Part shown: piece after piece, positions 1 through 64,000 of the stretch
Numbering within the stretch: the first letter of the stretch is position 1
Layout of the letters: the number at the start of each line of letters is the position of its first letter
Source: Rickettsiella endosymbiont of Miltochrista miniata
Lineage (GTDB): Bacteria > Pseudomonadota > Gammaproteobacteria > Diplorickettsiales > Diplorickettsiaceae
Length of the DNA: 64,000 nt
NCBI RefSeq assembly: GCF_964031245.1
Contig: NZ_OZ035017.1
Span: 215,402 to 279,401 of the forward strand
Reading direction: 5' to 3'
The notes under the pieces: model-generated
Databases searched by the model: none
Told to the model about the DNA's origin: nothing
Seen by the model: only the letters and a program-made list of their open reading frames with translations
Made by a program: the position numbers and the translations under genes

Positions 1-8774: not shown

Positions 8775-10210
8775 TGATAGGGGCTACTAAAAATAGAATT
8801 ATTAAAAAACCACTCGGTGTATTTAGTTTAGCCATGATGAATGTGATTGCTGTTGATAGTTTGCGTTCATTACCTATCGCTGCTCAATTTGGTTATGCCT
8901 TAATATTTTTTTATTTACTTGCCGCGGTGCTGTTTTTCATTCCGACGGCTTTAGTCACTGCGGAATTAGCCACTGCTTGGCCGAGCACAGGCGGTGCATA
9001 TATATGGATCCGTACTGCGTTTGGCGTGCGGTGGGGTTGGTTTGCGATTTGGTTACAATGGATATACAACGTGGTTTGGTATCCAACCATATTGTCTTTT
9101 GTAATAGCGGCATTTGCGTATTTAATTAATCCACAATTGGTACAACATAAAATATATCTTCTAAGTACGATATTAATTATCTGGTGGCTGGTTACGGCGT
9201 TAAGTTGCTTAGGCCTACGTGTTTCGAGCTGGCTGAGTAGTATCGGTGCTTTGGTAGGCACTTTAATTCCTATGCTTTTTATGATTGTGTTAGCTATCAT
9301 TTGGATTAAAAGCGCACGTCCGCTAGCGATACATTTTTCCTCATATTCGTTTTTCCCTAGTCTGAATAATTTTAATAACTTGGCTTTCTTAACGACTATT
9401 ATTTTTGGTTTGATGGGCTTAGAAATGTCTGCTGTACACGCAGGCGATGTCCATAATCCGCAGAAAGATTTTCCACGAGCTTTATTTTGGTCGGCAAGTT
9501 TAATATTGATAAGCTTGATACTAGGCTCTCTAGCTATAGCGCTTATTGTTCCAGCCAGTCAGCTTAGTATATTGTCTGGTTTAACAGAGGCTTATGTTGC
9601 TTTTTTTAATAGTTATCATTTGTCTTTTTTTATACCGATCGTTATTTCTTTAATTATTATTGGAAGTTTGTGTAGTATTTCAACTTGGGTAATAGGTCCT
9701 ACGCGAGGCTTACTGATTGCCACATTCGAGAGCCAAATAGCGGGCTTGCACTGGTTACTTAAGGTAAATCGATTTGGTGCCCCTGTAAGCTTATTGCTAG
9801 TTCAAGGCGTTCTAGTTTCCTTATTAACGAGTCTTTTTATACTGATCCCTAGTGTAAATGAGACCTATTGGTTATTAAGCGTTATGACGGCCCAATTGGC
9901 AGTGTTATTTTATATCTTTTTGTTTTTAACCGCGTTACGATTGCGATATAAAGAAGCCAGCAGAAGTCGTGCCTATCATATTCCAGGGGGCAATTGGGGG
10001 ATTTGGATAGTCAGCGGGGCGGGTTTAGTAGGCTGTTTGATTACATTTGTACTCGGATTTATCCCTCCTAGTGGTATCGAAGTGAGTAATCTATTAAAAT
10101 TTGATATGATTTTGTTAGGGGGGCTTTTGTTATTTTGCTTGCCACCTATTATCTGCGCCGGATGTGGTTTAGCTTTAAAGACTGAGAATAATAATCTTGC
10201 TAAAAGATAG
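8774..10210 (+). CDS. Amino acid/polyamine/organocation (APC) family permease (glutamate:GABA-antiporter-like)
   Basis: 478 aa with ~12 hydrophobic segments and N-terminal MNVIAVDSLRSLP, an APC-type signature region. Confidence 0.8.
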   Translation: MIGATKNRIIKKPLGVFSLAMMNVIAVDSLRSLPIAAQFGYALIFFYLLAAVLFFIPTALVTAELATAWPSTGGAYIWIRTAFGVRWGWFAIWLQWIYNVVWYPTILSFVIAAFAYLINPQLVQHKIYLLSTILIIWWLVTALSCLGLRVSSWLSSIGALVGTLIPMLFMIVLAIIWIKSARPLAIHFSSYSFFPSLNNFNNLAFLTTIIFGLMGLEMSAVHAGDVHNPQKDFPRALFWSASLILISLILGSLAIALIVPASQLSILSGLTEAYVAFFNSYHLSFFIPIVISLIIIGSLCSISTWVIGPTRGLLIATFESQIAGLHWLLKVNRFGAPVSLLLVQGVLVSLLTSLFILIPSVNETYWLLSVMTAQLAVLFYIFLFLTALRLRYKEASRSRAYHIPGGNWGIWIVSGAGLVGCLITFVLGFIPPSGIEVSNLLKFDMILLGGLLLFCLPPIICAGCGLALKTENNNLAKR

Positions 10211-10216
10211 ACGAGG

Positions 10217-10666
10217 TTGCTTATGATAAGCGCATTAGAAATCCATGGCGTGCCTATCGAGTGTATTAATCAAGCGGCGATAGCTTACCATGTTCCAGCT
10301 ACTTTAATTCTTTCCGTTTTAGCGGTAGAAAATGGCAAAAAAGGTTCTGCTTCCCCTAATCGAAATGGGACTTTCGATTATGGCCCTATGCAAATTAATT
10401 CAATTTGGTTATCGAAAATTCGCCTCTATGGTTATACTCAACATCAGTTGCAATATGATCCTTGTATCAATGTCAAAGTAGGGACTTGGATATTAAGCCA
10501 ACAGATTGCAAATGATACTTCAAGCCCTTGGCGAGGCGTGGGCAGTTATCATTCACATTCTTATCAATTAAATCATAATTATCAAATCAAAGTTTCTGAA
10601 GTGTATCACTTATTAGCTAATTATTTATCCCATCCGAATGAATCCTCGGCATTACCTATGGCTTAA
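10217..10666 (+). CDS. Small lytic transglycosylase of the IagB/IpgF family (SLT domain)
   Basis: Matches IagB motifs: DYGPMQINSIWL, LQYDPCINVKVGTWIL, WRGVGSYHS. Confidence 0.75.
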   Translation: MLMISALEIHGVPIECINQAAIAYHVPATLILSVLAVENGKKGSASPNRNGTFDYGPMQINSIWLSKIRLYGYTQHQLQYDPCINVKVGTWILSQQIANDTSSPWRGVGSYHSHSYQLNHNYQIKVSEVYHLLANYLSHPNESSALPMA

Positions 10667-10699
10667 GATTTATATTGGATTTCTTGGATTTGAGTCGAT

Positions 10700-12052
10700 A
10701 TGCAAAGGTTTTTTTATCTCTGCTTTTTACTAAGTAGTCGAATCGTCGAAAAGACCAAAAAAAAGATAATCAACTTAGATAATGAACGTCTAGCGATTGG
10801 CCTTATTTCAATATTAGGTTTGGGCTTGTTACTTCCGCTACTTGTTATTGCGCCGGGCCTATTTGAATCGGAATGGTTTTTAAATTTATTAACCGTTCCA
10901 GCCGAGTATGGAAGCTTCGTAGCCGATGGCGCCTATTTAGGTCGATTATGGAATCTGTTTACTGCGCGTCCCTACGCCGGTGAGAAGACAAGGATTAGAA
11001 ACTTTCTCAGTCGAGAAGTCATAATAAATCGGCAAATAGGCTATGCTGAAAAATTATTTACTCCTATTGGTATGCTGTTAGGGGTTAGTTTAGGAACTTT
11101 TTGTCTTTGCTTGCATGCGGTTATTCCTTTTTGGGAAACGTTTTCCTATTTCGCGTATATTTTGTTTATTTTAGGTTATGCCTGTGCTTTGGGCGGGTTA
11201 TTTAATCGTTTGGCAAGCTCGTTTGATGGAACGCGCTTAAAACAGGAAAAGTTGGCGATTTTTATAGGAGTAGTTTTAGGTTTAATCATTGCCTTAAGTT
11301 TATTTAACGTATTAATGCTGACTGGAACTATGCCTTTTGTTGCAGTAATAGGCATTAGTAAACCATTCATTGATCTTTTGTTGTTACATAAATTTCTTTT
11401 TGCATTACCTTTCGTATTAAGTTTGACGAGTCTAACAACGTCTTGTTTTGATTATTTTGCCAAAGCCTATTGCTTTTTAAAGTATACATGCGGTACCGAA
11501 GCTGAATCCATTAAAGAACGTATACAATCGCGTTATTATGAATATAAGACTGCTTTTTTAGGTATTAGTTTCGGTTGTTTGTTGGCTTTAGGTATCACCA
11601 CAGGTTTATGCTTAGCAGGAAGTTTAGTTGCCCCGCCCATAGCCATTGCTGCTACTATTTTCGCTACCATTATTATTTCTAATAATGTATTAGCAGCACT
11701 TTTTTCAAGATTGGGTCGTCTTATTGATGGAGTTAAACGTGTTTCCACTACTCTAAATGCAGACTTTTGCCAAAAAGAGCTTTCACAAATAGAAGACGAG
11801 TCTAGACGTATTAAAGAAAGTTGTTTAACTTTAAAAAGAAGATCCTCATTATTTGCGTTACACCTATCTAGCTGCCCAGCTAAAAATCGAGATATCAATG
11901 ATAATGAAATTAGATTTCAATTAAAGCGCACACAAAGTAGTCCGACTTTTTTTTCTCTTTATAACCCAAAACAGGAAGTAGATACTGATAATGAACTGTT
12001 TTTAAACCATACTTTATCTGGTTCCAAGTCCTTATCAAATTTAGTAGCTTAA
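10700..12052 (+). CDS. Hypothetical polytopic membrane protein (orphan; effector-like C-terminus)
   Basis: 450 aa with multiple hydrophobic segments, no recognisable domain, and a polar C-terminal tail. Confidence 0.5.
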   Translation: MQRFFYLCFLLSSRIVEKTKKKIINLDNERLAIGLISILGLGLLLPLLVIAPGLFESEWFLNLLTVPAEYGSFVADGAYLGRLWNLFTARPYAGEKTRIRNFLSREVIINRQIGYAEKLFTPIGMLLGVSLGTFCLCLHAVIPFWETFSYFAYILFILGYACALGGLFNRLASSFDGTRLKQEKLAIFIGVVLGLIIALSLFNVLMLTGTMPFVAVIGISKPFIDLLLLHKFLFALPFVLSLTSLTTSCFDYFAKAYCFLKYTCGTEAESIKERIQSRYYEYKTAFLGISFGCLLALGITTGLCLAGSLVAPPIAIAATIFATIIISNNVLAALFSRLGRLIDGVKRVSTTLNADFCQKELSQIEDESRRIKESCLTLKRRSSLFALHLSSCPAKNRDINDNEIRFQLKRTQSSPTFFSLYNPKQEVDTDNELFLNHTLSGSKSLSNLVA

Positions 12053-12134
12053 ATTAAGGTTTAGTTGCGTGGGATAGTTTATATTAAGGCATTCGAGATG
12101 CTGGGGCGGTCGTCCCATTAGCGAGAGTGAGTTT

Positions 12135-13115
12135 ATGCGCGTTTTAATCATAAAAATGTCCTCAATGGGCGATATTATTCATACATTACCTGCAGTTAGT
12201 GATGCGACTCAGGCTGTTTCGAATATTCAATTTGATTGGGTAGTGGAAGAGGCCTTTACAGAAATTCCTAAATGGCATAAACAAGTTAAACAAATCATTC
12301 CCATCGCACTACGGCGTTGGCGAAAAAATCCTTGGCAATCAGCCAAAAATGGAGAAGTAAAACAATTTTATAAACAATTACGCGCCCAGGAATACGATAT
12401 TGTTTTAGATGCGCAAGGCTCCATCAAAAGCGCGATTACTGCGCGCCTAAGTCGAGGTTGTCGCTTTGGTATGGATAAGCATTCGGTTCGAGAAAGTTTG
12501 GCCTATCTGGCGTACCAGCAAACCTTTTCTGTGCCCTGGCAGCAACATGCCATTGATCGTTTGCGCCAATTATTTGCTAAAGCCTTAAACTATCCTCTAC
12601 TAGAAACGCTGCCCGATTATGGCATTAATAAAGGAAAATTAAGCCAAACTAAAATAGAATTACCAAATGATTATCTGGTCTTTATACCCAATACCAGTTG
12701 TTCAAGTAAACATTGGCCCAATCATTCCTGGGCTTTACTCATAGAAGAAATGACTCGTCAGGGAGTGAGCGTTTTTATTCCTTGGGGAAATGAAAATGAA
12801 AGAAAAAATGCTAATCAGTTGGCTAATAAAAATCCTCTAGCACATGTGTTACCTTATTTGAGTCTCAACGAATTGGCAGCAGTTTTAGCGAATGCTAAAG
12901 CCGTTGTTGCAGTAGATACAGGATTAAGTCATCTGTCTGCAGCTTTGGAGATTCCTACGATGGTTCTATATGGTCCTACTAACGCTTCATTGATAGGAAC
13001 CATAGGTCCTTCACAATGCCATATCAAAATGGCAGCGGGTAACAGCAAGCAAGATAATAATACCATGGTCTTAAAAAAAATAACCGACAATTTGCGGCGC
13101 ATTTTGACACTTTAA
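12135..13115 (+). CDS. waaC: ADP-heptose:LPS heptosyltransferase I
   Basis: N-terminus MRVLIIKMSSMGDIIHTLPAVSDA, and C-terminal AVDTGLSHLSAALEIPTMVLYGPT glycosyltransferase family 9 motifs. Confidence 0.8.
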   Translation: MRVLIIKMSSMGDIIHTLPAVSDATQAVSNIQFDWVVEEAFTEIPKWHKQVKQIIPIALRRWRKNPWQSAKNGEVKQFYKQLRAQEYDIVLDAQGSIKSAITARLSRGCRFGMDKHSVRESLAYLAYQQTFSVPWQQHAIDRLRQLFAKALNYPLLETLPDYGINKGKLSQTKIELPNDYLVFIPNTSCSSKHWPNHSWALLIEEMTRQGVSVFIPWGNENERKNANQLANKNPLAHVLPYLSLNELAAVLANAKAVVAVDTGLSHLSAALEIPTMVLYGPTNASLIGTIGPSQCHIKMAAGNSKQDNNTMVLKKITDNLRRILTL

Positions 13116-13209
13116 TTAATTTAGACTACATAATTTTTGTTCTCTAAATGTTATATTTTTTGACAAACAGAGCAATTTTTAATTTTATCGGCGCATCTAA
13201 ATGTTAATA

Positions 13210-13333
13210 TATACTCACAGCAATGGGATTTTTGGCAAGGCGCGGCGAAAATGAAGCAACCGGAATGTATTAACATACATGAGGATTGCGAGTTGAGCCG
13301 CAACACAGACAAAAATGCAAGTGCGAAGAGTAT
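13210..13333. repeat. Repeat family A copy 2 (contains in-frame ATG at 13251)
   Basis: About 90% identical to 8170-8293 with the same termini. Lies between waaC stop and the conserved PriA N-terminus. Confidence 0.7.
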
Positions 13334-15365
13334 ACTAAAAATTGCTATTCCAGCCCCTCTACATCAATATTTTGAGTATTTGGCTCCAACTGACTTTCCA
13401 TTAACGCAATTAAAAAAAGGGTTACGTGTATTGGTTCCTTTCGGTAATAAGGAAAAAATTGGTTTTTTAATGGAAATTAGTGAAGAATCAATTTGGCCAA
13501 AATCTCAGCTCAAACAAGCACTTGCAATTCTTGATGAGGTCCCGCTTTTACCAGATTCTATCCAAGAGTTATTAGAATGGACAAGTCGTTACTATCATTG
13601 TCCTATCGGAGAAGTATTTGCTAATGCCATGCCGCATGCATTGCGTACGGGAAAAGAGACTAAAAAGCTTAAAAATCCCATTAAGAAACTGACTGAAAAA
13701 ATTAACAAAGGGGATGAGCCCATTGTTGCTACTGCGAATAATTTAAATTTACTGAAACAAATTCGATTAAATACGCATCAGCAACAGGCTATTAAGACTA
13801 TTGTTAATTCCTTAGATAAGTTTCAGGCTTTTCTTTTAAATGGCGTGACAGGAAGTGGAAAAACAGAAGTTTATTTGGAGGTGATACAAGCCGTACTTGA
13901 GCGCGGCAAACAAGCATTGGTATTAGTTCCAGAAATCGGTTTAACACCACAAATGTTAGCGCGATTTCGCAATCGTTTTTCAGTTCCTTTGGTATTGTTT
14001 CATTCTAAATTAACCGATAAGCAGCGCTTAGAAAATTGGTTACTCGCTAAATCAGGTAAAGCATCTATTATCATAGGTACCCGCTCAGCTTTATTTACGC
14101 CTTTATTAGATCCGGGCGTTATCATCATCGATGAAGAACATGATAGTTCTTTTAAACAGCAAACAGGTTTGCGCTATCACGCGCGAGATTTAGCCTTAGT
14201 TCGCGGCCGTTTAGAACATATACCGGTAGTGTTGGGTTCAGCGACAGCATCTTTAGAAAGCATTTTTAATGCCAACCAAAATCGTTATCAAATATTGCAT
14301 TTACCTGATAGAGCAGGATCGGCCGTCCAGCCTACATTTCATTTTATTGATTTACGTCACCAAAAACTTGATCAAGGTTTTTCTCCAGCATTGTTACAAA
14401 CCATGGAAAAACATTTGCAAAAGCAAGGCCAAGTACTTTTATTTTTAAATCGACGTGGCTTTTCACCGGTTACCATTTGTCATGACTGCGGTTGGACAGC
14501 CGATTGTTCGCGTTGCGAACAAAAAATGAATTTTCATAAAAAGCCGGCTCACTTACAATGTCATTATTGTGGCTATCGGCGTCCCTTAGATACCTGCTGT
14601 CCTGCATGCCAAGGTCAACAATTGCTTGCTTTAGGTCAAGGTACACAACGTCTGGAGCAAACCCTGCAAAAATATTTTCCTGACATCGGAATTGTTCGAA
14701 TTGATCGGGATAATACGCAACGTAAAGGAAGCTTAGATAAGTTATTGAAAAATATACATGAAGGTGAAAGTCAGATTTTGATTGGAACACAAATGTTGGC
14801 GAAAGGGCATCATTTTCCAAATGTTACCTTAGTGGGTATTTTAGAAGCAGATAGTGGTTTGTTTAATGCAGATTTTCGTGCCTTGGAACGTACCGGCCAA
14901 TTATTAACACAAGTAGCAGGCCGATCAGGACGGGCCGATAAATCTGGAGAGGTATGGATACAAACCTATCATCCAGAGCATCCTTTGTTAAATCATTTGT
15001 TAGAACAAGGTTATCTTAGTTTTAGCGAAATACTATTACACGAAAGACGAGCCTCTTTATTACCTCCTTATAGTTATTTGGCACTAATGCATGCCGAATC
15101 CATAAACTCAGTTTATCCATTTGATTTTTTAAATGAGGTAAAAAATCAGGCTGAATTAGTTGGGAAAGAAGTCAGCCTACTAGGGCCAGTTCCTTCCTTA
15201 CACCCTCGTCGGGCAGGCTATTATCGTTGCCAACTACTGTTGCAGGCAAAACGGCGTAATGCTTTACAGGGTTTATTAGAGCAAATTATTAAACCCATTA
15301 GTCTTCTTGCCAGTAGCCGTCGGGTTCGTTGGTCGCTGGATGTCGATCCCATCGAGCTTTTTTGA
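13251..15365 (+). CDS. priA: Primosomal protein N' (PriA helicase). The first 28 codons are encoded by repeat family A; the conserved PriA body begins at ...ILKIAIPAPL with no canonical start codon at that point.
   Basis: DEAD/H helicase motifs (GVTGSGKTEVY, DEEH), the Cys4 zinc-binding region (CHDCGW...CSRCEQ...CHYCGY...CPAC), and a conserved C-terminal domain. Confidence 0.93.
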   Translation: MKQPECINIHEDCELSRNTDKNASAKSILKIAIPAPLHQYFEYLAPTDFPLTQLKKGLRVLVPFGNKEKIGFLMEISEESIWPKSQLKQALAILDEVPLLPDSIQELLEWTSRYYHCPIGEVFANAMPHALRTGKETKKLKNPIKKLTEKINKGDEPIVATANNLNLLKQIRLNTHQQQAIKTIVNSLDKFQAFLLNGVTGSGKTEVYLEVIQAVLERGKQALVLVPEIGLTPQMLARFRNRFSVPLVLFHSKLTDKQRLENWLLAKSGKASIIIGTRSALFTPLLDPGVIIIDEEHDSSFKQQTGLRYHARDLALVRGRLEHIPVVLGSATASLESIFNANQNRYQILHLPDRAGSAVQPTFHFIDLRHQKLDQGFSPALLQTMEKHLQKQGQVLLFLNRRGFSPVTICHDCGWTADCSRCEQKMNFHKKPAHLQCHYCGYRRPLDTCCPACQGQQLLALGQGTQRLEQTLQKYFPDIGIVRIDRDNTQRKGSLDKLLKNIHEGESQILIGTQMLAKGHHFPNVTLVGILEADSGLFNADFRALERTGQLLTQVAGRSGRADKSGEVWIQTYHPEHPLLNHLLEQGYLSFSEILLHERRASLLPPYSYLALMHAESINSVYPFDFLNEVKNQAELVGKEVSLLGPVPSLHPRRAGYYRCQLLLQAKRRNALQGLLEQIIKPISLLASSRRVRWSLDVDPIELF

Positions 15366-15437
15366 TTAATAATACTTCTTTTGCAAGGAGGAAAGGTCTA
15401 GAATACCGACAATAATGACCTAAAAAGTAATCTGTTT

Positions 15438-16952
15438 ATGACTATACCCAAAGAATTTCAAGCTGTGGTTAGGCGCACGAGGACGAACGAGCGCAATGTA
15501 TACGGAATACATGAGCACGTGAGTACCGATGTGCAACAACACCACAGCTTGAAAGGCGAAGCGTATATTAGTGTGTTTGATTTGTTCTCAATTGGTATAG
15601 GCCCATCGAGCTCGCATACCGTAGGCCCTATGAAAGCAGCCTGCGCTTTTGTGGAAAATCTGGCGCTTGATTTTGAATTATTTAATGAAATTAGCCGTTT
15701 ACAGGTTGAGCTGTTTGGTTCGCTAGCGCTAACTGGCCGCGGTCATGGCACGGATGTTGCAATTTTAAATGGCCTTGAAGGACAACTTCCTGAAACAGTC
15801 ATTCCCGATGAGGTTGTTCCGCGCGCCAAGTCAATTATTGAAAGTGGTAAAATTCAGCTGGCAGGGAAAAAATTTATCTCATTTTCTGAGAAAACAGACC
15901 TATTATTTCTACAAAAAGCATTGCTACCATTGCATACCAATGGTATGCGTTTTAGTGCCTTTAATACCCAAGGTGTTCTATTAAGTAGTCAAATTTATTA
16001 CTCTATCGGTGGTGGTTTTATTGTCACTGAACAAGAGTTTGGCCAGCAATATAAAGATGCTGTTCCAGTATCTTATCCCTTCTCTACAGCCAGTGAGTTG
16101 TTTAATGCCTGTAAAAAAAATAACTTAACGATTTCGGAGCTAATGTTGGCTAATGAACAACAATTAGCACCCGATAGAGATGTACGCACTGATTTATTGA
16201 AAATAGCCGATACCATGCAAACCTGCGTGGATAGCGGTTGTCATGCTCAGGGAATATTACCCGGCGAGCTTAATGTCAAACGTCGGGCACCGGAACTTTT
16301 CAGAAAAATGAATGATAAAACCACTTCGAAATTAGCGGCGTTTCCAGGGGCATTATTGTGGCCAACCATTTACGCGATGGCAGTTAATGAGGAAAATGCT
16401 GCTGGAGGTCGTGTGGTGACGGCGCCAACTAATGGGGCGGCAGGTATTATTCCGGCGGTATTAACTTATTATCGCCGTTTTTATGAAGATGTCAGTGAAC
16501 AATCGATCACTAATTTTTTATTAACTGCAGGTGCTATCGCTTTACTTTATAAAATGAATGCATCGATATCCGGTGCAGAAGTGGGTTGTCAGGGTGAAGT
16601 CGGTGTGGCTTGCTCTATGGCCGCAGGAGCATTGACGGCAGTTTTAGGCGGCACGTTAGAACAAATAGAAAATGCCGCGGAAATGGCGATGGAACATCAT
16701 TTGGGATTAACTTGCGATCCAGTAGCGGGCTTAGTTCAAATTCCCTGTATCGAACGCAATGGTGTCGGTGCGGAAAAGGCGATTAAATTGGCTTATTTAG
16801 CGTTAATGGAGGATGGGAAAAATAAAAAAGTATCCTTAGATAAAGTCATCGAAACCATGTTTGCCACTGGAAAAGATATGATGGCTATTTACAAAGAAAC
16901 CTCTTTAGGTGGTTTGGCAAAGACACTCGCTGTTAATATCACGGAATGTTAG
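15438..16952 (+). CDS. sdaA: L-serine dehydratase (single-chain, Fe-S). The conserved body starts at ...[22 protein letters not shown], so the ORF's first ~45 codons may be an extension or the true start is an in-frame GTG/TTG.
   Basis: SdaA N-terminal signature and the C-terminal alpha-domain GxCQGEVG motif. Confidence 0.88.
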
Positions 16953-16979
16953 CTATTCTTTTTCTATTTAAAAAAGCCT

Positions 16980-17080
16980 GTCATGGCGAGGCCGAAACGT
17001 CAGTGAGGCTGTGGCCATCCAGAAAAAATTAAGTTTTTCATTGGATTGCCGCGCGCTACGCGCTCGCAATGACGAAAAAT
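16980..17080. repeat. Repeat family B copy 1 (~101 nt; terminal inverted repeats GTCATGGCGAG...CTCGCAATGAC; internal GC hairpin)
   Basis: About 85% identical to 53257-53359. Located in the 3' intergenic region after sdaA. Confidence 0.65.
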
Positions 17081-17166
17081 AATTAAAAATTATTCTTTCG
17101 ATTTAATTATTGTTTAATAAAAAGCAGATAGCATAAAGATTGTCTTAGTTTAAGAGAACAATCATT

Positions 17167-18210
17167 ATGCCGAAGAAAAAAAATAAAAACCAAAATCAAA
17201 ATCCTTTTGAAAGCTTGGCCAAGACTATTTTAGCTAATACACAGAAAGCTTTTTACTTCGGGGCTAGTAATAAAGGTTCTACTCCGCATAGTAGTATTCA
17301 GGCTAGGTTTATTCTTGAAAAAATTGATCCTTTAATCGAGAAGGATAACTTTTTTGAAAGTAAATTGAAAAGAATCCCTTTTCGGTCTCGGTCAAAAATA
17401 AACGATATACGTCAAGAATATATTGAAGAAAAAAATATTTTGTTGGGTCTCGGATTCTTAAGCTTTTTTTATGATTATTCTACATTAAAGAAACAATTTG
17501 AAAATGAAAAGAAAGTAGATTGGGAAGATAATTGGCTTGACGATTTAAAGGATTTAAAGTTGATCTGGGCTAACTCTTACTTAGAGCAATATCGTAATGA
17601 GCATAATAAAAATCTCTTTTCAATTGAGGATGCTCAGACATACGATAATTTACGGCTCTTTGGAGTCCCAGATATAGGTAATGAGCGGAAAATTTATTAT
17701 AAACGTACTTTTTTTGATTTAAAAGCAGCTACCTTGCATGGCACAGGGGCTTGTGAGCTGATGGCTGAATTTGCTCTGTTTGAAGCAATACGTATGAGTG
17801 AAACCTTAGCCTGTCCTATCCATTATATTAGATTTCTAAGTAAAGAATATGAAGAGATAAATGCTATTGCGTTAGGAAATTGGCCTAATGAAGATTGTTT
17901 GGTTGTTTGTCCCTGGCTTGATAAAGGTGAAAACTTTATTTGGAAAAAAGATTTACAAACAACAAGATTTTCAAATTATCCAGAGAATGATATTAAAATC
18001 ATATTTAAAATTTTTCCTGGTACTGAAATGAATGAATGGAGGAAAGCATTAGCAACGTTTGATTTTCTTGCTGACACCGAGGAAAAACGAACCATAAAAA
18101 ACAGGGTTGAGAAATTAAGTGAGAAATATCAAAAGGCTTTTAAAGATCTCTTTATAAAAGAAAATGACGCTGAAATTAATTCTATGCCGATTAGAAGATT
18201 AGGTAGATAG
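17167..18210 (+). CDS. Hypothetical protein with Lys/Asn-rich N-terminus (orphan; effector-like)
   Basis: 347 aa, AT-rich codon usage, no recognisable domain. Confidence 0.5.
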   Translation: MPKKKNKNQNQNPFESLAKTILANTQKAFYFGASNKGSTPHSSIQARFILEKIDPLIEKDNFFESKLKRIPFRSRSKINDIRQEYIEEKNILLGLGFLSFFYDYSTLKKQFENEKKVDWEDNWLDDLKDLKLIWANSYLEQYRNEHNKNLFSIEDAQTYDNLRLFGVPDIGNERKIYYKRTFFDLKAATLHGTGACELMAEFALFEAIRMSETLACPIHYIRFLSKEYEEINAIALGNWPNEDCLVVCPWLDKGENFIWKKDLQTTRFSNYPENDIKIIFKIFPGTEMNEWRKALATFDFLADTEEKRTIKNRVEKLSEKYQKAFKDLFIKENDAEINSMPIRRLGR

Positions 18211-18249
18211 TATCATAAAATATTTCCTTTTTTACTATGATTTTTTGGG

Positions 18250-19080
18250 CTATTTCCTTCTTAAGGATCGCGCTTTATAAAGAGCACGCAAGGTTAAAAT
18301 GGGACCGGAAAGGGCATAGCAGAAAAAGATCAAAAATAATATTTTGGGTGGATCCAATGAAATGCCTACAAAAGCTAACACAACCAATAAAATAGCGACA
18401 AAAGGTACACGTCCTTTAAGGTCAATTTCTTTAAAGGAGTAATAACGGACATTACTGACCATCAAGATAGCAATGATGATCGCTAATACAGCGGTCATCA
18501 TGCTAACACCATTACCCAAGATTTCTGAGTCAACACATAGCCACACCATACTGGCTAACACACCCGCTGCGGCAGGAATAGGTAATCCTTGAAAATACCG
18601 TTTATCGGCTACCGATACCTGTGTATTGAAACGTGCTAAACGTAATGCCCCAGCCGCTGCAAATATAAATGCGGCTAACCAACCTAATTTACCTAGGCCT
18701 TCTAAAGACCAACTATAAATAACCAGCGCGGGTGCGACGCCAAAAGAAACCATATCTGATAAACTATCTAATTCAGCACCAAAAGCGCTTTGTGTATTGG
18801 TTAGGCGTGCAACACGACCGTCAAAAAAATCCATAATCATGGCAACAAAAATAGCAACGGCCGCATAATTAAAATAACCTTCCATGGCCGTGACAATGGC
18901 ATAAAAACCTGCGAATAAACCGGCGATGGTAAATAAATTGGGTAGTAAATAAATTCCACGCCGACGGTAAGCTAATCTTTCGCCCTCTTCATGATCACCA
19001 TGGTTACTCGCTTTATCCTCAGAAGTAGCCAATTTTTCTTCAATGGGCTGGAAAAGTTTTGCGTCATTTAAATTGTTCAT
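18250..19080 (-). CDS. pssA: CDP-diacylglycerol--serine O-phosphatidyltransferase
   Basis: CDP-alcohol phosphatidyltransferase motif (DGRVAR...G...D...D) and multiple TM segments. Confidence 0.85.
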
Positions 19081-21668
19081 ACTGGAATTCCTTGCAAGGA
19101 TTTTAGTCGATAAATGATCTCAAGCGCTTCTTTTGGGGCTAATTGATCCGGATCCACCTGTTCTAATAATGCCATAATAGCAGGGTTAACAGAGAGTTTC
19201 TGTGGAGTGGTAGATGGGTTTATTTTATTGGATTTTGTATGAGAGTGATCCTCAAGCTCCATAAGTTTTTCTCTGGCGCGCTGGATAACAGGTTTAGGAA
19301 CGCCTGCTAACTGCGCTACTTGTAAACCATAACTTTGATTTGCTGGCCCTTCCTTGACGGTATATAAAAATACAATGCTATCACCGTGTTCTCTTGCATC
19401 GACATGGTAGTTGCTTATGACTGTGTTTTCTTTAGTCAAACCAGTCAACTCAAAATAATGAGTAGCAAATAAGGTATAAGCTTTAACATGCTTTGCTAAA
19501 TATTCAGCACAAGAAAAAGCTAAAGCGAGTCCATCAAAAGTACTGGTACCGCGTCCAATTTCATCCATAATAATTAAGCTTTGCTCAGTTGCATTATGTA
19601 AAATAGCGGCGGTTTCTGTCATTTCTACCATAAAGGTTGAACGACCGCTAGCAAGATCATCAGCAGCTCCGATTCGGGTGAAAATACGATCAATGGGGCC
19701 TATCGTAGCGCTTTTTGCAGGAACAAAACAACCTATCATTGCTAATAGACAAATTAAGGCCGTTTGTCGCATATAGGTTGATTTTCCACCCATGTTTGGA
19801 CCCGTGATGATTAATAAGCGTTGATCAGGAGTCAAATGACAATTATTGGCTACAAAAGGGGTATCTAAGGTTTGTTCGATAACTAAGTGTCGACCTTCTT
19901 CGATATGGATGCCTGGATTTTTACTTAATAAAGGACAAGTTAAATTGAGAGTAATTGCTCGTTCTGCAAAACAGGTCAACACATCTAACTCGGCTACGGC
20001 ATTGATGGTTTCTTGTAAATCGGTTAAGTAAATGGCTAGTTTATCGAGTAATTCATCGTAAAGTTTTTTTTCCAAACTTAACGCTTTAGAATGGGCGCTT
20101 AAGGCTTTATCCTCAAATTCCTTTAACTCAGGTGTAATAAAACGTTCTGCATTAGTGAGTGTTTGCCGACGAATATAATGTGCGGGCACATGTTTGGCTT
20201 GCCCACGACTTATTTCGATGTGATAACCATGTACGCGATTAAAGCCCACTTTCAGCGTGTTGATGCCTGAAAGCTCTCGTTCACGTTTTTCTAAGTCAAT
20301 CAGATATTGTCCGGCATGAGCACTTAGGTTTTGTAGCTCATCAAGTTCAGCATGATATCCTTTAGCGATCATTCCGCCTTCGCGAGTAACCGCAGGAGGA
20401 TTTTCAACAATAGCTTGCTGCAATAAATGAAATAACTGAGGAAATGTTTTAATATGTTGACTTAATGCTATAAGCAATTCTGATTTTTTTTCAGAGTTTT
20501 GAGCTTTTAAGCAAGGAGCAAGTTTGTTATGAATGTCTGGCAAAATGGCTAAGCCCAGACGTAATTGGCTTAAATCGCGCGGTCTCGCGGATTTTAATCC
20601 AACCCGTGTAATAATACGTTCAAGATCACCGAGTGATTTTAACAACGAGTGTAAGCTGATATAGGATAGTGTTGCTAATAAATCTTTAATGGCGCCTTGT
20701 CGCGCTTCTACGCCAAATATCTTACGTAAAGGGCGATGCAGCCATCGATTAAGTAAACGACCTCCCATAGGCGTTGCCGTTTTGTCTAGAATGGACATCA
20801 ACGTATTACTTTTCTCGCCCTGTAAATTGATCGTTAACTCTAAATTACGTCGGGTGGTAGCATCCAATACAATACTTTCTTCACGTCTTTCTATACGTAT
20901 TGGCTGAATATGTTTTAATTGAGCACGTTGCGTGTCTTTGACATAATTTAATAAGCAACCAGTGGCTTGTAGTGCCAAAGGCAAATCCTGGCAGCCAAAA
21001 CCACTTAGATCGCGCACTTGAAATTGTTGGGTTAATAAATGAGTTGCAGTAGTTAAATCAAATTCCCAGGGCGGGCGGCGACGGATAGTTTTATAAGGTT
21101 TTAATAGTTGTTCGGTTTTATGCTCTTCACTGATTAAGAGTTCGGAGGGGTTGAGTCGTGCTAATTCGCTGGCAAGCGCTTCTTCACCGGTAATCTGTAG
21201 AATGTGAATTTGGCCGCTTCCCATATCAAAATAAGAAAGCCCAAATTCTTCATTGTGATTATATAGCGCAAGTAGCAAACTTTGATTATCTTCTAATAAT
21301 GCTTCATCGCTCAGTGTTCCTGGTGTAATAATACGTGTAACCTGTCTTTCCATAGGACCTTTGGATAGATTCGGATCACCTATTTGTTCGCAAATAGCAA
21401 TCGATTCGCCAAGTTTTACCAATTTGGCCAAGTAGGTTTCGACGCTATGAAAAGGTACACCTGCCATGGGAATGTCTTGACTCGCGGATTGCCCTCTCTT
21501 AGTTAACGTAATGTTTAATAATTTTGCGGCTTTGATGGCATCTTCATAAAATAATTCGTAAAAATCTCCCATGCGATAAAATAATAATTTATCTTTATGC
21601 TGAGCTTTTAATTGCAGATATTGACGAATCATTGGCGTGTGTTGAGCTAAATCGATGCTACTTTTCAT
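19077..21668 (-). CDS. mutS: DNA mismatch repair protein MutS
   Basis: 863 aa with Walker A (GPNMGGKST) and conserved N-terminal mismatch-binding region. Confidence 0.97.
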
Positions 21669-21854
21669 AAGACCTCTTGCAAAACTTTTGCTTCTTATTG
21701 GAGGAGTTCATTAATCCTAACTTTTCAATGATTAATTATTCGTAAAAAGCTTTTGAAAGCTTGAAATTTATATTTTGAGAGAAATTTCTTTTTATTAATT
21801 TAATAGTTTAACCAAAATATAAAGTTAATTATACCGTTGATGAAGAAAGTAGGA

Positions 21855-22238
21855 TTAGTCGCTGATTGAAAAGCTAGCTTGTTCTAGTGAAGCTAATTGA
21901 GGATTTTTGGTGATACACAAAAAAATATTAATTTTAGCATTTATTTTTTCAGATAGTTTAACTTTAAGAAATTGATAGAGTTGATATGCTAAGGCTTCGA
22001 TAAGCTTAAAAGATCGATCATTGCAGAATTGCTGTAAATCATCCGCCAGATCCGCATAGCAGATGGTATTTATTAAATTATCGTTGGTACAGGCATCAGG
22101 CAAACGATCAAAACCCAGCTTTATTTGTAAAATAACCCTTTGCGGTAAGAGCCGTTCTTCGATTGTATGGCCTAGTTTAACGTGTAAATTAAGTTTTTCT
22201 AGTATTAATTGAGAATTCATGGGCGAAAAGCATAGCAA
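21855..22238 (-). CDS. folB: Dihydroneopterin aldolase
   Basis: About 120 aa with FolB pattern (GHTIEER...Q...LKLG..D). Confidence 0.7.
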   Translation of the reverse strand: MLCFSPMNSQLILEKLNLHVKLGHTIEERLLPQRVILQIKLGFDRLPDACTNDNLINTICYADLADDLQQFCNDRSFKLIEALAYQLYQFLKVKLSEKINAKINIFLCITKNPQLASLEQASFSISD

Positions 22239-22310
22239 AATAGCATAAGTTTGGCTACTATAGCTCCGTTCTACTCATATAAGTATTAAGTAAAATAATA
22301 AGAGGTCCTT

Positions 22311-22790
22311 ATGAGCTATATCGATAAAACGCTCTTGCCGGATGAAAAAGTTATATATCGCAGTCATCCTCATTGGATTGTTGTTTTTAAATCGCTAATT
22401 GGCTTGGCTTTAATTGCCGCTTTTTTGATAATGGGGGCTCGCCATTCTGTATTTATCCTCAGTCTTTTTTCTTTATTAGGTTTAGCGGCTCTCCTATCTG
22501 GGCTCATCGTTTACTACTCTTCTGAGTTTGGCATAACCGATAAACGGGTCATCATGAAATCAGGCTTTATCAGTCGCTATGTTTTTGAAAATTCCTTGGA
22601 TCGGATTGAAGGGGTGGAAATTAGCCAAAGTATTATGGGCCGTATTTTCGATTATGGGTCAGTTCGTATTCGTGGGGTTAGTGGGACCAATGAGTTATTT
22701 TCCGCTGTACATTACCCATTTAGATTTCGATATAAGGTGTTAGAAGAAATTGAGCGACAAAAAAAAGCTAAATATACTCTTTGCACTTGA
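22311..22790 (+). CDS. Membrane protein with bacterial PH (bPH_2/YdbT-like) domain
   Basis: Two N-terminal TM helices followed by ...ITDKRVIMKSGFISRYVFENSLDRIEGVEISQSIMGRIF... Confidence 0.6.
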   Translation: MSYIDKTLLPDEKVIYRSHPHWIVVFKSLIGLALIAAFLIMGARHSVFILSLFSLLGLAALLSGLIVYYSSEFGITDKRVIMKSGFISRYVFENSLDRIEGVEISQSIMGRIFDYGSVRIRGVSGTNELFSAVHYPFRFRYKVLEEIERQKKAKYTLCT

Positions 22791-22896
22791 CATTGCCTGT
22801 GTATCGCGGGGATCGCAATTCTCATGTATCTTGAAGAAATGAAGGTTACTTCATTATCGCAGCGTCTTGCCAAAAATCCAATTGCTGTGAGTTAAC

Positions 22897-23709
22897 TTAT
22901 TTAAAATTATTTTTCCATTGGCGAAGATAAGCGAATATTTCAACCGGAGTTGCAAGTTTTTTTCCGGTTCTTTTTTCTGTGCGCATCTTTATTTCTGAAT
23001 TATCACAACGTAAAAAAGGATTACTCAGACGTTCTTCAGATAGGAGGCTGGGTACACTAGCTACATTTTTTTGACGTAATTCTCTAGTTCTTTCTAAGCG
23101 TTCCTTGATATAAGTATTATTGGGTTCCACTGCTTGAGCGAAGTGTAGGTTAGCTAGCGTATATTCATGGCCGCAATAAATCTGGGTCTCATCCGGGAGC
23201 TGAGCCAGTTTATTCAAAGAATTCAACATTTGCTCGGCCGTACCTTCAAATAATCGACCGCAACCCGCGGTAAATAAGGTATCGCCGCAGAATAAAAGAT
23301 GGTTCCCGTAATAAGCAATATGTCCTAAGGTGTGGCCAGGAATAGCAAGTACTTCAAAAGCAGGCCAATTAGGTAATTCAATTTTATCGTCTTCATCGAC
23401 TGGGTGGTTTACTCCGGCTATTTTTTCTCTTGCAGGTCCAAATACAGGAACCTCATGTAGCTTTAAAATAGAACGAATGCCATTGGTATGATCCCAATGA
23501 TGGTGCGTGATGAAAAGTGCATCAAGTTTAAGGTTTAACTGCTTTAATTGCGTAAGTACGGGTTTAGCTTCACCTGGATCGACAATGATGCAATGTTTTG
23601 TTTCCTCATTGATAAGACACCAAATATAATTATCCTTAAAAGCCAAAATAGGTAATATTTGTATCGTCATAATCTCTCCAAAAATTCTTTTATTTTTGTT
23701 AATTGTCAT
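22897..23709 (-). CDS. gloB: Hydroxyacylglutathione hydrolase (glyoxalase II); true start likely the internal MTIQILPI Met near 23670
   Basis: Metallo-beta-lactamase motif THHHWDH; GloB-like length. Confidence 0.85.
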   Translation of the reverse strand: MTINKNKRIFGEIMTIQILPILAFKDNYIWCLINEETKHCIIVDPGEAKPVLTQLKQLNLKLDALFITHHHWDHTNGIRSILKLHEVPVFGPAREKIAGVNHPVDEDDKIELPNWPAFEVLAIPGHTLGHIAYYGNHLLFCGDTLFTAGCGRLFEGTAEQMLNSLNKLAQLPDETQIYCGHEYTLANLHFAQAVEPNNTYIKERLERTRELRQKNVASVPSLLSEERLSNPFLRCDNSEIKMRTEKRTGKKLATPVEIFAYLRQWKNNFK

Positions 23710-23776
23710 CCTAGAACAGTTAACCGAAAGGTAGGTTCAAGAGGATTTAAATTATTGATTTAGTATTTATTATTCG

Positions 23777-24274
23777 TCAGTCCTTTTTCCTTGATGCTTG
23801 ATGTCGTCGTTCACGTCGCTTGCCCGCTTCTTCATAACGTCTCATTTCATCTTTCGTTTCAGGAATAACTTTAGGAACGTGTGCTGGGCGGCCATGCTCA
23901 TCTGTACCTACAAAAGTAAAATACGCAGATACTATGTGACGCCGTGTGCCGGTACGATAATCTTCAGCAAGAACGCGTACGCCGATTTCCATTGAGCTGG
24001 TCCAGCTACGGTTAATAGCAGCTTGAAAAATTAAAATATCTCCTCGAGTTGCAGGTTGCAAAAAATGCATAGCATCCACAGAAACAGTTACACAAGGCCT
24101 TTGGCTATGTCTCTCAGCAACTACAGAAGCGACTCTATCGAGTGTGGACATCACTAAGCCACCAAAAACGGTTTCTGTTGAGTTCAAGTCATTAGGAAAT
24201 ATTTTATAAGTATGATCATGCACAGCCGATGCTGAAACAGTTTTTTCTTGTGGCATAGTCATGGGCGACCTCAA
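23777..24274 (-). CDS. Acyl-CoA thioesterase, hotdog fold (YciA-like)
   Basis: About 165 aa with a hotdog-fold thioesterase pattern. Confidence 0.65.
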   Translation of the reverse strand: MRSPMTMPQEKTVSASAVHDHTYKIFPNDLNSTETVFGGLVMSTLDRVASVVAERHSQRPCVTVSVDAMHFLQPATRGDILIFQAAINRSWTSSMEIGVRVLAEDYRTGTRRHIVSAYFTFVGTDEHGRPAHVPKVIPETKDEMRRYEEAGKRRERRHQASRKKD

Positions 24275-24322
24275 CTTTTTTTGTCATCGAAAAAATATTA
24301 TAGCCATTAATGTAGATACATC

Positions 24323-25159
24323 TTATATTGTCTGACCAATATTTTCACCAAATTTCACTTTTTTCCCCGATAAATGATTTAACCATTTCATACGGTTGGG
24401 CGCGAATAAAATAATAACTGTGGAGCCCAATTGAAATTGCCCAACTTCTTGTCCTTTAAGTAATGAAATTTTGTTGTCTAGATAATGCCAATGATAAATA
24501 TGTCGTTTGGAAGCAGGAGCGATAATTCCTTCCCATGGAGTATTGATACTGCCAACAAGCATAGCGCCGACTAAAATAACCGCCATTGGACCTATAGGCG
24601 TGGAAAATAAGGTTATAACCCGCTCATTACGAACAAATAAATTGGGAAGTTCAGTAGTAGTTTGAGCATCTACTGAAAATAAACGTCCCGGAACATAAAT
24701 CATTTCTTTCAGTTCACCGCTATATGGAATATGTACGCGATGGTAATCTGGAGGAGCTAGATAAAGTGTTGCAAATTGCCCTCCTTGAAATTCTGCGGCC
24801 AGTTTTGTAGAGCCGCCTAATAAGGCTTGTAAGTTATAATTTATTTTTTTGGCTTGAATCAGCTGATTTTCATTAATATCGCCAATTTGACTAATAGTGC
24901 CATCTACAGGCGATACGATATCCGTAGCATTACTGGAAATCGGACGCTTTTCGGGTTTCAATAATCGCGTAAAAAAATCATTAAAATTAATATAATGTTC
25001 GGGATTTTCTTCCTTCGCTATCGTCATATCGACATTATAATGCCGTATAAATCCATGGATTAGTCTGTTTTTAATCCAAGTTTGTTTACAGTTAGCTATC
25101 CATCCCGCAAAGCGGGATAGGCTATGTTGGGGTAGTAACGATTGATAACGGGTATGCAA
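24323..25159 (-). CDS. psd: Phosphatidylserine decarboxylase proenzyme
   Basis: LGST self-cleavage motif (FQLGSTVII) near the C-terminus; lies with pssA in the same neighbourhood. Confidence 0.85.
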   Translation of the reverse strand: MHTRYQSLLPQHSLSRFAGWIANCKQTWIKNRLIHGFIRHYNVDMTIAKEENPEHYINFNDFFTRLLKPEKRPISSNATDIVSPVDGTISQIGDINENQLIQAKKINYNLQALLGGSTKLAAEFQGGQFATLYLAPPDYHRVHIPYSGELKEMIYVPGRLFSVDAQTTTELPNLFVRNERVITLFSTPIGPMAVILVGAMLVGSINTPWEGIIAPASKRHIYHWHYLDNKISLLKGQEVGQFQLGSTVIILFAPNRMKWLNHLSGKKVKFGENIGQTI

Positions 25160-25250
25160 TTAATTCTCCTTAAAAATTTTAGCAAGCAAAATATTTGACC
25201 ATTATAGCGCGGTCATTTTATTTCATGAAAGCCTGGACTATAGTTTTTTT

Positions 25251-26835
25251 ATGAATACCGAAGTATTGATTGTTGGAGCAGGCCCCACGGGGCTGATGAT
25301 GGCCTGTCAGCTATTGCGTTATGACGTAAAATTTAGAATTTTGGATAAGCAACGGGATCGAGTGCATGAATCGCGAGCATTCGCTATTCAAGCTAAATCG
25401 ATGGAAATATTCCAAAACTTAGGTGTTGTTGATGAGTTTCTTAAATTAGCGCGTTCGAATGTGGATTTTGCTTTTTTTATTAACGGGAAGAAACAAATAG
25501 AAATAAAGTTTAAGCATTTCAAGCATCAAGACACCCCCTTTCCTTCCGTCTATTTTCTTCCGCAAACAGAAACCGAACGTATCCTGATTGAGTTCTTAGA
25601 AAAAAAAAGGTATTTATATTGAGCGCCAAAAAGAATTAATTACTTTTACGCAAGACATTAAATGTGTGCAGGCAACTATTAAAGACAATATGGTCGGAAG
25701 CACTGAAAAAATTAATTGCGCCTACATCATTGGTTGCGATGGTGCACATAGTAGCACACGTCATACGCTTCATTTTACATTTGAAGGAAATGCTTACCCA
25801 CAAATTTTTAATTTAGTTGATGCAAATATTGAATGGCCCTATTCGCAAAACAAATTTCTTTTTTTCCTAGGAAAAGATGGGGTCTTCGTGCATATTCCGC
25901 TTACTAGGCAAATTAGCCGCATTATGTTAGCAAAACGCGCAGCTCATACTGAAGAAAAACTAACTACCCCGAACTTAATAGAATTAGAGCATTTGGCCAG
26001 TTTGCTGACCCAAGTTTCTGTAAAATTAGTTAACCCAATTTGGATATCTCAATTTCGATTACATCATCGTGGGGTAACGAAATATTATCAACACCGTGCT
26101 TTTCTCGCAGGGGATGCAGCACATATTCATAGTCCGGTAGGAGGTCAGGGTATGAATACCGGAATACAAGATGTCACTAATCTTGCTTGGAAACTAGCTT
26201 TAGTATTGAAAAAGGGTACTAACATTAAATTATTAGATACTTATGAGACAGAAAGGCATCCAGTGGGAAAAATTTTATTAAAAACGACGGATCAGTTTTT
26301 TTCTTTACTCACTGCAAATGGGTTTTTTATTTCCAAACTACGAAATTGGTTACTACCTTTTGTTATTTCGTTTCTTTTTTCAAAGAAAAATTTAGAAAAG
26401 CGTTTATTCTGGTTTATGTCGCAGTTGAATATTCACTATGCTAAAAATCCGTTTAACTATGAGGTCATAGAAAAATCTCACCAAGTATTTAAAGGGGGGC
26501 CATGTCCGGGATATCGCGCGCCCAATGCATCCGCCAATTCATCGACCCTATTTAAATTAGTAAGCCACAAACCTTTTAATATACTTTGTTTTGAGACTAA
26601 AGAGGAACAAATCGATAAGCACATAGAAAAAATAAATGCTTTTATAAAAAATTATCAAGACTGGATGCAGGTTCATGTTTTCGTTTTATCTCCAGCTAAC
26701 GAGCTACTTTTTAAACGATATGGAGTGGTTGCATCTGCAATTTATGTCATCAGGCCCGATGGTTATGTCGGATTTCGCATTAATTCAGATAATTATTTAT
26801 TTTTAGAGGAATATCTAAAGAATTTATTTAAATAA
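25251..26835 (+). pseudogene. FAD-dependent aromatic-ring monooxygenase (PheA/UbiH-like) split by a +1 frameshift in an A9 tract (25600-25608). The two ORFs, 25251-25622 and 25666-26835, fuse if one A is removed.
   Basis: N-terminal GAGPTGL dinucleotide-binding motif. C-terminal part has GCDGAHS and AFLAGDAAHIHSPVGGQGMNTGIQD. The conceptual fusion reads ...EFLEKKGIYIERQKELITFTQD... continuously. Confidence 0.75.
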
Positions 26836-26963
26836 AAATCAAATGGAGATTTTTAATCCACTATCTCTTCCTGATCGAAAGCTTACACGGCTGTAAATAT
26901 TTTGACCGTATAGTCGTTTCGCTATACAATTAGCGCATTTAATCTTGCTATTTGGAATTTTAA

Positions 26964-28880
26964 ATGATGTTTAAAAAATTCTGGCCTGTTTTTCTGGGTT
27001 TATTATTGACCACCTCACTAGTATTCGCTAAAGAAAACTTTACCTTAAAAGCCAGAACCGGCGAATTTACTATTGACCCAGCAACCTTGGCTATTTCGGT
27101 TGCTCCCAGTGATGATGCTGCAGCGATTAGTTTGACACAAGCATCACTCGCTTTTGATGAAGTAAAAGATCTAAAAATCGATAATAAAACCGCTCAATGG
27201 ACTTACCCGCATCTTAAAATGCAAGTTAAAGTAGTTGTAGATGAACAAGGTCTAAAATTTTCTTTTAAAACCAATAAAGAACAAACTTTTCAGTGGCCTC
27301 TAGCAGGATTAACCCCACAAGCTAAAGCTTTGGTTCTTCCAGATGGGGAAGGTTTATATATTCCTAATCATGATACATTCTGGCGTAAAGAGTTCAATAA
27401 ATACCCAAATTTGTCCTTAAGCATTCCTTTCTGGGCAATAGAATATTCAGATGAAAATTATGTTAGTTATATTTGGAACGACCATGATGTTGATACCGAT
27501 GCACAAGTCCGTGAAAAACAAACCCAACTTTATGTGATGAATGAACATCATTTTTTAAAAAGATCGCATTTCCCTGAATATACTTTATTAGTACATCTGA
27601 CTGGCGACACTCCAATAAGCCCCGCGCTGGACTATCGCAATTTACTTATCAACGAAAATAAATTTGTTTCACTCAAACAAAAAATTCTAGAAAATGCCAA
27701 TGTGAATAAATTATTAGGCGCTTTTCATATCTGGGTCTACGGTGATGGTAGGAATTTGGCTATGTTGGATGAATTAAATCGACTTGGAATTAAACATGCT
27801 TGGATAGGTTATGGGTATGGTACGAGCTTTAGTGAAGAGGATAATGTCAATCAGGACTATGTGCGTACCGCAGAAAGTAGGGGCTATTTAGTGGCTCCTT
27901 ACGATAGTTTTGCGAATGCACAAAATCCAAAAACCTCCGATAGTATTACTTCAATTTGGACTAATCATTTATGGCCTGAGGCTTGTATTCGAAACGCCGA
28001 TGGAGCTATTTTGCTGGGATTTCATAAACGGGGCTGTTATTTAAGCTCTGAGGCCTTACGATTAAGAGAACCGAAGGAAAAAAATATAGCTAATCAGCTC
28101 AATGCGGTGATGTTTAAGGGGGATAATAGTCTTTTTTTAGATTGCGATGCTTCAGGTCCACCGTCCGACGATTATTCAAAACAACATCCTATGACACGTG
28201 AGCAAGATTTAAATAATTTATTAAAACGTATGCGCTATATTAGCAGCACTAAAAAAATAGTCCTAGGTTCTGAAACTGGATTGTCTTGGGCGAATCCGAC
28301 TATCGCCTATAATAATGGTGCTTTCTTGGTATTTCCAGAAGCTTTTTGGCCGTCTTTAAAAAATAAAAAACAATTTGGTGGGTGGTGGCCTGATGAAGCG
28401 CCAAAAGTTTTATTTAAACCCTATAATGCACCGGATGAGTTTATTCGTTCCTCCTACAATCCACGTTATAGATTACCCCTGTATGAAGCTGTATTTCATG
28501 ACTCAGTAATTACTACCGATCGCTGGGAATTAAATGAATTGAAGATTCCCGCGATTAGAAAAACTAAAGCATTGTTACAAAATCTTTATAACGTTCCTCC
28601 AATTTGGGTGTTAGACCAAAAAACCTTACAAAAAAATAAAAAATACTTTGTTGATTACTATAATTTTTTCTCGCCACTCCATCAAATGACCGGTATAGAG
28701 CCGCTAACTACGTTTGATTGGCTAACCGATGATCGTTTAGTGCAACAAACGCAATTCGGAAATCGGCTTATCTTGACGGCCAATTTTTCTGATAAATACT
28801 ATGAAGATATAGGGCCGCATTGTATCCAAGCAGAATGGAAAGAAGATGGTAGTAAATCTTTATTTTGTCCAAAAAATTAA
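26964..28880 (+). CDS. Secreted hypothetical protein (Sec signal peptide)
   Basis: N-terminus MMFKKFWPVFLGLLLTTSLVFAKE; 638 aa; no recognisable domain. Confidence 0.55.
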   Translation: MMFKKFWPVFLGLLLTTSLVFAKENFTLKARTGEFTIDPATLAISVAPSDDAAAISLTQASLAFDEVKDLKIDNKTAQWTYPHLKMQVKVVVDEQGLKFSFKTNKEQTFQWPLAGLTPQAKALVLPDGEGLYIPNHDTFWRKEFNKYPNLSLSIPFWAIEYSDENYVSYIWNDHDVDTDAQVREKQTQLYVMNEHHFLKRSHFPEYTLLVHLTGDTPISPALDYRNLLINENKFVSLKQKILENANVNKLLGAFHIWVYGDGRNLAMLDELNRLGIKHAWIGYGYGTSFSEEDNVNQDYVRTAESRGYLVAPYDSFANAQNPKTSDSITSIWTNHLWPEACIRNADGAILLGFHKRGCYLSSEALRLREPKEKNIANQLNAVMFKGDNSLFLDCDASGPPSDDYSKQHPMTREQDLNNLLKRMRYISSTKKIVLGSETGLSWANPTIAYNNGAFLVFPEAFWPSLKNKKQFGGWWPDEAPKVLFKPYNAPDEFIRSSYNPRYRLPLYEAVFHDSVITTDRWELNELKIPAIRKTKALLQNLYNVPPIWVLDQKTLQKNKKYFVDYYNFFSPLHQMTGIEPLTTFDWLTDDRLVQQTQFGNRLILTANFSDKYYEDIGPHCIQAEWKEDGSKSLFCPKN

Positions 28881-28961
28881 AGTTTTTTATACTAGATCTT
28901 TTTATTTATTTAATTTAATCTAAGCCACTTCAGTTTACTAAAAATAATAAAAAAATACTGA

Positions 28962-31205
28962 GTGGCTTATCGTGAAAAATTTATTTCAATTTTGAATGAA
29001 ATAAAGAAGTTTCCTAGCTTTATGGGCAAGATGACCGCAGTGGATCAATTAAATGATACCACCGCCTTTCCTTGGTTTTTGAATTTCTCCAAAAATTTTT
29101 CTGCAGATTATCGAAAATGTAAAAGTAATAGTTGGAATTATTTATTTTCTATTCATGACTTTAAAAATTCTGATGAGCTCCTGAGTGAGAGTGAAAAAGA
29201 TCCAGTATATAAAAGATTCTATTTAATAAGAAAGTATAATGAACGGTTATTATTTTACTCCAGAGATAAAACCAATCCTTGGGTTATTGACGATAGAGAT
29301 GAGAGTTGTGTAGTTCTGCATAGAAAAAACTATTTCGAATTTGAAAATATATTATCAATACTAATTGATGAAGAAATTAAAAAGAAAGTTTCTAGTAAAG
29401 CTTTAGCTGAAAAAGACATTCAATTAGAAAGAAAGCGTCTTTCGCAGCTAGCAAAACTCGCCCTGTTAAAAACATATAAAGAAGAAACATTAACAGATTC
29501 CGATATCTCTTCAGCGATAACTAGCTTGGATAACGAAGCTGCCATTAACCAATTTAATCAGCTTATTGCTCTAGAAGTAGATTATGTTTCTATTCAGCAA
29601 GAAATAAAAAAAATTAAAAAGAAACAAGCTAAAATAGTTAAAGAACTATACGTTTATTTTTTAAAAGAGACAGAAGCGGTTAGAATTTATTCGATTACGT
29701 CGATTTGGGAGAAAATAAATAAATTTGTAATTAAAAATAAACCAATGCAATTTTTTTCATTGATTTGGTATGGACTGAGTAGCCACGCCAATTTGTTAAG
29801 TTGGATTAGTTTTTTACTACTATTTTTTTCTTTATCTTTGTATAACTATCCAATTATTTTTTTAGTCTTAGGTATATCCTTAGCTAGTTATCTGATCTTT
29901 CGACTTTTTTATTTGGTTAAAAGAGATTCGATAATCTTTCCACAAATTTCTACAGATGAAGCGGAACAGATTCTTGAATTGGTAAAGATAGAGGTATTTA
30001 ATGAGGAAAAAAACAAAAATGAATTTAAGTTAATTCATGAAATAGTTTATGATTTAACCAAAAAAAATCTAAATTTAAATGAATTTTTAAATTCAATTTT
30101 AAGTATTCAGAAAAATTTTGATCCCATTTATCTCCCTAATTTAAGTATTCAAGAATCCAAATTGTATCATTATTTAACAGAGGTCTATCCTAAAACACAA
30201 TTTATAGCCTCATTAACGATTAATTTGACCAGCATTGTACTTTATACTTATTTGTTAACTTGGGCTATTTATAGTGTTTTAATGCTTTTCGGTGCGATTA
30301 GTTTGGCGACTATCATCGCTTCTCCTTTAGTAGTGGGAGTTTTAATTTTAATTGCCGCTACTTTTTTTTTGATAGACCATCTATGTGAATTTCGCGCTAG
30401 AGAAGACTTCTATCAACGAACTATTTTAAATCAGCTTAACGAAAAATGTGGTTATTGTTTTAAAGATCAATATGGTAAGCAACAAATTATTCAAATAGAA
30501 AAATGGAAAAAATTTGAATATTTACAGGATAATATTTGTTTTTTAGAGCTCGAGTTTAAAACTTTTTTCAAGAAAAATGGACTTGATGGTTTAAATAATA
30601 AATTTTATAATTTATTTAATAGCTATATGCTTAAAAAAAATGTTTATAACTTCTCAGAACAAGACAAAGTATTAGGTGACTCGGGCCTTTTTTTTAAAAA
30701 TTTAAAAAAATTTTTAAATCGACTCTTTGCATTTTCGGGAGGTAGTTTTTATGGATATAACTTAACTCAACAAATTGTATGGAAGAGTAATCTAGGAATC
30801 CATGCGCTTGTTAAGACGCTGACTTTACCTATTTTGCTAATATTCATTCCCTTAATTATTATAAATGGCATTGCTAATCTCATTACCTATCACTTGCACA
30901 GTAGACAACGAAATCGGTTCGAAATGGCAAAAAATCTAGATAGTAGGTTAGAAGTTTTAGAACAAACTAATAAAAACCTACTATTTTTAGCAAGCCTTTT
31001 AAGTTTGGAACTTAAATATATATCTGATCCAATGGTTAGTTTGCATGCTGATTCTGTAATGCAGTCAAATTTGTCTTTGCCAAATAAAAATATTTTTTCT
31101 AAAAGATCGGATAATTTTTCTTTTTTTAAAGAGAACCATCAAGAAATAAATCCAAATCAAAAAAATAGAATATCAAGTTCGATACTAAATATTTATAGAA
31201 CTTGA
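28962..31205 (+). CDS. Hypothetical large polytopic membrane protein (AT-rich orphan; effector-like)
   Basis: 747 aa with several hydrophobic segments; Lys/Asn/Glu-rich; no recognisable domain. Confidence 0.5.
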   Translation: MAYREKFISILNEIKKFPSFMGKMTAVDQLNDTTAFPWFLNFSKNFSADYRKCKSNSWNYLFSIHDFKNSDELLSESEKDPVYKRFYLIRKYNERLLFYSRDKTNPWVIDDRDESCVVLHRKNYFEFENILSILIDEEIKKKVSSKALAEKDIQLERKRLSQLAKLALLKTYKEETLTDSDISSAITSLDNEAAINQFNQLIALEVDYVSIQQEIKKIKKKQAKIVKELYVYFLKETEAVRIYSITSIWEKINKFVIKNKPMQFFSLIWYGLSSHANLLSWISFLLLFFSLSLYNYPIIFLVLGISLASYLIFRLFYLVKRDSIIFPQISTDEAEQILELVKIEVFNEEKNKNEFKLIHEIVYDLTKKNLNLNEFLNSILSIQKNFDPIYLPNLSIQESKLYHYLTEVYPKTQFIASLTINLTSIVLYTYLLTWAIYSVLMLFGAISLATIIASPLVVGVLILIAATFFLIDHLCEFRAREDFYQRTILNQLNEKCGYCFKDQYGKQQIIQIEKWKKFEYLQDNICFLELEFKTFFKKNGLDGLNNKFYNLFNSYMLKKNVYNFSEQDKVLGDSGLFFKNLKKFLNRLFAFSGGSFYGYNLTQQIVWKSNLGIHALVKTLTLPILLIFIPLIIINGIANLITYHLHSRQRNRFEMAKNLDSRLEVLEQTNKNLLFLASLLSLELKYISDPMVSLHADSVMQSNLSLPNKNIFSKRSDNFSFFKENHQEINPNQKNRISSSILNIYRT

Positions 31206-31565
31206 AGTTTAAAATATTAAAAATTAATTTTAAATATTCTTTTATGATACTAGTCTTATGTTAAGCTTAATTAATGTGAATTCAGAATTTCTGCGACGGA
31301 AACATTTTTATTGCCCTTATCTCTAAATTCGCATTATACTTTTTAATTAGAACATTATTAGTTTGCTGAATGAGGGATTTTCTATGGGATATACAATTAC
31401 TGTTGGGGCAGATAAATCATTTTTATTGTCAGACAACGACCAGATTAATAATAAGATTCTTTTCTAAAGAATCCCAATCAGAATCCCAATGCTCTGGAGG
31501 AGAAGCTTTCTATTTTACAAGAGTCTCCTTCTATTCTAATTACTGAAAATGCAGAATGGTTTTCT

Positions 31566-33162
31566 TTGGAAACAGGAGAGCCTATTCAAGAATTTGTTGA
31601 TTCATTAAAAAACTTGAATTTTTTGGAGCAAGATATCTACGAAAAATTACAGGGTTTGTTCTCCGTTAATCCAGTAGGCAATCAACTCTATAATGCGATT
31701 AAGGACTATGTTGTTAAAAGTTGTAACAGTGATGAACTTCACTTTACAACCTATTCGTTTGCAGAACGATGTTTACGTTTCCTAATCGCTTTATTAACTT
31801 TACCTATATCTATTTTTAGAATGCACCTAGTTAATGAAGGAGAGATAGGTTTAGTGTTATGTTCTGGAAAAGCTGAAATGCTACCACCAGGATGGCATGT
31901 AATGCTCGCGCCCACCACTGAATTTGTTGGTAAAAGAAGAATAGACGAGCCTTACATTCAACATGGTGCAATGAAATTGGTTCGGGTTCAAGAAGGTCAG
32001 TTAGGTTATGCTCAGGATACTAAGACGGGAAAGCATTTATTCTTGACGCCAGGGTTCCATATGATCCCCCTTGCCACGACCAAATTTATTAAATTTTTAG
32101 ATTTGGAAAGGGAAATCAATGAACTGGATCCTGGTAAGTTGGTCTCAATTAGGACAGGAACAGAAGGGGTTATTTATGATGAGGAAGGACGCCTAGTGAT
32201 GAAAAAGCCAGGGGTTCATTTTATCGTCCCGCCTTCTAAACTAATAAAAATTATATCGACTCAAGATAGTATTATGGAATTACCAGAAGCTATCTATGAG
32301 AGCAGTGATTATGTCCCCCTGAAAATCAAAGCTGATGTATTTTATCGAATTACTAATACTGAAAAAGTATGTAAGAAAATTGATCCTAACCTTTTAGATA
32401 AGTACCTCCATGATACAGCTATATTCTACCTTTAAAGAAATTGGCCAAAGTTCTACGCCTGCCTATAATGCCAGTTCTAGTTCCAGTACTCAGCAAGATT
32501 TAAATAATTCAGAGTTATCCCCGCCCCCCTATTCTTTTTATTCAAAAATGCATGATGCCTTTATTCGGGAATTACAGCGTCATGGGATCCATGATTTAGG
32601 AATAGATATCTTTAATATTAGAATTGAATCGTTAAGCATACAGGATCAGGAATTAGCTAAAACTATTGCTTCACAGTCTCTCCTGTTTGCTGAAACGCAA
32701 GCTAAATTAGCTAATATGGAAGCCGGCAATCAAATTCAAGAGGCTGATGCGAAACAAAAGGCAAGTAGCCGACTTATTGAAGCACAAGCAACGGCTATTA
32801 CAATGCAAGCAAATGCCGAAGCAGAAGCTATTAAGATCAAAGCAAATGCCGAAGCAGAAGCTATTGAAGTAACAGGAAAAGCACAAAATCAAACTTTAGT
32901 AGGTAAATGGAAGGCTTTAGCAGTAGGGGGTAAGGCTGTGGAAGGTAATCCTACAGCGCAGCAAGCTGCTTTGATACTGGTAAATAATGAACAATTAAAC
33001 GGTGTACAAAAGGTAATTTATTTACCAGGTAAAATGACGCAAGGCATAATAGGAGATCTTGTAAACTGTGGGATTTTTAGTGGGAATAGTGATAACCCTC
33101 CATTGAATTCGGTTAGTCTTTTGCCGGAAAACACAGAGCATCAAAAGGTTTTTGCACGGTAA
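31566..33162 (+). pseudogene. SPFH/band-7 (flotillin-like) protein split by a +1 frameshift near 32431-32436 (ORFs 31566-32435 and 32410-33162)
   Basis: N-terminal ORF has an SPFH core (GEIGLVLCSGK...PGFHMIPL...IRTGTEGV). C-terminal ORF has the flotillin-type Ala/Glu-rich helical repeat (EAQATAITMQANAEAEAIKIKANAEAEAIEV). Removing one T gives ...AIFYLKEIGQSS... continuously. Confidence 0.65.
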
Positions 33163-33440
33163 ATATATTCGAGTCTACAAATAAAATTGTGTAATTAGTA
33201 AGGCAGGTTCATAAGTAAGTGCGAATTTTTGTGAAGGGCACATTCAGTAACTAAGGAAAATTGCGAGGCTTTTGAAAAAACACATATGGAAAAAATTCGC
33301 CGCTTGTTAATAATCAAGCTAGTTTATTGCCGACTTTAGAAGGAACAAATTCATTAACGAACTCATAAATCAATAAATTTGGCAAAGTTGATAGTTTAGT
33401 TTATAACTTTCTTTATGCTTTATGGGCAAGAAGTTAAATA

Positions 33441-34664
33441 TTGAAGGAAGTTGTTTTGGAAATTTATTTAGTTGGTGGGGCAGTGCGTGATCAATTATTG
33501 GGTTATCCGATAAAGGAACGTGATTATGTCGTCGTGGGCGCAAGTCCTGAGGAAATGTTAAAGCAAGGATTTCGCTTGATTGGCAAGGATTTTCCAGTCT
33601 TTCTTCATCCTAAAACTCACGAAGAATATGCATTAGCGCGTACAGAACGCAAAATTGGGCCTGGTTATAAAGGTTTTTCCTGCTATGCAGCGCCTGATGT
33701 GACGCTCGAGGACGATTTACAACGTAGAGATTTGACTATTAATGCCATGGCGCAAAATAACAGTGGTCATATTATCGATCCTTTTCAAGGCCAGAAAGAT
33801 ATTGATAATAAGCTATTACGACATGTCTCTCCTGCCTTTAGCGAAGATCCGGTACGTATTTTACGCGTAGCACGTTTTATGGCGAGGTTTTCGCCATTAG
33901 GTTTTCGAGTGGCTAAAGAAACCATGGAGCTAATGAAAGCTATGGTATCTATCGGCGAAGTGCAGGCGTTGGTTTCAGAACGAGTTTGGCAAGAATTTTC
34001 CAGAGCGCTCACTGAGCCTGCGCCTCAAGCTTTTATTAAAACTTTGTATGAGTGTGGCGCATTAGCAGTGTTATTTCCAGAATTGCAAGAATTATATGTA
34101 CAATATGAACGTATAGCGGATCCACGTTCTATAGGGCAACATAGCTATTTAGCTGTTTTGGAAAAAGCGGTGGCATTAACGGATGATCCACAAGTACGTT
34201 TCGCAGCAATACTTTGTGATTTAGGTAAGGGTGTTGCAAAAGAAGAAACCGAAGCGGGAATTCATAAGATACAAGCCTTATGTCAGCGCTATCGTATACC
34301 TCGTGCCTATGCTTTACTTGCCGCCACAGCGGCGGCTTATCATCTACTTTGTCACCGCGCATTAGATCTAGATGCTCAATCTTTGTATATGTTACTAGAA
34401 AAAACCGATGCATTTAGGCAGTCTTCACGCTTAGATCAGTTTTTATTGGTTTGTGAAGCAGACTTTCAAGCTTATTCTGGACTAGGCAAAATCATTTATT
34501 TGCAAAAAGATAGAGTGTTAGCGGCTTTTACTGCGGCTAAAAAAGTATCTGCCAATAAGATAAAAAAATCGGGTATTACTGGCGCAGCGTTAGGGAAAAA
34601 ACTCATTGAATATCGGATTAAAGCGATATATGAGTTTCTACAAAAAAGCTCTATCGAGCGTTAA
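33441..34664 (+). CDS. cca: CCA-adding tRNA nucleotidyltransferase (TTG start; the second in-frame TTG at 33456 may be the real start)
   Basis: EIYLVGGAVRDQLLG...DYVVVG head domain. Confidence 0.85.
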   Translation: MKEVVLEIYLVGGAVRDQLLGYPIKERDYVVVGASPEEMLKQGFRLIGKDFPVFLHPKTHEEYALARTERKIGPGYKGFSCYAAPDVTLEDDLQRRDLTINAMAQNNSGHIIDPFQGQKDIDNKLLRHVSPAFSEDPVRILRVARFMARFSPLGFRVAKETMELMKAMVSIGEVQALVSERVWQEFSRALTEPAPQAFIKTLYECGALAVLFPELQELYVQYERIADPRSIGQHSYLAVLEKAVALTDDPQVRFAAILCDLGKGVAKEETEAGIHKIQALCQRYRIPRAYALLAATAAAYHLLCHRALDLDAQSLYMLLEKTDAFRQSSRLDQFLLVCEADFQAYSGLGKIIYLQKDRVLAAFTAAKKVSANKIKKSGITGAALGKKLIEYRIKAIYEFLQKSSIER

Positions 34665-34666
34665 AT

Positions 34667-35767
34667 TCAAGTGCGAAGCGTATACTTTTGAGAGCGTAAA
34701 TAATGATCCATAATGACTAAGGCTGCCATTGCGTCAACAATAGGGACAGCTCGGGGTAGAACACAAGGATCATGTCTGCCTTCGGTAACTAACTCCAGCA
34801 TCTCGTTTTGTAAGTTAAGTGTTTGTTGTGGTTTGCTAATGCTCGAAGTCGGTTTGAATGCAACACGAAAATAAATATCTTCACCGGTAGAAATACCACC
34901 TAAGGTGCCGCCAGCATGATTAGAGGTAAATGACGGTTTGCCATTTTTAATGATCATTTGATCATTATGTTCACTACCGCACATGCCAGCTCCTCTGAAT
35001 CCTGATCCAATTTCAAATCCTTTTACGGCGTTTATGCTCAGCATTGCTTTGCCTAAATCAGCGGATAATTTATCAAACACAGGTTCACCTAGCCCTGGAG
35101 GAACGTGACGTATCACACATTTGATGACACCCCCGATGGAATCACCCTCATTTTTTACACTTTCTACTAATTGAATCATTTGTGCAGCTAAAATCGGGTC
35201 TGGACAACGAATCATATTGGCTTCAATTTGGGTTGGAGTTATCGTTTGATGATCGATTTGCGTAGATAAATGACCGACTTGCTCTACGTAGCTAATAATT
35301 TCAATATTTAATTTTTGGTTTAAGAATTTTTTTGCAATAGCTCCCGCAGCGACTCTAGCCAATGTTTCTCTAGCACTGGCACGGCCACTGCCACGAAAAT
35401 CACGTCGCCCATATTTCATCATATAAGTAAAATCAGCGTGAGACGGTCTATATACATTTTTTAATGCTTCATAATCTTCCGGTCGCATATCGGCATTATA
35501 GGCTAGCAGTAATATCGGTGTGCCAGTGGTTTTTCCTTCAAATACACCGGATAATAAATGAATGGTGTCACGTTCATTTCTGGGGCTAGTAATATGACTC
35601 TGTCCCGGTTTGCGTCGATCTAACTCTAATTGAATGTCATGCTCTGAAATTTCCAACCCTGGAGGACAGCCATCGACTATCACGCCCACAGCTCCCCCAT
35701 GCGATTCGCCACAGCTAGTTATTTTAAATAATTTGCCAAAAGAATTGCCGGCCATATTATTCCTCAA
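34667..35767 (-). CDS. aroC: Chorismate synthase
   Basis: N-terminal GESHG signature; 366 aa. Confidence 0.93.
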   Translation of the reverse strand: MRNNMAGNSFGKLFKITSCGESHGGAVGVIVDGCPPGLEISEHDIQLELDRRKPGQSHITSPRNERDTIHLLSGVFEGKTTGTPILLLAYNADMRPEDYEALKNVYRPSHADFTYMMKYGRRDFRGSGRASARETLARVAAGAIAKKFLNQKLNIEIISYVEQVGHLSTQIDHQTITPTQIEANMIRCPDPILAAQMIQLVESVKNEGDSIGGVIKCVIRHVPPGLGEPVFDKLSADLGKAMLSINAVKGFEIGSGFRGAGMCGSEHNDQMIIKNGKPSFTSNHAGGTLGGISTGEDIYFRVAFKPTSSISKPQQTLNLQNEMLELVTEGRHDPCVLPRAVPIVDAMAALVIMDHYLRSQKYTLRT

Positions 35768-36926
35768 TTGTTTTTTTTATTGCTAGGTTGACGATTTTAT
35801 CTGTAACAGGATGAACATAGTTACCATTATTAATATAGATACTGCCAATGTCATTTAATAGTGCGTAATGTACTTTCCCTAATCGAATTTTTTTATCGAT
35901 TTTTGTTGCCTGCAGGATTTCTGCTGGCTTATATTTTTGTAGATCTTTTCCATAAATACCTAATTGTGCGAACAGATTTTTTATTATTAATAAAGCTTTG
36001 CTATCTAATAAACCTAATAAATAAGAAATATTTGCCTCGACTAATATGCCATAAGCCACCGCATATCCATGTAATAAAGTGTAATTTGATATCTTTTCTA
36101 AGGCATGGCCGATGGTATGGCCAAAATTGAGAACGCTACGCTCCCCTTGTTCTTTTTCATCTCGACCTACAACAGCGGCTTTAATTTTAACTGCTTTGGT
36201 GACAATTTCATTCAAATATAGGGCACTTCCTTGGATAAGATACTTAAGATTTGATTCCGTGTAATAAAGGCCTTTTGCATCATAAGTTAAAAACATTTTA
36301 ATGGCTTCTATTAAGCCATTAATCATATTTTTTTTGGATAAAGTTTTTAATAACATAACATCGATAACAACACATAAAGGTTGATAAATAACTCCTATTA
36401 AATTTTTACCATATAGCGTATTAATACCCGTTTTTCCGCCGATACTACTATCCACTGTAGCCAACAAAGTAGTTGGAATTTGGATGTAAGGGACGCCACG
36501 TAAATAGGTTGCTGCAATGAATCCGGTCAGATCTCCTACAACACCACCACCTAGGGCAATAATTAACGTATCCCGATTACAACCATGTAACTGCATGTTA
36601 TTTTCTAACCTTTGTTTAGTTTTATAGGTTTTAAATTTTTCACCTGCTGGGAACGAAAATAATAAACTTTTGTAGCCTGCTTGCTGCAAACATTTTTGTA
36701 ATTCTAAGCCATAAAGTTTTTTCACAGTATGGTCAGTGATAATAACTATTTGTTGGAATGCTAATCTTGGTAACCAAGCAGAAAAATCATATAAATTAGC
36801 CCCAATAATAACAGGGCAGTTTATGCTTTGTTCGATAGGCATGGGCATAGAAATTTTATTTAACATGATTGTACTTCTTGGGCTAAGGTAAGTAATAGAT
36901 TTTCGGTTTGTTCCCAATTTAAACAA
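35757..36926 (-). CDS. aroB: 3-dehydroquinate synthase (N-terminus likely shorter than the ORF)
   Basis: GGGVVGDLTGF nucleotide-binding motif and metal-binding His residues. Confidence 0.85.
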   Translation of the reverse strand: MFKLGTNRKSITYLSPRSTIMLNKISMPMPIEQSINCPVIIGANLYDFSAWLPRLAFQQIVIITDHTVKKLYGLELQKCLQQAGYKSLLFSFPAGEKFKTYKTKQRLENNMQLHGCNRDTLIIALGGGVVGDLTGFIAATYLRGVPYIQIPTTLLATVDSSIGGKTGINTLYGKNLIGVIYQPLCVVIDVMLLKTLSKKNMINGLIEAIKMFLTYDAKGLYYTESNLKYLIQGSALYLNEIVTKAVKIKAAVVGRDEKEQGERSVLNFGHTIGHALEKISNYTLLHGYAVAYGILVEANISYLLGLLDSKALLIIKNLFAQLGIYGKDLQKYKPAEILQATKIDKKIRLGKVHYALLNDIGSIYINNGNYVHPVTDKIVNLAIKKTIEE

Positions 36927-37906
36927 GGATCGGTAATCGATAAGCCATTTAAGTCGATAGAAGTAGAATTACAAGCTTCAAGCTTTTGATTTCCTTCCTT
37001 TAAATAACTCTCTAGCATGAAGCCTTTCATTAAACGGCGTAATTCCGGAAACATTTTTAAGTACTGCATAATCTCAGAAATAGCAGTAAGTTGTGCTCGA
37101 TGATCTTTTTTTCCATTAACCAAGCTATTATCATGGCTAACATCAATAACCACCGCTGGGTTTTTTATTTGCTGCGCCAGCATATGTTGCTTTATAGATT
37201 CAAGATGTGCGCGCGAATAATTTGGCATTTTATTGCAACCACGCAAAACCAAATGGGCGTAGGGATTCCCAGGTGTTCGTATTTCATAGCCATGCATAGC
37301 AGCGATATGTGAATGCTGTGCAGCGACGACGCTGTTGATACTCACATCGATAGCACCATGTGTTGGATTTTTCATGCCCACAGGACAATCTGCAGCAGAT
37401 GCAAAAATTCGATGTTCATGATCTTCACTACTTCTGGCACCAATCGCAAACCATGAAACCAACTCTAAAAATCCACGGGAATTATGCGTAAATAAACATT
37501 CATCAGCGATAGGTAATCCGAGCTCCACAATCTTGACCATCATTTCGCGAACATAATGCATGCCTGCTTCAATATTAGGTTCAGCATAGGGATCAGGTTG
37601 ATTAAGCGGGCCGGTCCAACCTTTGGTGGTGCGGGGTTTTTGAATATATACACGCATAACAATTTTTAATGATTGCTTGACGCGCGCATTCACTTTTAAT
37701 AAACGTTCTGCGTATTCCAGCACCGCATCCTTGGGCCATGCTGAACAGGGGCCGATAATCATTAATAAGCGACGATCTCGACCTGCTAAAATATCCTTTA
37801 TTTCTCGCCTGTCGAGCATAATTTTTTGGTGTCCTTCGGCAGATAAAGGATATAATTGAATAATCTCTTCTACGCGAGGTAATTCTTTAAGTTGTAGATA
37901 ATTCAT
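36860..37906 (-). CDS. 3-deoxy-D-arabino-heptulosonate-7-phosphate synthase, class I (AroF/G/H type)
   Basis: 348 aa; IIGPCS motif; DAHP synthase I family. Confidence 0.85.
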   Translation of the reverse strand: MNYLQLKELPRVEEIIQLYPLSAEGHQKIMLDRREIKDILAGRDRRLLMIIGPCSAWPKDAVLEYAERLLKVNARVKQSLKIVMRVYIQKPRTTKGWTGPLNQPDPYAEPNIEAGMHYVREMMVKIVELGLPIADECLFTHNSRGFLELVSWFAIGARSSEDHEHRIFASAADCPVGMKNPTHGAIDVSINSVVAAQHSHIAAMHGYEIRTPGNPYAHLVLRGCNKMPNYSRAHLESIKQHMLAQQIKNPAVVIDVSHDNSLVNGKKDHRAQLTAISEIMQYLKMFPELRRLMKGFMLESYLKEGNQKLEACNSTSIDLNGLSITDPCLNWEQTENLLLTLAQEVQSC

Positions 37907-38736
37907 AAAAAAGTCGCTGTTTGGTCTTGTATTAATATTTTTCTAAGTTTTTTTATAATCGTCGGCGTAAGATATTGGCCGGTTAGCAATTCGATTTGTT
38001 TTAATCCTTGACCTATAAACATATCTAAACCAGAAATAATGTTTGCGCCTTGTTTTTTTGCTTGTTTTAACAGTGGAGTCATTAACGGGTTGTAGACCAT
38101 ATCAAACACAACTTGCTTTGGATTAAATATATATACTGGTAGCTGTGACGTATCTACATTTCGGTAGAATCCAAGGGGTGTCGTGTTGATGATGATATCG
38201 ATCGACAGACCATCTAGTTCATTACTGGTAACAACCTTTCCACCAAATTTTTTTGCTAAAACCGTTGCTTTTTTTGATGTTCTATTTATCCAAAAAAGTT
38301 GGGCTTGGTTTTTTTTGAGAAAATAGGCCACCCCTCGCGCCGCACCACCTGCACCAATTATCAGAACTTTTTTATTGCTGACGGCGATATGGCGTAAGGC
38401 AAAATTGATCCCATCAATATCTGTGTTGTATCCATACAATTTCCCATCACGTTGAATAATAGTATTGGTCGCTTGTAATTCGTTGACTTCATCACTGCAA
38501 TGATCGAGATAGTTAATAATTTTTTCTTTAAAAGGTGAAGTTACTGCTGTGAGTGGAATTTCTAGCGTTTTTATTACCGTTATTAATGATTTAAGCGGCA
38601 GCGAGCGCGGCTGTGCTAAGAAAATTGCATTGATCCCGAGTAATTGATAGCTAAACGTATGTAACATAGGACTTTGCGAATGTTCTAGTGGATAACCAAT
38701 CACCATATTTAATTGTGTTTTGCTGTTTATTTTCAT
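37903..38736 (-). CDS. aroE: Shikimate dehydrogenase
   Basis: GYPLEHSQSP N-terminal motif and GAGGAARG NADP-binding motif. Confidence 0.85.
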   Translation of the reverse strand: MKINSKTQLNMVIGYPLEHSQSPMLHTFSYQLLGINAIFLAQPRSLPLKSLITVIKTLEIPLTAVTSPFKEKIINYLDHCSDEVNELQATNTIIQRDGKLYGYNTDIDGINFALRHIAVSNKKVLIIGAGGAARGVAYFLKKNQAQLFWINRTSKKATVLAKKFGGKVVTSNELDGLSIDIIINTTPLGFYRNVDTSQLPVYIFNPKQVVFDMVYNPLMTPLLKQAKKQGANIISGLDMFIGQGLKQIELLTGQYLTPTIIKKLRKILIQDQTATFL

Positions 38737-39170
38737 GATTTTAAATATTCCATTAAGGTATTCACCGCTTCTCGATAACCTTGTTCTTTCTTACCTTTTA
38801 TGATTTTTATACAAGCCGGTGCAATGACGGATTGTTTTCTCCATGCTTCGCGATGCTGCGTATCAGATAAATGTACTTCCACAACTGGTAAACCAGTATC
38901 AATTAGAGCGTCATGTAAACCATAGCTATAATGTGTGAATGCCCCTGGATTAATAATGATGCCCAAGCAATTTTTGCTCTCCGCTTGCAATTTATTAACT
39001 AAATTACCTTCATGATTTGATTGATAGGAAACGATTTTAAATCCATGTTTTTTTGCTTCTTGGGTAGTGATAGCGCTAATCTCTTTGAGGGTTAAATTGC
39101 CATAATGCATTGCATCGCGTTCACCTAAAAGATTCAAATTTACTCCATGTAATAGTAATAACTTAGACAT
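38733..39170 (-). CDS. aroQ: 3-dehydroquinate dehydratase, type II
   Basis: 145 aa; LLLHGVNLNLLGERD and type II signature. Confidence 0.9.
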   Translation of the reverse strand: MSKLLLLHGVNLNLLGERDAMHYGNLTLKEISAITTQEAKKHGFKIVSYQSNHEGNLVNKLQAESKNCLGIIINPGAFTHYSYGLHDALIDTGLPVVEVHLSDTQHREAWRKQSVIAPACIKIIKGKKEQGYREAVNTLMEYLKS

Positions 39171-41010
39171 AGTGGTTTTGCTCCGAGTTTATTTGGAGAT
39201 GAACAAGTGCCTCGTTGACAGCATGATCAATAGAATGGTTGTTATTGATAGTAAAAGCTGCCAATTTTTGGTAAGTTTCACTGCGTTCATCCCATAAACG
39301 ATTAAATGATTCATAAGAATCTTCACTTGGATCAAAAAAACTAGGACGACCTTCGATCATAATGCGCTCAAACACGATGCCACGTGGTGCTACCACATGC
39401 AGTAAACGATGCGGTTTTAGCAGGTCTTGATTAAACTGACTTATAGTCGTTCCCCCGCCTAAAGAAATCACACAGGCTGGTAATTTAAGTGCTAGTTGTA
39501 ATGCTTCTGACTCTAATTGGCGATAATAGTGTTCGCCGTGTGACTGCATAATTTCGCGACAAGAAAAAGTTTCGAGATAAATTTTTTTATGTAAAATCTC
39601 AACTTCTCGATCGAGATCAATAAAGCTTTTATTAAGTGCTTTTGCTAAATGTCTACCTATCGTTGTTTTACCTACATGTTTAAATCCGATTAGAATGATC
39701 GGATTATTAATACCGGTATTTTTCAGACTTATGTTTGCTCCTATTTTTTGCATGGAGGGAACAAAATCTGGATAGGTTTTGTTAATGGCTATTGCGTCTG
39801 TTATCAATGTTGTTCCGCGTGCGATCATTCCAGCAACTGTAAGTGCCATTACCGTACGGTGATCACCAAATCCTTTTACCAAGCTACCTTTTAGATTGCT
39901 TTGGTGCACGATGATTCCGTCTGGATTTTCCTCTATTTTGGCACCCATTTGTCTCAACCCTGATGTCATGGAATGAATGCGATCGGTTTCTTTAATACGT
40001 GCTTGGATGACATTGTAAAGTTCAGTTTTACCAATTGCTTTTGTGGCAATGACGGCCAGAGTCGGTAATAGATCGGGGATATCATTGGCATCAATACGCA
40101 TCCCTCTTAACGGTTTGCCACCTTTGATTTTTATATTATTTTGATTGATCTCTATCTCTGCGCCCATCTCTTGTAAAATACTTATTAATCGTTTATCTCC
40201 TTGTCCATCATTATTGTTTAATCCTAGTATTTGCACTTCTCCTGGAATGAGCGTTGCGGCAGCAATCAGATAAGATGCCGAGGAAAAATCACCATTGATA
40301 TAGGCACGAATGGGCTTATATGCTTGCTTTCCATGGATGTGAAAAGTGTCGATATTAGCAACACGCTGGTGCGTATAATTGATCCCTAGTTCTTGCAACC
40401 ATTCGAGTGTCATATCAACATACGGACGTTCGTGTAAATCTTTTACCGAGACGACACTATTATTTTCAGCACACGGCAGCCCCATCAATAAAGCGGATAA
40501 ATATTGAGAACTAATGCCTGCTATCTCAGTAACCCCTCCTTTTAATGTACCGCTCACTAAAAGCGGCAAATGCCCCGCTGACTCAAGATACTGGATATGC
40601 ATACCTAGCTGATTTAATGCATCGACCAATGGTTTAATGGGTCTGGCCCGCATTTGTTGGTCGCAGTTAAGGAGGATAGGGTTGATATAATTTTTACGTA
40701 ATCCTAATAATGGCAGGATAAATCGAGTCGTTATACCTGAATTTCCGGTGTGGATTTCTGCGGCGGCAGAGCTGAAAGCTAGCCCTTCACTTTGTATGCT
40801 GAGCTTATGGGCGGTTAGGTGAATGTTGGCTCCTAACGCTTTACATACTTCGATAGTCGCGCGTGTGTCATCAGAGCTCAATGGATTAAGCAAAGTTGAT
40901 TCTCCTTTGGCAAGTAATGCAAATAACATGCCGCGGATAGTGTGTGATTTCGAGCTGGGTGAGAGGACGCTCCCACTTAAAGCTATGCTTGGATTTACGA
41001 TAAGAGTCAT
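39163..41010 (-). CDS. aroA: Bifunctional EPSP synthase (N-terminal, ~430 aa) fused to shikimate kinase (C-terminal, P-loop GFKHVGKTTIG)
   Basis: EPSPS motifs (LLNPLSSDDT, GNSGITTRF), then IILIGFKHVGKTTIGRHLA...DLD shikimate kinase Walker A and DxD. Confidence 0.85.
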   Translation of the reverse strand: MTLIVNPSIALSGSVLSPSSKSHTIRGMLFALLAKGESTLLNPLSSDDTRATIEVCKALGANIHLTAHKLSIQSEGLAFSSAAAEIHTGNSGITTRFILPLLGLRKNYINPILLNCDQQMRARPIKPLVDALNQLGMHIQYLESAGHLPLLVSGTLKGGVTEIAGISSQYLSALLMGLPCAENNSVVSVKDLHERPYVDMTLEWLQELGINYTHQRVANIDTFHIHGKQAYKPIRAYINGDFSSASYLIAAATLIPGEVQILGLNNNDGQGDKRLISILQEMGAEIEINQNNIKIKGGKPLRGMRIDANDIPDLLPTLAVIATKAIGKTELYNVIQARIKETDRIHSMTSGLRQMGAKIEENPDGIIVHQSNLKGSLVKGFGDHRTVMALTVAGMIARGTTLITDAIAINKTYPDFVPSMQKIGANISLKNTGINNPIILIGFKHVGKTTIGRHLAKALNKSFIDLDREVEILHKKIYLETFSCREIMQSHGEHYYRQLESEALQLALKLPACVISLGGGTTISQFNQDLLKPHRLLHVVAPRGIVFERIMIEGRPSFFDPSEDSYESFNRLWDERSETYQKLAAFTINNNHSIDHAVNEALVHLQINSEQNHYV

Positions 41011-41040
41011 TTTTCGCTACTCATTATTGACTATACTCTT

Positions 41041-41076
41041 GTAACGCTGTATCATTACAAGAGTATATCATAACGA
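41041..41076. promoter_or_regulatory. 13-bp perfect inverted repeat TATACTCTTGTAA-N10-TTACAAGAGTATA in the aroA / trpE divergent promoter region; candidate operator
   Basis: Perfect palindrome located 10 nt upstream of the trpE start and about 30 nt upstream of the aroA-aroK start on the other strand. Confidence 0.4.
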
Positions 41077-41086
41077 GACTTTACGA

Positions 41087-42520
41087 ATGATGCAAGCTTT
41101 ACCCTTAGATGAATTTCAGCAGTATGCCAACGATGCCAAGCGAGTAGCAGTTTTCAAAGAGATTCCTGCTGATCAGCTAACTCCCATCCAGATTTATTGT
41201 CGGTTGAAAAAAGCCTATGCAGCAGAAGGGGCCATGTTTGAGGATCTCCATCAAAGAGACGCCGTTCGTTACTCTTTTATATGTTTTGAACCTATTGCAA
41301 GCCTGACTAGAAATGACGTCGATGATAATCATCCATGGGCAGAGCTGCGGGATTTACAGTCACAGCTACGTTTTGCGACGCGACCCGAAGTAGCCGATTT
41401 AATTACTAGCGCAATAGGCTTTATTACCTATGATGCGGTGCGTTATTTTGAAGCAATACCTATTCATCCAGTCGTTCATACTAAATTGCCATTAATCGAA
41501 TTTAATTTTTATGCTCTGAATCTTAGTTTCAATCATGAAAAGCAAACCCTGTTAATTAGTTACTTGGTTGCAGTAGGGGCAGATCCAGAGCAAGCCTATT
41601 ATCAGGCGCAACAGAAAATAGTCACTATTATAGAACTTTTAAGCACAGCGGTTTATGAAATAAAGGTGCCGGCTACACGACAAATAACTGATTCGGTCGA
41701 AGTTGATATATCCGATGCGGATTTTATGCTTAAAGTAGAAAAAGCTAAGAATTTTATTATCCGAGGCGATGCTTTTCAGATTGTTATCTCGAGATGCTAT
41801 AAATGTAACTATTTTATTTCTCCTTTAGATATCTATACAACATTACGCCGAGTTAGTCCTGCTCCGTTTATGTTTTATTTTACAAGTGGTGCAAATGTCA
41901 TTATCGGAGCCTCGCCTGAGCGCTTGGTCAGTGTATATAACAAAAAAATTACCGTGAATCCTATTGCAGGTACACGTAAACGTAAGAAAGAGCTAAGTGA
42001 TAAGTCGATCGAAGAGGACTTACTAAATGATCCTAAGGAACGAGCGGAGCATATGATGCTGGTTGATTTAGCCAGGAATGATGTCGGTGCGGTAAGTGTT
42101 CCTGGTAGCGTGCAGTTAAAAGATTTTTTTCAAGTAAAACATTATTCTCACGTCAGTCATATTACATCGACTGTCATGGGTGAACTGCAAGAAAAGTACG
42201 ATGCTTTAGATGCCTTTACTGCTGTTTTTCCAGCCGGAACGCTTAGTGGTGCCCCAAAAATTCGTGCCATGCAAATTATTAATGAATTAGAGACTACCAG
42301 TCGAGGATTATATGGTGGAGCTATCTGTCGTCTTGATTCTTTAGGGAATTTAGATAGTTGTATCGCTATTCGAATGGCCATACTCCAAGAAGGGGTAGCG
42401 ACCATTCGAACGGGAGCGGGTATTGTCTATGATTCGAATCCTGCTGACGAAGCACAAGAAACCTATCAAAAAGCATCCGCTATGTTGGATGCCATTAGCC
42501 AAGCACATGCGGGAGAATAA
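41087..42520 (+). CDS. trpE: Anthranilate synthase component I
   Basis: 477 aa; chorismate-binding domain; LSGAPK-like motif. Confidence 0.93.
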   Translation: MMQALPLDEFQQYANDAKRVAVFKEIPADQLTPIQIYCRLKKAYAAEGAMFEDLHQRDAVRYSFICFEPIASLTRNDVDDNHPWAELRDLQSQLRFATRPEVADLITSAIGFITYDAVRYFEAIPIHPVVHTKLPLIEFNFYALNLSFNHEKQTLLISYLVAVGADPEQAYYQAQQKIVTIIELLSTAVYEIKVPATRQITDSVEVDISDADFMLKVEKAKNFIIRGDAFQIVISRCYKCNYFISPLDIYTTLRRVSPAPFMFYFTSGANVIIGASPERLVSVYNKKITVNPIAGTRKRKKELSDKSIEEDLLNDPKERAEHMMLVDLARNDVGAVSVPGSVQLKDFFQVKHYSHVSHITSTVMGELQEKYDALDAFTAVFPAGTLSGAPKIRAMQIINELETTSRGLYGGAICRLDSLGNLDSCIAIRMAILQEGVATIRTGAGIVYDSNPADEAQETYQKASAMLDAISQAHAGE

Positions 42521-42521
42521 G

Positions 42522-43133
42522 ATGTTATTAATTATAGATAACTACGATAGTTTTACTTATAACCTTTATCAAGCTGTGGCATCTTTTTATAGCGACGTCT
42601 GCGTTATTCGCAACGATAAAATTACTATCAATGATATTAAACGAATGTCACCGGCGGGAATTATTTTATCTCCGGGTCCTGGGCGACCTGAAACAGCAGG
42701 GATTTGCGTTGCTTTAATTCATGCTTTAGTAGCGGGTGAACTTTCAGCACCATTGTTAGGTGTTTGCTTGGGCCATCAAGCTATAACCATTGCTTTAGGC
42801 GGACGTGTTATTCAGTCGGAAAAAATAGTGCATGGTAAAGATGACATTATTTTTCATAAGCAAACGGGCCTATATCAAAAGCTTACTCAGCCATTTAAAG
42901 CAGGTCGTTATCATTCATTGATTAGTGAGCGCGCAACTTTACCTTCTACATTGATCATTGACGCTGAAAATGAGCGGCAAGTCATTATGGGTGTGCGACA
43001 TCATCAATTACCTATTTATGGTGTCCAGTTCCACCCCGAATCTATTTTGACACCAGAAGGACCACTTTTATTACGGGAATTTCTTGCCATCTGCAATAAA
43101 AACTCAAAAACAGGTGTAACGGATGTTGCTTAG
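42522..43133 (+). CDS. trpG: Anthranilate synthase component II (glutamine amidotransferase)
   Basis: MLLIIDNYDSFTYNL, GVCLGHQ catalytic Cys, and HPES. Confidence 0.9.
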   Translation: MLLIIDNYDSFTYNLYQAVASFYSDVCVIRNDKITINDIKRMSPAGIILSPGPGRPETAGICVALIHALVAGELSAPLLGVCLGHQAITIALGGRVIQSEKIVHGKDDIIFHKQTGLYQKLTQPFKAGRYHSLISERATLPSTLIIDAENERQVIMGVRHHQLPIYGVQFHPESILTPEGPLLLREFLAICNKNSKTGVTDVA

Positions 43134-44130
43134 ATCCAGCATAGAAAAATTGATGCGTGGTGAAGATTTGCAAAGCCATGTTTGTCAACAAGTAGTGGAT
43201 GAGATCTTATGCCCGACTATTAATCCATTACAAATTGCAGCTTTTTTAGTGTTATTACGAGCCAAAAATGAAACCGCTGATGAATTATCAGCTATTGTGA
43301 AAGTTCTGCGCAACAGAATGGTAGTGGTGCCGACCAAGCATGCCGTGCTAGATATAGTCGGAACAGGTGGCGATGCATCGAATACCATAAATATTTCTAC
43401 AGGCAGCGCGATTCTTGCTGCAAGTTGTGGGATTAAAGTCGCTAAACATGGCAATCGTTCGATATCGTCATTAACAGGTTCCGCAGATGTGCTCGAAGCC
43501 TTAGGTGTGAATATTCAATTAACTCCCGATCAAGTGAGCAAAAGTATAGCTCAAATTGGCATTGGTTTCTGTTACTCGCCGAATTTTCATCCCATGACCC
43601 AAGCACTGCGACTTTTTCGAAAAACATTAAATGTCCCTACCACGTTTAATATTTTAGGCCCTTTATTAAATCCTGCTAACGCAGCCCATATTGTTTTAGG
43701 TGTGCTTGATGAAGCATTACTCCCAATTATGGCAGATGTATTATTACAAACAGGTAGCGATCGGTCAGTGGTGGTGCATAGCATGGGCTTAGATGAAATC
43801 AGTTGTGTAGGTCCTACAAAAATTATTGAAGTCAGCAAGCAAGAAAAACATGAATATATGATTGATCCATTACAGTTTGGCTTGCAACGTTGCACGATTA
43901 CCGATTTGCGTGGCGGAGAGGCAGAAATTAATGCACGTCTGTTGTTAGATACTTTTAAGGGAAAACGTGGAGCTATTGCAAATACACTTATTTTAAATAC
44001 AGCCGTTGCTCTCTACATTTATGGATTATATCCATCAATCTCGGAAGCTTTATTACACGCAAGTGATAATTTATATAGCGGCAAAGCCTTAAGATTATTA
44101 AATGCCTGGATTGAATTTTCTCATGACTAA
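43123..44130 (+). CDS. trpD: Anthranilate phosphoribosyltransferase
   Basis: GTGGD motif and NxxGP. Confidence 0.93.
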   Translation: MLLRSSIEKLMRGEDLQSHVCQQVVDEILCPTINPLQIAAFLVLLRAKNETADELSAIVKVLRNRMVVVPTKHAVLDIVGTGGDASNTINISTGSAILAASCGIKVAKHGNRSISSLTGSADVLEALGVNIQLTPDQVSKSIAQIGIGFCYSPNFHPMTQALRLFRKTLNVPTTFNILGPLLNPANAAHIVLGVLDEALLPIMADVLLQTGSDRSVVVHSMGLDEISCVGPTKIIEVSKQEKHEYMIDPLQFGLQRCTITDLRGGEAEINARLLLDTFKGKRGAIANTLILNTAVALYIYGLYPSISEALLHASDNLYSGKALRLLNAWIEFSHD

Positions 44131-44926
44131 CAGACTTACAGCGATTCTAATGGAAAAACAGCGTGAAGTAGCCGATTTGCGCCAGCGATTGGCGAGCAAT
44201 AATAATCATGCCATCACACAAGTACTGCGCGGCGAGTTAGTGCCGAAACGTCCACAGAGCTTTAAAGCGGTGTTAAATGCTCCCGCTCTTTCTGTGATTG
44301 CAGAAATTAAACGTAAATCACCTAGTAAAGGTGAGTTGGCCGCTATTCAAGATCCCATTAGCTTAGCAGAATGTTATATTTCGGGTGGTGCTAGCGCATT
44401 ATCAATTTTAACGGATAAGAAATTTTTTGCTGGCGATATCACTGATCTGATCCAAGTGTCAAAGGCAATAGCTGATCGAAGCATTCCAATTATTCGTAAG
44501 GATTTTATTATCGATAAGATACAAATTGCAGAAGCTGCCGTTGCCGGAGCAAGTGCAGTGTTGTGTATTATCGCTGTTCTTGGAAAAAAAACTAAAATCT
44601 TACTGGAGTTTGCTCGTTCGATTAATCTCGATGTACTCGTTGAAATTCATGATCAGAATGAGCTCGCGATCGCTTTAGATTGTGGCGCAGAGATCATCGG
44701 AGTTAATAATCGTAATCTCAAGACATTCACTGTTGATACGCAGCATGCATTACATATGGTCTCTGCAATACCGGATAATATTATTAAAGTTGCAGAGTCG
44801 GGTATTACGCATCCTGCTTTGGCAAGAGAATATTATCAGGCTGGTTATAATGCCGTATTAATTGGTGAATCATTAGTCAAATCGGATGATCCTGAAAAGT
44901 TTATTAGGGAATGTTCTTATGACTAA
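44102..44926 (+). CDS. trpC: Indole-3-glycerol phosphate synthase (alternative start 44123, in the ATGACTAA stop-start overlap with trpD)
   Basis: IAEIKRKSPSKG and LVEIHD motifs. Confidence 0.9.
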   Translation: MPGLNFLMTNRLTAILMEKQREVADLRQRLASNNNHAITQVLRGELVPKRPQSFKAVLNAPALSVIAEIKRKSPSKGELAAIQDPISLAECYISGGASALSILTDKKFFAGDITDLIQVSKAIADRSIPIIRKDFIIDKIQIAEAAVAGASAVLCIIAVLGKKTKILLEFARSINLDVLVEIHDQNELAIALDCGAEIIGVNNRNLKTFTVDTQHALHMVSAIPDNIIKVAESGITHPALAREYYQAGYNAVLIGESLVKSDDPEKFIRECSYD

Positions 44927-45554
44927 TTACTTGATAAAAATTTGTGGAATTCGTAGTGCCGAAATGGCATCACTGGCGGTTATAGCGGGTGCTAACTTGA
45001 TTGGAATTATTTTTCACCCCTTATCACCGCGTTATGTTGGAATAGAACAAGCTATACGTATTTCTCAAGCAGTGAGAGCATCAGGTGCATTGCCTGTAGC
45101 CGTATTTGTTCATCATACCGCGATTGAAATGCAATGCATCTGCGAACTCACTAATATAAATATCGTTCAGTTACATGGCGTCGCATCGCGTGCATCCCAT
45201 CAATTATTACCTGGGGAATACCAACGGATCTATGTGCAAACGGTTTCAAATCAAGGTGAGTTACAAACCGATGAAGGCTTGCGTTTCCTTGATGCGGATC
45301 GGGATTTAATCTTGATTGATCATAGTCAACCTGGGCAGGGAAATAAAATTAAGCAAGCTTTTCACTATCATTTACCTTTTCGTTGGTTATTAGCAGGTGG
45401 ACTGACCGCATTTAATGTGGCAGCAGCGATTAATGATATGCAACCTAATGGCGTCGATGTATCGAGTGGTGTTGAATTAAGTAAAGGAAAGAAAGATATT
45501 TTTCTCATTAAGCAATTTATTCAATCCGTAAGAGGCAAGTTTCATGTTAGCTAA
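44919..45554 (+). CDS. trpF: Phosphoribosylanthranilate isomerase (stand-alone, not fused to trpC)
   Basis: IKICGI N-terminus; about 210 aa; same ATGACTAA overlap with the trpC stop. Confidence 0.85.
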   Translation: MTNYLIKICGIRSAEMASLAVIAGANLIGIIFHPLSPRYVGIEQAIRISQAVRASGALPVAVFVHHTAIEMQCICELTNINIVQLHGVASRASHQLLPGEYQRIYVQTVSNQGELQTDEGLRFLDADRDLILIDHSQPGQGNKIKQAFHYHLPFRWLLAGGLTAFNVAAAINDMQPNGVDVSSGVELSKGKKDIFLIKQFIQSVRGKFHVS

Positions 45555-46740
45555 AGATTTCTTAGTTGAGAATAGAGGTCGTTACGGGGAGTTTGGTGGA
45601 ATATATCTTCCGGAATTATTAATGCAACCTATCGAAGAACTTATCTTTGCTTGGGATAACGCTAAAAAAGATCTTATTTTTAAACAGGAATTAAATTTTC
45701 TTTTAAAAAATTATGCCGGAAGACCTACGCCATTAACAGAAATTCCTGCTTTTGCTGCAAAAATTAATGGACCGAGAATCTTTTTAAAACGAGAAGATTT
45801 ATTACATACGGGGGCACACAAATTGAATAATGCCTTGGGCCAATGTTTATTAGCCAAAAGGATGGGTAAAACGCGTGTCATTGCCGAAACTGGAGCGGGT
45901 CAACATGGTGTAGCGACGGCAGCAGCTTGTGCGCGACTTGAGTTGAAGTGCGTGATTTATATGGGCAGTAAAGATATGCAACGTCAGTCAAGCAATGTGT
46001 CACGCATGCAATTGATGGGTGCGACAATTGTTGCGGTCGAACAAGGCTCAGCGACTTTAAAAGAGGCAGTGAATGAAGCTTTGCGCGATTGGTCCTCATC
46101 GTTTAGCGATACGCATTATTGTTTAGGCTCAGCATTAGGACCACATCCTTATCCTGCTATGGTTGCAGAATTTCAAGCAGTTATTGGGAGTGAAAGCCAT
46201 CAACAATGTCAGCAACAAATTGGCAGCAATCCTAATATAGTTATTGCCTGCGTGGGTGGGGGTTCGAATGCAATTGGGCTATTTTCAGGATTTTTCTCCG
46301 ATGAAGAGGTACGCATGATAGGTGTAGAAGCCGGAGGACATGGTAAGCAACTTGGAGAGCATGCCGCACGATTTTATACTGCGAGTCCGGGTGTTTTACA
46401 TGGTTGTTACACTTTTATATTGCAAGATCGGCATGGACAAATTGCACCGACGAGTTCGATTTCAGCCGGTTTAGATTATCCTGCGGTTGCTCCGCAACAT
46501 GCTGAACTTTTTAAACGTCGTCGTGTCGAATATGTGGCAGCCAATGATGATGAAGCAATATATGCATTAAAATTATTAGCTAGAACAGAAGGTATTATTT
46601 GCGCGTTAGAATCCGCGCATGCTTTAGCGCATTTAATTAAAATTGCTCCTATGCTTGCTAAAGACCAGATTGTGCTAGTGAATTTATCTGGTCGTGGCGA
46701 TAAAGATTTACCACAATTAATGGATAAGTGTGTGATTTAA
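45544..46740 (+). CDS. trpB: Tryptophan synthase beta chain
   Basis: PLP-binding HTGAHKLNNALGQ and GGGSNAIG. Confidence 0.93.
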   Translation: MLAKDFLVENRGRYGEFGGIYLPELLMQPIEELIFAWDNAKKDLIFKQELNFLLKNYAGRPTPLTEIPAFAAKINGPRIFLKREDLLHTGAHKLNNALGQCLLAKRMGKTRVIAETGAGQHGVATAAACARLELKCVIYMGSKDMQRQSSNVSRMQLMGATIVAVEQGSATLKEAVNEALRDWSSSFSDTHYCLGSALGPHPYPAMVAEFQAVIGSESHQQCQQQIGSNPNIVIACVGGGSNAIGLFSGFFSDEEVRMIGVEAGGHGKQLGEHAARFYTASPGVLHGCYTFILQDRHGQIAPTSSISAGLDYPAVAPQHAELFKRRRVEYVAANDDEAIYALKLLARTEGIICALESAHALAHLIKIAPMLAKDQIVLVNLSGRGDKDLPQLMDKCVI

Positions 46741-46741
46741 G

Positions 46742-47524
46742 ATGAAAACCCTATCGCGAATACAACAATTATTTCAAAACGGTAAGGCATACACGGCCTA
46801 TTTAACTGCGGGCGATGGTGGCGTGCAATCTACACTCGATGCAGCGCTTGCTCTAATTAAGGGCGGCGTAAATATGCTAGAAATTGGCGTACCTTTTTCC
46901 GACCCTATTGCTGATGGACTTATCATTCAGCGTGCATCGCAACGATCATTGGCAAAAGGAACTTGCTTAGCAGATGTTTTATGGATAACAAAACAGATCC
47001 GCCAACAGAGTGATATTCCAATCATTTTATTCAGTTATCTTAATCCGATATTATCTGCTCTACCATCTGATTTTTTACCCGCAGCAAAAAATGCAGGTAT
47101 TGATGGTCTTTTACTGGTTGATTGTCCCTTGGAAGCATCAGATTTTATTCATCAACAATGTAATAAAAATGACATAGCGCTTATTTATGTTATTGCACCA
47201 AGTACCCCATTGACACGCATTAAGATAATCAATACCTATGCGCAGGGATTTTTATATTATGCCTGTCAGAAAGGCACTACAGGTTTGCGCAATGAATTGC
47301 CCAAGAATTTTCGAGAAAAAATAAATACGCTCAAATCAATGGTAGATTTACCTGTTATTGTTGGGTTTGGTATTTCAAATCAAGAAGCAGTATACCGTGT
47401 GTTACAGTATGCTGATGGGGTTGTTGTAGGATCGTTATTTGTTAAGGCATTGGAAGAAGGGGCGAGTCCGTCGACTTTAACGAAACTTGCACAAAATCTA
47501 TATCCGAAGCCAGTACATAATTGA
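46742..47524 (+). CDS. trpA: Tryptophan synthase alpha chain
   Basis: LEIGVPFSDPIADG signature. Confidence 0.9.
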   Translation: MKTLSRIQQLFQNGKAYTAYLTAGDGGVQSTLDAALALIKGGVNMLEIGVPFSDPIADGLIIQRASQRSLAKGTCLADVLWITKQIRQQSDIPIILFSYLNPILSALPSDFLPAAKNAGIDGLLLVDCPLEASDFIHQQCNKNDIALIYVIAPSTPLTRIKIINTYAQGFLYYACQKGTTGLRNELPKNFREKINTLKSMVDLPVIVGFGISNQEAVYRVLQYADGVVVGSLFVKALEEGASPSTLTKLAQNLYPKPVHN

Positions 47525-47581
47525 TATACAGGGTTGCTTTTGCAATAATAGAATATTAATCGATTTTTACAGGCACATTAT

Positions 47582-47857
47582 ATGAATCAAGCAGGTTGGC
47601 GCGATTTTATTAAATTGTGCTTAAAGACCGATAATGAAAAGGTATTATCTTCTTTATTCGATTTTATTTTAACCCAAGAAGAAAAAGAGAGCATAGCCTT
47701 ACGCTATTTAATTATAAAAGAATTACTTAAACAGGAAAAGACGCAGAGAGACATGGCTAAAGATCTGCAGGTAAGTATTGCTAAAATAACACGTGGATCG
47801 AATGAGCTTAAACGGACATCACCCAAACTTATTGAGTTTTTCAAAGAAAATATATAA
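47582..47857 (+). CDS. trpR: Trp repressor
   Basis: 91 aa; HTH region IAKITRGSNELK matches the TrpR IATITRGSNSLK motif; adjacent to the trp operon. Confidence 0.8.
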   Translation: MNQAGWRDFIKLCLKTDNEKVLSSLFDFILTQEEKESIALRYLIIKELLKQEKTQRDMAKDLQVSIAKITRGSNELKRTSPKLIEFFKENI

Positions 47858-48109
47858 TTCCCATCTTGCAAAAATTAATGAGCCCGTAGCATCCAGAAAA
47901 AATGATCTATTTAACATAGGAGTTCAGTTCGTCTTTTTCTGCGAATTGAAATCATTGCAAGCGATAGCAGAGTCTCTTAGAATGTCACTCACCTGCGCGC
48001 GTTTGCATTGATGAGGTATCCTTTGTATATAGACTAAGTCCTCCTCCATACAAATGCGATGAGTATTACTTAAAGAATAGGTTGTTATTTTAAGGACCAA
48101 CGTTTATTT

Positions 48110-49153
48110 ATGTTAAGTGATGAGCTGCTAAGCTATGCAAAAAAACTCGGTTTTGGCGAAATTTTTTTTAAGATAGATCAGATTAATCAACTTTGTGCCA
48201 TTGTAGCGATACATAGCACACGCTTAGGTCCTGCCTTAGGCGGCTGTCGTTTTATCGAGTATACATCCATAGATTTTGCTATTCATGATGCCTTACGATT
48301 AGCTCAGGGGATGAGTTACAAAGCAGCATTAGCCAATTTACCTTTGGGTGGAGGTAAAACTGTGTTAATGCGCCCTAAAGAATTGGAAGATCGTAGTGCT
48401 TATTTTCGCGCATTGGGTCGTTTTGTGAATGAGTTAAAGGGACGTTATATTATTGCGATGGATAGTGGCGTGGTGATTGAAGATATGGATAGCATTGCAC
48501 TCGAAACGCCCTATGTCGTAACTACTTCTAAGCATAAAGGGAATCCTGCACCTTATACCGCGCTAAGTGTGTTATGTGGAATTGAAGCAGCGGTTAAATT
48601 TAAACTTCAGCTTGATCATTTAGAAGGCGTGCGTGTTGCCATTCAAGGTATGGGACATGTGGGCTTTGCTTTAGCCAATGCATTGCAAAAAAAAGGTGCT
48701 CGTTTAACAGTTTGCGATAATAATAGTGAACTGATGCAACGTTATGCAAAAGATTTACAGGCCAAAATTGTGAAACCTGAGGAGATTTATGCAGTTGAAT
48801 GTGATGTTTTTTCGCCTTGTGCTTTAGGGGCGATTCTGAATGATGAATCTATTTCTCAACTCAACGCAGTGATTGTAGCAGGTTCAGCTAATAATCAATT
48901 AGCTGAACCACGACATGCAGAGGTACTACATCAAAAAGAGATTTTATATGCACCGGATTATGTTATTAATGCGGGGGGTTTGATATACGCTTATGCGGAA
49001 TATCAAAATCGCTTGAATCGGGAACATGTGGTGCAACACATTCAAACAATTTATAGTACACTCTTAGAAATATTTAAGTGTGCGCATGAGGAAAATAAAC
49101 CCCCCAGTATGGTGGCTGATAGCTTGGCTGAGTCACGATTAAATAGTATTTAA
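48110..49153 (+). CDS. Leucine (Glu/Leu/Phe/Val family) dehydrogenase
   Basis: GGCR motif (LGPALGGCRF), LGGGKTVL, and GxGxVG NAD-binding motif. Confidence 0.8.
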   Translation: MLSDELLSYAKKLGFGEIFFKIDQINQLCAIVAIHSTRLGPALGGCRFIEYTSIDFAIHDALRLAQGMSYKAALANLPLGGGKTVLMRPKELEDRSAYFRALGRFVNELKGRYIIAMDSGVVIEDMDSIALETPYVVTTSKHKGNPAPYTALSVLCGIEAAVKFKLQLDHLEGVRVAIQGMGHVGFALANALQKKGARLTVCDNNSELMQRYAKDLQAKIVKPEEIYAVECDVFSPCALGAILNDESISQLNAVIVAGSANNQLAEPRHAEVLHQKEILYAPDYVINAGGLIYAYAEYQNRLNREHVVQHIQTIYSTLLEIFKCAHEENKPPSMVADSLAESRLNSI

Positions 49154-49197
49154 AAAAAATATTTCGATCGGCTAGTACTTTTTAAAAGAGGTTAAAT

Positions 49198-50289
49198 ATG
49201 AGCGAGGTTGCGAGATTCTCTATCGAGTATACTCGTTTTCTGGATCCTAAGGGCGAAATTCAACAAGATTTGCCAGCATTTACGCAAAATGTTCACGAAT
49301 TATTAAAACTATATCAGCAAATGATGTGCACGCGTCTTTTCGATTACAAAGCGGTGGCCTTGCAAAGAACAGGTATGCTCAATACCTATGCTTCGACACT
49401 CGGACAAGAAGCCATTTCCGTTGGCATAGGTGCGAGCATGCAAAGAGAAGATGTCTTATGTCCTTTTTACCGTGATTATGCTGCGCAACTGATGCGTGGT
49501 GTAAAAATGAGTGAGATTCTTAGTTATTGGAAAGGGAATGAATGGGGCAATCATTTTAGTGAATGTCCTTTAGATTTTCCTATCTGCGTGCCGATAGCCA
49601 CTCAGCTTTTGCATGCCGCAGGTGTTGCGACCGCTTTTAAACTTCGCAAACAAGCAAGAGTGGTTGTAGCAACCTGCGGAGATGGCGCCACTTCTGAAGG
49701 TGATTTCTATGAAGCCTTAAATATCGCGGGTGTTTGGAAATTACCTATTGTATTTGTCATTGATAATAATCAATGGGCAATTTCTGTGCCGCGTAAACAC
49801 CAATCTCATGCTCAAACTTTAGCGCAAAAATCTATTGCTGCTGGAATTCATGGTGAACAGGTGGATGGAAATGATGTTATTGCCACGAAATTTGTGATGG
49901 ATAAGGCAATTGCTAAAGCACGTGATGGACATGGTCCGAGTCTCATTGAAGCTTTAAGCTATCGATTATGTGACCATACTACTGCCGATGATGCGAGCCG
50001 TTATCGTCGTGAAGAAGAATTACAGCAAGCATGGCAAGAAGAACCTTTAAGGCGTTTAAAAAATTATTTAATTAATCAGAAAAGCTGGTCGGATGTTGAA
50101 GAGGAAAGTTTTAAAAAGGAATGTGAAAAAAAAATCGAAGTCGCTGTAACTGAATATCTTTCTTTAGTTAAACCTGCGGTGACTGATATATTTGATTATC
50201 ATTTTGCAGAATTGCCGCATGATTTAATCGAGCAACGTATTGAAGCTGAAGCATTGTTTATATTAAGCAAGGATCTTGTCAATGTCTGA
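49198..50289 (+). CDS. bkdA1: Branched-chain 2-oxoacid dehydrogenase E1 alpha subunit (TPP-dependent)
   Basis: TPP-binding GDG...N motif (TCGDGATSEGDFYEALN). Confidence 0.88.
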   Translation: MSEVARFSIEYTRFLDPKGEIQQDLPAFTQNVHELLKLYQQMMCTRLFDYKAVALQRTGMLNTYASTLGQEAISVGIGASMQREDVLCPFYRDYAAQLMRGVKMSEILSYWKGNEWGNHFSECPLDFPICVPIATQLLHAAGVATAFKLRKQARVVVATCGDGATSEGDFYEALNIAGVWKLPIVFVIDNNQWAISVPRKHQSHAQTLAQKSIAAGIHGEQVDGNDVIATKFVMDKAIAKARDGHGPSLIEALSYRLCDHTTADDASRYRREEELQQAWQEEPLRRLKNYLINQKSWSDVEEESFKKECEKKIEVAVTEYLSLVKPAVTDIFDYHFAELPHDLIEQRIEAEALFILSKDLVNV

Positions 50290-51265
50290 AATAACATTGA
50301 TAGAAGCGATTACACAAGCATTGGCCTACGAAATGGCAATTGATAAAGAAGTTGTTTTATTAGGCGAAGATATTGGTATTAACGGCGGTGTATTCCGAGC
50401 AACCACTGAATTATTCAAAAAATTTGGTGCCGATCGTGTTTTGGATACACCCTTAGCCGAGTCTATGATTGCCGGCCTTACGATTGGTATGGCAACACAA
50501 GGCTTAAAACCGGTCGCTGAATTTCAATTTATGGGATTTAGTTACCCGGCATTAGATCAAATTATCAATCATGCGGCGCGCTTTCGTAATCGTACTCGAG
50601 GACGTTTACATTGCCCTTTAGTTTTTCGTATGCCGTATGGTGCGGGGATCCATGCACCTGAGCACCATTCTGAAAGTACCGAAGCCCTTTTCGCGCATAT
50701 TCCAGGTTTACGTGTGGTGATTCCTTCATCACCGGCACGCGCTTATGGTTTATTGCTGGCCTCGATCCGTAATCCTGATCCGGTTATTTTTTTGGAACCC
50801 ACACGGCTGTATCGTTTAAACAAACAAAAAGTAGCCGATACCGGCGAAGCTTTACCCTTAGATAAAAGTTTTATTTTAAGAGAAGGGAACGATATTACTT
50901 TGATTAGCTGGGGTTCGATGTTGCAGGAAACTTTATTAGCTGCAGATAAGTTATCACAAGAAAAAGGTTTATATGCTGAAGTTATTGACGTTGCTACGAT
51001 AAAGCCTTTAGATATTAATACGCTTTTAACCTCCGTAGAAAAAACTGGGCGCTGCATCATTATCCATGAAGCAGCCCGTTTTTGTGGTGTTGGTGCAGAA
51101 ATTGCAGCTCAATTGAGTGAAAAAGCATTTCTTTTTTTACAGGCACCCCTACAGCGAGTTACCGGTTATGACGTAACGGTTCCCTATGCGCAATTAGAAA
51201 AACAATATTTACCCAGTGTCACCAGAATTTACAATGTGATTGAGCAAACATTGGAGTTTACATGA
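50276..51265 (+). CDS. bkdA2: Branched-chain 2-oxoacid dehydrogenase E1 beta subunit
   Basis: Transketolase-like pyrimidine-binding and C-terminal domains; overlaps E1 alpha by 14 nt. Confidence 0.9.
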   Translation: MSMSEITLIEAITQALAYEMAIDKEVVLLGEDIGINGGVFRATTELFKKFGADRVLDTPLAESMIAGLTIGMATQGLKPVAEFQFMGFSYPALDQIINHAARFRNRTRGRLHCPLVFRMPYGAGIHAPEHHSESTEALFAHIPGLRVVIPSSPARAYGLLLASIRNPDPVIFLEPTRLYRLNKQKVADTGEALPLDKSFILREGNDITLISWGSMLQETLLAADKLSQEKGLYAEVIDVATIKPLDINTLLTSVEKTGRCIIIHEAARFCGVGAEIAAQLSEKAFLFLQAPLQRVTGYDVTVPYAQLEKQYLPSVTRIYNVIEQTLEFT

Positions 51266-52428
51266 CGACGTTTAACTTACCTGATCTAGGTGAAGGCTTA
51301 CCAGATGCTGAAATTCGAGAATGGTACGTCCAGCTAAATGACGTTATTAAAGTTGATCAGCCTATGGTTGCGATGGAAACTGCAAAAGCATTAGTAGATA
51401 TTCCTGCGCCTTTTAGCGGTAGAGTAACTAAACTTTTTGGTAAAGCAGGTGATATCATTAAAACAGGAAATGCTTTAATAGATATTGAAGGGGAAAATTC
51501 AACTAAAAAAGACATTGACCAAGCAACAGTGGTTGGAAATTTGCAATTAGGTGATGCTATTCTTGAAGAATCTCCTTTAGGGATACAACCTAAGCAAACA
51601 TCAATGCCACATCAGAATGGGATTAAAGCAACGCCGGCTATTCGAGCATTAGCAAAAAAATTCCAAATTAATATAAACGATTGTGAGGGAACGGGTCCTG
51701 ATGGACAAATTCTGGTAGCCGACGTCGAAAAAATGTTAAAGCAAAAATCCAGCAAAGAAAAAATATCTAAATCCAATACCTTATCTTCACCTCCACCAGG
51801 TTATGAACCATTACGCGGCGTTCGTCGTGTAATGGCAAGCACAATGAAACAAGCGCAACAATCTATCGTGCCTATAACGTTGGTCGACGATGCAGATATC
51901 CATGCTTGGCCAGAAAAAACAGACATTACTTTACGTCTGATTCGTGCGGTTATGGCCGCTTGTCAGCGTGAGCCACGACTCAATGCTTGGTTTGATGAAT
52001 CACAGTTAGCCGTATGTCAGCATAGTCGGATTGATCTAGGTATCGCTATGGATGCATCCGAGGGCTTATTCGTTCCAGTTTTAAAAAATGTTGCGCAAGA
52101 GAGCGCAGTCAATTTAAGAAAAACACTCGATAAATTTAAACTCGAAGTAAAAAATCGTAGTATTTCACCTGATGATTTACTAGGAGCAACTTTTGTATTA
52201 TCCAATGTAGGTGTTTTTGCAGGTCGTTATGCAACACCTATTGTTATTCCACCTATGGTTGCGATTTTAGCCGTTGGACGGATTAATGAAAAAGTTGTTG
52301 CCGAAGCAGGAAAAATAAGTGTACATAAACAATTGCCTTTATCTTTAACCGTGGATCATCGTGTAATTACTGGTGGTGAGGCGGCGCGGTTTTTATCGGC
52401 TCTAATTATTGATTTAGAAGCAGTGTGA
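51262..52428 (+). CDS. bkdB: Dihydrolipoamide acyltransferase E2 (lipoyl domain, E3-binding domain, catalytic domain with DHRVITG)
   Basis: Lipoyl attachment METAKA, peripheral subunit-binding domain, and C-terminal SLTVDHRVITGGEAARF. Confidence 0.88.
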   Translation: MTTFNLPDLGEGLPDAEIREWYVQLNDVIKVDQPMVAMETAKALVDIPAPFSGRVTKLFGKAGDIIKTGNALIDIEGENSTKKDIDQATVVGNLQLGDAILEESPLGIQPKQTSMPHQNGIKATPAIRALAKKFQININDCEGTGPDGQILVADVEKMLKQKSSKEKISKSNTLSSPPPGYEPLRGVRRVMASTMKQAQQSIVPITLVDDADIHAWPEKTDITLRLIRAVMAACQREPRLNAWFDESQLAVCQHSRIDLGIAMDASEGLFVPVLKNVAQESAVNLRKTLDKFKLEVKNRSISPDDLLGATFVLSNVGVFAGRYATPIVIPPMVAILAVGRINEKVVAEAGKISVHKQLPLSLTVDHRVITGGEAARFLSALIIDLEAV

Positions 52429-52436
52429 TATAAATA

Positions 52437-53253
52437 ATGCTACCACTACCCGCACGTAAGCGCTTCGGTCAACATTTCCTGCACGAAGGTTTTGTTATTG
52501 ACAAAATCATATCAGCGATCGCACCTAAAAAAAACCGATCATATGCTTGAGATCGGTCCGGGTTTGGGTGCGCTAACCGAACGACTGTTGCCACATCTTA
52601 AAAGTTTAACCGTAATAGAACTAGATAAAGACCTCATTCCCTTACTAGAAGAAAAATGTGCAGCGCTTGGAGAATTAATTGTTTATCAAGGTGACGTATT
52701 AAAAGTTGATTTTCATACCTTGAGCAAGACTGAGCAAGTTTGGCGTCTAGTGGGAAATCTTCCTTACAATATTTCGACCCCTTTATTGTTCCATTGTCTT
52801 GAACAAGCCAGCATTATTCAAGATATGCACTTTATGCTGCAGAAGGAAGTAGTGGATAGGATAAACGCACACCCGGGACAAGCTAGTTATGGTCGTTTAA
52901 GCGTGATGATTCAGTATTATTGTCAGGTAGAAAAACTATTTAATGTGAAATCAGGCGCTTTCCAACCACCCCCAAAGGTAGATTCGGCGGTGATTCGGCT
53001 TATTCCCCATAAAGTATTACCTTATAAAGCCAATGAGCCCTTGCTATTTGCTGAAATAGTAAAAAATGCATTTAATCATCGACGTAAAATGCTACGTAAT
53101 AATTTAGCTAACTGGTTACAAGAACAAGAATTTGCAGAGTTAAAAATCAATCCGACATTACGACCAGAACAACTGGATGTTAGTGATTATGTAAAATTAG
53201 CAAATTTTGTTGCTAAAAGAAATGAGTTCTATAAGGAGGAAAATGAAAAATAG
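52437..53253 (+). pseudogene. rsmA: 16S rRNA (adenine1518/1519-N6)-dimethyltransferase RsmA/KsgA, interrupted by a +1 frameshift in an A8 tract (52527-52534); possibly a sequencing artefact or rescued by slippage
   Basis: Frame 1 (52437-52550) gives [32 protein letters not shown]. Frame 2 continues [18 protein letters not shown]...NLPYNISTP. Removing one A restores ...[19 protein letters not shown]. Confidence 0.8.
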
Positions 53254-53256
53254 TCC

Positions 53257-53359
53257 GTCATGGCGAGGCCGAAACTTTAGTGAGGCCGTGGCCATCCAGA
53301 AAAAATTAAGCGTTTCACTGGATTGCCACGCACCTAGGGTGCTCGCAATGACGAAAAAT
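53257..53359. repeat. Repeat family B copy 2
   Basis: About 85% identical to 16980-17080. Located between the convergent rsmA and csbD genes. The internal hairpin has compensatory substitutions relative to copy 1. Confidence 0.65.
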
Positions 53360-53401
53360 GCTTTTGATTACAGAACTAGCTGTTTTTTCAGCATCAAGTT
53401 C

Positions 53402-53611
53402 TTAATGATGGTCTTTGTGTTTATTAAAAAATTCATGCAGATCTTTTTGCGCTTGTTCTTTGCTAATACCATATCGTTCTTGAATTTTTCCAACTAACTT
53501 TTCTTTATCGCCATGCAATTGTTCCCAATCATCATCGGTTAACTTCCCCCATTGCTCGCGAAGTTTACCTTTAATTTGGTGCCATTTTCCTTTTAGCTCT
53601 TCTGGATTCAT
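53402..53611 (-). CDS. CsbD-family general stress protein
   Basis: 69 aa with KGKWHQIKGKLREQWGKLTDDD...KIQERYG pattern. Confidence 0.7.
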   Translation of the reverse strand: MNPEELKGKWHQIKGKLREQWGKLTDDDWEQLHGDKEKLVGKIQERYGISKEQAQKDLHEFFNKHKDHH

Positions 53612-53788
53612 GTTTGCCTCCTTGAATAAGCATATTAAAAAAATATTTCCATTAATTTTTATCTCATCCAGTATAGCTTAAGTTCAAGGACATTCAAGTT
53701 AACGAAAGGGATCATTTTATTTTAATCCACCATAGAGACACTCATATACTATGAGTAAAAAGTCTTCAATATGATGGATTAAACAAAT

Positions 53789-54544
53789 TTATGCGTTTTT
53801 CTTCACTTCAATAAGATGAATAGTAAATACGAGTGTTTGATTAGGTCCAATCGCTTTATCAACACCATGCTCACCATAAGCAAGTTGTGGAGGAATAACG
53901 ACTTGATAGGTTGCGCCTGGTTTCATGATCTTTAAAACTTCTATCCAACCAGGAATCACATTATTTAAGGGAAAGGTTACAGGTTCTTTTGATTTCTCAA
54001 AAACAGTACCATTAATATAACTTCCGGTATATTCAACTTTAACCATGGAAGCATCTGTTGGATTCTCGCCGCTGCCGGCATTAATTATTTTATATTGAAT
54101 GCCACTTTTAGTGGTTATAACACCTGGTTTTGTTTTATTAACCGCTAAAAAAGAATCGCCTAGTTCTTTATTTTTAAGACTAATATCTTTAAATTCTGCT
54201 TGTTTCTTGTTAATCAATTCTTGTTGAAAGTTTTTCAAAATATCCGCCATTTGCGCTTGGGTTAATAATGTTTTTCCGTGAGAGCCATCGGCCAATCCTT
54301 TTTCTAAAGCAATCGGATCGACATCAATGCCTTGTTCTTTAAAATTTTCAGCCAAATCGGCGCCGATACTATAACTTATTTGACCTTTTGTGGTCTTTAG
54401 TACAGGGGATTTACTAACTATTTTTGGAAAAGTAGCTGTGGTTTTGAGTTGATTAACCGTAACTGGAGGGGTACTCTGTGCAGCCAGGACGTTTGAACTG
54501 ATGAGTAAGCTAGCCAGGGCAGTCAATACAGGTAATCTTGTCAT
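53789..54544 (-). CDS. mip: FKBP-type peptidyl-prolyl cis-trans isomerase, Mip/FkpA-like, with signal peptide
   Basis: Signal peptide, N-terminal dimerisation helix region, and C-terminal FKBP domain (GENPTDASMVKVEYTGSYINGTVFEKS...). Confidence 0.8.
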   Translation of the reverse strand: MTRLPVLTALASLLISSNVLAAQSTPPVTVNQLKTTATFPKIVSKSPVLKTTKGQISYSIGADLAENFKEQGIDVDPIALEKGLADGSHGKTLLTQAQMADILKNFQQELINKKQAEFKDISLKNKELGDSFLAVNKTKPGVITTKSGIQYKIINAGSGENPTDASMVKVEYTGSYINGTVFEKSKEPVTFPLNNVIPGWIEVLKIMKPGATYQVVIPPQLAYGEHGVDKAIGPNQTLVFTIHLIEVKKNA

Positions 54545-54636
54545 TGGATTTCCTCTTGAGAGACGGTATTAAAAACCGATATATTGCCCTAACTTTCGTT
54601 AGAAAACTATAGTTAATTAACAAAAATTTAAAAATT

Positions 54637-56502
54637 ATGCCATTTTCTACAGAATATGATGTCATTATTGTCGGTGGAGGTCATGCCGGCACTGAAGCGG
54701 CTTTGGCAGCGGCGCGTTTAGGCGCGTCTACTTTATTATTAACCCATAATATTGAAACCCTGGGCCAATTATCTTGCAACCCGTCCATAGGTGGCATAGG
54801 AAAAAGTCATTTAGTAAAAGAGGTTGATGCGTTAGGTGGCATTATGGCCCATGCAGCGGATCTGGCAGGAATACAATGGCGTACACTGAATGCCAGCAAA
54901 GGTCCTGCGGTGCGAGCCACAAGGGCACAAATGGATCGTAATTTATACAAACAAGCGATTCGTTCTGCCTTAGAAAATCAAGCTAATTTATTTATTTTTC
55001 AACAAAGTGTCGATGATGTAATCCTTGAGTCTAATCGCATCGTAGGCGTGGTAACACAAATGGGATTACACTTCTATGCAAAAGCGGTGGTATTGACCGC
55101 AGGTACTTTTTTAGCGGGTAAAATTCATATAGGTTTACAACAAGCGCAAGGAGGTCGTGCAGGTGATCCGGCAGCCAATTCCTTAGCAGAAAAATTACGT
55201 CAGTTGCCTTTGCGCATTAAGCGTTTAAAAACAGGTACACCACCGCGTTTAGATGGTCGCACGATTAATTATTCCATTCTATTAGAACAACCGAGTGATA
55301 GTCCCTTGCCGGTATTTTCGTATCTAGGAAAGATAGAGCAACATCCTGCGCAAATAAGCTGTTTTATCACTCACACTAATGAAAAAACTCATGCGATTAT
55401 TCGTTCGGGTTTAGACCGTTCGCCTATTTACAGTGGCGTAATAGACGGTGTAGGCCCACGTTATTGTCCTTCTATCGAAGATAAAGTGGTGCGTTTTGCG
55501 GATAAATTATCCCATCAGATTTTTCTTGAACCTGAAGGACTTAATACGCATGAAGTTTATCCCAATGGTATTTCGACAAGCCTGCCCTTTGATGTTCAGT
55601 GCGATTTAATACTCAGTATTAAGGGGTTAGAGCAGGCGCACATTACACGTCCCGGTTATGCAATCGAATATGATTTTTTTGATCCGCGCGATCTTTTCCA
55701 GTCTTTGGAATCTAGAATAATAGAAAATTTATTTTGTGCAGGTCAGATCAATGGAACAACCGGATATGAAGAAGCTGCAGCACAAGGACTTATTGCTGGT
55801 TTAAATGCTGCTTTAAAAGCGCAAGAAAAATCAGCGTGGTGTCCACGTCGCGATGAAGCTTATATCGGTGTACTAATTGATGATTTGATTACACAAGGTA
55901 CGCTCGAGCCTTATCGGATGTTTACCAGTCGAGCTGAATATCGTTTGCTGTTGCGTGAAGATAATGCTGATCTACGTTTGAGTGAGTCCGCTCATCGATT
56001 AGGACTCATCAATGAAGCTCGTTGGCGAAGCGTCAATGATAAGCGCTATATATTAGAACAAGAACAACAACGCTTAAAACAACTTTCGATTAAACCCAAC
56101 ACGACTGTAAGTAAGGCCCTAGAATCGCATTTAGGACAAGCTTTAACGCGAGATTATCGTGTTTCTGAATTATTAACACGACCAGAATTAAGTTACTCTG
56201 ATTTAATGAAAGTAGAAGGCCTGGGTCCAGGAATTGTCGATTCGGCTATTGCAGAGCAAATAGAAATTCAAGCTAAATACCAAGGTTATATTGATCGACA
56301 ATTAGTGGAGATTCAACGACAAGCACGTTATGAAAATATTAATTTACCACTTAATTTAGATTATAACTTAGTTAAAGGACTGTCGAATGAAGTGAGAGAA
56401 AAATTAATTCAACACAAACCATTAAATTTGGGACAAGCATCACGTATTCCTGGTATTACTCCTGCGGCAATTTCTTTGTTGTTGGTCTACATAAAAAAGT
56501 AA
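54637..56502 (+). CDS. mnmG: tRNA uridine 5-carboxymethylaminomethyl modification enzyme MnmG (GidA)
   Basis: [19 protein letters not shown] motif; 621 aa. Confidence 0.95.
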
Positions 56503-56517
56503 AATAAACTAAACTTT

Positions 56518-59500
56518 ATGTCTATTTCTGAATTTTTAAATTTTTCCATTCCCACTGAACCAAATCAGCGTTTACGTTTAAGTAATCTACAGCAAGATAG
56601 TCTTGCCTTAGCGTTAAATCAGATAACCGATAGCTACGAAGGTGCAATTTTAGTAATTACACCCGATAACCTAATGGCAAATCGGCTAGAAGCCGCAGTA
56701 AAGTTTTTTTCGCCGCAGTTAACAGTTATGAATTTTCCTGACTGGGAAACATTGCCTTATGATCATTTCTCTCCTCATCAAGATATTATTTCGCAACGAC
56801 TTTCGACTTTAGCTCAATTACATGACATCAAGCGGGCATTATTATTGGTACCTATTACCACCTTAATGCAACGTATTGCTCCACTTAGTTATATAAGAGC
56901 GACAAGCTTGAGTATTACTTGTGGCGAAAAAAGATCTATCGAGGAACTGCGAAAAAATTTACAATTAGGTGGTTATCACTGCGTATCGCAAGTTTTGACA
57001 CGAGGTGAATTTGCTGTGCGCGGGTCCATTTTAGATATTTTCCCGATGGGTAGTGATTTACCTTTTCGGGTTGATTTTGCGGATGATGAAGTGGATAGTA
57101 TTCGCCATTTCGATCCCGATACACAACGCTCAATAGAGAAAATAGAAAAAATAAATTTGCTTCCCGCACGTGAATTTCCTCTGTCAGAATCCGCAATCAA
57201 TTTTTTTCGCCAACAATGGCGCGAAAATTTTGTCGGAAACCCCTTAAATTGTCCATTGTATGAAGCGGTGAGCGAAGGGCGCGCACCCGCTGGAATAGAG
57301 TATTATCTACCGTTATTTTTTCCGCAAACACAATTATTGATTGATTATTTGCCAAAAAAAGCTTTAATTTTACAAATTAATAATGCTCAGCTAGCAGCAG
57401 AAAATTTTTGGAAGGAAATTAATGAGCGCTACGAACAGCTTAGGCATGATATAGAGCGGCCCGTTTTAGCCCCCCAACAACTTTATGTGGAAGTCGATGC
57501 ATTATTTACTCGATTAAAGGAATTTCCAAGGATTTTGTTGCAGCAAGCGCCTACGCAGTCTGCTGATACTTATCATACGCTCGTCAAGAGCTTTCCTAAT
57601 TTAACGGTTGATCATAAGCTTGAACAGCCTTTAGAGCATTTAAATACGTTTCTAAATGAATTCCTAAACGATCCTAAGGCTCGTGTTTTATTTTGTGTGG
57701 AAAGTGCAGGTCGTAGGGAAGTGTTGTTGGATTTACTCAATAAATTTTCTATAGACGTTCATCGTTGTGAGACTTGGCAAGAATTTCTGCATGCTTCTGA
57801 ACGTATTCATATCACTGTTGCGCCATTAGAAGAAGGCTTCTATCTAGAAAAGCCACCTTTGGCATTAATTACCGAAGCACAATTATTTGGTAATCAGATT
57901 ATTCAAAAACGTCAAACTAAAACTAAAGGTTTAGATGCGCGTACAATTATTCGAAATTTAGCGGAGTTAACCGAAGGTAATCCGGTTGTTCATATCGATC
58001 ATGGTGTAGGGCGTTATCGAGGGTTACAACATTTAAAAATAGATGATCAAGAAAATGAATTTTTGGTAGTCGAATATGCTGCAAAAGCAAAATTATATGT
58101 TCCAGTATCTTCACTTAATTTAATTAGTCGTTATAGTGGCAATGATAGTGAGCATGCCCCTTTACATCAATTGGGCTCTGATCAATGGGAAAAAGCGAAA
58201 CGTAAAGCTGCTGAGCAAATGCGTGATGTTGCTGCGGAATTACTCGATATTTATGCCCATCGCGCAGCGCATAAGGGTTATGCTTTTCATCTGCCTGAGC
58301 ATGATTATCAAGCATTTACGGCACAATTTCCTTTTACAGAAACACAGGATCAAGAACAAGCTATCCAACAGGTTATCCAGGATATGACCTCAGAACGCAC
58401 CATGGATAGATTAATTTGTGGCGATGTCGGTTTTGGCAAAACAGAAGTTGCGATGCGCGCTGCATTTTTAGCTGTGCAATCCAATAAACAAGTCGCCATA
58501 CTGGTTCCAACGACATTATTGGCCCAACAACATTATCAAAATTTTAGTGATCGTTTTGCTGAATGGCCAGTGCAGATTGAAATGATTTCACGTTTCCGAA
58601 GTGTTGCATTACAGAAAAAAATTCTAGAACGCTTGCAAATGGGGAAAATCGATATTTTGATAGGAACACACAAACTATTAAGCAAAGAATTACAATTTCC
58701 TCGGCTCGGTTTATTGATTATTGATGAAGAGCATCGCTTTGGCGTACAACAAAAAGAGCGTTTAAAAGCTTTACGGGCTGAAGTAGATATTTTAAGTTTA
58801 ACCGCGACGCCAATACCGCGTACCTTAAATATGGCCTTATCCGGTTTGCGTGAGTTATCGATTATTGCCACGCCACCTGCGCGACGTTTGTCGATTAAAA
58901 CCTTTGTACAAATGCGTAATACCAGTGTAATTCGTGAAGCCATTTTGCGGGAATTACTTCGTGGAGGCCAAGTTTATTTTTTACATAACCAAGTCGATAG
59001 TATTGAAAAAACAGCCAGAGAATTAGAGGCATTAGTGCCAGAAGCACGTATTCAGGTAGCACACGGTCAATTACGTGAAACTCAACTCGAACGTGTGATG
59101 GCAGATTTTTATCATCAACGTTTTAATGTACTAGTATGCACGACCATCATCGAAACCGGAATTGACGTCCCGTCAGCTAATACCATTATCATTGATCGAG
59201 CGGATAAGTTCGGTTTAGCCCAACTCCACCAATTACGTGGCCGTGTAGGACGCTCTCACCATCAAGCCTATGCCTATTTAATGACACCGCCTAAAGAAAT
59301 TATGACAGCGGATGCTATGAAGCGTTTAGAAGCCTTTACTTCTTTAGAAGATCTTGGTGCAGGCTTTACCTTGGCCATGCATGATTTAGAAATTCGAGGT
59401 GCGGGTGAAGTTTTAGGCGAACAGCAAAGTGGCAATATGCAATCCATAGGTTTTTCATTGTATATGGAATTACTCGAACAAACCGTAGCTGCACTAAAAT

Positions 59501-59973
59501 CAGGTAAAGAGCCGGCGCTCAAACTAGTTATTCATGCGGTAGAAATTGATTTGCAAATTTCAGCATTAATTCCAGAAAATTATTTACCGGATGTGCATAC
59601 CCGTTTAGTACTCTATAAACGCATTGCTCATGCAAAAGATGCTCAAGAATTAGAACAATTACAAGTCGAAATGATCGATCGCTTTGGTTTATTGCCGCAA
59701 GCACTGAAAAATCTATTTCAATTAAGCGAATTGAAATTACTTGCGCAAAAAATTGGTATTAAAAAAATTGTCTCCGGACCTCAGGGAGGTCGCATTGAAT
59801 TTAATCAAAATCCAAATGTTTGTCTTGCAGATATCATCCAGTTAATTCAGAAAAATCCATCCCAATACAAATTGGATGGCCCCTCGCGTTTACGTTTCAT
59901 CGCCGAACAGCCAACAGTTGAGTCACGGATAACAACTATTTATGTTTTAATGCATAAATTAATCCAAAAATAA
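56518..59973 (+). CDS. mfd: Transcription-repair coupling factor
   Basis: 1151 aa; UvrB-homology N-terminus; RecG-like helicase motifs (GDVGFGKTEVA, DEEHRFG). Confidence 0.95.
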   Translation: MSISEFLNFSIPTEPNQRLRLSNLQQDSLALALNQITDSYEGAILVITPDNLMANRLEAAVKFFSPQLTVMNFPDWETLPYDHFSPHQDIISQRLSTLAQLHDIKRALLLVPITTLMQRIAPLSYIRATSLSITCGEKRSIEELRKNLQLGGYHCVSQVLTRGEFAVRGSILDIFPMGSDLPFRVDFADDEVDSIRHFDPDTQRSIEKIEKINLLPAREFPLSESAINFFRQQWRENFVGNPLNCPLYEAVSEGRAPAGIEYYLPLFFPQTQLLIDYLPKKALILQINNAQLAAENFWKEINERYEQLRHDIERPVLAPQQLYVEVDALFTRLKEFPRILLQQAPTQSADTYHTLVKSFPNLTVDHKLEQPLEHLNTFLNEFLNDPKARVLFCVESAGRREVLLDLLNKFSIDVHRCETWQEFLHASERIHITVAPLEEGFYLEKPPLALITEAQLFGNQIIQKRQTKTKGLDARTIIRNLAELTEGNPVVHIDHGVGRYRGLQHLKIDDQENEFLVVEYAAKAKLYVPVSSLNLISRYSGNDSEHAPLHQLGSDQWEKAKRKAAEQMRDVAAELLDIYAHRAAHKGYAFHLPEHDYQAFTAQFPFTETQDQEQAIQQVIQDMTSERTMDRLICGDVGFGKTEVAMRAAFLAVQSNKQVAILVPTTLLAQQHYQNFSDRFAEWPVQIEMISRFRSVALQKKILERLQMGKIDILIGTHKLLSKELQFPRLGLLIIDEEHRFGVQQKERLKALRAEVDILSLTATPIPRTLNMALSGLRELSIIATPPARRLSIKTFVQMRNTSVIREAILRELLRGGQVYFLHNQVDSIEKTARELEALVPEARIQVAHGQLRETQLERVMADFYHQRFNVLVCTTIIETGIDVPSANTIIIDRADKFGLAQLHQLRGRVGRSHHQAYAYLMTPPKEIMTADAMKRLEAFTSLEDLGAGFTLAMHDLEIRGAGEVLGEQQSGNMQSIGFSLYMELLEQTVAALKSGKEPALKLVIHAVEIDLQISALIPENYLPDVHTRLVLYKRIAHAKDAQELEQLQVEMIDRFGLLPQALKNLFQLSELKLLAQKIGIKKIVSGPQGGRIEFNQNPNVCLADIIQLIQKNPSQYKLDGPSRLRFIAEQPTVESRITTIYVLMHKLIQK

Positions 59974-60138
59974 ACAAGTAATTTCTGTATTTAAGTTTCA
60001 TTTAAGTCTTGATAGGTAATATAAGATCAAGTCTAAAATTAAATTTTATATTTAGCGGGCATAGTACGCGCATTTTAAATAATTTAATAGGGCGTGCGTC
60101 ACGCTAAATAAACCAAACAATAAAAAAAGAGATTTTCT

Positions 60139-61269
60139 ATGTTAGATGAGATGTCGACAAAAAATACAATTTTTTTAACGGAAGATGAGAAACGGATAAT
60201 GATTGTTCAGTTGTTAGATATTTTTTTTAAATTTTTAAAAGAAATAAATTTGCAAGAATTGAAAGATGCGTGGTTAACGGAACACTTAAGTCAGGTACAT
60301 TGTAGAAACGATAGCATAGAAGGTTGGCTTCCTAGCGAAAAAGACTTTGAAGTATTTTCTCATTTGGCAGAAAGTTTTGTTTTACATTATTGCGACAAAA
60401 AACCAGATACATTTTTATCTGAGGCATTTGAGACATTAAAAGTAGTAAAATATGCTGGAGCTACTAGCAAGATTAACGGGTTGTCTTATAGTGATGAGAG
60501 TTTAAATAAACTTAACATTTTTTTAATAAAATTCCATCCTGCTTACCAAGAATATGATATTTGCTTAAAAGAAATTTTATCACAATTAAAAGTTTGTGTG
60601 GAAAACGAGGCTTGGAATGGCAAAGCCAAACATATTTTTACCCGCGCCCCTGACGGCATTCAAAAATTAAGAAAGCTATTGGCCAACAATAATTTAAATT
60701 CCTTAGAAAAAATAGTTAATATATCTAAGCTAGTTGAAAACAAATATAACACCCCATCACGTCATCGAGATGAGGTTACATATAGTTTTTACAAAAATTT
60801 ATCAAATAGTTTAAAGAAATTTTATACCGATCTCAGTCCTAAAAATCAGGACATTTGGCATAGTATTTATCTTGGGACCTATTCAAAAGATCAGTCACCG
60901 CGTTTTACTTGGATAACTAAAATTCAATTAACTCAAATTCAAATACAAGCGGAAAAAATAGAAGAACAACTAACAACGGTTAATTCTAAATTAGGGATTA
61001 ACTCTACAGAATCAATTGCTAGAGAGTCAGAAGTTGTCTTTGCTTCTCCTAAGCAGCAACCAGGCCCTAGTGGTAATCAATCCTTAAAAAATGAAACGCA
61101 ACCAACCGAACTAGCTAGCCGCAAAGAATCGATTATTAATGCCACACAACCGCCTTTAACTAAAGAGGTAGCTGAAGCAAACTATCAGCGCCCCCATTTT
61201 TTTACTAAAAAATTTGAATCAGAAAATAATAATAAATTTGAACAGCCAAAGCCAATTAGAGGAATCTAA
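60139..61269 (+). CDS. Hypothetical protein (AT-rich orphan; effector-like, Glu-containing C-terminal tail)
   Basis: 376 aa, no recognisable domain. C-terminus ...KKFESENNNKFEQPKPIRGI. Confidence 0.5.
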   Translation: MLDEMSTKNTIFLTEDEKRIMIVQLLDIFFKFLKEINLQELKDAWLTEHLSQVHCRNDSIEGWLPSEKDFEVFSHLAESFVLHYCDKKPDTFLSEAFETLKVVKYAGATSKINGLSYSDESLNKLNIFLIKFHPAYQEYDICLKEILSQLKVCVENEAWNGKAKHIFTRAPDGIQKLRKLLANNNLNSLEKIVNISKLVENKYNTPSRHRDEVTYSFYKNLSNSLKKFYTDLSPKNQDIWHSIYLGTYSKDQSPRFTWITKIQLTQIQIQAEKIEEQLTTVNSKLGINSTESIARESEVVFASPKQQPGPSGNQSLKNETQPTELASRKESIINATQPPLTKEVAEANYQRPHFFTKKFESENNNKFEQPKPIRGI

Positions 61270-61481
61270 TCTAATTAGATCTTTATTTTAATTTAAACAT
61301 TTATTTATAAAAATAAGTTAGATTTCTAATTTTAATTATTTTCTAATAAATCATCACCTTCTCATATTATAATTAGCAATTATCTAACATTTTATATTAT
61401 TATCAGAATCGAAAATTATTTTTTATAAAAAATAATTGTTATAAAAACAGATCAATAAGGATATTAATATTTAAAAGGAGA

Positions 61482-61979
61482 TTGCCCATGAATTTATTTA
61501 ATTATTCTACATGGAGTTTGTTTTTTACCACTATTTTGCAAGCTGTAGCCGGATATACCTGTCCTAATATAGCCACGATTAACTCAAGAATAGATGCAAA
61601 TAAAACCATGCGATTCCCATTAGCGCAGTGTGTTATCCCAACACGTCGAGGTTATGCTTGGCTTTACAGAGACCATACTAATCAAATTAAAAAATTTTAT
61701 AACGGAGACAGTCATGCAGCAGAAATTGTTTCTATATGGTATCAAAAACCCACCCCTTTTATAAGTCCATTCTTAACTTGCTTTTATAAAGATAAAAACA
61801 AAAAGTTTTTTTCTTTATTAATGGGAGATAAAGGAACCTCGCGAGTCAATACTTCAGCGATAGAAGCTAATTGTAAGCACTGGAAAATATTTCACAGTGA
61901 TGGTCTCTATGTTTGCGGAGAGGAAACGGATGTCAAAAAAGATCTAAAAAAGTGCCAGTTTTATCTTAAGTCCCGTTGA
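61482..61979 (+). CDS. Small secreted Cys-containing protein, paralog 1 of 4 (likely start at the second Met, 61488)
   Basis: Signal peptide ...ILQAVAG|YTCPN; conserved MRFPL, KKFYNG, TC.YKD, YVCGE and KCQFYLK motifs shared with paralogs 2 and 4. Confidence 0.6.
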   Translation: MPMNLFNYSTWSLFFTTILQAVAGYTCPNIATINSRIDANKTMRFPLAQCVIPTRRGYAWLYRDHTNQIKKFYNGDSHAAEIVSIWYQKPTPFISPFLTCFYKDKNKKFFSLLMGDKGTSRVNTSAIEANCKHWKIFHSDGLYVCGEETDVKKDLKKCQFYLKSR

Positions 61980-62073
61980 AATATAAGGAGGTGAACCTAA
62001 AAACATACTAATTAAGCAGGATTGTTATTATAAAAAATATTATCAATTATTAAAATTATTAAAAGGAAAATTT

Positions 62074-64000: not shown

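Follow-up and report, generated by a model that had tools for sequence, protein, structure and literature searches.

In the Rickettsiella genome analyzed here, a 121-nt palindromic repeat element lies within codon 4 of priA, and the gene most likely begins inside this element, at a TTG codon that follows a GAGGA Shine-Dalgarno-like motif. The window, by which we mean the entire 64-kb stretch of DNA under study, retains the element together with both copies of its TA target site, the native priA ATG upstream of it, and an internal Shine-Dalgarno motif and TTG that are conserved in insertion-bearing relatives. Comparison of these loci makes it very probable that PriA of the insertion-bearing clade initiates inside the element, and likely that the start codon in this genome is TTG 13293, which would yield a 690-residue PriA with a 13-residue extension. 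By this evidence, priA appears to be a clean, phylogenetically supported example of start donation, where a gene would survive an insertion by using the ribosome-binding site and start codon that the repeat supplies. The comparative data, as distinct from annotation alone, suggest that insertion of a selfish repeat into a central replication-restart gene need not destroy that gene, and that a host may rely on the start-donating piece of a repeat for millions of years while the remainder is lost.

The element and the displaced native start of priA

The interval 13210–13334 consists of TA, the element proper (TACTCACAGCAATGGG...GTGCGAAGAGTA) and a second TA (Table 1). The ends of the element are inverted repeats (TACTCACAGCAAT... 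and ...GTGCGAAGAGTA), and the RNA of the element is predicted to form a single long hairpin with imperfect pairing (-41.9 kcal/mol, z = -4.35). That the 5' end of priA carries a repeat had been proposed from the letters of the window, and this is borne out by related copies at 8170–8293 (+) and 22774–22894 (-); the expected number of occurrences of a 33-mer of the priA element in shuffled sequence is 0. The window as a whole holds three clear copies and one divergent copy. With a length below 500 bp, inverted repeats, a hairpin, a TA duplication, many dispersed copies and no transposase gene, the element has the attributes of a MITE. No Rfam family scored above its gathering threshold anywhere in the window, and a promoter and terminator scan of 12950–13450 gave results no better than those for shuffled sequence.

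Comparison of empty and filled sites revealed a TA duplication around a 121–122-nt element at three loci. The target sites are ATGTTTAATA(TA)CTAAAA in priA, ATGAC(TA)TTAGTG in the neighboring gene sdaA, and ATGGCGCT(TA)TTTTAAGA in priA of the related metagenome locus L087, for which L103 provides the empty site (about 672–700).

The original prediction held that priA had lost its native start codon. Instead, ATG 13201 survives 9 nt upstream of the element, displaced and one base out of priA frame, in the sequence ATG TTA ATA TA. The flank that precedes it (..agagcaatttttaattttat..) is homologous to the priA-upstream region of two relatives with empty sites (L082, ATG CTT AAT ATC CTA AGA ATT GCT; L210, ATG TTT AAT ATA CTA AAA ATT GCT), and it is 1 nt short, reading ATGTTAATATA where ATGTTWAATATA is expected. 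Removal of the element and one TA, along with restoration of one base, gives MLNILKIAIPAPL, the N-terminus of uninterrupted relatives. Flank homology and the outcome of this restoration thus indicate that the native start was displaced, not lost, and that the element sits within codon 4. A mobile repeat has indeed reshaped the 5' end of priA, as had been suggested and as the comparative evidence supports, but it did so by inserting into the coding sequence and not in front of the gene. The orphaned ATG now opens a 17-codon upstream open reading frame (uORF), MLIYTHSNGIFGKARRK, whose TGA overlaps the element-internal ATG 13251 in the arrangement ATGA.

Directly 3' of the element lies the conserved PriA N-terminus (ILKIAIPAPLHQYFEY), as originally described; position 1 of the Pfam profile PriA_3primeBD starts at the element/priA junction, and the Ser that immediately precedes ILKIAIP is matched to P2 of E. 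coli PriA. Where the start codon used to lie, the sequence reads AGT ATA CTA AAA ATT, and, also in agreement with the prediction, it offers no canonical initiator. With the native start separated from the priA body, and with ATA 13332 and ATT 13341 in frame, the gene might be non-functional in this genome or be started at one of these non-canonical codons, a reading that we regard as extremely improbable. No Shine-Dalgarno motif precedes ATA or ATT, and the priA body is an uninterrupted run of 676 codons with all six Pfam domains, the Cys-rich region among them. Furthermore, the protein shares 94% identity with the PriA of its nearest relative, and species whose PriA proteins are 78–94% identical have kept this arrangement. 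PF17764, PF00270/PF04851, PF18319, PF00271 and PF18074 all scored above cut-off; the 3'BD, the helicase lobes, the Cys-rich region and the C-terminal domain are each present without interruption, and window PriA matched E. coli PriA (6dcr) over its full length with E = 9e-213.

Table 1. Features of the priA start region and copies of the element in the window
Feature	Position	Strand	Basis or remark
Second full-length copy	8170–8293	+	93% identical to priA copy; between ileS stop and lspA ATG (8295)
Orphaned native priA ATG and 17-codon uORF	13201–13254 (ATG 13201–13203, TGA 13252–13254)	+	flank homology, restoration test
Left TA target-site duplication, priA element	13210–13211	+	empty versus filled sites at priA, sdaA and L087/L103
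MITE-like palindromic element, 121 nt (TACTCACAGCAAT...GTGCGAAGAGTA)	13212–13332	+	repeat family, hairpin
Element-internal in-frame ATG	13251–13253	+	704-aa product; weak AAGG 10 nt upstream
GAGGA Shine-Dalgarno-like motif, element 3' arm	13281–13285	+	7 nt before TTG; GAGG invariant in 8/8 insertion-bearing priA loci
Most likely priA coding sequence	13293–15365	+	TTG start, 690 codons, in frame in 8/8 loci
Right TA duplication, priA element	13333–13334	+	with A13332 forms codon ATA, Ile4 of native PriA
Divergent sdaA copy	15443–15567 including both TA (element 15445–15565)	+	weak nhmmer match; empty/filled comparison
Third, more diverged copy	22774–22894	-	between convergent genes

Start signals of priA in relatives

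The closest PriA proteins (78–94% identity, with P0001 at 94%) belong to Rickettsiella and Candidatus Aquirickettsiella genomes and metagenomes. A scan of genome contigs with PriA was dominated by the generic helicase motif IIIDEEHD, with the relatives listed at 57% identity or less and mostly at 41–48%, and an exact-sequence look-up of window PriA and WaaC returned no match. The N-termini of PriA in relatives fall into two classes: the native form, M(L/F)NILKIAI..., and a form extended by exactly 13 residues, (M/L)S(D/G)NTDKNSSAKS-ILKIAI..., where the extension is the translated 3' end of the element. DNA was examined for seven extended alleles, namely those of L081 (the nearest relative), L083 (Rickettsiella endosymbiont of Aleochara curtula), L084–L086, L208 and L209. 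A comparison of priA 5' ends in close relatives had been proposed as a check on the original prediction, and it revealed the same insertion in all seven, with GAGG(A/G)-N7-TTG in the priA frame in 7/7 relatives and in the window, although these eight loci would not count as independent if they inherited the insertion from a common ancestor.

The remainder of the element has fared differently among the relatives. L081 and L083–L086 retain only the last 55–65 nt, from near (C)ATGAGGATTGCGAG/TTG, and have lost the native ATG and the element 5' arm by at least two different deletions. Only GAGGGTTGCACG/TTG and 13 codons remain in L208, and L209 has kept the native ATG and a heavily decayed full-length copy that is 67% identical to the family consensus, versus 90% for the window priA copy. 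In L081, L083 and L085, no ATG, GTG or TTG other than this TTG lies between the preceding stop codon and the conserved N-terminus. In L209, an upstream in-frame TAA leaves only the TTG or a GTG four codons later. As a separate observation, the waaC stop overlaps the element-derived priA TTG (TTGA) at 2990–3010 of L208, the most divergent insertion-bearing relative, and priA may be translationally coupled to waaC there.

The original prediction had priA borrow its start from the repeat at ATG 13251. The borrowing itself is supported by the relatives, which argue that the gene now starts inside the repeat. The codon is most likely another one: TTG 13293 and its GAGGA motif were absent from that prediction, and they are the only start signal common to the window and all seven insertion-bearing relatives. 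ATG 13251 is, as stated, the first in-frame ATG, with AAGG 10 nt upstream. Initiation there would produce a 704-aa protein with a 27-residue extension beginning MKQPECINIHEDCE, perhaps by re-initiation coupled to the uORF, and we consider this rather unlikely. In its favor, no other in-frame ATG intervenes between the upstream stop and this codon, its overlap with the uORF stop was confirmed, and its surroundings are somewhat more accessible than the TTG region (P(unpaired) 0.46 versus 0.36). Against it, ATG 13251 has no real Shine-Dalgarno motif beyond the AAGG, is an element subfamily variant absent from the family consensus, and owes its overlap with the uORF to a 1-nt gap that may be recent. 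Moreover, its position is absent or deleted in L081 and L083–L086, an in-frame TAA blocks it in L209, and priA is intact in all of these. The part of the element that carries GAGGA and TTG thus appears indispensable for priA and the part with ATG 13251 does not. By sequence, GAGGA-N7-TTG 13293 seems a much better initiation signal than that before ATG 13251.

TTG is a weaker initiator than ATG, and ATGA stop-start overlaps are a classic arrangement for termination and re-initiation. Because the orphaned uORF ends on it, ATG 13251 is a possible secondary start, and its use instead of, or as well as, TTG 13293 is unlikely though not negligible. A point against TTG 13293 is that the motif and start codon are partly paired in the full hairpin of this genome, where mean P(unpaired) is 0.61 for the Shine-Dalgarno region and 0.36 for the TTG region; mean unpaired probability is similar in this full-length context and in those of the truncated relatives (0.28–0.42). 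Where a copy is full-length, the hairpin could tie initiation to translation from the orphaned native start. The orphaned ATG may still matter in this genome because the uORF crosses the hairpin 5' arm and stops on ATG 13251, and we speculate that its translation opens the hairpin and frees the Shine-Dalgarno motif and TTG, and/or allows re-initiation.

PriA translated from TTG 13293 is predicted to begin with a 13-codon element-derived extension (fM-SRNTDKNASAKS) and to continue with native PriA from Ile4. Selection on the extension peptide, raised as a possibility in the original prediction, is not indicated: the 12 residues after the start show a mean identity of 48% among 17 orthologues versus 84% for the next 50–100 PriA residues. 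Element remnant DNA diverges about as fast as the third codon positions of adjacent priA. The extension does not vary in length, at 13 codons in 17 sequences, and this constancy, along with the 48 versus 84% identity, suggests that selection acts on start signals and reading frame, not on the peptide. Because the start signals are conserved and the peptide is not, the 690-aa product of 13293–15365 is the most likely PriA. Gene callers pick different starts, so that annotated PriA varies from 678 to 721 aa in length among the relatives examined, and these calls are not independent evidence on the start site. In Rickettsiella and Aquirickettsiella genomes, calling by longest ORF gives priA, lspA and other genes starts that are wrong or inconsistent, and pseudogene finders may flag genes hit by the element.

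Insertion history of priA and neighboring genes

We propose that a non-autonomous inverted-repeat element inserted into the TA of priA codon 4 (ATG TTW AAT A/TA CTA AAA). The insertion added 123 nt to window priA, no stop interrupts the priA frame anywhere in the element, and the native ATG of L209 is still in register with the element's open frame; the original insertion was therefore most likely in frame, with 41 residues read from the native ATG. The first product would probably have been PriA with a 41-residue insertion, a state still present in neighboring sdaA. The 3' arm of the element would have brought an initiation cassette, GAGGA-N7-TTG, in a frame that runs out into the host gene. 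Initiation would then have shifted to the internal TTG, with the upstream part becoming dispensable and decaying. Decay would have consisted of a 1-nt loss in this genome, putting the native ATG out of frame, of a stop codon and frameshift in L209, and of deletion of the native ATG and 5' arm in five other relatives.

The missing base (ATGTTAATATA versus ATGTTWAATATA) might instead reflect faulty assembly or a polymorphism of very recent origin, such that a PriA of about 721 aa with the 41-residue insertion starts at ATG 13201. Restoring one base does give MLNIYSQQWDFWQGAAKMKQPEC...SILKIAIP across the 123 nt of element and TA, neighboring sdaA is in exactly such an in-frame state, and L209 has kept its native ATG in that register. 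We still judge this explanation to be highly unlikely. The window is dense with intact long ORFs and shows no sign of indel-prone assembly, read-through from the native ATG is lost in every relative examined (by deletion, stop or frameshift), and no PriA homologue with a 41-residue-insertion N-terminus was present among the best 120 database matches. Initiation at TTG 13293 is the reading we retain.

The distribution of the insertion among relatives is complex. In a neighbor-joining (NJ) tree of PriA that included relatives P0001–P0035, extended alleles were monophyletic in 0/200 bootstraps and were interleaved with native alleles, and at least 4–7 gains or losses of the insertion are needed on this tree. 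A single ancient insertion without losses was rejected by this NJ tree of a single protein, although recombination could give the same pattern. The pattern at priA could have come from several precise excisions, from several insertions at one and the same TA, or from recombination among lineages.

Two further genes of the window have a copy of the element at or just before their starts. In sdaA (15438–16952), the divergent 121-nt copy and its TA lie in frame after codon 2–3 and the native ATG 15438 is retained; comparison with the empty sites of L082, L083 and L085 shows that exactly 123 nt were added in the window. SdaA is 504 aa in the window and L081 versus 463 aa in L082–L086 because the in-frame copy adds 41 residues, and position 1 of the SDH_beta profile starts at SdaA residue 45. 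The copy upstream of lspA ends 1 nt before the lspA ATG 8295, and the lspA frame runs through the element without a stop (ORF 8088–8774). L083 has the same copy with identical junctions, and its lspA is annotated at 187 aa, not 159. The copy is absent from L081, the nearest relative, though present in the more distant L083, a distribution that hints at recombination or excision. At the other end of a gene, the copy at 22774–22894 supplies the last residues (..KYTLCT) and the stop of a bPH_2-domain gene (22311–22790). A second, unrelated 85-nt repeat (AAAAAAGCCTGTCATGGCGAGGCCGAAAC...) is present at 16970–17054 and 53247–53331 (88% identical), the first copy beginning 18 nt after the sdaA stop.

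The element family and known palindromic repeats

The family is abundant in related contigs. Metagenome contigs were scanned with a degenerate 5'-arm pattern that matched more than 120 stretches, and a profile search of the fetched loci identified at least 171 full-length copies, at least 163 of them non-duplicate. Copy lengths, including both TA, peak at 124–126 nt. The family has a strong orientation bias: among the matches listed for 163 copies, long ORFs leave the 3' end of the element within 60 nt in 85 cases versus the 5' end in 27. ORFs with a frame that reaches into the element prefer the ..AAG AGT frame (28/53, p = 0.003), and those opening after the element have no frame preference (11/11/8). 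Element ends 0.2–4 kb apart were sought in the fetched loci as a sign of a mobilizing IS, and only ordinary genes were found between separate copies. As a conjecture, the mobilizing transposase may belong to a TA-duplicating family such as IS630.

Fusions of the element to housekeeping genes were found at several loci (L126 5976–6670, L187 124–1212, L114 1564–2376, L124 4724–5725, L153 3710–4669, L091 5240–6438, L108 and L095). The 3' arm (..HEDCELSGNxxKNSSAKS) is joined in frame, a few residues from the first Pfam position, to Pth, a cysK-like PALP protein, PrmC, SucA and a HAD phosphatase. Fusion to TrmB and TruB is likewise in frame, with the first profile position further in, and an S13 peptidase gene in related metagenome contigs has an N-terminal in-frame fusion to the 3' arm. 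In several fusion genes the element TTG (-40) or ATG (-61) is the sole available start; in pth and the PALP gene, the TTG is the sole in-frame start.

The full-length copy in priA of L087 (5931–6066) is inserted 2 nt 5' of the insertion site seen in the window. L087 PriA is 69% identical and its gene has different synteny, and this insertion appears to be an independent hit at the same spot of priA. Because 124 nt were added, the native priA ATG of L087 is out of frame, and the element-internal ATG with GGAG-N7 is the likely start. These data lead us to a tentative reading of the family, which we hold with slightly less than even confidence: it may act as a portable translation-start cassette, with a 3' arm that carries one or two Shine-Dalgarno-start modules (GGAG-N7/8-ATG and GAGGA-N7-TTG) and a stop-free leader reading out of the element, that has captured priA at least two times independently (in the clade of the window and in L087, at positions separated by 2 nt) along with many housekeeping genes, and of which the host keeps only the start-donating half. 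If true, insertions in the first codons of essential genes survive by taking over initiation.

Several known repeats share features with this family. Rickettsia palindromic elements (RPE) are described as inserting in frame into housekeeping genes (Ogata et al. 2000, as summarized in PMC10969869). Like the family here, they are short (~100–150 bp) palindromic mobile repeats of an intracellular bacterium that are translated within a host protein and long tolerated. The sdaA copy, with its 41 extra residues, is a direct analogue of an RPE insertion, and RPE-like in-frame insertion with an intact host protein is seen in sdaA, priA (123 nt), pth, truB and trmB. RPEs are described as internal insertions read from the host start, whereas the family here is found almost only in the first few codons and has its own Shine-Dalgarno motif and start. 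RPEs reside in Alphaproteobacteria and the present host belongs to an unrelated lineage, the Coxiellaceae/Legionellales, so that the likeness is one of behavior; membership in the RPE family by sequence is unlikely because the host is a gammaproteobacterium.

Correia elements of Neisseria are known donors of promoters, IHF sites and RNase III targets, not of a start codon and leader peptide. The family here, unlike Correia elements as compared by description only, is predicted to donate a start codon and leader peptide. Correia/NEMIS elements resemble it as ~100–150 bp MITEs that duplicate TA, adjoin gene starts and alter downstream expression (PMC10969869).

ERIC elements, including RU-1 and RU-2, are 127 bp with a 41-residue frame, form hairpins and are fused to the N- or C-termini of host ORFs, according to Delihas 2007 (PMC2759123). 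Similar size, hairpin-forming inverted repeats, open reading frames and host-ORF fusions make them a close parallel. The ERIC fusions are inferred there from annotations of mostly hypothetical loci, and the passages of PMC2759123 consulted mention neither a conserved start-donating cassette nor an essential-gene case followed across species. Membership in the ERIC family was rejected, as blastn (word size 11, E <= 10) gave no match in 5,426 complete E. coli genomes. The MITEs of Coxiella burnetii are likewise elements of Coxiellaceae that overlap ORFs: QMITE1 is 300–400 bp with variable direct repeats of 2–4 bp, QMITE2 is 150–190 bp with direct repeats of 7–11 nt and a GTAG REP, and the overlap of both with annotated ORFs mostly involves the 3' end of the gene (Wachter et al. 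2018, PMC5896051). By these published descriptions, QMITE1 and QMITE2 are set apart from the present element with its 121 nt, TA duplication and location at gene 5' ends.

Our literature search found no description of a Rickettsiella repeat or MITE matching the element. Because its behavior is RPE- and ERIC-like and no description was found, with RPE, Correia and QMITE elements compared by description, we file it as a new MITE family of known type. Its distinctive habit seems to be location in the first codons of genes, in one orientation, with its own Shine-Dalgarno motif and start. An abundant MITE family is thus present in a genus for which a recent comparative-genomics preprint reported one mobile element in its whole dataset (10.1101/2024.12.03.626579).

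Other repetitive sequence occurs elsewhere in the window. Tandem repeats with a 99-nt period (~33 codons) occupy 3023–3681, inside a long ORF at 2522–4480 (-), and 61480–64000 holds clustered small paralogues (~160 aa each), the upstream regions of which are also repeated (families D2, D3, D5 and D7).

Follow-up and report, generated by a model that had tools for sequence, protein, structure and literature searches.

The CGTC-tagged REPs described by Di Nocera, De Gregorio and Rocco (2013, BMC Genomics 14:522; PMC3733652) are recognised by a CGTC/TGTC (or CCTC) tag, a stem that starts with A and then T, and a CCA tail; they form head-to-head dimers, often heterodimers, lie mostly in intergenic regions downstream of genes and have no associated transposase gene (PMC3733652). 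They are abundant in the Alphaproteobacteria and occur also in several other phyla and in obligate intracellular bacteria, known occurrences including RPE-4/-6 of Rickettsia, Wolbachia, Coxiella (CGTC-1) and dRS3 of Neisseria (PMC3733652). Families 1-4 have uninterrupted stems of 8-9 bp and loops of 4-5 nt, e.g. GTCATTCCCGCGAAAGCGGGAATCC, and the peptides encoded by the published families (VIPAKAGI, VIPWLDHGI, VIAGLDPAIH) correspond to stems other than the one reported here; as Di Nocera et al. pointed out, bulged variants may have escaped their search (PMC3733652). Three further systems are close enough to warrant comparison. REPINs, as summarised in PMC6006769, consist of two inverted REP hairpins with a short spacer, which make up a foldback of roughly 100 nt. 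RPE-7 is about 99 nt long, numbers about 223 copies in R. conorii and has a predicted shared secondary structure (PMC2267715), and its ATGAC-containing palindromic ends are common to RPE-4/-6 (PMC3767692). Coxiella burnetii, finally, harbors QMITE1 and QMITE2, which measure 150-400 bp, have direct repeats of 2-11 nt and amount to about 50 copies per genome (PMC5896051).

The 64-kb stretch of DNA analysed here (the window), which comes from the Rickettsiella endosymbiont of Miltochrista miniata, contains two copies of an element of this general kind, at 16979-17074 and 53256-53353 from tag base to tag base, within which the spans delimited by the terminal inverted repeats are 16980-17073 (94 nt) and 53257-53352 (96 nt). 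The two are 89% identical; their conserved cores of 19 and 23 nt occur in the window only at these places, with 0.00 occurrences expected from shuffles, and a covariance model of the window subfamily, run over the window with filters off, scored copy 1 at 82.1 bits (E=2.7e-20) and copy 2 at 81.4 bits (E=4.4e-20) and detected no third copy in the window, the next best match reaching 11 bits (E=1). The original prediction had put two copies at these sites, where they are indeed found, with ends that it had drawn a few bases too far; the near-perfect terminal inverted repeats that it described are likewise present, the termini GTCATGGCGAG and CTCGCAATGAC being complementary at 10 of 11 positions. 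The gene context that it gave also holds: copy 1 follows sdaA (L-serine ammonia-lyase; 15438..16952, plus strand), whose stop codon is 27 nt upstream, and copy 2 lies between rsmA (16S rRNA dimethyltransferase; 52492..53253, plus strand), whose stop codon is 3 nt upstream, and a convergent csbD-like gene (53402..53611, minus strand) with syntenic homologs that carry Pfam CsbD. The NCBI L-serine ammonia-lyase from this Rickettsiella endosymbiont of Miltochrista miniata matches SdaA at 100% identity; RsmA, which may in fact start upstream of 52492, has its best matches, at 87-92% identity, among proteins of Rickettsiella and Aquirickettsiella. The interval 16952-18250, from sdaA to a CDP-alcohol phosphatidyltransferase gene, varies in content among Rickettsiella genomes: downstream of sdaA the window has a 347-aa lineage-specific ORF, L248 an intimin-like gene, L249 nothing and L250 a 1666-aa pentapeptide-repeat gene. 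The window also holds a second repeat family ("family A" in the original prediction), of about 128 nt, with copies at 8166-8293 and 13206-13333 that are 93% identical and have the termini TATACTC...GAGTAT; it is present in relatives (L121:16337-16461, L124:6476-6604, L126:6604-6732, L212:6239-6376, L136:12057-12182) and is probably another MITE-like element.

Both copies consist of two hairpin units that are inverted relative to each other and joined head to head as a doublet, and every unit has a tag, a stem and a tail of its own, so that the earlier description of a single unit with terminal inverted repeats was right about the repeats and wrong about the single unit. On the plus strand the G-unit follows the plan (C/T)GTC-ATGGC-GA-[GGCC...GGCY]-GTG-GCCAT-CCAG, and on the minus strand the T-unit follows the plan CGTC-ATTGC-GA-[5-bp stem, 3-nt loop]-G(YG)-GCAAT-CCA. 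In copy 1 (16979..17074 as a complete doublet, no strand assigned), the G-unit (16979..17022, plus strand) comprises the tag TGTC (16979-16982), a basal stem in which ATGGC (16983-16987) pairs with GCCAT (17014-17018), the dinucleotide GA (16988-16989), an apical stem in which GGCC (16990-16993) pairs with GGCT (17007-17010) with one G-T wobble around a 13-nt loop, the linker GTG (17011-17013) and the tail CCAG (17019-17022); the central spacer AAAAAATTAAGTTTTTCA (17023..17040), which can form a small A5/T5 hairpin, separates it from the T-unit (17041..17074, minus strand), CGTC-ATTGC-GA-GCGCG-TAG-CGCGC-G-GCAAT-CCAA. In copy 2 (53256..53353, likewise without strand), the G-unit (53256..53299, plus strand) has the tag CGTC (53256-53259), the basal stem ATGGC (53260-53264) with GCCAT (53291-53295), the apical stem GGCC (53267-53270) with GGCC (53284-53287), the linker GTG and the tail CCAG (53296-53299), followed by the central spacer AAAAAATTAAGCGTTTCA (53300..53317) and the T-unit (53318..53353, minus strand), CGTC-ATTGC-GA-GCACC-CTA-GGTGC-GTG-GCAAT-CCAG. 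The four tags are thus TGTC, CGTC, CGTC and CGTC, all stems start with AT, the tails are CCA tails (CCAG/CCAA), and the loops measure 3 nt in the T-unit and 13 nt in the G-unit. Folded singly as DNA, the units of both copies give two-tier hairpins whose tag and tail stay single-stranded, as is seen for the T-unit of copy 1.

With this anatomy the window element carries the signature of the CGTC REPs, namely the tag, the stem starting with AT, the CCA tail and the head-to-head dimer, and it shares with them an intergenic, downstream placement and the absence of a flanking transposase gene. It differs from families 1-4 in that its stem has two tiers, a basal one of 5 bp and an apical one of 4-5 bp, separated by a GA/G(YG) internal loop, and neither the GTCATKGCGAG family nor its G/T heterodimers appear among the peptides and sequences given in PMC3733652. 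The likeness to REPINs extends to a short tag 5' of the foot of each hairpin, the lack of a target duplication, the intergenic location and the existence of bulged "long hairpin" variants; the REPIN tag, however, is GT[AG]G rather than CGTC/TGTC, and no RAYT flanked by units of the window type was found in the window or in 2.98 Mb of family loci. Among named elements RPE-7 is the likeliest counterpart, on a comparison by description only, although RPEs, unlike the two intergenic copies of the window, are often inserted into genes in frame. The QMITEs of Coxiella, another member of the Coxiellaceae, resemble the window element in that they are palindromic, small and non-autonomous and occupy 3' regions of genes, yet QMITE2 carries a GTAG REP, whereas the window element is about 95 nt long and has a CGTC tag and no target duplication. 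We consider it probable that the two copies are non-autonomous, REPIN-like doublets of two REP-type units belonging to the CGTC-tagged superfamily, and that they are selfish, mobilised in trans and prone to decay.

The pattern of base pairing bears on which structure has been preserved. Taken as a whole, the element is predicted to form a long foldback with three branches, for RNA and DNA alike (predicted RNA folds of -40.7 and -45.6 kcal/mol, z=-3.8 and -4.4, for copies 1 and 2), and the predicted fold of the opposite strand is similar, as a palindrome would give. In the apical stem of 20 T-units, chosen only by their anchors and length, substitutions affect both sides in three of the five pairs (16 cells), covariation scores 0.195 as against 0.058+/-0.016 in shuffles (none of 500 as high), and the pairing is lost when the register is slid; the apical cells that do not pair come from a GGAGC/GCGAC variant, in which G-A mismatches stand in tandem. 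An alignment-free model in which the stem starts right after GA was tried and discarded, as it fits part of the superfamily only, the alphaproteobacterial GGAGC/GCGAC type deviating from it. At the third pair of the basal stem the combinations within a unit are T-A (138), G-C (55), G-A (48) and T-C (7), a covariation with an odds ratio of 22.6 (Fisher p=7e-19); like the other covariation statistics, these figures come from mutually related copies that are not phylogenetically independent and were retrieved with patterns that fixed some positions. In 20 Legionellales-type doublets the positions of this pair match within the unit in 20/20 and are mismatched across units in 20/20, and the fourth position, which the search left unfixed, is A in 51/51 metagenome doublets and pairs within the T-unit. 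Since pairing is kept within units and a mismatch is kept between them, the fold that is preserved is that of each unit, as with REPs, thereby indicating that the conserved structure is the unit's own hairpin rather than the long foldback. The standing mismatch in the long foldback may even protect the element from palindrome-directed cleavage, an idea that was raised by Di Nocera et al. (PMC3733652).

The same data put the difference between the two window copies in another light. Their inner stems, GCGCG-cta-CGCGC in copy 1 and GCACC-tag-GGTGC in copy 2, differ in two pairs that are altered on both sides, with no pair broken, a difference that the original prediction had taken as covariation consistent with selection on secondary structure. 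Stems of the CGCG/CGCG type and of the CACC/GGTG type both recur in other genomes, the CACC/GGTG stem together with the 2-nt length change of copy 2 occurs also in L112, L119, L130 and L202, and the decayed ortholog of copy 2 in L122, described below, has an apical stem and loop of the copy 1 type; in view of this recurrence and of the ortholog's stem, selection acting on each copy in situ is not needed. The compensated pairs and the family-level covariation stand. Judging from the sequences, the compensatory difference most likely represents two pre-existing subfamily variants of the apical stem, and the stem of copy 2 looks like a replacement by, or descent from, another family variant, not like the outcome of stepwise local compensation.

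The family extends far beyond this genome. A search for GTCATGGCGAG followed after 60-90 nt by CTCGCAATGAC in a database holding one genome per species returned at least 120 matches, and the record titles among the matches listed span more than 12 phyla: these matches include Alpha-, Beta- and Gammaproteobacteria, Chloroflexota, Bacteroidota, Verrucomicrobiota, Actinomycetota and Cyanobacteria as well as, by record title, Nitrospirota, Acidobacteriota, Fibrobacter, Caldithrix and Ruminococcus, and Rickettsiella and Aquirickettsiella are among them. A heterodimer-specific pattern had at least 120 matches in metagenomes, and a generic family pattern at least 120 in IMG/VR viral contigs (L251-L370). 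The shared plan consists of a tag, a basal stem, GA, an apical hairpin, a G-rich linker, the other strand of the basal stem, a tail, a variable spacer and the mirror image of all this. Of 264 family units, 141 have C and 105 have T directly before GTC, and the tail seen most often is CCA (112/264); across phyla, conservation is highest in the unpaired tag and tail. In 140 doublets the flanking position -1 is a pyrimidine in 89% and the position +1 a purine in 96%, only two positions per side being constrained (YY...RR) and the rest of the flanks random. Both window copies, like every copy of the Legionellales type, are doublets whose units are inverted so that the tags lie outside, and the Legionellales-type doublet is always a heterodimer in which a G-unit (ATGGC/GCCAT) and a T-unit (ATTGC/GCAAT) turn their tails to each other; single units are found also alone or in other arrangements. 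The element is thus multi-copy far beyond the window and shows structural covariation at the level of the family, and the REP-like structural element or MITE among the suggestions of the original prediction proved the correct direction.

Several observations accompany this survey. A BLAST search of the element against plasmids gave no match, a full-text literature search for the terminal sequence returned unrelated primers only, and a text search combining the genus with palindromic repeats yielded no description of such elements in Rickettsiella. Many of the IMG/VR matches listed are located between structural genes of clusters that resemble an alphaproteobacterial GTA or a prophage, and such clusters are possible vehicles for horizontal spread. 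At L082, L120, L012, L070 and L067, from other phyla, extra solo termini flank full elements on both sides in the layout GTCATGGCGAG, 7-16 nt, full element, 10-13 nt, CTCGCMATGAC, which suggests nested insertion or a duplication of the ends. In human-gut metagenomes one heterodimer locus turns up in identical form in L132, L135, L139-L141, L146 and some 40 further loci; a small GIY-YIG gene lies about 0.8 kb from it, and it appears to be a single locus of one prevalent gut bacterium.

The placement of the copies raises the question of whether they act as RNA. Among 131 distinct heterodimers about 74% abut the 3' end of a gene and 11% lie solely between divergent genes, and the two window copies begin 3-27 nt past stop codons. 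Together with the strong RNA folds, the covarying stems and the stabilisation of mRNAs by REPs in E. coli that PMC6006769 cites as background, this placement could be explained by a cis-acting 3' UTR module, i.e. an mRNA 3'-end stabiliser or factor-independent terminator whose RNA structure is under selection. Legionellales-type copies have, moreover, mostly an A-run followed by AGYCY or YCACC/AGTCC directly 5' of the G-unit (16965-16979 and 53240-53256 in the window), which could be a part of the element or a target preference; read on the opposite strand, the A-run becomes a T-run 4-8 nt past the hairpin, a strand that for copy 1 has no upstream gene. However, a terminator scan compared with shuffles detected no terminator-like site on either strand of either copy, and on the coding strand of sdaA and rsmA the hairpin leads into GAAAAAT; orientation relative to the upstream gene is unbiased (G-unit toward it in 60 cases, T-unit in 65); the strongest conservation falls on the unpaired tag and tail, which a function of the hairpin alone would not call for; an ortholog in a relative has accumulated uncompensated changes, and sister lineages have no element in the same spacer; and Rfam 15 gave no gathering-threshold match in the window or on family members in 18 loci, matches to the element itself at E<=10 being noise only. 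We therefore regard selection for such an RNA module as unlikely. The element may still serve incidentally to end or stabilise mRNAs, even though this would leave the conserved single-stranded tag and tail unexplained.

It is highly improbable, on much of the same evidence, that the copies constitute a family of independent small-RNA genes. The fold is stable and conserved, and MITE families of Coxiella do give rise to sRNAs (PMC5896051), but neither locus has a promoter-like site above shuffles in a useful position or a terminator, the element is palindromic on both strands and randomly oriented, and, as for the RNA module, the orthologous copy decays and no Rfam family matches. The small RNA and the terminator among the suggestions of the original prediction thus find no support in the T-tail, Rfam, orientation (60 versus 65) and ortholog data, and the element is probably low-copy mobile selfish DNA and not a new RNA gene.

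The comparison of orthologous sites illustrates how such DNA comes and goes. The rsmA-csbD-fkpA-mnmG neighbourhood is syntenic in relatives, and its rsmA-csbD spacer, which in the window holds an intact copy, holds in L122 (the Rickettsiella endosymbiont of Aleochara curtula, with about 89% nucleotide identity) a decayed orthologous copy that scores 39 bits as against 80-97 for intact copies and has uncompensated changes in all stems and substitutions in termini, basal stems and tails. In L121 the spacer contains, at another position, a copy of a different (sister) subfamily, apparently an independent insertion, and in L124/L125 and L126/L127 it has no element and a short hairpin only. A counterpart of copy 1 downstream of sdaA is absent in three relatives, in which the region is rearranged and so provides no clean empty site. 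Copy density is low, with 2 copies in the 64 kb of the window and, for relatives, 0-1 in some 20 kb. As read from these sequences, the series of filled, decayed, other-subfamily and empty spacers suggests mobility followed by neutral decay, a pattern of presence and absence that could partly reflect deletion.

A rival origin is a classical MITE, a deletion derivative of a DDE-type insertion sequence with 11-bp terminal inverted repeats and a target-site duplication, and the 10/11 complementary termini, the length of about 95 nt, the multi-copy state, the presence/absence polymorphism and the AAAAAT-like runs on both sides of the window subfamily copies would all agree with it. This origin is nonetheless very unlikely: in 140 doublets the direct repeats of the flanks are no longer than in controls with shuffled flank partners, so that there is no sign of a target-site duplication; the A-rich flanks are confined to the AT-rich Legionellales copies and their offsets are asymmetric; each half is an independent tagged hairpin that occurs also alone or otherwise arranged; and no insertion sequence with the same termini was seen near the 250-plus loci, in 2.98 Mb.

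The search for a mobilising enzyme of any other type was negative within the loci covered. Clustering of the ORFs within 1-1.5 kb of the elements, in genome and viral loci, revealed no gene family that recurs beside them, the neighbours being housekeeping genes (thiolase, ABC ATPase, SDR) or phage/GTA structural genes. The window has no Y1 homolog, and 2.98 Mb of family loci contain a single Y1 match, which is IS200-like and belongs to L057. There (L057:4115-5974, Snuella sedimenti) modules of some 180 nt with one doublet each form a tandem array, 12 units in all, which is interrupted by a Y1_Tnp gene (4848-5291; E=5.9e-37) and a GIY-YIG ORF (5338-5637). The possibility that this locus is a REPtron was considered and rejected, given that the Y1 protein matches the IS200/IS605 TnpA structures 2EC2, 2XM3 and 2A6M, that the gene has end hairpins of its own, that it interrupts the array and that it is the sole match in 2.98 Mb; its presence is probably fortuitous. 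A GIY-YIG gene is found at four independent family loci, which by a rough, uncomputed estimate is no more than background. Nothing in these loci qualified as a cognate transposase, which leaves standing the published view that CGTC REPs have none dedicated to them.

For the doublets as trans-mobilised REP-type elements we infer the following course of events, by analogy with REP/RAYT and IS200/IS605. The doublet would spread as one unit by way of single-stranded DNA hairpins, a sequence-specific enzyme supplied in trans would read the tag together with the hairpin, and insertion would leave no target duplication. Insertions would be tolerated mainly just downstream of genes, where the strong fold may incidentally stabilise or end transcripts, and copies that can no longer be mobilised would decay neutrally. 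A bolder proposal, which we put forward tentatively and hold to be rather doubtful, is that the GTCATKGCGAG two-tier doublets add to the CGTC REPs a fifth family, so far overlooked, whose heterodimers are propagated by a sequence-specific enzyme of single-stranded DNA other than a RAYT or a DDE transposase. Were this so, they would possibly rank among the most widely distributed bacterial repeats, with more than 12 labelled phyla and (pro)phage- or GTA-like regions to their record, and the enzyme would recognise the GA/GYG internal loop along with the CGTC tag.

These results bear both on annotation and on the biology of a common class of repeats. The element generates false ORFs that may pass as "hypothetical proteins", an example being the spurious 96-aa ORF that runs through copy 2 at 53207-53497 (...SPSWRGRNFSEAVAIQKKLSVSLDCHAPRVLAMTKN...). 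CGTC REPs are common, and for want of a known dedicated transposase the way in which they move has been a puzzle since 2013; the doubly compensated basal pair of the heterodimer indicates that the hairpin of each unit is preserved and not the long foldback, the GA/GYG internal loop offers a concrete candidate recognition motif, and the rsmA-csbD spacer provides filled, decayed, independently filled and empty states in series at one site. In the genomes of insect symbionts, finally, such elements may serve as strain markers.

Follow-up and report, generated by a model that had tools for sequence, protein, structure and literature searches.

A single extra A residue splits one gene into two open reading frames in the genome of the Rickettsiella endosymbiont of Miltochrista miniata. 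The window analysed here is a 64,000-nt stretch of contig NZ_OZ035017.1 (positions 215,402-279,401, forward strand), and its numbering is used throughout; all of the hydroxylase gene features described below are on the forward strand. The open reading frame at 25251-25622 and the frame at 25600-26835 are one gene, predicted to encode a group A FAD-dependent aromatic hydroxylase of 527 aa. The frame changes at a run of nine A residues (A9), at a place where seven intact relatives have eight (A8). The extra A is probably a real and recent replication-slippage mutation, one that would make the gene a young pseudogene and allow no more than trace read-through.

Direct reading of the window at 25590-25610, GAGTTCTTAG AAAAAAAAA GG, gives exactly nine A at 25600-25608, as an earlier note on this DNA had reported. 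The 0 frame (25251-25622; WP_342220296.1) encodes 119 native residues and then Arg-Tyr-Leu-Tyr, giving a 123-aa product that ends in …EFLEKKRYLY; it is closed by a premature TGA at 25620-25622, at most four codons past the A run. The +1 frame is open over 25600-26835, has its natural stop at 26833-26835, and encodes Gly120-Lys527 from 25609 onwards. Upstream, the +1 frame is blocked by TAG at 25597-25599. Given this TAG and the TGA at 25620-25622, a frame change joining the two frames is possible only in 25600-25619, a segment that begins with the A run. The downstream ORF at 25666-26835 (389 aa) contains GCDGAHS and GDAAHIHSPVGGQGMNTGIQD; RefSeq takes the ATT at 25657 as the start, and its 392-aa protein (25657-26835; P0121, WP_342220827.1) is without the GXGXXG fold. 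There is thus no uninterrupted coding sequence for a group A FAD monooxygenase at this locus, as A9 shifts the frame and the stop at 25620-25622 follows.

When one A was removed in silico, a stop-free ORF of 527 aa resulted. The A8 junction reads EFLEKKGIYIERQ, the same as in intact orthologs, and the predicted frame-restored junction peptides are …EFLEKKGIYIER or …EFLEKKKGIYIER. Across the repaired junction, a 50-residue peptide has 100% identity with the closest ortholog, and the repaired ORF matches PF01494, so the two ORFs are not chance neighbours. That they are halves of one FAD monooxygenase had been proposed in the earlier note, and the Pfam match, 13 intact orthologs of full length and a DNA alignment of the tract all bear this out. 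The note's placement of the frame change inside the A run likewise agrees with the ortholog alignment, in which A8 gives back EFLEKKGIYIERQKELITFTQD. The ancestral A8 is the longest homopolymer within the gene.

The match of the repaired protein to PF01494 (FAD_binding_3) has an E value of 8.5e-84 and a score of 282 bits, against a gathering cut-off of 22, and it joins residues 3-343 of the protein to profile positions 2-346 of 349. GXGXXG, DG and GD are the fingerprint motifs of group A FAD-dependent monooxygenases, and flavin binding in the family requires both the ADP-binding fold and the DG/GD motifs. The dinucleotide-binding GXGXXG motif is GAGPTG (residues 9-14; 25275-25292), in which G9, G11, P12 and G14 do not vary among 32 homologs. 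The DG motif is GCDGAHS (residues 161-167; 25732-25752), with C162, D163, G164, A165 and S167 invariant in the same 32, and the GD motif is GDAAHIHSPVGGQGMNTGIQD (GDAAH...GIQD; residues 287-307; 26110-26172), which also has residues invariant among these homologs. GAGPTG in the upstream ORF and GCDGAHS in the downstream ORF are as first described. Among proteins of solved structure, those closest in sequence are PgaE and CabE, which are angucycline oxygenases, together with BexE and rifampin monooxygenase (E values of 1e-50 to 1e-41). The description of the gene as 'PheA/UbiH-type' is correct at the level of the superfamily and fails as a specific type, as no NCBIfam equivalog or subfamily cut-off was reached by the repaired protein, those of UbiH-type hydroxylases included. 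The best NCBIfam match, PRK06184, scored 319 bits against a cut-off of 476, Ubi-OHases scored 152 against 225, and rif_monoox scored 210 against 800. A Pfam match to Phe_hydrox_dim, at 21.6 bits, was also under its cut-off of 24.9.

A structure model was made with AlphaFold for the ortholog P0001, which is 92% identical to the repaired protein and of the same length (pLDDT 85.3, pTM 0.88). In Foldseek comparisons the model matched VibO, phenol hydroxylase, PieE, RebC, PgaE and OxyS with TM scores of 0.73-0.84, and it has the three-domain fold with a C-terminal thioredoxin-like domain. The group A hydroxylases PgaE, CabE, rifampin monooxygenase, phenol hydroxylase, VibO and RebC, which have such a C-terminal domain, share PF01494, the motifs and the fold with the Rickettsiella protein, but their sequence identity to it is just 20-28%, and the neighbouring psd and GH129 genes give no clue to a pathway. 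A tie to the aro and trp genes, which lie at a distance of 8-20 kb, was considered because the substrates of the enzyme are aromatic, but we do not propose one: the hydroxylase gene is in neither cluster, and the neighbours conserved beside it are psd and GH129. In the model, EKKG (residues 117-120) lies at the end of helix 105-118, within the FAD-binding domain. The N-terminal fragment would accordingly be expected from the model to retain the ADP-binding fold only, and the remainder would carry the DG and GD motifs without that fold.

Full-length orthologs of the repaired protein are 525-537 aa long, with identities of 92, 90, 87 and 86% and lower, and the order psd-hydroxylase gene-GH129 is conserved among the relatives. 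Seven intact relatives at 77-92% amino acid identity (L002, L003, L004, L024, L025, L009 and L027) have A8 in the form GAA AAA AAA G, which encodes Glu117-Lys118-Lys119 and the first base of the next codon. The extra A is thus private to the window genome. In more distant intact copies the tract is interrupted, e.g., GAAAAGCAAGG, GAAAAACAAGG and GAAAGAAAAGG. On the alignment of these genes, A8 is the ancestral state for the subclade. An old pseudogene common to the relatives, a case considered in the earlier note, is contradicted by the ortholog comparison: the closest relatives are intact with A8, and the event is therefore young and lineage-specific.

Compared with its relatives, the window gene has no further stop and no further indel. 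By the Nei-Gojobori method, dN/dS for the window copy against five relatives is 0.09-0.19, and among intact relatives it is 0.09-0.25. The private changes of the window gene are 19 synonymous and 15 non-synonymous, a ratio similar to that of other short branches, and dS to the nearest relative is about 0.22. Since no other lesion is present and dN/dS is as among intact copies, the frame change is recent. Purifying selection has acted over essentially all of the divergence of the gene, which leaves two possibilities for the frame change: it happened very recently, or it is not real. Relaxed constraint and further lesions, the marks of an older pseudogene, were not found in the window gene, as fits a very recent change or an error. 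An assembly error would look the same: one lesion in a gene that is otherwise perfectly conserved.

The same gene is broken in other lineages. The gene is covered by 18 other loci, 13 intact and 5 disrupted. In two of the disrupted copies the tract is A7: this is the sole lesion in L028, which lies on a 74-kb contig, and it is accompanied by many stops in L020 (Rickettsiella sp. Oerr). The intact A8 copy of L009 is 91.9% and 93.3% identical to L028 and L020, respectively, and L028 and L020 are 90.3% identical to each other. Because L009 is closer to each of these two than they are to each other, the two A7 tracts are probably independent changes. The frame shifts in an A6G7 stretch in L017 (Rickettsiella sp. 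Opha) and where a T7 run has become T8 in L029; several lesions are present in L030. With an A7 tract in two lineages and three orthologs broken elsewhere, the hydroxylase gene has been lost repeatedly. No site in the gene is hit more often than A8, its longest homopolymer, which is as replication slippage predicts, and a special explanation is unneeded.

The surrounding window is at least 90% coding, with an ORF that extends beyond its left end taken into account. Complete Pfam matches were found for ileS, lspA, priA, mutS, psd, GH129, CCA-adding enzyme, ksgA, mnmG and mfd, and also for aroC, aroB, DAHP synthase, aroE, aroQ, aroA-aroK, trpEGDCFBA and a branched-chain 2-oxoacid dehydrogenase; scanning the window for Rfam families and for tRNAs gave no hits. 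The likeness to reduced endosymbiont genomes drawn in the earlier note is consequently a loose one, as a window that is 90% coding, intact mutS, mfd and mnmG, and complete aro and trp sets indicate that the genome is not strongly reduced. Gene decay is nonetheless present 6 kb downstream, in an SPFH/Band_7 gene (31384-33162) that is broken and whose orthologs are 597-603 aa long. In one lesion, one T of a TT pair is gone, which creates TAA; in the other, 26 nt are lost, so that nine codons (ATLSGIIRN) are reduced to a single base. Neither lesion is explicable as a homopolymer miscall, and genuine decay is thus under way in this genome; on its sequence, the SPFH gene is certainly a pseudogene. 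Apart from this gene and the hydroxylase gene, the window is intact. In an alignment of 12.7 kb with L027, a syntenic locus at 89% identity, internal frame-breaking indels were confined to the hydroxylase and SPFH genes. The genome of R. viridis has 57 pseudogenes per 1,378 proteins (PMC6016236), and two pseudogenes in about 57 window genes fits that load. The R. viridis genome paper does not mention a monooxygenase (PMC6016236).

Long homopolymers in the window are for the most part in frame. There are 26 A/T runs of at least 8 nt in the 64 kb, 24 of them inside ORFs, and 23 of these 24 are in frame, including T9 at 30362-30370 and A9 at 50126-50134; homopolymers are thus not generally miscalled. 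Homopolymer-linked splits at 8766, 35771 and 37907 were considered and proved to be ordinary gene boundaries (lspA/permease, aroB/aroC and aroE/DAHP synthase, respectively). Similarly, the overlap at 52492/53207 was rejected as a split gene: it involves ksgA, whose profile match is complete, and after it a short ORF that matches no family. A-run statistics were compiled for the sense strand of 34 intact window ORFs, with expectations from synonymous-codon shuffles. In these ORFs, and with the small numbers involved, A runs of 6-8 are at or above expectation (for A8, 15 observed vs 8.0 expected), runs of at least 9 are scarce (1 observed vs about 4.7 expected), and none of four Lys-Lys-Lys triplets is spelled AAA AAA AAA. 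These numbers suggest that in-frame runs are tolerated up to about A8, and that many genes are then one slip from A9. Codon usage (GAA 75%, AAA 82%) predicts A8 for Glu-Lys-Lys. Selection for the tract itself was rejected as an explanation of A8, since GAA AAA AAA is the default spelling under this codon usage. Among Arg codons AGG is the least used, with 32 of 721 and a frequency of 2.0 per 1000 codons overall.

The possibility that the true genome has A8 and an intact gene, the extra A being a homopolymer consensus error, has to be taken seriously, though we doubt it. The lesion is a +1 change in the longest homopolymer of the gene, the remainder of the gene is intact and under purifying selection, and there is no second assembly of the strain that contradicts an error. 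The record name points to a Darwin Tree of Life cobiont assembly, from which we presume that PacBio HiFi reads were used. In HiFi assemblies, residual indel errors are mainly in homopolymers and tandem repeats (PMC12212083). Exact look-up in a collection of 15 billion proteins returned neither the repaired 527-aa version, nor a 528-aa (A11) version, nor the 389-aa ORF. Metagenome scans with a strain-specific 30-mer and a relaxed gapped pattern gave 0 hits, and exact look-ups of P0025 and of the flanking psd protein found no record. An error is, however, at odds with the in-frame state of 23 of the 24 long coding runs, T9 and A9 among them, and with the deletions in the SPFH gene, which break the frame outside homopolymers and attest to real decay only 6 kb away. 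Moreover, other assemblies have independent length changes at the same tract and frameshifts elsewhere in the gene, so that natural loss of the hydroxylase gene is common, and the pseudogene load expected from R. viridis fits a real change. Taking these points together, we consider it rather probable that the mutation, whatever its consequences for expression, is real. The earlier note left the cause open among a pseudogene, a homopolymer error and slippage, and that was right, since sequence alone cannot tell the first two apart. Far less probable than an error is that the locus makes two separate functional proteins of 123 and 392 aa. This is what the RefSeq annotation implies, as both products have protein entries (WP_342220296.1 and WP_342220827.1), but each of the 13 intact orthologs is a single chain (525-537 aa), and in the P0001 model the cut lies within the FAD-binding domain. 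In addition, the 392-aa product has an ATT start with no evident ribosome-binding site, and it lacks the GXGXXG ADP-binding fold, so we give this arrangement hardly any credence.

It might also be asked if A9 is real and is tolerated or selected as a slippery site, with useful enzyme being made by transcriptional slippage, by a +1 ribosomal shift, or through reversible A8/A9 phase variation. We think this improbable. Nine A is a length at which bacterial RNA polymerase slips, and runs of 9 A or T give rise to mRNAs with extra bases (PMC5009743). There are precedents: an A9 run in tssM3 of Yersinia pseudotuberculosis gives 15-25% frameshifted product (PMC4256274), and in M.HaeIII an A inserted in an A8 run is bypassed, with active enzyme being made in E. 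coli (PMC3812077). The candidate +1 site is AAA_AGG_T at 25605-25611, the sole place with perfect +1 re-pairing; it would combine a re-pairing, shift-prone Lys codon in the P site with a slow A-site codon, the rarest Arg codon, as in Ty1 CUU_AGG_C. Further, tract length differs among lineages, with A7, A8 and A9 all found. The frameshift is, however, unconserved, as the nearest relatives all have in-frame A8, and the A7 variants are in distant lineages, one of them already degraded. The direction of rescue is also unfavourable: the mRNA would have to lose 1 nt (A8) or gain 2 nt (A11, with one Lys more), but single insertions dominate at A/T runs, restored frames were not seen in Buchnera (PMC5574713), and with E. 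coli polymerase rescue by deletion was undetectable on poly(A) up to A8 (PMC6260861). For the heptamer, no stimulatory structure was found in the 92 nt downstream (z = +1.1, with 175 of 200 shuffles folding as well), no Shine-Dalgarno-like element was seen in the sequence upstream of AAA_AGG_T, and the site is absent in relatives. With mutS intact, slippage at the DNA level should not be raised, and with mnmG, also intact in the window, slippage of Lys-tRNA should not be raised. Codon usage predicts A8, leaving the tract without a sign of selection, and an aromatic hydroxylase is an atypical class of gene for phase variation. In sum, because the frameshift is unconserved, lacks a stimulator and needs rescue in the unfavourable direction, selected slippage or a phase switch is unlikely; trace read-through as a by-product is plausible. 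We would put slightly less weight still on the A8/A9 tract being a reversible or leaky switch of the hydroxylase in arthropod-associated Rickettsiella. If it were such a switch, A9 here and A7 in L028 and L020 would represent repeated on/off or dosage tuning, not plain decay.

Comparison with known systems gives a similar picture. Frameshifted genes of Buchnera and Blochmannia, tssM1 of Citrobacter rodentium (A11) and tssM3 of Y. pseudotuberculosis (A9) have, like the present gene, an A run of at least 9 at the frame change, with the stop of the 0 frame no more than four codons further on. In those poly(A) slippage systems either the frameshift is conserved or its function has been demonstrated, and the frame is restored by base insertion, whereas the Rickettsiella case has in-frame relatives and would need a change of -1 or +2 in the mRNA. 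The A8-to-A9 bypass in M.HaeIII (Rockah-Shmuel et al. 2013, PMC3812077) involves the same kind of lesion and yields some functional full-length protein, but there the gene was plasmid-expressed and under laboratory selection. Ty1 CUU_AGG_C and prfB CUU_UGA_C share with AAA_AGG_T a re-pairing P-site codon (AAA to AAA here) and a slow A-site codon (AGG here). The likeness is limited to the heptamer, as the Rickettsiella site is without conservation, an upstream Shine-Dalgarno-like stimulator, or regulatory logic. Phase-variation contingency loci also have a mononucleotide run in an ORF that differs in length between lineages, as with A7, A8 and A9 here. Unlike a contingency locus, the tract is 1 of 26 runs of at least 8 nt in 64 kb, mutS is intact and the gene class is atypical, and the length differences are those between lineages. 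The homopolymer-run frameshift pseudogenes of host-restricted bacteria, Buchnera, Blochmannia and Rickettsiella viridis among them, show the same one-base indel in an A/T run, in an AT-rich intracellular symbiont (38% G+C in the present case) and in a non-essential gene. They differ in that the Rickettsiella genome here is not strongly reduced, mutS is intact, selection on the gene is not yet relaxed, and the indel is known from the assembly.

As an accessory gene lost repeatedly in related symbionts, the window hydroxylase gene is most likely a young pseudogene. In the sequence of events that we favour, the ancestral codons 117-119 (GAA AAA AAA G) would have gained one A by strand slippage during replication, turning A8 into A9. 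Translation would then stop after 119 native residues and RYLY, cutting off the ADP-binding fold at the N-terminus from the flavin-binding motifs, DG and GD, so that no active enzyme is expected from normal reading. A small full-length fraction might still be made if RNA polymerase slipped on the A9 run, yielding A8 or else A11 with an extra Lys, or if the ribosome shifted by +1 at AAA_AGG. Any such read-through would be a by-product of the tract and not a selected feature.

For annotation, the RefSeq entries WP_342220296.1 and WP_342220827.1, listed as two FAD-dependent monooxygenases, should be corrected to fragments of a single frameshifted gene. The tract could also serve as a cheap test case for the share of A8-to-A9 'frameshifts' that are real in the cobiont genomes of large sequencing projects. 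The feature itself is ordinary, and it opens no new mechanism. What it adds to the biology of these symbionts is that, across Rickettsiella and Aquirickettsiella, the accessory hydroxylase beside psd and GH129 undergoes independent loss in a number of symbiont lineages, for the most part through slippage in the gene's longest homopolymers.

The lengths of A runs on the sense strand were counted in the 34 intact ORFs across the whole window, with expected counts taken from synonymous shuffles. Runs of up to 8 nt were enriched (15 observed vs. 8 expected) and runs of at least 9 nt were depleted (1 observed vs. about 4.7 expected), and in none of these 34 ORFs was a Lys-Lys-Lys triplet spelled as A9. 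The counts are small, and suggest a sharp upper length limit for in-frame A runs.

RefSeq does not treat the split FAD monooxygenase as a single frameshifted pseudogene: its halves are annotated there as two separate FAD-dependent monooxygenases, WP_342220296.1 (25251–25622) and WP_342220827.1 (25657–26835, with ATT as its annotated start). A run of seven T residues (25244–25250) lies immediately 5' of the start codon. At the same position L027, a relative's intact copy, has T8, which brings an upstream ATG (MKVWTIVFF...) into frame to give a 536-aa form, as annotated in some relatives. The usable start codon is therefore set by the length of this T run, T7 in the window vs. T8 in L027.

A different A-run variant was seen at the A8/A9 site in a relative's locus, L023 (1418–1460; ENA ERZ2227351, coverage 2.6), where G-A17-G replaces GAGTTCTTAGAAAAAAAAG with no change in total length, so that the site is translated as EKKKKKG vs. 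EFLEKKG. L024, from a near-identical strain, has the normal A8. The A17 run is probably a read or assembly artefact of low coverage, though it may be a true expansion. The closest intact ortholog of the monooxygenase, on contig JBHGAL010000009.1 (L001/L002), has 92% amino acid identity and shares the psd-gene-GH129 synteny with the window. This contig bears the title 'Wolbachia endosymbiont of Folsomia candida MAG-FC1'. Because it looks Rickettsiella-like, its bin or label may be wrong.

Comparison with orthologs of 597–603 aa showed that a second gene, encoding an SPFH/Band_7 protein (31384–33162, + strand), is also broken. A 1-nt loss (TT to T) creates a TAA near 31464, a 26-nt deletion at about 32422 removes the codons for ATLSGIIRN, and 6 nt are lost, in frame, from a tandem AAGCAC repeat. 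Given the two frame-breaking lesions, of 1 and 26 nt, this gene is a genuine pseudogene and not a homopolymer artefact.

Elsewhere in the window, four tandem paralogous ORFs of 158–165 aa (61482–63772, + strand), 22–50% identical to one another and without a Pfam match, encode proteins whose N-termini are hydrophobic and whose cysteines are conserved; these are possibly a secreted-protein family. On the − strand, the gene for a 652-aa ankyrin-repeat protein (2522–4480; Ank_2, E 5.5e-66) adjoins a large ORF (1–1980) that continues past the left window end; both look like effector-type genes, as is typical of intracellular Legionellales. Finally, a shikimate-pathway set (aroC, aroB, DAHP synthase, aroE, aroQ and an aroA-aroK fusion) and trpEGDCFBA lie adjacent at 34667–47524. 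Since these genes are complete and intact, the symbiont retains aromatic amino-acid synthesis.

Follow-up and report, generated by a model that had tools for sequence, protein, structure and literature searches.

A divergent shikimate and tryptophan gene module with a putative TrpR operator in a Rickettsiella endosymbiont

In Simkania negevensis the tryptophan genes form an operon in the order trpR-trpEGDCFBA-aroA, the last gene coding for a DAHP synthase, and no attenuator has been reported for it (Bonner et al. 2014, PMC3937554). Supraoperons made up of aro and trp genes have been described in Bacillus, Nostoc/Anabaena and Desulfovibrio vulgaris (Song et al. 2005, PMC1173090), and in Thermococcus kodakarensis, which has aro, trp and tyr-phe operons, the aro operon includes the gene of the regulator Tar (PMC6737238). 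The operator of E. coli TrpR, TGTACTAGTTAACTAGTACA (the DNA of PDB 1TRO), has a 20-bp frame (PMC2504314).

The 64-kb stretch of DNA analysed here (the window) belongs to an insect-associated Rickettsiella endosymbiont and contains a block, laid out as two tightly packed divergent operons and trpR, that codes for every step leading from PEP plus erythrose-4-phosphate to tryptophan. The minus strand carries aroC, aroB, a class I DAHP synthase gene, aroE, type II aroQ and an aroA-aroK fusion, and the plus strand carries trpE, G, D, C, F, B and A, followed by trpR. None of the 14 genes is missing or disrupted; their identities were assigned by NCBIfam, and neighbouring genes overlap or are 1-2 nt apart throughout, the sole exception being a gap of 57 nt before trpR. 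A first-pass annotation had placed all shikimate steps on the minus strand, divergent from trpEGDCFBA, and our results agree: NCBIfam models cover seven of the seven steps, and the gene calls and layout were correct. Its longest-ORF starts were too long for several genes, as judged by homologue lengths and overlaps, and the starts that fit both are given below for aroC, aroB, trpG, trpC and trpF.

Chorismate synthase (step 7) is encoded by aroC (34667..35755, minus strand; NF003793, 479.8 bits), and its ATG at 35755, with GAGGAA ahead, gives a protein of 362 aa (homologues 360-363 aa). The 3-dehydroquinate synthase of step 2 is encoded by aroB (35757..36866, minus; TIGR01357, 334 bits, cut-off 305), whose ATG at 36866 overlaps the stop of the DAHP synthase gene (ATGTTAA) and yields 369 aa (homologues 363-369 aa). 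The DAHP synthase of step 1 (36860..37906, minus) is of the E. coli type and was matched by NF009395 (349.5 bits, cut-off 343) and TIGR00034 (293 bits), scoring under the cut-offs of the isozyme-specific AroH and AroG models of NCBIfam. An ATGA overlap joins its gene to aroE (37903..38736, minus), which codes for the shikimate dehydrogenase of step 4 (TIGR00507, 224 bits, cut-off 200), and another joins aroE to aroQ (38733..39170, minus), coding for the type II 3-dehydroquinate dehydratase of step 3 (NF003805, 162 bits, cut-off 146).

The remaining activities, EPSP synthase (step 6) and shikimate kinase (step 5), are combined in the aroA-aroK fusion (39163..41010, minus). It is a single ORF of 615 aa, as first annotated: no internal stop was found in it and both domains were matched, the EPSP synthase domain (about residues 1-430) by TIGR01356 with 404 bits on residues 14-425, and the kinase domain by shikimate-kinase models on residues 438-605. 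The protein is an exact match to WP_342220307.1 (Rickettsiella endosymbiont), and the same two-domain architecture occurs in about 65 database clusters. Since aroA and aroK are adjacent but separate genes in most relatives, the fusion is likely to have originated when two neighbouring, overlapping genes lost the stop codon that separated them. The resulting enzyme joins two consecutive steps of the pathway and may channel the intermediate.

The trp operon begins with trpE (41087..42520, plus strand), coding for anthranilate synthase component I, which scored 431 bits with TIGR00564; this is below the equivalog cut-off of 517.7, yet the top models are all TrpE. One base past its stop lies the ATG of trpG (42522..43133, plus; glutamine amidotransferase component II; TIGR00566, 202 bits), giving 203 aa (homologues 203-206 aa), and trpG is overlapped by 11 nt by trpD (43123..44130, plus; anthranilate phosphoribosyltransferase; TIGR01245, 368 bits). 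The genes trpC (44123..44926, plus; indole-3-glycerol-phosphate synthase; NF001377, 264 bits, cut-off 260; 267 aa, homologues 267-268 aa) and trpF (44919..45554, plus; phosphoribosylanthranilate isomerase; 211 aa, homologues 207-212 aa) are two separate ORFs, unfused as had been annotated; the 134 bits of trpF with PRAI models are under their equivalog cut-offs. Tryptophan synthase beta is encoded by trpB (45544..46740, plus; TIGR00263, 586 bits), whose top model was that of the bifunctional TrpF/TrpB, NF010376, with 625 bits on the TrpB half, and tryptophan synthase alpha by trpA (46742..47524, plus; TIGR00262, 226 bits). NCBIfam thus recognised each of the seven trp operon products. Both trpC and trpF start inside an overlap that reads ATGACTAA, at 44123 (trpD stop, trpC start) and 44919 (trpC stop, trpF start). 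These overlaps do exist, but their identity, which had been taken to suggest translational coupling, means nothing beyond ordinary gene overlap: the octamer is unremarkable because a third copy sits within aroC, at 34713, and an 8-nt start/stop overlap, if assumed, leaves just 2 of its 8 bases free.

As annotated earlier, trpR is located 3' of trpA (47582..47857, plus) and codes for a 91-aa Trp repressor (TIGR01321, 92.7 bits, cut-off 67.25) that matched E. coli TrpR structures with E = 5e-11. It keeps Thr44, Arg54, Arg69, Ile79, Ala80, Thr83, Arg84 and Gly85 (E. coli numbering) and, judged from its sequence, retains the residues for tryptophan binding and DNA reading. The promoter scan placed a promoter-like site ahead of the gene (47521..47549, plus; TTGATA, 17-nt spacer, AATAAT, with TG ahead), and TTGATA ... 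TTTTGTAATAAT is kept in five relatives. A dyad-like sequence before trpR has 3 mismatches in the window and is not claimed as an operator.

Consolidation of the two pathways had been considered unusual, but gene-order comparison showed that it is the norm in the clade with fused AroAK (10 distinct loci: the window, L001, L002, L081, L083, L084/85, L087, the P0008 locus, L090 and L091), in which all recovered loci with usable flanks share the divergent aro/trp layout at 54-97% AroAK identity. The layout is typical of Rickettsiella and relatives and not peculiar to this genome. Flanking genes vary between relatives and layout variants exist, the flanks of the window being common only to L001 and L002. 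An aro operon (aroA, aroK, [aroQ, aroE], DAHP synthase, aroB, aroC) is widespread among Legionellales-like MAGs, and such MAGs outside the clade keep it without trp.

The two operons are separated by a control region of 76 bp (41011..41086, read from the sequence), which had no match in Rfam and at this length cannot accommodate a leader peptide or attenuator. An inverted-repeat search found in it a perfect palindrome (41032..41067) with 13-nt arms, TATACTCTTGTAA at 41032-41044 and TTACAAGAGTATA at 41055-41067; the palindrome of the first-pass annotation is therefore real, conserved and TrpR-operator-like, but had been misplaced at 41041-41076. Its 20-bp core, TGTAACGCTGTATCATTACA (41040..41059), is an exact TGTAA-N10-TTACA dyad and a putative TrpR operator. 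It ends 27 bp before trpE, lies 29 bp from the aroA-aroK start, and overlaps a putative sigma-70 promoter (TTGACT, 17-nt spacer, TATCAT; 41027..41055, plus) from which trpE transcription would start, and which scored 10/12 in a promoter scan that performed at chance level overall. A TTGAC-like hexamer is found 7-8 nt upstream of the dyad in 10 of 10 related loci. For the aro operon, the scan gave no good sigma-70 match in the spacer, and the best candidate by eye was TTGTAA, 19-nt spacer, TATAGT.

The exact TGTAA-N10-TTACA motif has one copy in the window, and in 1.47 Mb of fetched loci it lies just upstream of trpE in 11 of 11 cases. Its distance to the trpE start codon is 27-32 bp in 10 measured sites, and that to the divergent gene is 29-203 bp across loci: 29-35 bp to aroAK in the window, L001, L002, L081, L083, L087 and L091, 48 bp in L084, and 140 and 203 bp in L086 and L090, where the dyad stays by trpE. 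In L086 the gene divergent from trp is that of DAHP synthase alone. The outer arms of the palindrome differ among relatives, with complementarity kept in L083. A one-mismatch copy is present in L089 upstream of an ABC-transporter operon that has trpR as its last gene. TGTAC-N10-GTACA dyads occur at the promoters of trpR or trp in loci of distant TrpRs (34-36% identity by alignment), two of them in L041 with an 8-bp offset, and no such dyad was found within 10 kb in L088, the locus of a TrpR homologue.

Taken as a whole, these data are probably best explained by a lineage-typical module under TrpR, in which one operator may serve as the switch of the aro operon as well as of the trp operon. Tryptophan-bound TrpR would bind the conserved dyad at 41040-41059, which spans the spacer and the -10 of the putative trpE promoter, and so turn trpEGDCFBA off; trpR itself, reached by read-through from the trp operon, would be shut off too. 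The trp operon is very probably TrpR-repressed, since the dyad is conserved at trpE and has the frame of the E. coli operator, and the TrpR residues are kept. Repression would be its only transcriptional control, because the 76-bp spacer has no room for an attenuator. The aro promoter would have to overlap the dyad or sit upstream of it, and TrpR occupancy should then lower aro transcription as well; with a gap of only 29 bp between dyad and aroAK, the aro operon may plausibly be co-repressed in this genome. In E. coli, TrpR is a repressor of aroH and aroL and controls its own gene as well. Co-regulation through the palindrome, proposed in the first-pass annotation, is supported by an operator-like site on the trp side, and on the aro side is inferred from geometry in the compact genomes; it is not a conserved property, since the dyad keeps a constant distance to trpE but not to aroAK.

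The dyad might instead be a TrpR operator of trp only, with aro constitutive or controlled elsewhere, for example by feedback inhibition of DAHP synthase, a reading that we consider possible, if somewhat doubtful. The constant 27-32 bp to trpE against 29-203 bp to the divergent gene would fit it, as would the lack of a convincing aro promoter in the spacer. Chorismate also feeds folate, quinones, phenylalanine and tyrosine, essential uses for which full tryptophan-only repression of the sole visible shikimate operon would be harmful. On the other hand, gaps of 29-35 bp in the window and six relatives, and of 48 bp in L084, mean that an aro promoter must overlap or cross the dyad, aro genes are under TrpR in E. 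coli, and linkage of a DAHP synthase gene with trp and trpR recurs (L086; Simkania, PMC3937554). It is unlikely that the dyad is bound by another protein, such as a TyrR-like regulator of aromatic amino acids, or is just a structural promoter element. The TGTAA/TTACA half-sites are similar to TGTAAA-N6-TTTACA, the TyrR box of E. coli, but the N10 between the pentamers is the spacing of the TrpR operator, TyrR boxes having N8; the site accompanies trpR in three distinct operon contexts, loci of distant TrpRs keep the frame with a variant of the E. coli type, and no TyrR-like gene was found within the window.

Acquisition as a unit had also been suggested, and a 13-kb island recently moved in one piece would account for the differing flanks among relatives, between which the block behaves as a unit, for a transposase gene near the block in L081, and for a similar aro operon, with aroA-aroK adjacent in the same order, in CPR- and DPANN-labelled MAGs. 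We regard this as improbable: GC and GC3 show no compositional sign of it (GC 0.393 in the block vs 0.374 elsewhere in the window, GC3 inside the window range), both window flanks are present in L001 and L002, the block genes diverge in step with one another across loci, and neighbour-joining trees of AroA, AroC and DAHP synthase place the Rickettsiella-like sequences together as a monophyletic group within Legionellales-like ones. Loss or pseudogenisation of the pathway in related intracellular bacteria (PMC3937554) raises the question of a decaying remnant like the Coxiella burnetii trp operon, with tryptophan no longer made, but this is very hard to reconcile with 14 of 14 intact ORFs of homologue-like lengths, invariant catalytic residues in EPSP synthase and shikimate kinase, and conservation of the block across a deep clade.

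The Rickettsiella module, which we favour as TrpR-controlled, is a variation on aromatic gene clusters already described. As in Simkania negevensis, a 91-aa TrpR stands beside a complete, compact and overlapping seven-gene trp operon with a linked DAHP synthase, but trpR is the last gene and not the first, and the DAHP synthase gene shares a divergent operon with the genes for the remaining six shikimate activities. The fusion of aroA and aroK distinguishes it from the Simkania and Coxiella systems, and all of its genes are intact, unlike those of C. burnetii, whose TrpF-TrpB fusion (PMC3937554) is also found in L090, a relative of the window. In the eukaryotic pentafunctional AROM (PDB 7U5S, 6HQV) the shikimate kinase domain likewise directly follows EPSP synthase, AROM residues about 403-951 being co-linear with fusion residues 14-532, although AROM has five domains and the fusion only two of these. 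Monofunctional EPSP synthases of the E. coli type outscore AROM against the fusion (225-234 vs 161-173 bits), which argues against a special kinship with AROM.

The dyad has the length of the E. coli operator (20 bp), the same TGTA/TACA ends and, as in E. coli, an overlap with the -10 element of a trp promoter, here a putative one, and the repressors have Thr44, Arg54, Arg69, Ile79, Thr83 and Arg84 in common. The inner half-site is AAYG in Rickettsiella and CTAG in E. coli, and Lys72 and Thr81 of E. coli TrpR are replaced by Ala and Lys. Unlike E. coli, Rickettsiella has no leader peptide or attenuator, and its aro genes, scattered in E. coli, form one operon adjoining trp. Common-pathway aro genes are joined to a trp operon in Bacillus, Nostoc/Anabaena and Desulfovibrio vulgaris too, but those supraoperons are co-directional and mixed, cover the shikimate pathway only in part, frequently include tyrA or hisC, and are controlled by TRAP or attenuation (PMC1173090), whereas Rickettsiella has two divergent operons, all seven shikimate steps and a putative TrpR-type repressor. 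A parallel in regulatory design is Tar of Thermococcus kodakarensis, also a cluster-encoded regulator with a palindrome in the aro and trp promoters, as predicted here for Rickettsiella, although Tar is an archaeal, unrelated regulator that acts as an activator and has the motif TGGACA-N8-TGTCCA.

All genes that the first-pass annotation had named in the block were confirmed by an ORF listing and NCBIfam scans. The minus strand carries aroC, aroB, a class I (E. coli-type) DAHP synthase (DAHPS), aroE, a type II aroQ and a 615-aa fusion ORF, and the complete shikimate pathway is recognised in their products: DAHPS, AroB, AroQ, AroE, AroK (C-terminal domain of the fusion), AroA (its N-terminal domain) and AroC. 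On the plus strand the order is trpE, trpG, trpD, trpC, trpF, trpB and trpA, followed by trpR (91 aa). Gene junctions throughout the block are overlaps or gaps of 1-2 nt, except for the 57 nt before trpR. Longest-ORF starts were too long in several cases and, judged by homologue lengths and gene overlaps, were trimmed to 35755 (aroC), 36866 (aroB), 42522 (trpG), 44123 (trpC) and 44919 (trpF). The trpD/trpC (44123) and trpC/trpF (44919) overlaps do consist of the same sequence, ATGACTAA, as had been claimed, but this identity can be ruled out as a special signal: a third copy lies within aroC and only 2 of the 8 bases are free, so the coincidence is unremarkable. The block is flanked by ordinary housekeeping genes, with a leucine-dehydrogenase-like gene and a branched-chain keto-acid dehydrogenase operon downstream of trpR. 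At the other end, cca (CCA-adding enzyme) converges on aroC with 2 bp between them (34664-34667), where a terminator cannot fit.

The two operons diverge from a spacer of 76 bp (41011-41086). The palindrome reported there exists and is perfect, with 13-nt arms, although it spans 41032-41067 and its coordinates had been placed slightly off. Alignment of the spacers of six loci showed that the outer arms vary, while a 20-bp core, TGTAAYGNTRTANCRTTACA, is fixed (41040-41059 in the window); a TTGAC hexamer 7-8 nt upstream of this core, hereafter the dyad, is likewise conserved. Within this region, only TTGACT-17-TATCAT (41027-41055) matches a promoter well, so the dyad would cover both the 17-nt spacer and the -10 element of this promoter. 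Our promoter and terminator scan gave counts close to those expected by chance (39 where 45 were expected, and 12 against 11.7), and only the trpE promoter was used from it, since that one is supported by conservation. The pattern TGTAA-N10-TTACA has exactly one match in the 64-kb window and 11 in the 1.47 Mb of fetched loci, all just upstream of trpE. The distance from the dyad to the trpE start codon is 27-32 bp in the 10 sites measured and 27 bp in the window.

Our results indicate that the dyad is probably bound by TrpR, a reading that draws on the co-occurrence with trpR, on distant TrpR loci, on the E. coli operator and on conserved TrpR residues. The trpR product scores 92.7 bits against TIGR01321 (cut-off 67.25) and matches E. 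coli TrpR structures at E = 5e-11. Alignments show that the residues of the tryptophan pocket (Thr44, Arg54, Arg84 and Gly85) and of the DNA reading head (Arg69, Ile79, Ala80 and Thr83) are kept, with Lys72 replaced by Ala and Thr81 by Lys. In silico, the dyad looks like an operator: it overlaps the putative trp promoter, is conserved in all related loci and has the frame of the E. coli operator. It accompanies TrpR homologues in three operon settings: trp-trpR divergent from aro, trp-trpR divergent from DAHPS (locus L086), and an ABC-transporter operon that ends in trpR (locus L089) and has a one-mismatch dyad, TGTACTCATGCAGCGTTACA, in its upstream region. In the last of these (7075-10288 of L089) the TrpR homologue, with 64% identity, follows a PF04392 binding protein, a permease and an ATPase, and the operon may be a TrpR-controlled tryptophan uptake system. 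In L086, a near-perfect palindrome of ~100 bp (GGTTGGGCTGAGCGTTTTTTGCGAAGCCCAACG... and its complement, 2990-3085) separates the DAHP synthase gene from the trpE promoter; possible identities are a repeat element and a terminator acting in both directions. Where TrpR identity drops to 34-36%, TGTAC-N10-GTACA dyads stand at trpR or trp promoters; L041 has two with an 8-bp offset, and L044 has one between a divergent trpR and trp operon. At one further locus, L088, a TrpR homologue adjoins an unrelated membrane-protein gene and no dyad was found within 10 kb. In the crystal structure of TrpR the E. coli operator reads TGTACTAGTTAACTAGTACA (PMC2504314), and the window dyad shares with it the 20-bp length and the TGTA/TACA ends.

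The half-sites of the dyad resemble those of a TyrR box, whose consensus is TGTAAA-N6-TTTACA in an 18-bp frame, but all sites here read TGTAA-N10-TTACA in a 20-bp frame, with a spacing two bases longer, and beyond the likeness of the half-sites nothing supports TyrR as the binder. Attenuation or T-box control finds no counterpart either, as the spacer contains no terminator-like site and the window has no Rfam match at gathering thresholds, whether to a T-box, a leader or another described RNA. Since an attenuator cannot fit and a leader RNA was not detected, trp transcription here would be controlled by repression alone. Ahead of trpR, TGTAAT...ATTA(C/A) is partly conserved and was considered as a further, autoregulatory operator; it departs from the pattern at 3 positions in the window and coincides in part with an extended -10 element, which alone could explain its conservation, and we do not claim it. 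Tandem dyads offset by 8 bp occur in L041 and L091, and the corresponding position in the window, with 2-3 mismatches, is not claimed as a second site.

Whether TrpR would repress the aro operon of this genome as well is a question on which the sequence arguments are close to evenly balanced. The dyad lies 29-35 bp from the aroAK start codon in the window and in L001, L002, L081, L083, L087 and L091, and 48 bp from it in L084. A distance of 29-35 bp leaves room for at most a -10 element and a short leader, so the aro promoter must overlap the dyad or fire through it, and a bound repressor should then interfere with aro transcription. Other observations speak against it: the dyad keeps a constant distance to trpE but lies as far as 140 bp (L086) and 203 bp (L090) from the divergent gene; the spacer yielded no convincing sigma-70 match on the aro side; and chorismate has other essential uses.

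The first-pass annotation had regarded the consolidation of the two pathways as unusual, which holds in comparison with E. coli but not within this lineage, where it is normal. GTDB species representatives were searched with an alignment of fusion proteins, individual homologues were inspected on their contigs, and the divergent trp/aro layout was found in every locus of the fused-AroAK clade with enough flanking DNA. These loci are L001 (97% AroAK identity), L002 (88%), L083 (70%), L087 and the P0008 locus (67%), L084/85 (65%), L081 (62%; on a contig of 1.78 Mb), L091 (58%; without aroQ and with no trpR beside trpA) and L090 (54%; with a TrpF-TrpB fusion that resembles one described for Coxiella burnetii). 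That the layout is the norm among relatives is the outcome that had been named beforehand as lowering its interest. The genes that flank the block in the window are shared only by L001 and L002, and the block thus persists as a unit while its surroundings change. In L086, trpEGDCFBA-trpR is paired with a divergent DAHP synthase gene alone. Other Legionellales-like MAGs have the aro operon (aroA, aroK, sometimes aroQ and aroE, then DAHPS, aroB and aroC), with no trp genes within 10 kb of it. Two of the divergent loci deserve a remark of their own. L090 has prephenate dehydratase and chorismate mutase genes after aroC, giving a 16-gene aromatic cluster (3257-16980), and L001, which is the closest public genome locus and is deposited as 'Wolbachia endosymbiont of Folsomia candida MAG-FC1', looks mislabelled, its gene content and similarity indicating a Rickettsiella-like bacterium.

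The suggestion that the block was acquired as a unit is not supported for any recent event. Its GC content is 0.393, GC and GC3 do not depart from the range found elsewhere in the window, and in rough neighbour-joining trees of AroA, AroC and DAHPS the Rickettsiella-like clade forms a single group nested within Legionellales-like sequences. The same aro gene order, with 35-55% identity over aroA and aroK, is present in MAGs labelled Peribacteria, Saccharibacteria, Parcubacteria, Magasanikbacteria, Uhrbacteria and Gracilibacteria, where the operon reads aroA-aroK-aroQ-aroE-DAHPS-aroB-aroC; one Peribacteria-labelled carrier is a closed 1.49-Mb chromosome. In Candidatus Iainarchaeum MAGs, aroA and aroK are adjacent (36-42% identity) and followed by different aro genes, with no DAHP synthase or aroQ. 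Loci with the CPR-labelled operon or the Iainarchaeum aroA-aroK pair are L003-L004, L007-L012, L029, L032-L044, L047, L060 and L066-L067. In a rough neighbour-joining tree, the DAHP synthase of CPR-labelled loci groups next to gammaproteobacterial sequences, indicating either that an entire shikimate operon was transferred to host-dependent lineages or that the bins are mislabelled. In L039-L041 and L044 the aro genes are directly preceded by a distantly related, co-directional trp operon. Taken with the shared aro order, this suggests that a shikimate operon may have moved between lineages in older times and that aro and trp genes may have come together more than once, the MAG taxonomy being that of the labels as deposited. 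In the Gammaproteobacteria-labelled MAG of L041 (1-17000), 15 co-directional genes, trpR, trpEGDCFBA, aroA, aroK, aroQ, aroE, DAHPS, aroB and aroC, follow one another, and its two dyads, which are of the E. coli type, stand immediately before trpR. Between trpR and trpE of this otherwise AT-rich locus is a GC-rich stretch of ~500-700 nt (1950-2700) with no convincing ORF, for which Rfam gave nothing at E ≤ 0.01; possible identities are a structured RNA not yet described and the remains of a gene.

The fusion ORF (39163-41010, minus strand) is single, as first described, with EPSP synthase (EPSPS) at residues 14-425 and shikimate kinase (SK) at 438-605 of its 615 aa, and its product is identical to WP_342220307.1, encoded on a 1.65-Mb contig of a Rickettsiella endosymbiont of Miltochrista. 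Most related loci have aroA and aroK as two neighbouring genes, the stop codon of one often overlapping the start codon of the next. A single joined ORF is seen in the Rickettsiella-like clade and, as an independent case, in one set of Peribacteria-labelled MAGs, and the same two-domain architecture is found in ~65 clusters of a large protein database. Catalytic residues of both domains are invariant, including the equivalents of Lys22, Arg124, Asp313, Lys340, Arg344, His385, Arg386 and Lys411 in EPSPS and the Walker A GxxxxGKT and GGG motifs in the kinase. In sequence the EPSPS is closest to class I (glyphosate-sensitive, E. coli-type) enzymes: its best PDB matches, from enterobacteria and Vibrio, score 225-235 bits, against 148 bits for the Coxiella enzyme (3ROI) and ~110 bits for CP4-type enzymes. 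Its active-site loop departs from the class I pattern Gly96-Thr97...Pro101, reading GNSGITTRF (40720-40746, fusion residues 89-97) against GNAGTAMRP in E. coli. Here Ile takes the place of Thr97 and Phe that of Pro101, and neither varies across 18 fused homologues. The E. coli T97I/P101S enzyme is the glyphosate-resistant 'TIPS' mutant, and this otherwise class-I-like EPSPS may be naturally glyphosate-tolerant. The eukaryotic AROM protein has the same order of EPSPS followed by SK and aligns co-linearly with the fusion. However, AROM has five domains (DHQS-EPSPS-SK-DHQase-SDH), while here EPSPS and SK alone are fused and AroB, AroQ and AroE are separate ORFs. A special kinship with fungal AROM was rejected, as monofunctional enterobacterial EPSPS has a higher bit score.

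Taken at its broadest, the arrangement would place all twelve enzyme activities that lead from PEP and erythrose-4-phosphate to tryptophan under one 20-bp TrpR operator, their single switch at the level of transcription, in an intracellular symbiont of arthropods. It would also be a self-contained cassette with a naturally TIPS-like EPSPS-SK fusion, of which the whole or the aro half may have been exchanged among reduced-genome, host-dependent lineages (Legionellales-like bacteria, CPR-labelled MAGs and DPANN archaea). We consider it unlikely that all of this holds jointly; if the single switch were real, the shikimate pathway would be run essentially as a tryptophan-supply line. As it stands, the module is a sound annotation with a testable regulatory prediction, which will not surprise a specialist and overturns nothing in current understanding. 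Its interest lies in a clade of intracellular arthropod-associated bacteria whose tryptophan pathway is complete, compact and apparently repressible, in contrast to Coxiella burnetii and most chlamydiae; this is relevant to the question of which partner provides tryptophan or chorismate in such symbioses. In Coxiella-like tick symbionts, shikimate pathways have been linked to host serotonin (PMC12152204). The predicted operator variant would extend the known TrpR recognition code, the spacer is predicted to be a minimal natural divergent promoter for control of a whole pathway, and a natural EPSPS-SK fusion carries Ile and Phe at positions whose mutation gives glyphosate resistance in E. coli and plants. 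Outside the block, the window also holds candidates for host-directed effectors, namely a 652-aa ankyrin-repeat protein (2522-4480) and a 747-aa ORF without family match in its lowest-GC part (28962-31205, GC 0.28). Four tandem paralogous ORFs of 158-165 aa (61482-63772), with 26-53% identity to the first member, lie in a low-GC (0.31) stretch; each has conserved cysteines and a hydrophobic N-terminus, and they look like a small secreted-protein family.

Literature searches on tryptophan and shikimate in Rickettsiella and on EPSPS-shikimate kinase fusions in Legionellales turned up no description of this cluster. Linkage of aro and trp genes is known from the supraoperons of Bacillus, Nostoc/Anabaena and Desulfovibrio (PMC1173090), from the Simkania trpR-trpEGDCFBA-DAHPS operon and the related, partly decayed trp operon of Coxiella burnetii (PMC3937554), and from the aro, trp and tyr-phe operons of Thermococcus, where the regulator is encoded in the aro operon (PMC6737238). 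The Bacillus supraoperon is one transcription unit on one strand, whereas the two gene sets here lie on opposite strands and diverge from a 76-bp spacer. The Simkania operon begins with trpR and ends with DAHPS; here trpR follows trpA, and DAHPS is third in the divergent aro operon. The module differs from known aro/trp clusters in joining all seven shikimate steps, in its divergent operons with trpR at the 3' end, in the fusion of aroA and aroK, and in the variant half-site of its putative operator.

Follow-up and report, generated by a model that had tools for sequence, protein, structure and literature searches.

The palindrome in the 76-nt gap between the divergent aro and trp operons is probably this lineage's version of a conserved 36-bp operator bound by TrpR, the repressor encoded at the end of the trp operon; from sequence comparison, we put the probability of this reading at about 0.8. 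The assignment to TrpR is based on the geometry of the site, the protein itself, the co-occurrence of motif and repressor, and the sites found at trpR. In this role the site would most likely be a switch of an ordinary kind, in a bacterial lineage that has not been studied before. Positions are those of the window, i.e., the whole stretch of 64,000 nucleotides that was analyzed, and the loci of relatives are designated by L and a number.

The palindrome and its place in the aro-trp gap

Gene profile matches confirmed the 76-nt divergent gap between the minus-strand genes aroA-aroK to aroC and trpEGDCFBA, and trpR was found, as the preliminary description had stated, at the end of the trp operon. 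The features of the locus are the following:

34667-41010, minus strand: aro operon with aroA-aroK, aroQ, aroE, the DAHP synthase gene, aroB and aroC (gene profiles)
39163-41010, minus strand: aroA-aroK fusion, first gene of the divergent aro operon
41027-41032, plus strand: -35 hexamer TTGACT of the trpE promoter (TTGAC in 11 of 14 lineages, TTGAT in 2)
41032-41067, no strand: 36-bp palindromic block, positions 1-36 (position 1 is 41032), unique in the window and gap-free in 14 lineages
41032-41044 and 41055-41067: perfect 13-bp arms, with the 10-nt spacer CGCTGTATCA at 41045-41054
41040-41059, no strand: core 20-bp dyad TGTAACGCTG/TATCATTACA (positions 9-28), proposed site of the central TrpR dimer; clade consensus TGTAATGnTA/TAnCATTACA
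41050-41055, plus strand: -10 hexamer TATCAT of the trpE promoter, after a 17-nt spacer, inside the right half of the core dyad
41087-47524, plus strand: trpEGDCFBA, the proposed regulated operon (gene profiles), with trpE from 41087
47582-47857, plus strand: trpR, last gene of the trp operon, 91 aa, the proposed cognate repressor (TIGR01321, 92.7 bits with a cutoff of 67.25; PF01371)

The DAHP synthase of the aro operon resembles the AroH model more closely than the AroG model. Directly 3' of trpR, at 48110-52428, lie the genes of an ELFV-family dehydrogenase and then of E1-alpha, E1-beta and E2 of a 2-oxoacid dehydrogenase complex. The best match of the dehydrogenase is the tryptophan dehydrogenase ScyB model (353 bits, under the cutoff of 600), and the dehydrogenase and E1/E2 genes beside the trp operon, conserved in L001-L005, possibly form an amino-acid catabolic operon.

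The palindrome TATACTCTTGTAA-N10-TTACAAGAGTATA is present in the window as described, but 9 nt further to the left than had been noted, at 41032-41067 instead of 41041-41076. No other perfect inverted repeat of the window combines arms of 13 bp or more with a spacer no longer than 30 nt. Since perfect inverted repeats with arms of 13 bp or more also turn up in 11 of 150 simulated 64-kb sequences (~7%; first-order Markov, same dinucleotide make-up), the significance of the palindrome derives from its position and conservation and not from its symmetry, which by itself is only weakly above chance.

The element TTGACT-17-TATCAT at 41027-41055 is a near-consensus sigma-70 promoter for trpE (10 of 12 matches), with a start predicted near 41062, within the right arm of the palindrome. 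The left arm fills the spacer of this promoter and has the final base of the -35 hexamer as its first base; the right arm begins with the final base of the -10 hexamer and extends to about +1. The earlier suggestion that the palindrome is placed like an operator therefore holds, since spacer, -10 hexamer and start region of a strong promoter all overlap with it. Between this promoter and trpE no leader peptide, terminator-like site or Rfam RNA was found, and the predicted leader measures ~25 nt; a transcription attenuator or riboswitch was rejected on these grounds, and a repressor is accordingly the expected means of control.

A candidate promoter for the aro operon was located on the opposite strand:

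41067-41072, minus strand: candidate aro -10 hexamer TATGAT, weak, abutting the right arm
41090-41095, minus strand: candidate aro -35 hexamer TTGCAT, inside trpE codons 2-3

On the minus strand, TTGnnT-17-TATnnT is the one candidate promoter whose position is conserved; it is present in 9 of 14 lineages with 8-9 of 12 matches and absent from a stricter scan. Its start would lie near 41060-41062, inside the proposed array of TrpR sites, so that bound TrpR would block the aro promoter. From the 76-nt gap and this candidate promoter, the aro operon is probably co-regulated with trp. In L037, with a gap of 250 nt, a strong aro promoter stands back-to-back with the trpE promoter and clear of the operator core, a layout that fits the idea that the overlap of aro promoter and operator matters. 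TATAGT at 41030-41035 was considered as another aro -10 hexamer but discarded for want of an acceptable -35 hexamer at a distance of 16-18 bp upstream.

Conservation of the block and distribution of the motif

The loci of relatives were obtained by a protein search with AroA-AroK, followed by retrieval of the encoding contigs, and by a metagenome scan with the TrpE N-terminus; a scan of genome contigs with AroA-AroK gave two true relatives only. The resulting comparison set comprises 14 independent lineages with AroA-AroK identities from 97% down to 54%, all of them uncultured Gammaproteobacteria, and the positions of L022 and L027 in the alignment were anchored by hand. The closest public contig, L001/L009 (JBHGAL010000009.1, 97% AroA-AroK identity), was deposited as 'Wolbachia endosymbiont of Folsomia candida MAG-FC1' (springtail), a label that is probably due to mis-binning because its gene content and relatives are gammaproteobacterial. 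The more distant relative L037 carries a trpF-trpB fusion of 583 aa (regions concerned, 2312-4063 and 14145-14980), and its aro operon is extended by pheA and a chorismate mutase gene.

All 36 positions of the block align without gaps in 14/14 lineages, among which AroA-AroK identity drops as low as 54-62% and synonymous sites are near saturation. Representative promoter alignments, with a slash at the center of the core, are:

Window: TTGAC TATACTCT TGTAACGCTG/TATCATTACA AGAGTATA
L006: TTGAC CATACTGA TGTAATGCTA/TATCATTACA TCAGTATA
L019: TTGAC GATACCTA TGTAATGGTA/TAGCATTACA GAAGTACA
L008: TTGAC GTCATAGA TGTAATGGTA/TAGCATTACA AAGGTACA
L025: TTGAC GAAACTCG TGTAATGCTA/TACCATTACA CGAGTACG
L028: TTGAC TATAATCA TGTAATGGTA/TAACATTACA TCGCTACA

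Over the 14 lineages, information content is high in the -35 hexamer, TAC (positions 3-5), TGTAATG (9-15), TRTA (17-20), CATTACA (22-28) and AGTACA (31-36), and low at positions 1, 2, 7, 8, 16, 21, 29 and 30. The -35 hexamer of L037 is TTGACA and lies one base more upstream. The perfect 13-bp arms of the window are a lineage-specific extreme. Identity of the core to that of the window amounts to 0.75-0.95, as against 0.43-0.66 for trpE third codon positions over the first 125 codons (7 of 11 correctly framed; L018, L025, L037 and L039 were out of frame and left out). Part of the conservation of the block is owed to the -35 and -10 hexamers and not to an operator; because core identity exceeds third-codon identity, however, the block is under selection, much of it outside the hexamers.

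The core lies 27 nt from the trpE ATG in 10 of the 14 lineages and 26-32 nt from it in all. This distance holds even with a different neighbor, namely a DAHP synthase gene alone in L021 and L023 or a 250-nt gap in L037, and the site is thus assigned to the trpE promoter.

A weight matrix built from the cores of the 14 lineages gave 28.1 bits for the core at 41040, compared with 7.2 bits for the next site in the window and a shuffle maximum of 15.7. The exact motif TGTAA-N10-TTACA occurs once in the window, as the core dyad, and neither the exact search nor the weight matrix found a second exact or significant operator site in the 64 kb. The trpE promoters of all 17 clade loci score 22.7-31.8 bits, while control loci without a clade trpR (n = 14) reach at most 12.5 bits; the controls include L038, which has a tyrA-linked aro operon and neither trp nor trpR, and L030, which has a trp operon without trpR. 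In L007 a 22.8-bit copy of the motif lies at 1029-1048, within the coding region of trpA.

The gene trpR is located 3' of trpA in all relatives whose contig extends that far, except L039 (ERZ28563591 scaffold_148), where the full operator and the divergent aro/trp layout are kept and an asparagine synthase gene converges on trpA in the place of trpR. In L008, a 1.78-Mb relative, a gene for a Y1 transposase (IS200/REP-associated type) with a DnaA C-terminal domain adjoins trpR at 1-872.

The motif is also found in front of trpR itself. In L019 a site of 22.5 bits lies 23 nt upstream of trpR, and in the distant L029, where the order is trpR-trpEGDCFBA and TrpR is 46% identical, a site of 23.8 bits (TGTACTGTTGTAACATTACA) precedes trpR. 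The corresponding gap of the window contains two features:

47521-47549, plus strand: internal promoter TTGATA-17-AATAAT in the trpA-trpR gap (10 of 12 matches, with TG in front of the -10 hexamer) and conserved among relatives
47541-47560, no strand: decayed operator-like sequence TGCAATAATAGAATATTAAT over the internal promoter (-5.4 bits, rank 28 of 63981, not significant alone)

The sequence TGCAATAATAGAATATTAAT is positionally orthologous to the strong site of L019; scores in the same gap are 22.5 bits in L019, 12.7 in L007, 11.8 in L001 and 9.4 in L008.

Alternative readings of the block

That the block is merely a strong promoter with coincidental symmetry would agree with the frequency of perfect 13-bp inverted repeats in simulated windows (~7%) and with the part of the conservation that the hexamers explain. 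However, spacer positions 9-15 and post-start positions 31-36 are conserved like the hexamers and form a dyad, and the same dyad recurs at a second promoter, the one before trpR in L019, so that a bare promoter is hardly tenable. Selection for a base-paired structure, either a cruciform in the DNA or a hairpin that the aro mRNA would carry at its 5' end and that would act on its stability or translation, is very unlikely. As DNA, the strand has a favorable fold (-10.3 kcal/mol, z = -5.2), an aro transcript from near 41062 would start with a 10-bp hairpin (-12.8 kcal/mol, z = -3.7), and three lineages have fully symmetric yet different triplets beside the core (TCT, TGA, TCG). Despite this good folding, the hairpin was rejected by the covariation test, in which complementarity at variable pairs was 49 observed versus 44.9 expected in shuffled columns (P = 0.16). 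In addition, pair 16/21 is complementary in no lineage (n = 14), individual lineages have only between 9 and 16 symmetric positions out of 18 (15 in the window), the predicted trpE start is downstream of the left arm, and there is no Rfam match. Since the variable positions do not covary, the set of half-sites and not a hairpin is the selected feature; the symmetric but different triplets could be explained by palindrome-templated mutation.

The arms of the palindrome had also been compared to the ends of a dispersed repeat, family A, a mobile element of ~125 nt (TATACTCACAGCAATTGG ... AAGTGCGAAGAGTATA) with the conserved ends CTCACAGCAATTGG ... AAGTGCGAAGAG. Its copies are:

8166-8293; 13206-13333; 22774-22892, minus strand: three copies in the window
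34663-34686: fragment in the window
L005, 11080-11203 and 1386-1514: one copy at the aroE/DAHP-synthase junction, one between trpA and trpR
L003, 1030-1156: copy after trpR

At the overlapping aroE/DAHP-synthase junction of L005, the aroE frame continues into the element and reaches 323 aa in place of 277 aa. The window also has another dispersed repeat family at 16970-17054 and 53247-53331, which is GC-rich, 85 nt long and 88% identical (GTCATGGCGAGGCCGAAAC...). Other repetitive stretches are 61482-63972, with several tandem ORFs of ~160 aa, of which three or more are paralogs that resemble each other at their 5' ends, and an intergenic segment repeated at 63180-63256 and 63895-63971, as well as 3023-3681, with 99-nt tandem repeats inside a 652-aa ORF (2522-4480, minus strand).

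The idea that the palindrome is a derivative of family A reduced to its terminal repeats, an excision footprint, or a site shared with its transposase is scarcely credible. The element is mobile in the clade, with insertions in the trp-aro regions of relatives, and the likeness to the arms is in part real: the 9-mer TATACTCTT, which makes up 9 of the 13 arm bases and is found nowhere else in the window, is the reverse complement of the 3' end ...AAGAGTATA. The nominal probability of this match is small, but it was noticed post hoc. The similarity ends after these 9 nt, and at the 5' end of the element only TATACTC (7 nt) matches the arm, whose inner GTAA is not shared. A blastn search (word size 7) gave no family-A match at 41032-41067, and among the relatives there is no family-A insertion at the operator site and no presence/absence or length polymorphism there. 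The block is instead orthologous and gap-free at a constant distance from trpE, also in relatives without the 9-mer whose outer arms differ (GATACCTA, GTCATAGA, CTTATTTT and others), the gap measures 76 nt in 6/6 loci with AroA-AroK identities down to 70%, and the outer arm conforms to the TAC/GTA half-site pattern conserved throughout the clade. In L005 the end of the element is still GAAGAGTATA, whereas the arms are GTTACTTA and AAAGTATA; end and arms therefore do not change together. Thus the palindrome shares its terminal 9-mer with these miniature inverted-repeat elements and differs from them in internal sequence, orthologous position and lack of insertion polymorphism, and descent from family A is unsupported.

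It is improbable, though less so than the foregoing readings, that the operator belongs to a different regulator, for example a TyrR-like protein or another one of the aromatic pathway that is encoded elsewhere and binds the TGTAA/TTACA dyad. The TyrR box, found before aromatic amino-acid genes, is TGTAAA-N6-TTTACA and thus has similar arms; the E. coli TrpR operators score negative with the clade motif, and L039 has the site with no trpR adjacent. However, the spacing is N10 and not N6 in 14/14 lineages, for which reason the TyrR box was rejected. Moreover, there is no tyrR at the locus, a comparison of the relatives' aro-trp loci found no conserved regulator gene other than trpR, and the motif tracks trpR: it recurs directly upstream of this gene in L019 and L029 and is absent from the tyrA-linked aro operon of L038.

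TrpR as the proposed binding protein

Several findings speak against TrpR and need to be weighed here. The half-site is unlike that of every characterized TrpR operator, with the E. coli trp and trpR operators scoring -10.3 and -13.9 bits with the clade matrix, and L039 retains the operator in spite of its missing trpR. The lack of a second significant site in the 64 kb and the decay of the site before trpR also weigh against it. In the preliminary description, the lack of a CTAG core had been taken as a hint of a different regulator. This argument is weakened by the N10 spacing, which is that of the E. coli operator, by the E. coli trpR operator, which is itself CTAG-free, and by differences in the recognition helix. 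Aligned to E. coli TrpR structures, the clade protein retains the helix-turn-helix; it shares Gln68, Arg69, Ile79, Ala80, Thr83, Arg84, Gly85, Ser86 and Asn87 as well as Thr44 and Arg54 of the co-repressor pocket with the E. coli protein, and it differs by Thr81->Lys, Ser88->Glu and Lys72->Ala. The recognition helix VSIAKITRGSNELK is invariant in 26/26 clade members. On these sequences, a half-site unlike that of E. coli can be explained by the changed helix (Thr81->Lys, Ser88->Glu).

The E. coli trp promoter (MG1655) has the form TTGACA-17-TTAACT, with the operator CGAACTAGTT/AACTAGTACG over the -10 hexamer; the overlap with the -10 hexamer of a promoter with a 17-nt spacer is thus common to both systems. 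So is the spacing, since in CGAAC-N10-GTACG the half-sites start 19 bp apart, just as in TGTAA-N10-TTACA. The half-sites themselves differ (CGAACTAG in E. coli, TGTAATG here, with a cross-score of -10.3 bits), and so does the organization, in that here no leader peptide or attenuator was found, trpR is last in the operon and a shikimate operon diverges from the same 76-nt gap. The autoregulatory operator of E. coli trpR (CGTACTCTTTAGCGAGTACA), likewise without CTAG, has TACTCTT in common with the arm, and its half-site CGTACTCT matches the outer half-site of the window, TATACTCT, at 6 of 8 bases including TACTCT. It is, however, a single site at a separate monocistronic gene, whereas autoregulation of trpR here would proceed via the operon promoter and the decayed internal site. 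In Chlamydia trachomatis trpRBA, trpR is co-transcribed with the trp genes and controls the main promoter by tryptophan (PMC7755916, PMC6504234). There trpR comes first, only trpBA follow, and an additional iron-dependent YtgR operator and attenuation are present; in the locus described here trpR comes last. Literature searches on Coxiella, Legionella and Chlamydia yielded no TrpR operator sequence for the clade analyzed here. The proposed switch at trpE is not a new kind of system.

E. coli TrpR covers ~20 bp per dimer, and tandem dimers with 8-bp phasing of the half-sites are documented (PMC8745587). At the locus analyzed here, one TrpR dimer would bind to the 20-bp core dyad (positions 9-28). 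GTAC-type half-sites are found 8 bp outside the core on both sides (positions 1-8 and 29-36), and together with the central TRTA they may form two flanking 20-bp sites (positions 1-20 and 17-36), so that up to three dimers could be bound in tandem as described for E. coli TrpR. The inner half-sites GTAAT are not of the E. coli type (GNACT / CTAG), while the outer half-sites ATACT/GTACT fit GNACT. In the +8 and +16 registers, which take ranks 6 and 7 within the window, the scores are only 0.9 and -0.4 bits, and the left flanking site is poor in the window, where positions 16-20 read CTGTA.

Such an array would extend over the trpE promoter from its spacer through the -10 hexamer to the start site and would also span the start region of the candidate divergent aro promoter. 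As a result of this coverage, tryptophan-bound TrpR would be expected to exclude RNA polymerase from trpEGDCFBA-trpR, which implies autoregulation, and probably from the shikimate-pathway operon too. A more far-reaching account is conceivable, which we consider tentative and somewhat doubtful: a re-tuned helix (Lys81, Glu88) would read TGTAAT half-sites, up to three phased dimers would occupy the 36-bp array at overlapping divergent promoters, the 76-nt switch would place the trp operon, trpR and all seven steps of the shikimate pathway under the control of tryptophan alone, and the symmetry of the arms would be kept by palindrome-templated mutation.

DNA recognition by TrpR has long been debated and relies largely on indirect and water-mediated readout (PMC8163980). 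A natural change of the helix (Thr81->Lys, Ser88->Glu) that is paired with a changed half-site may be useful for this debate. The idea of a mobile-element relic is removed as a false lead, and for a TrpR clade without a cultured or studied member the alignment provides a testable operator consensus, TGTAATGnTA/TAnCATTACA plus GTAC half-sites 8 bp outside it. Taken together, the arrangement suggests that the whole common aromatic pathway may be subordinate to tryptophan supply in these bacteria.
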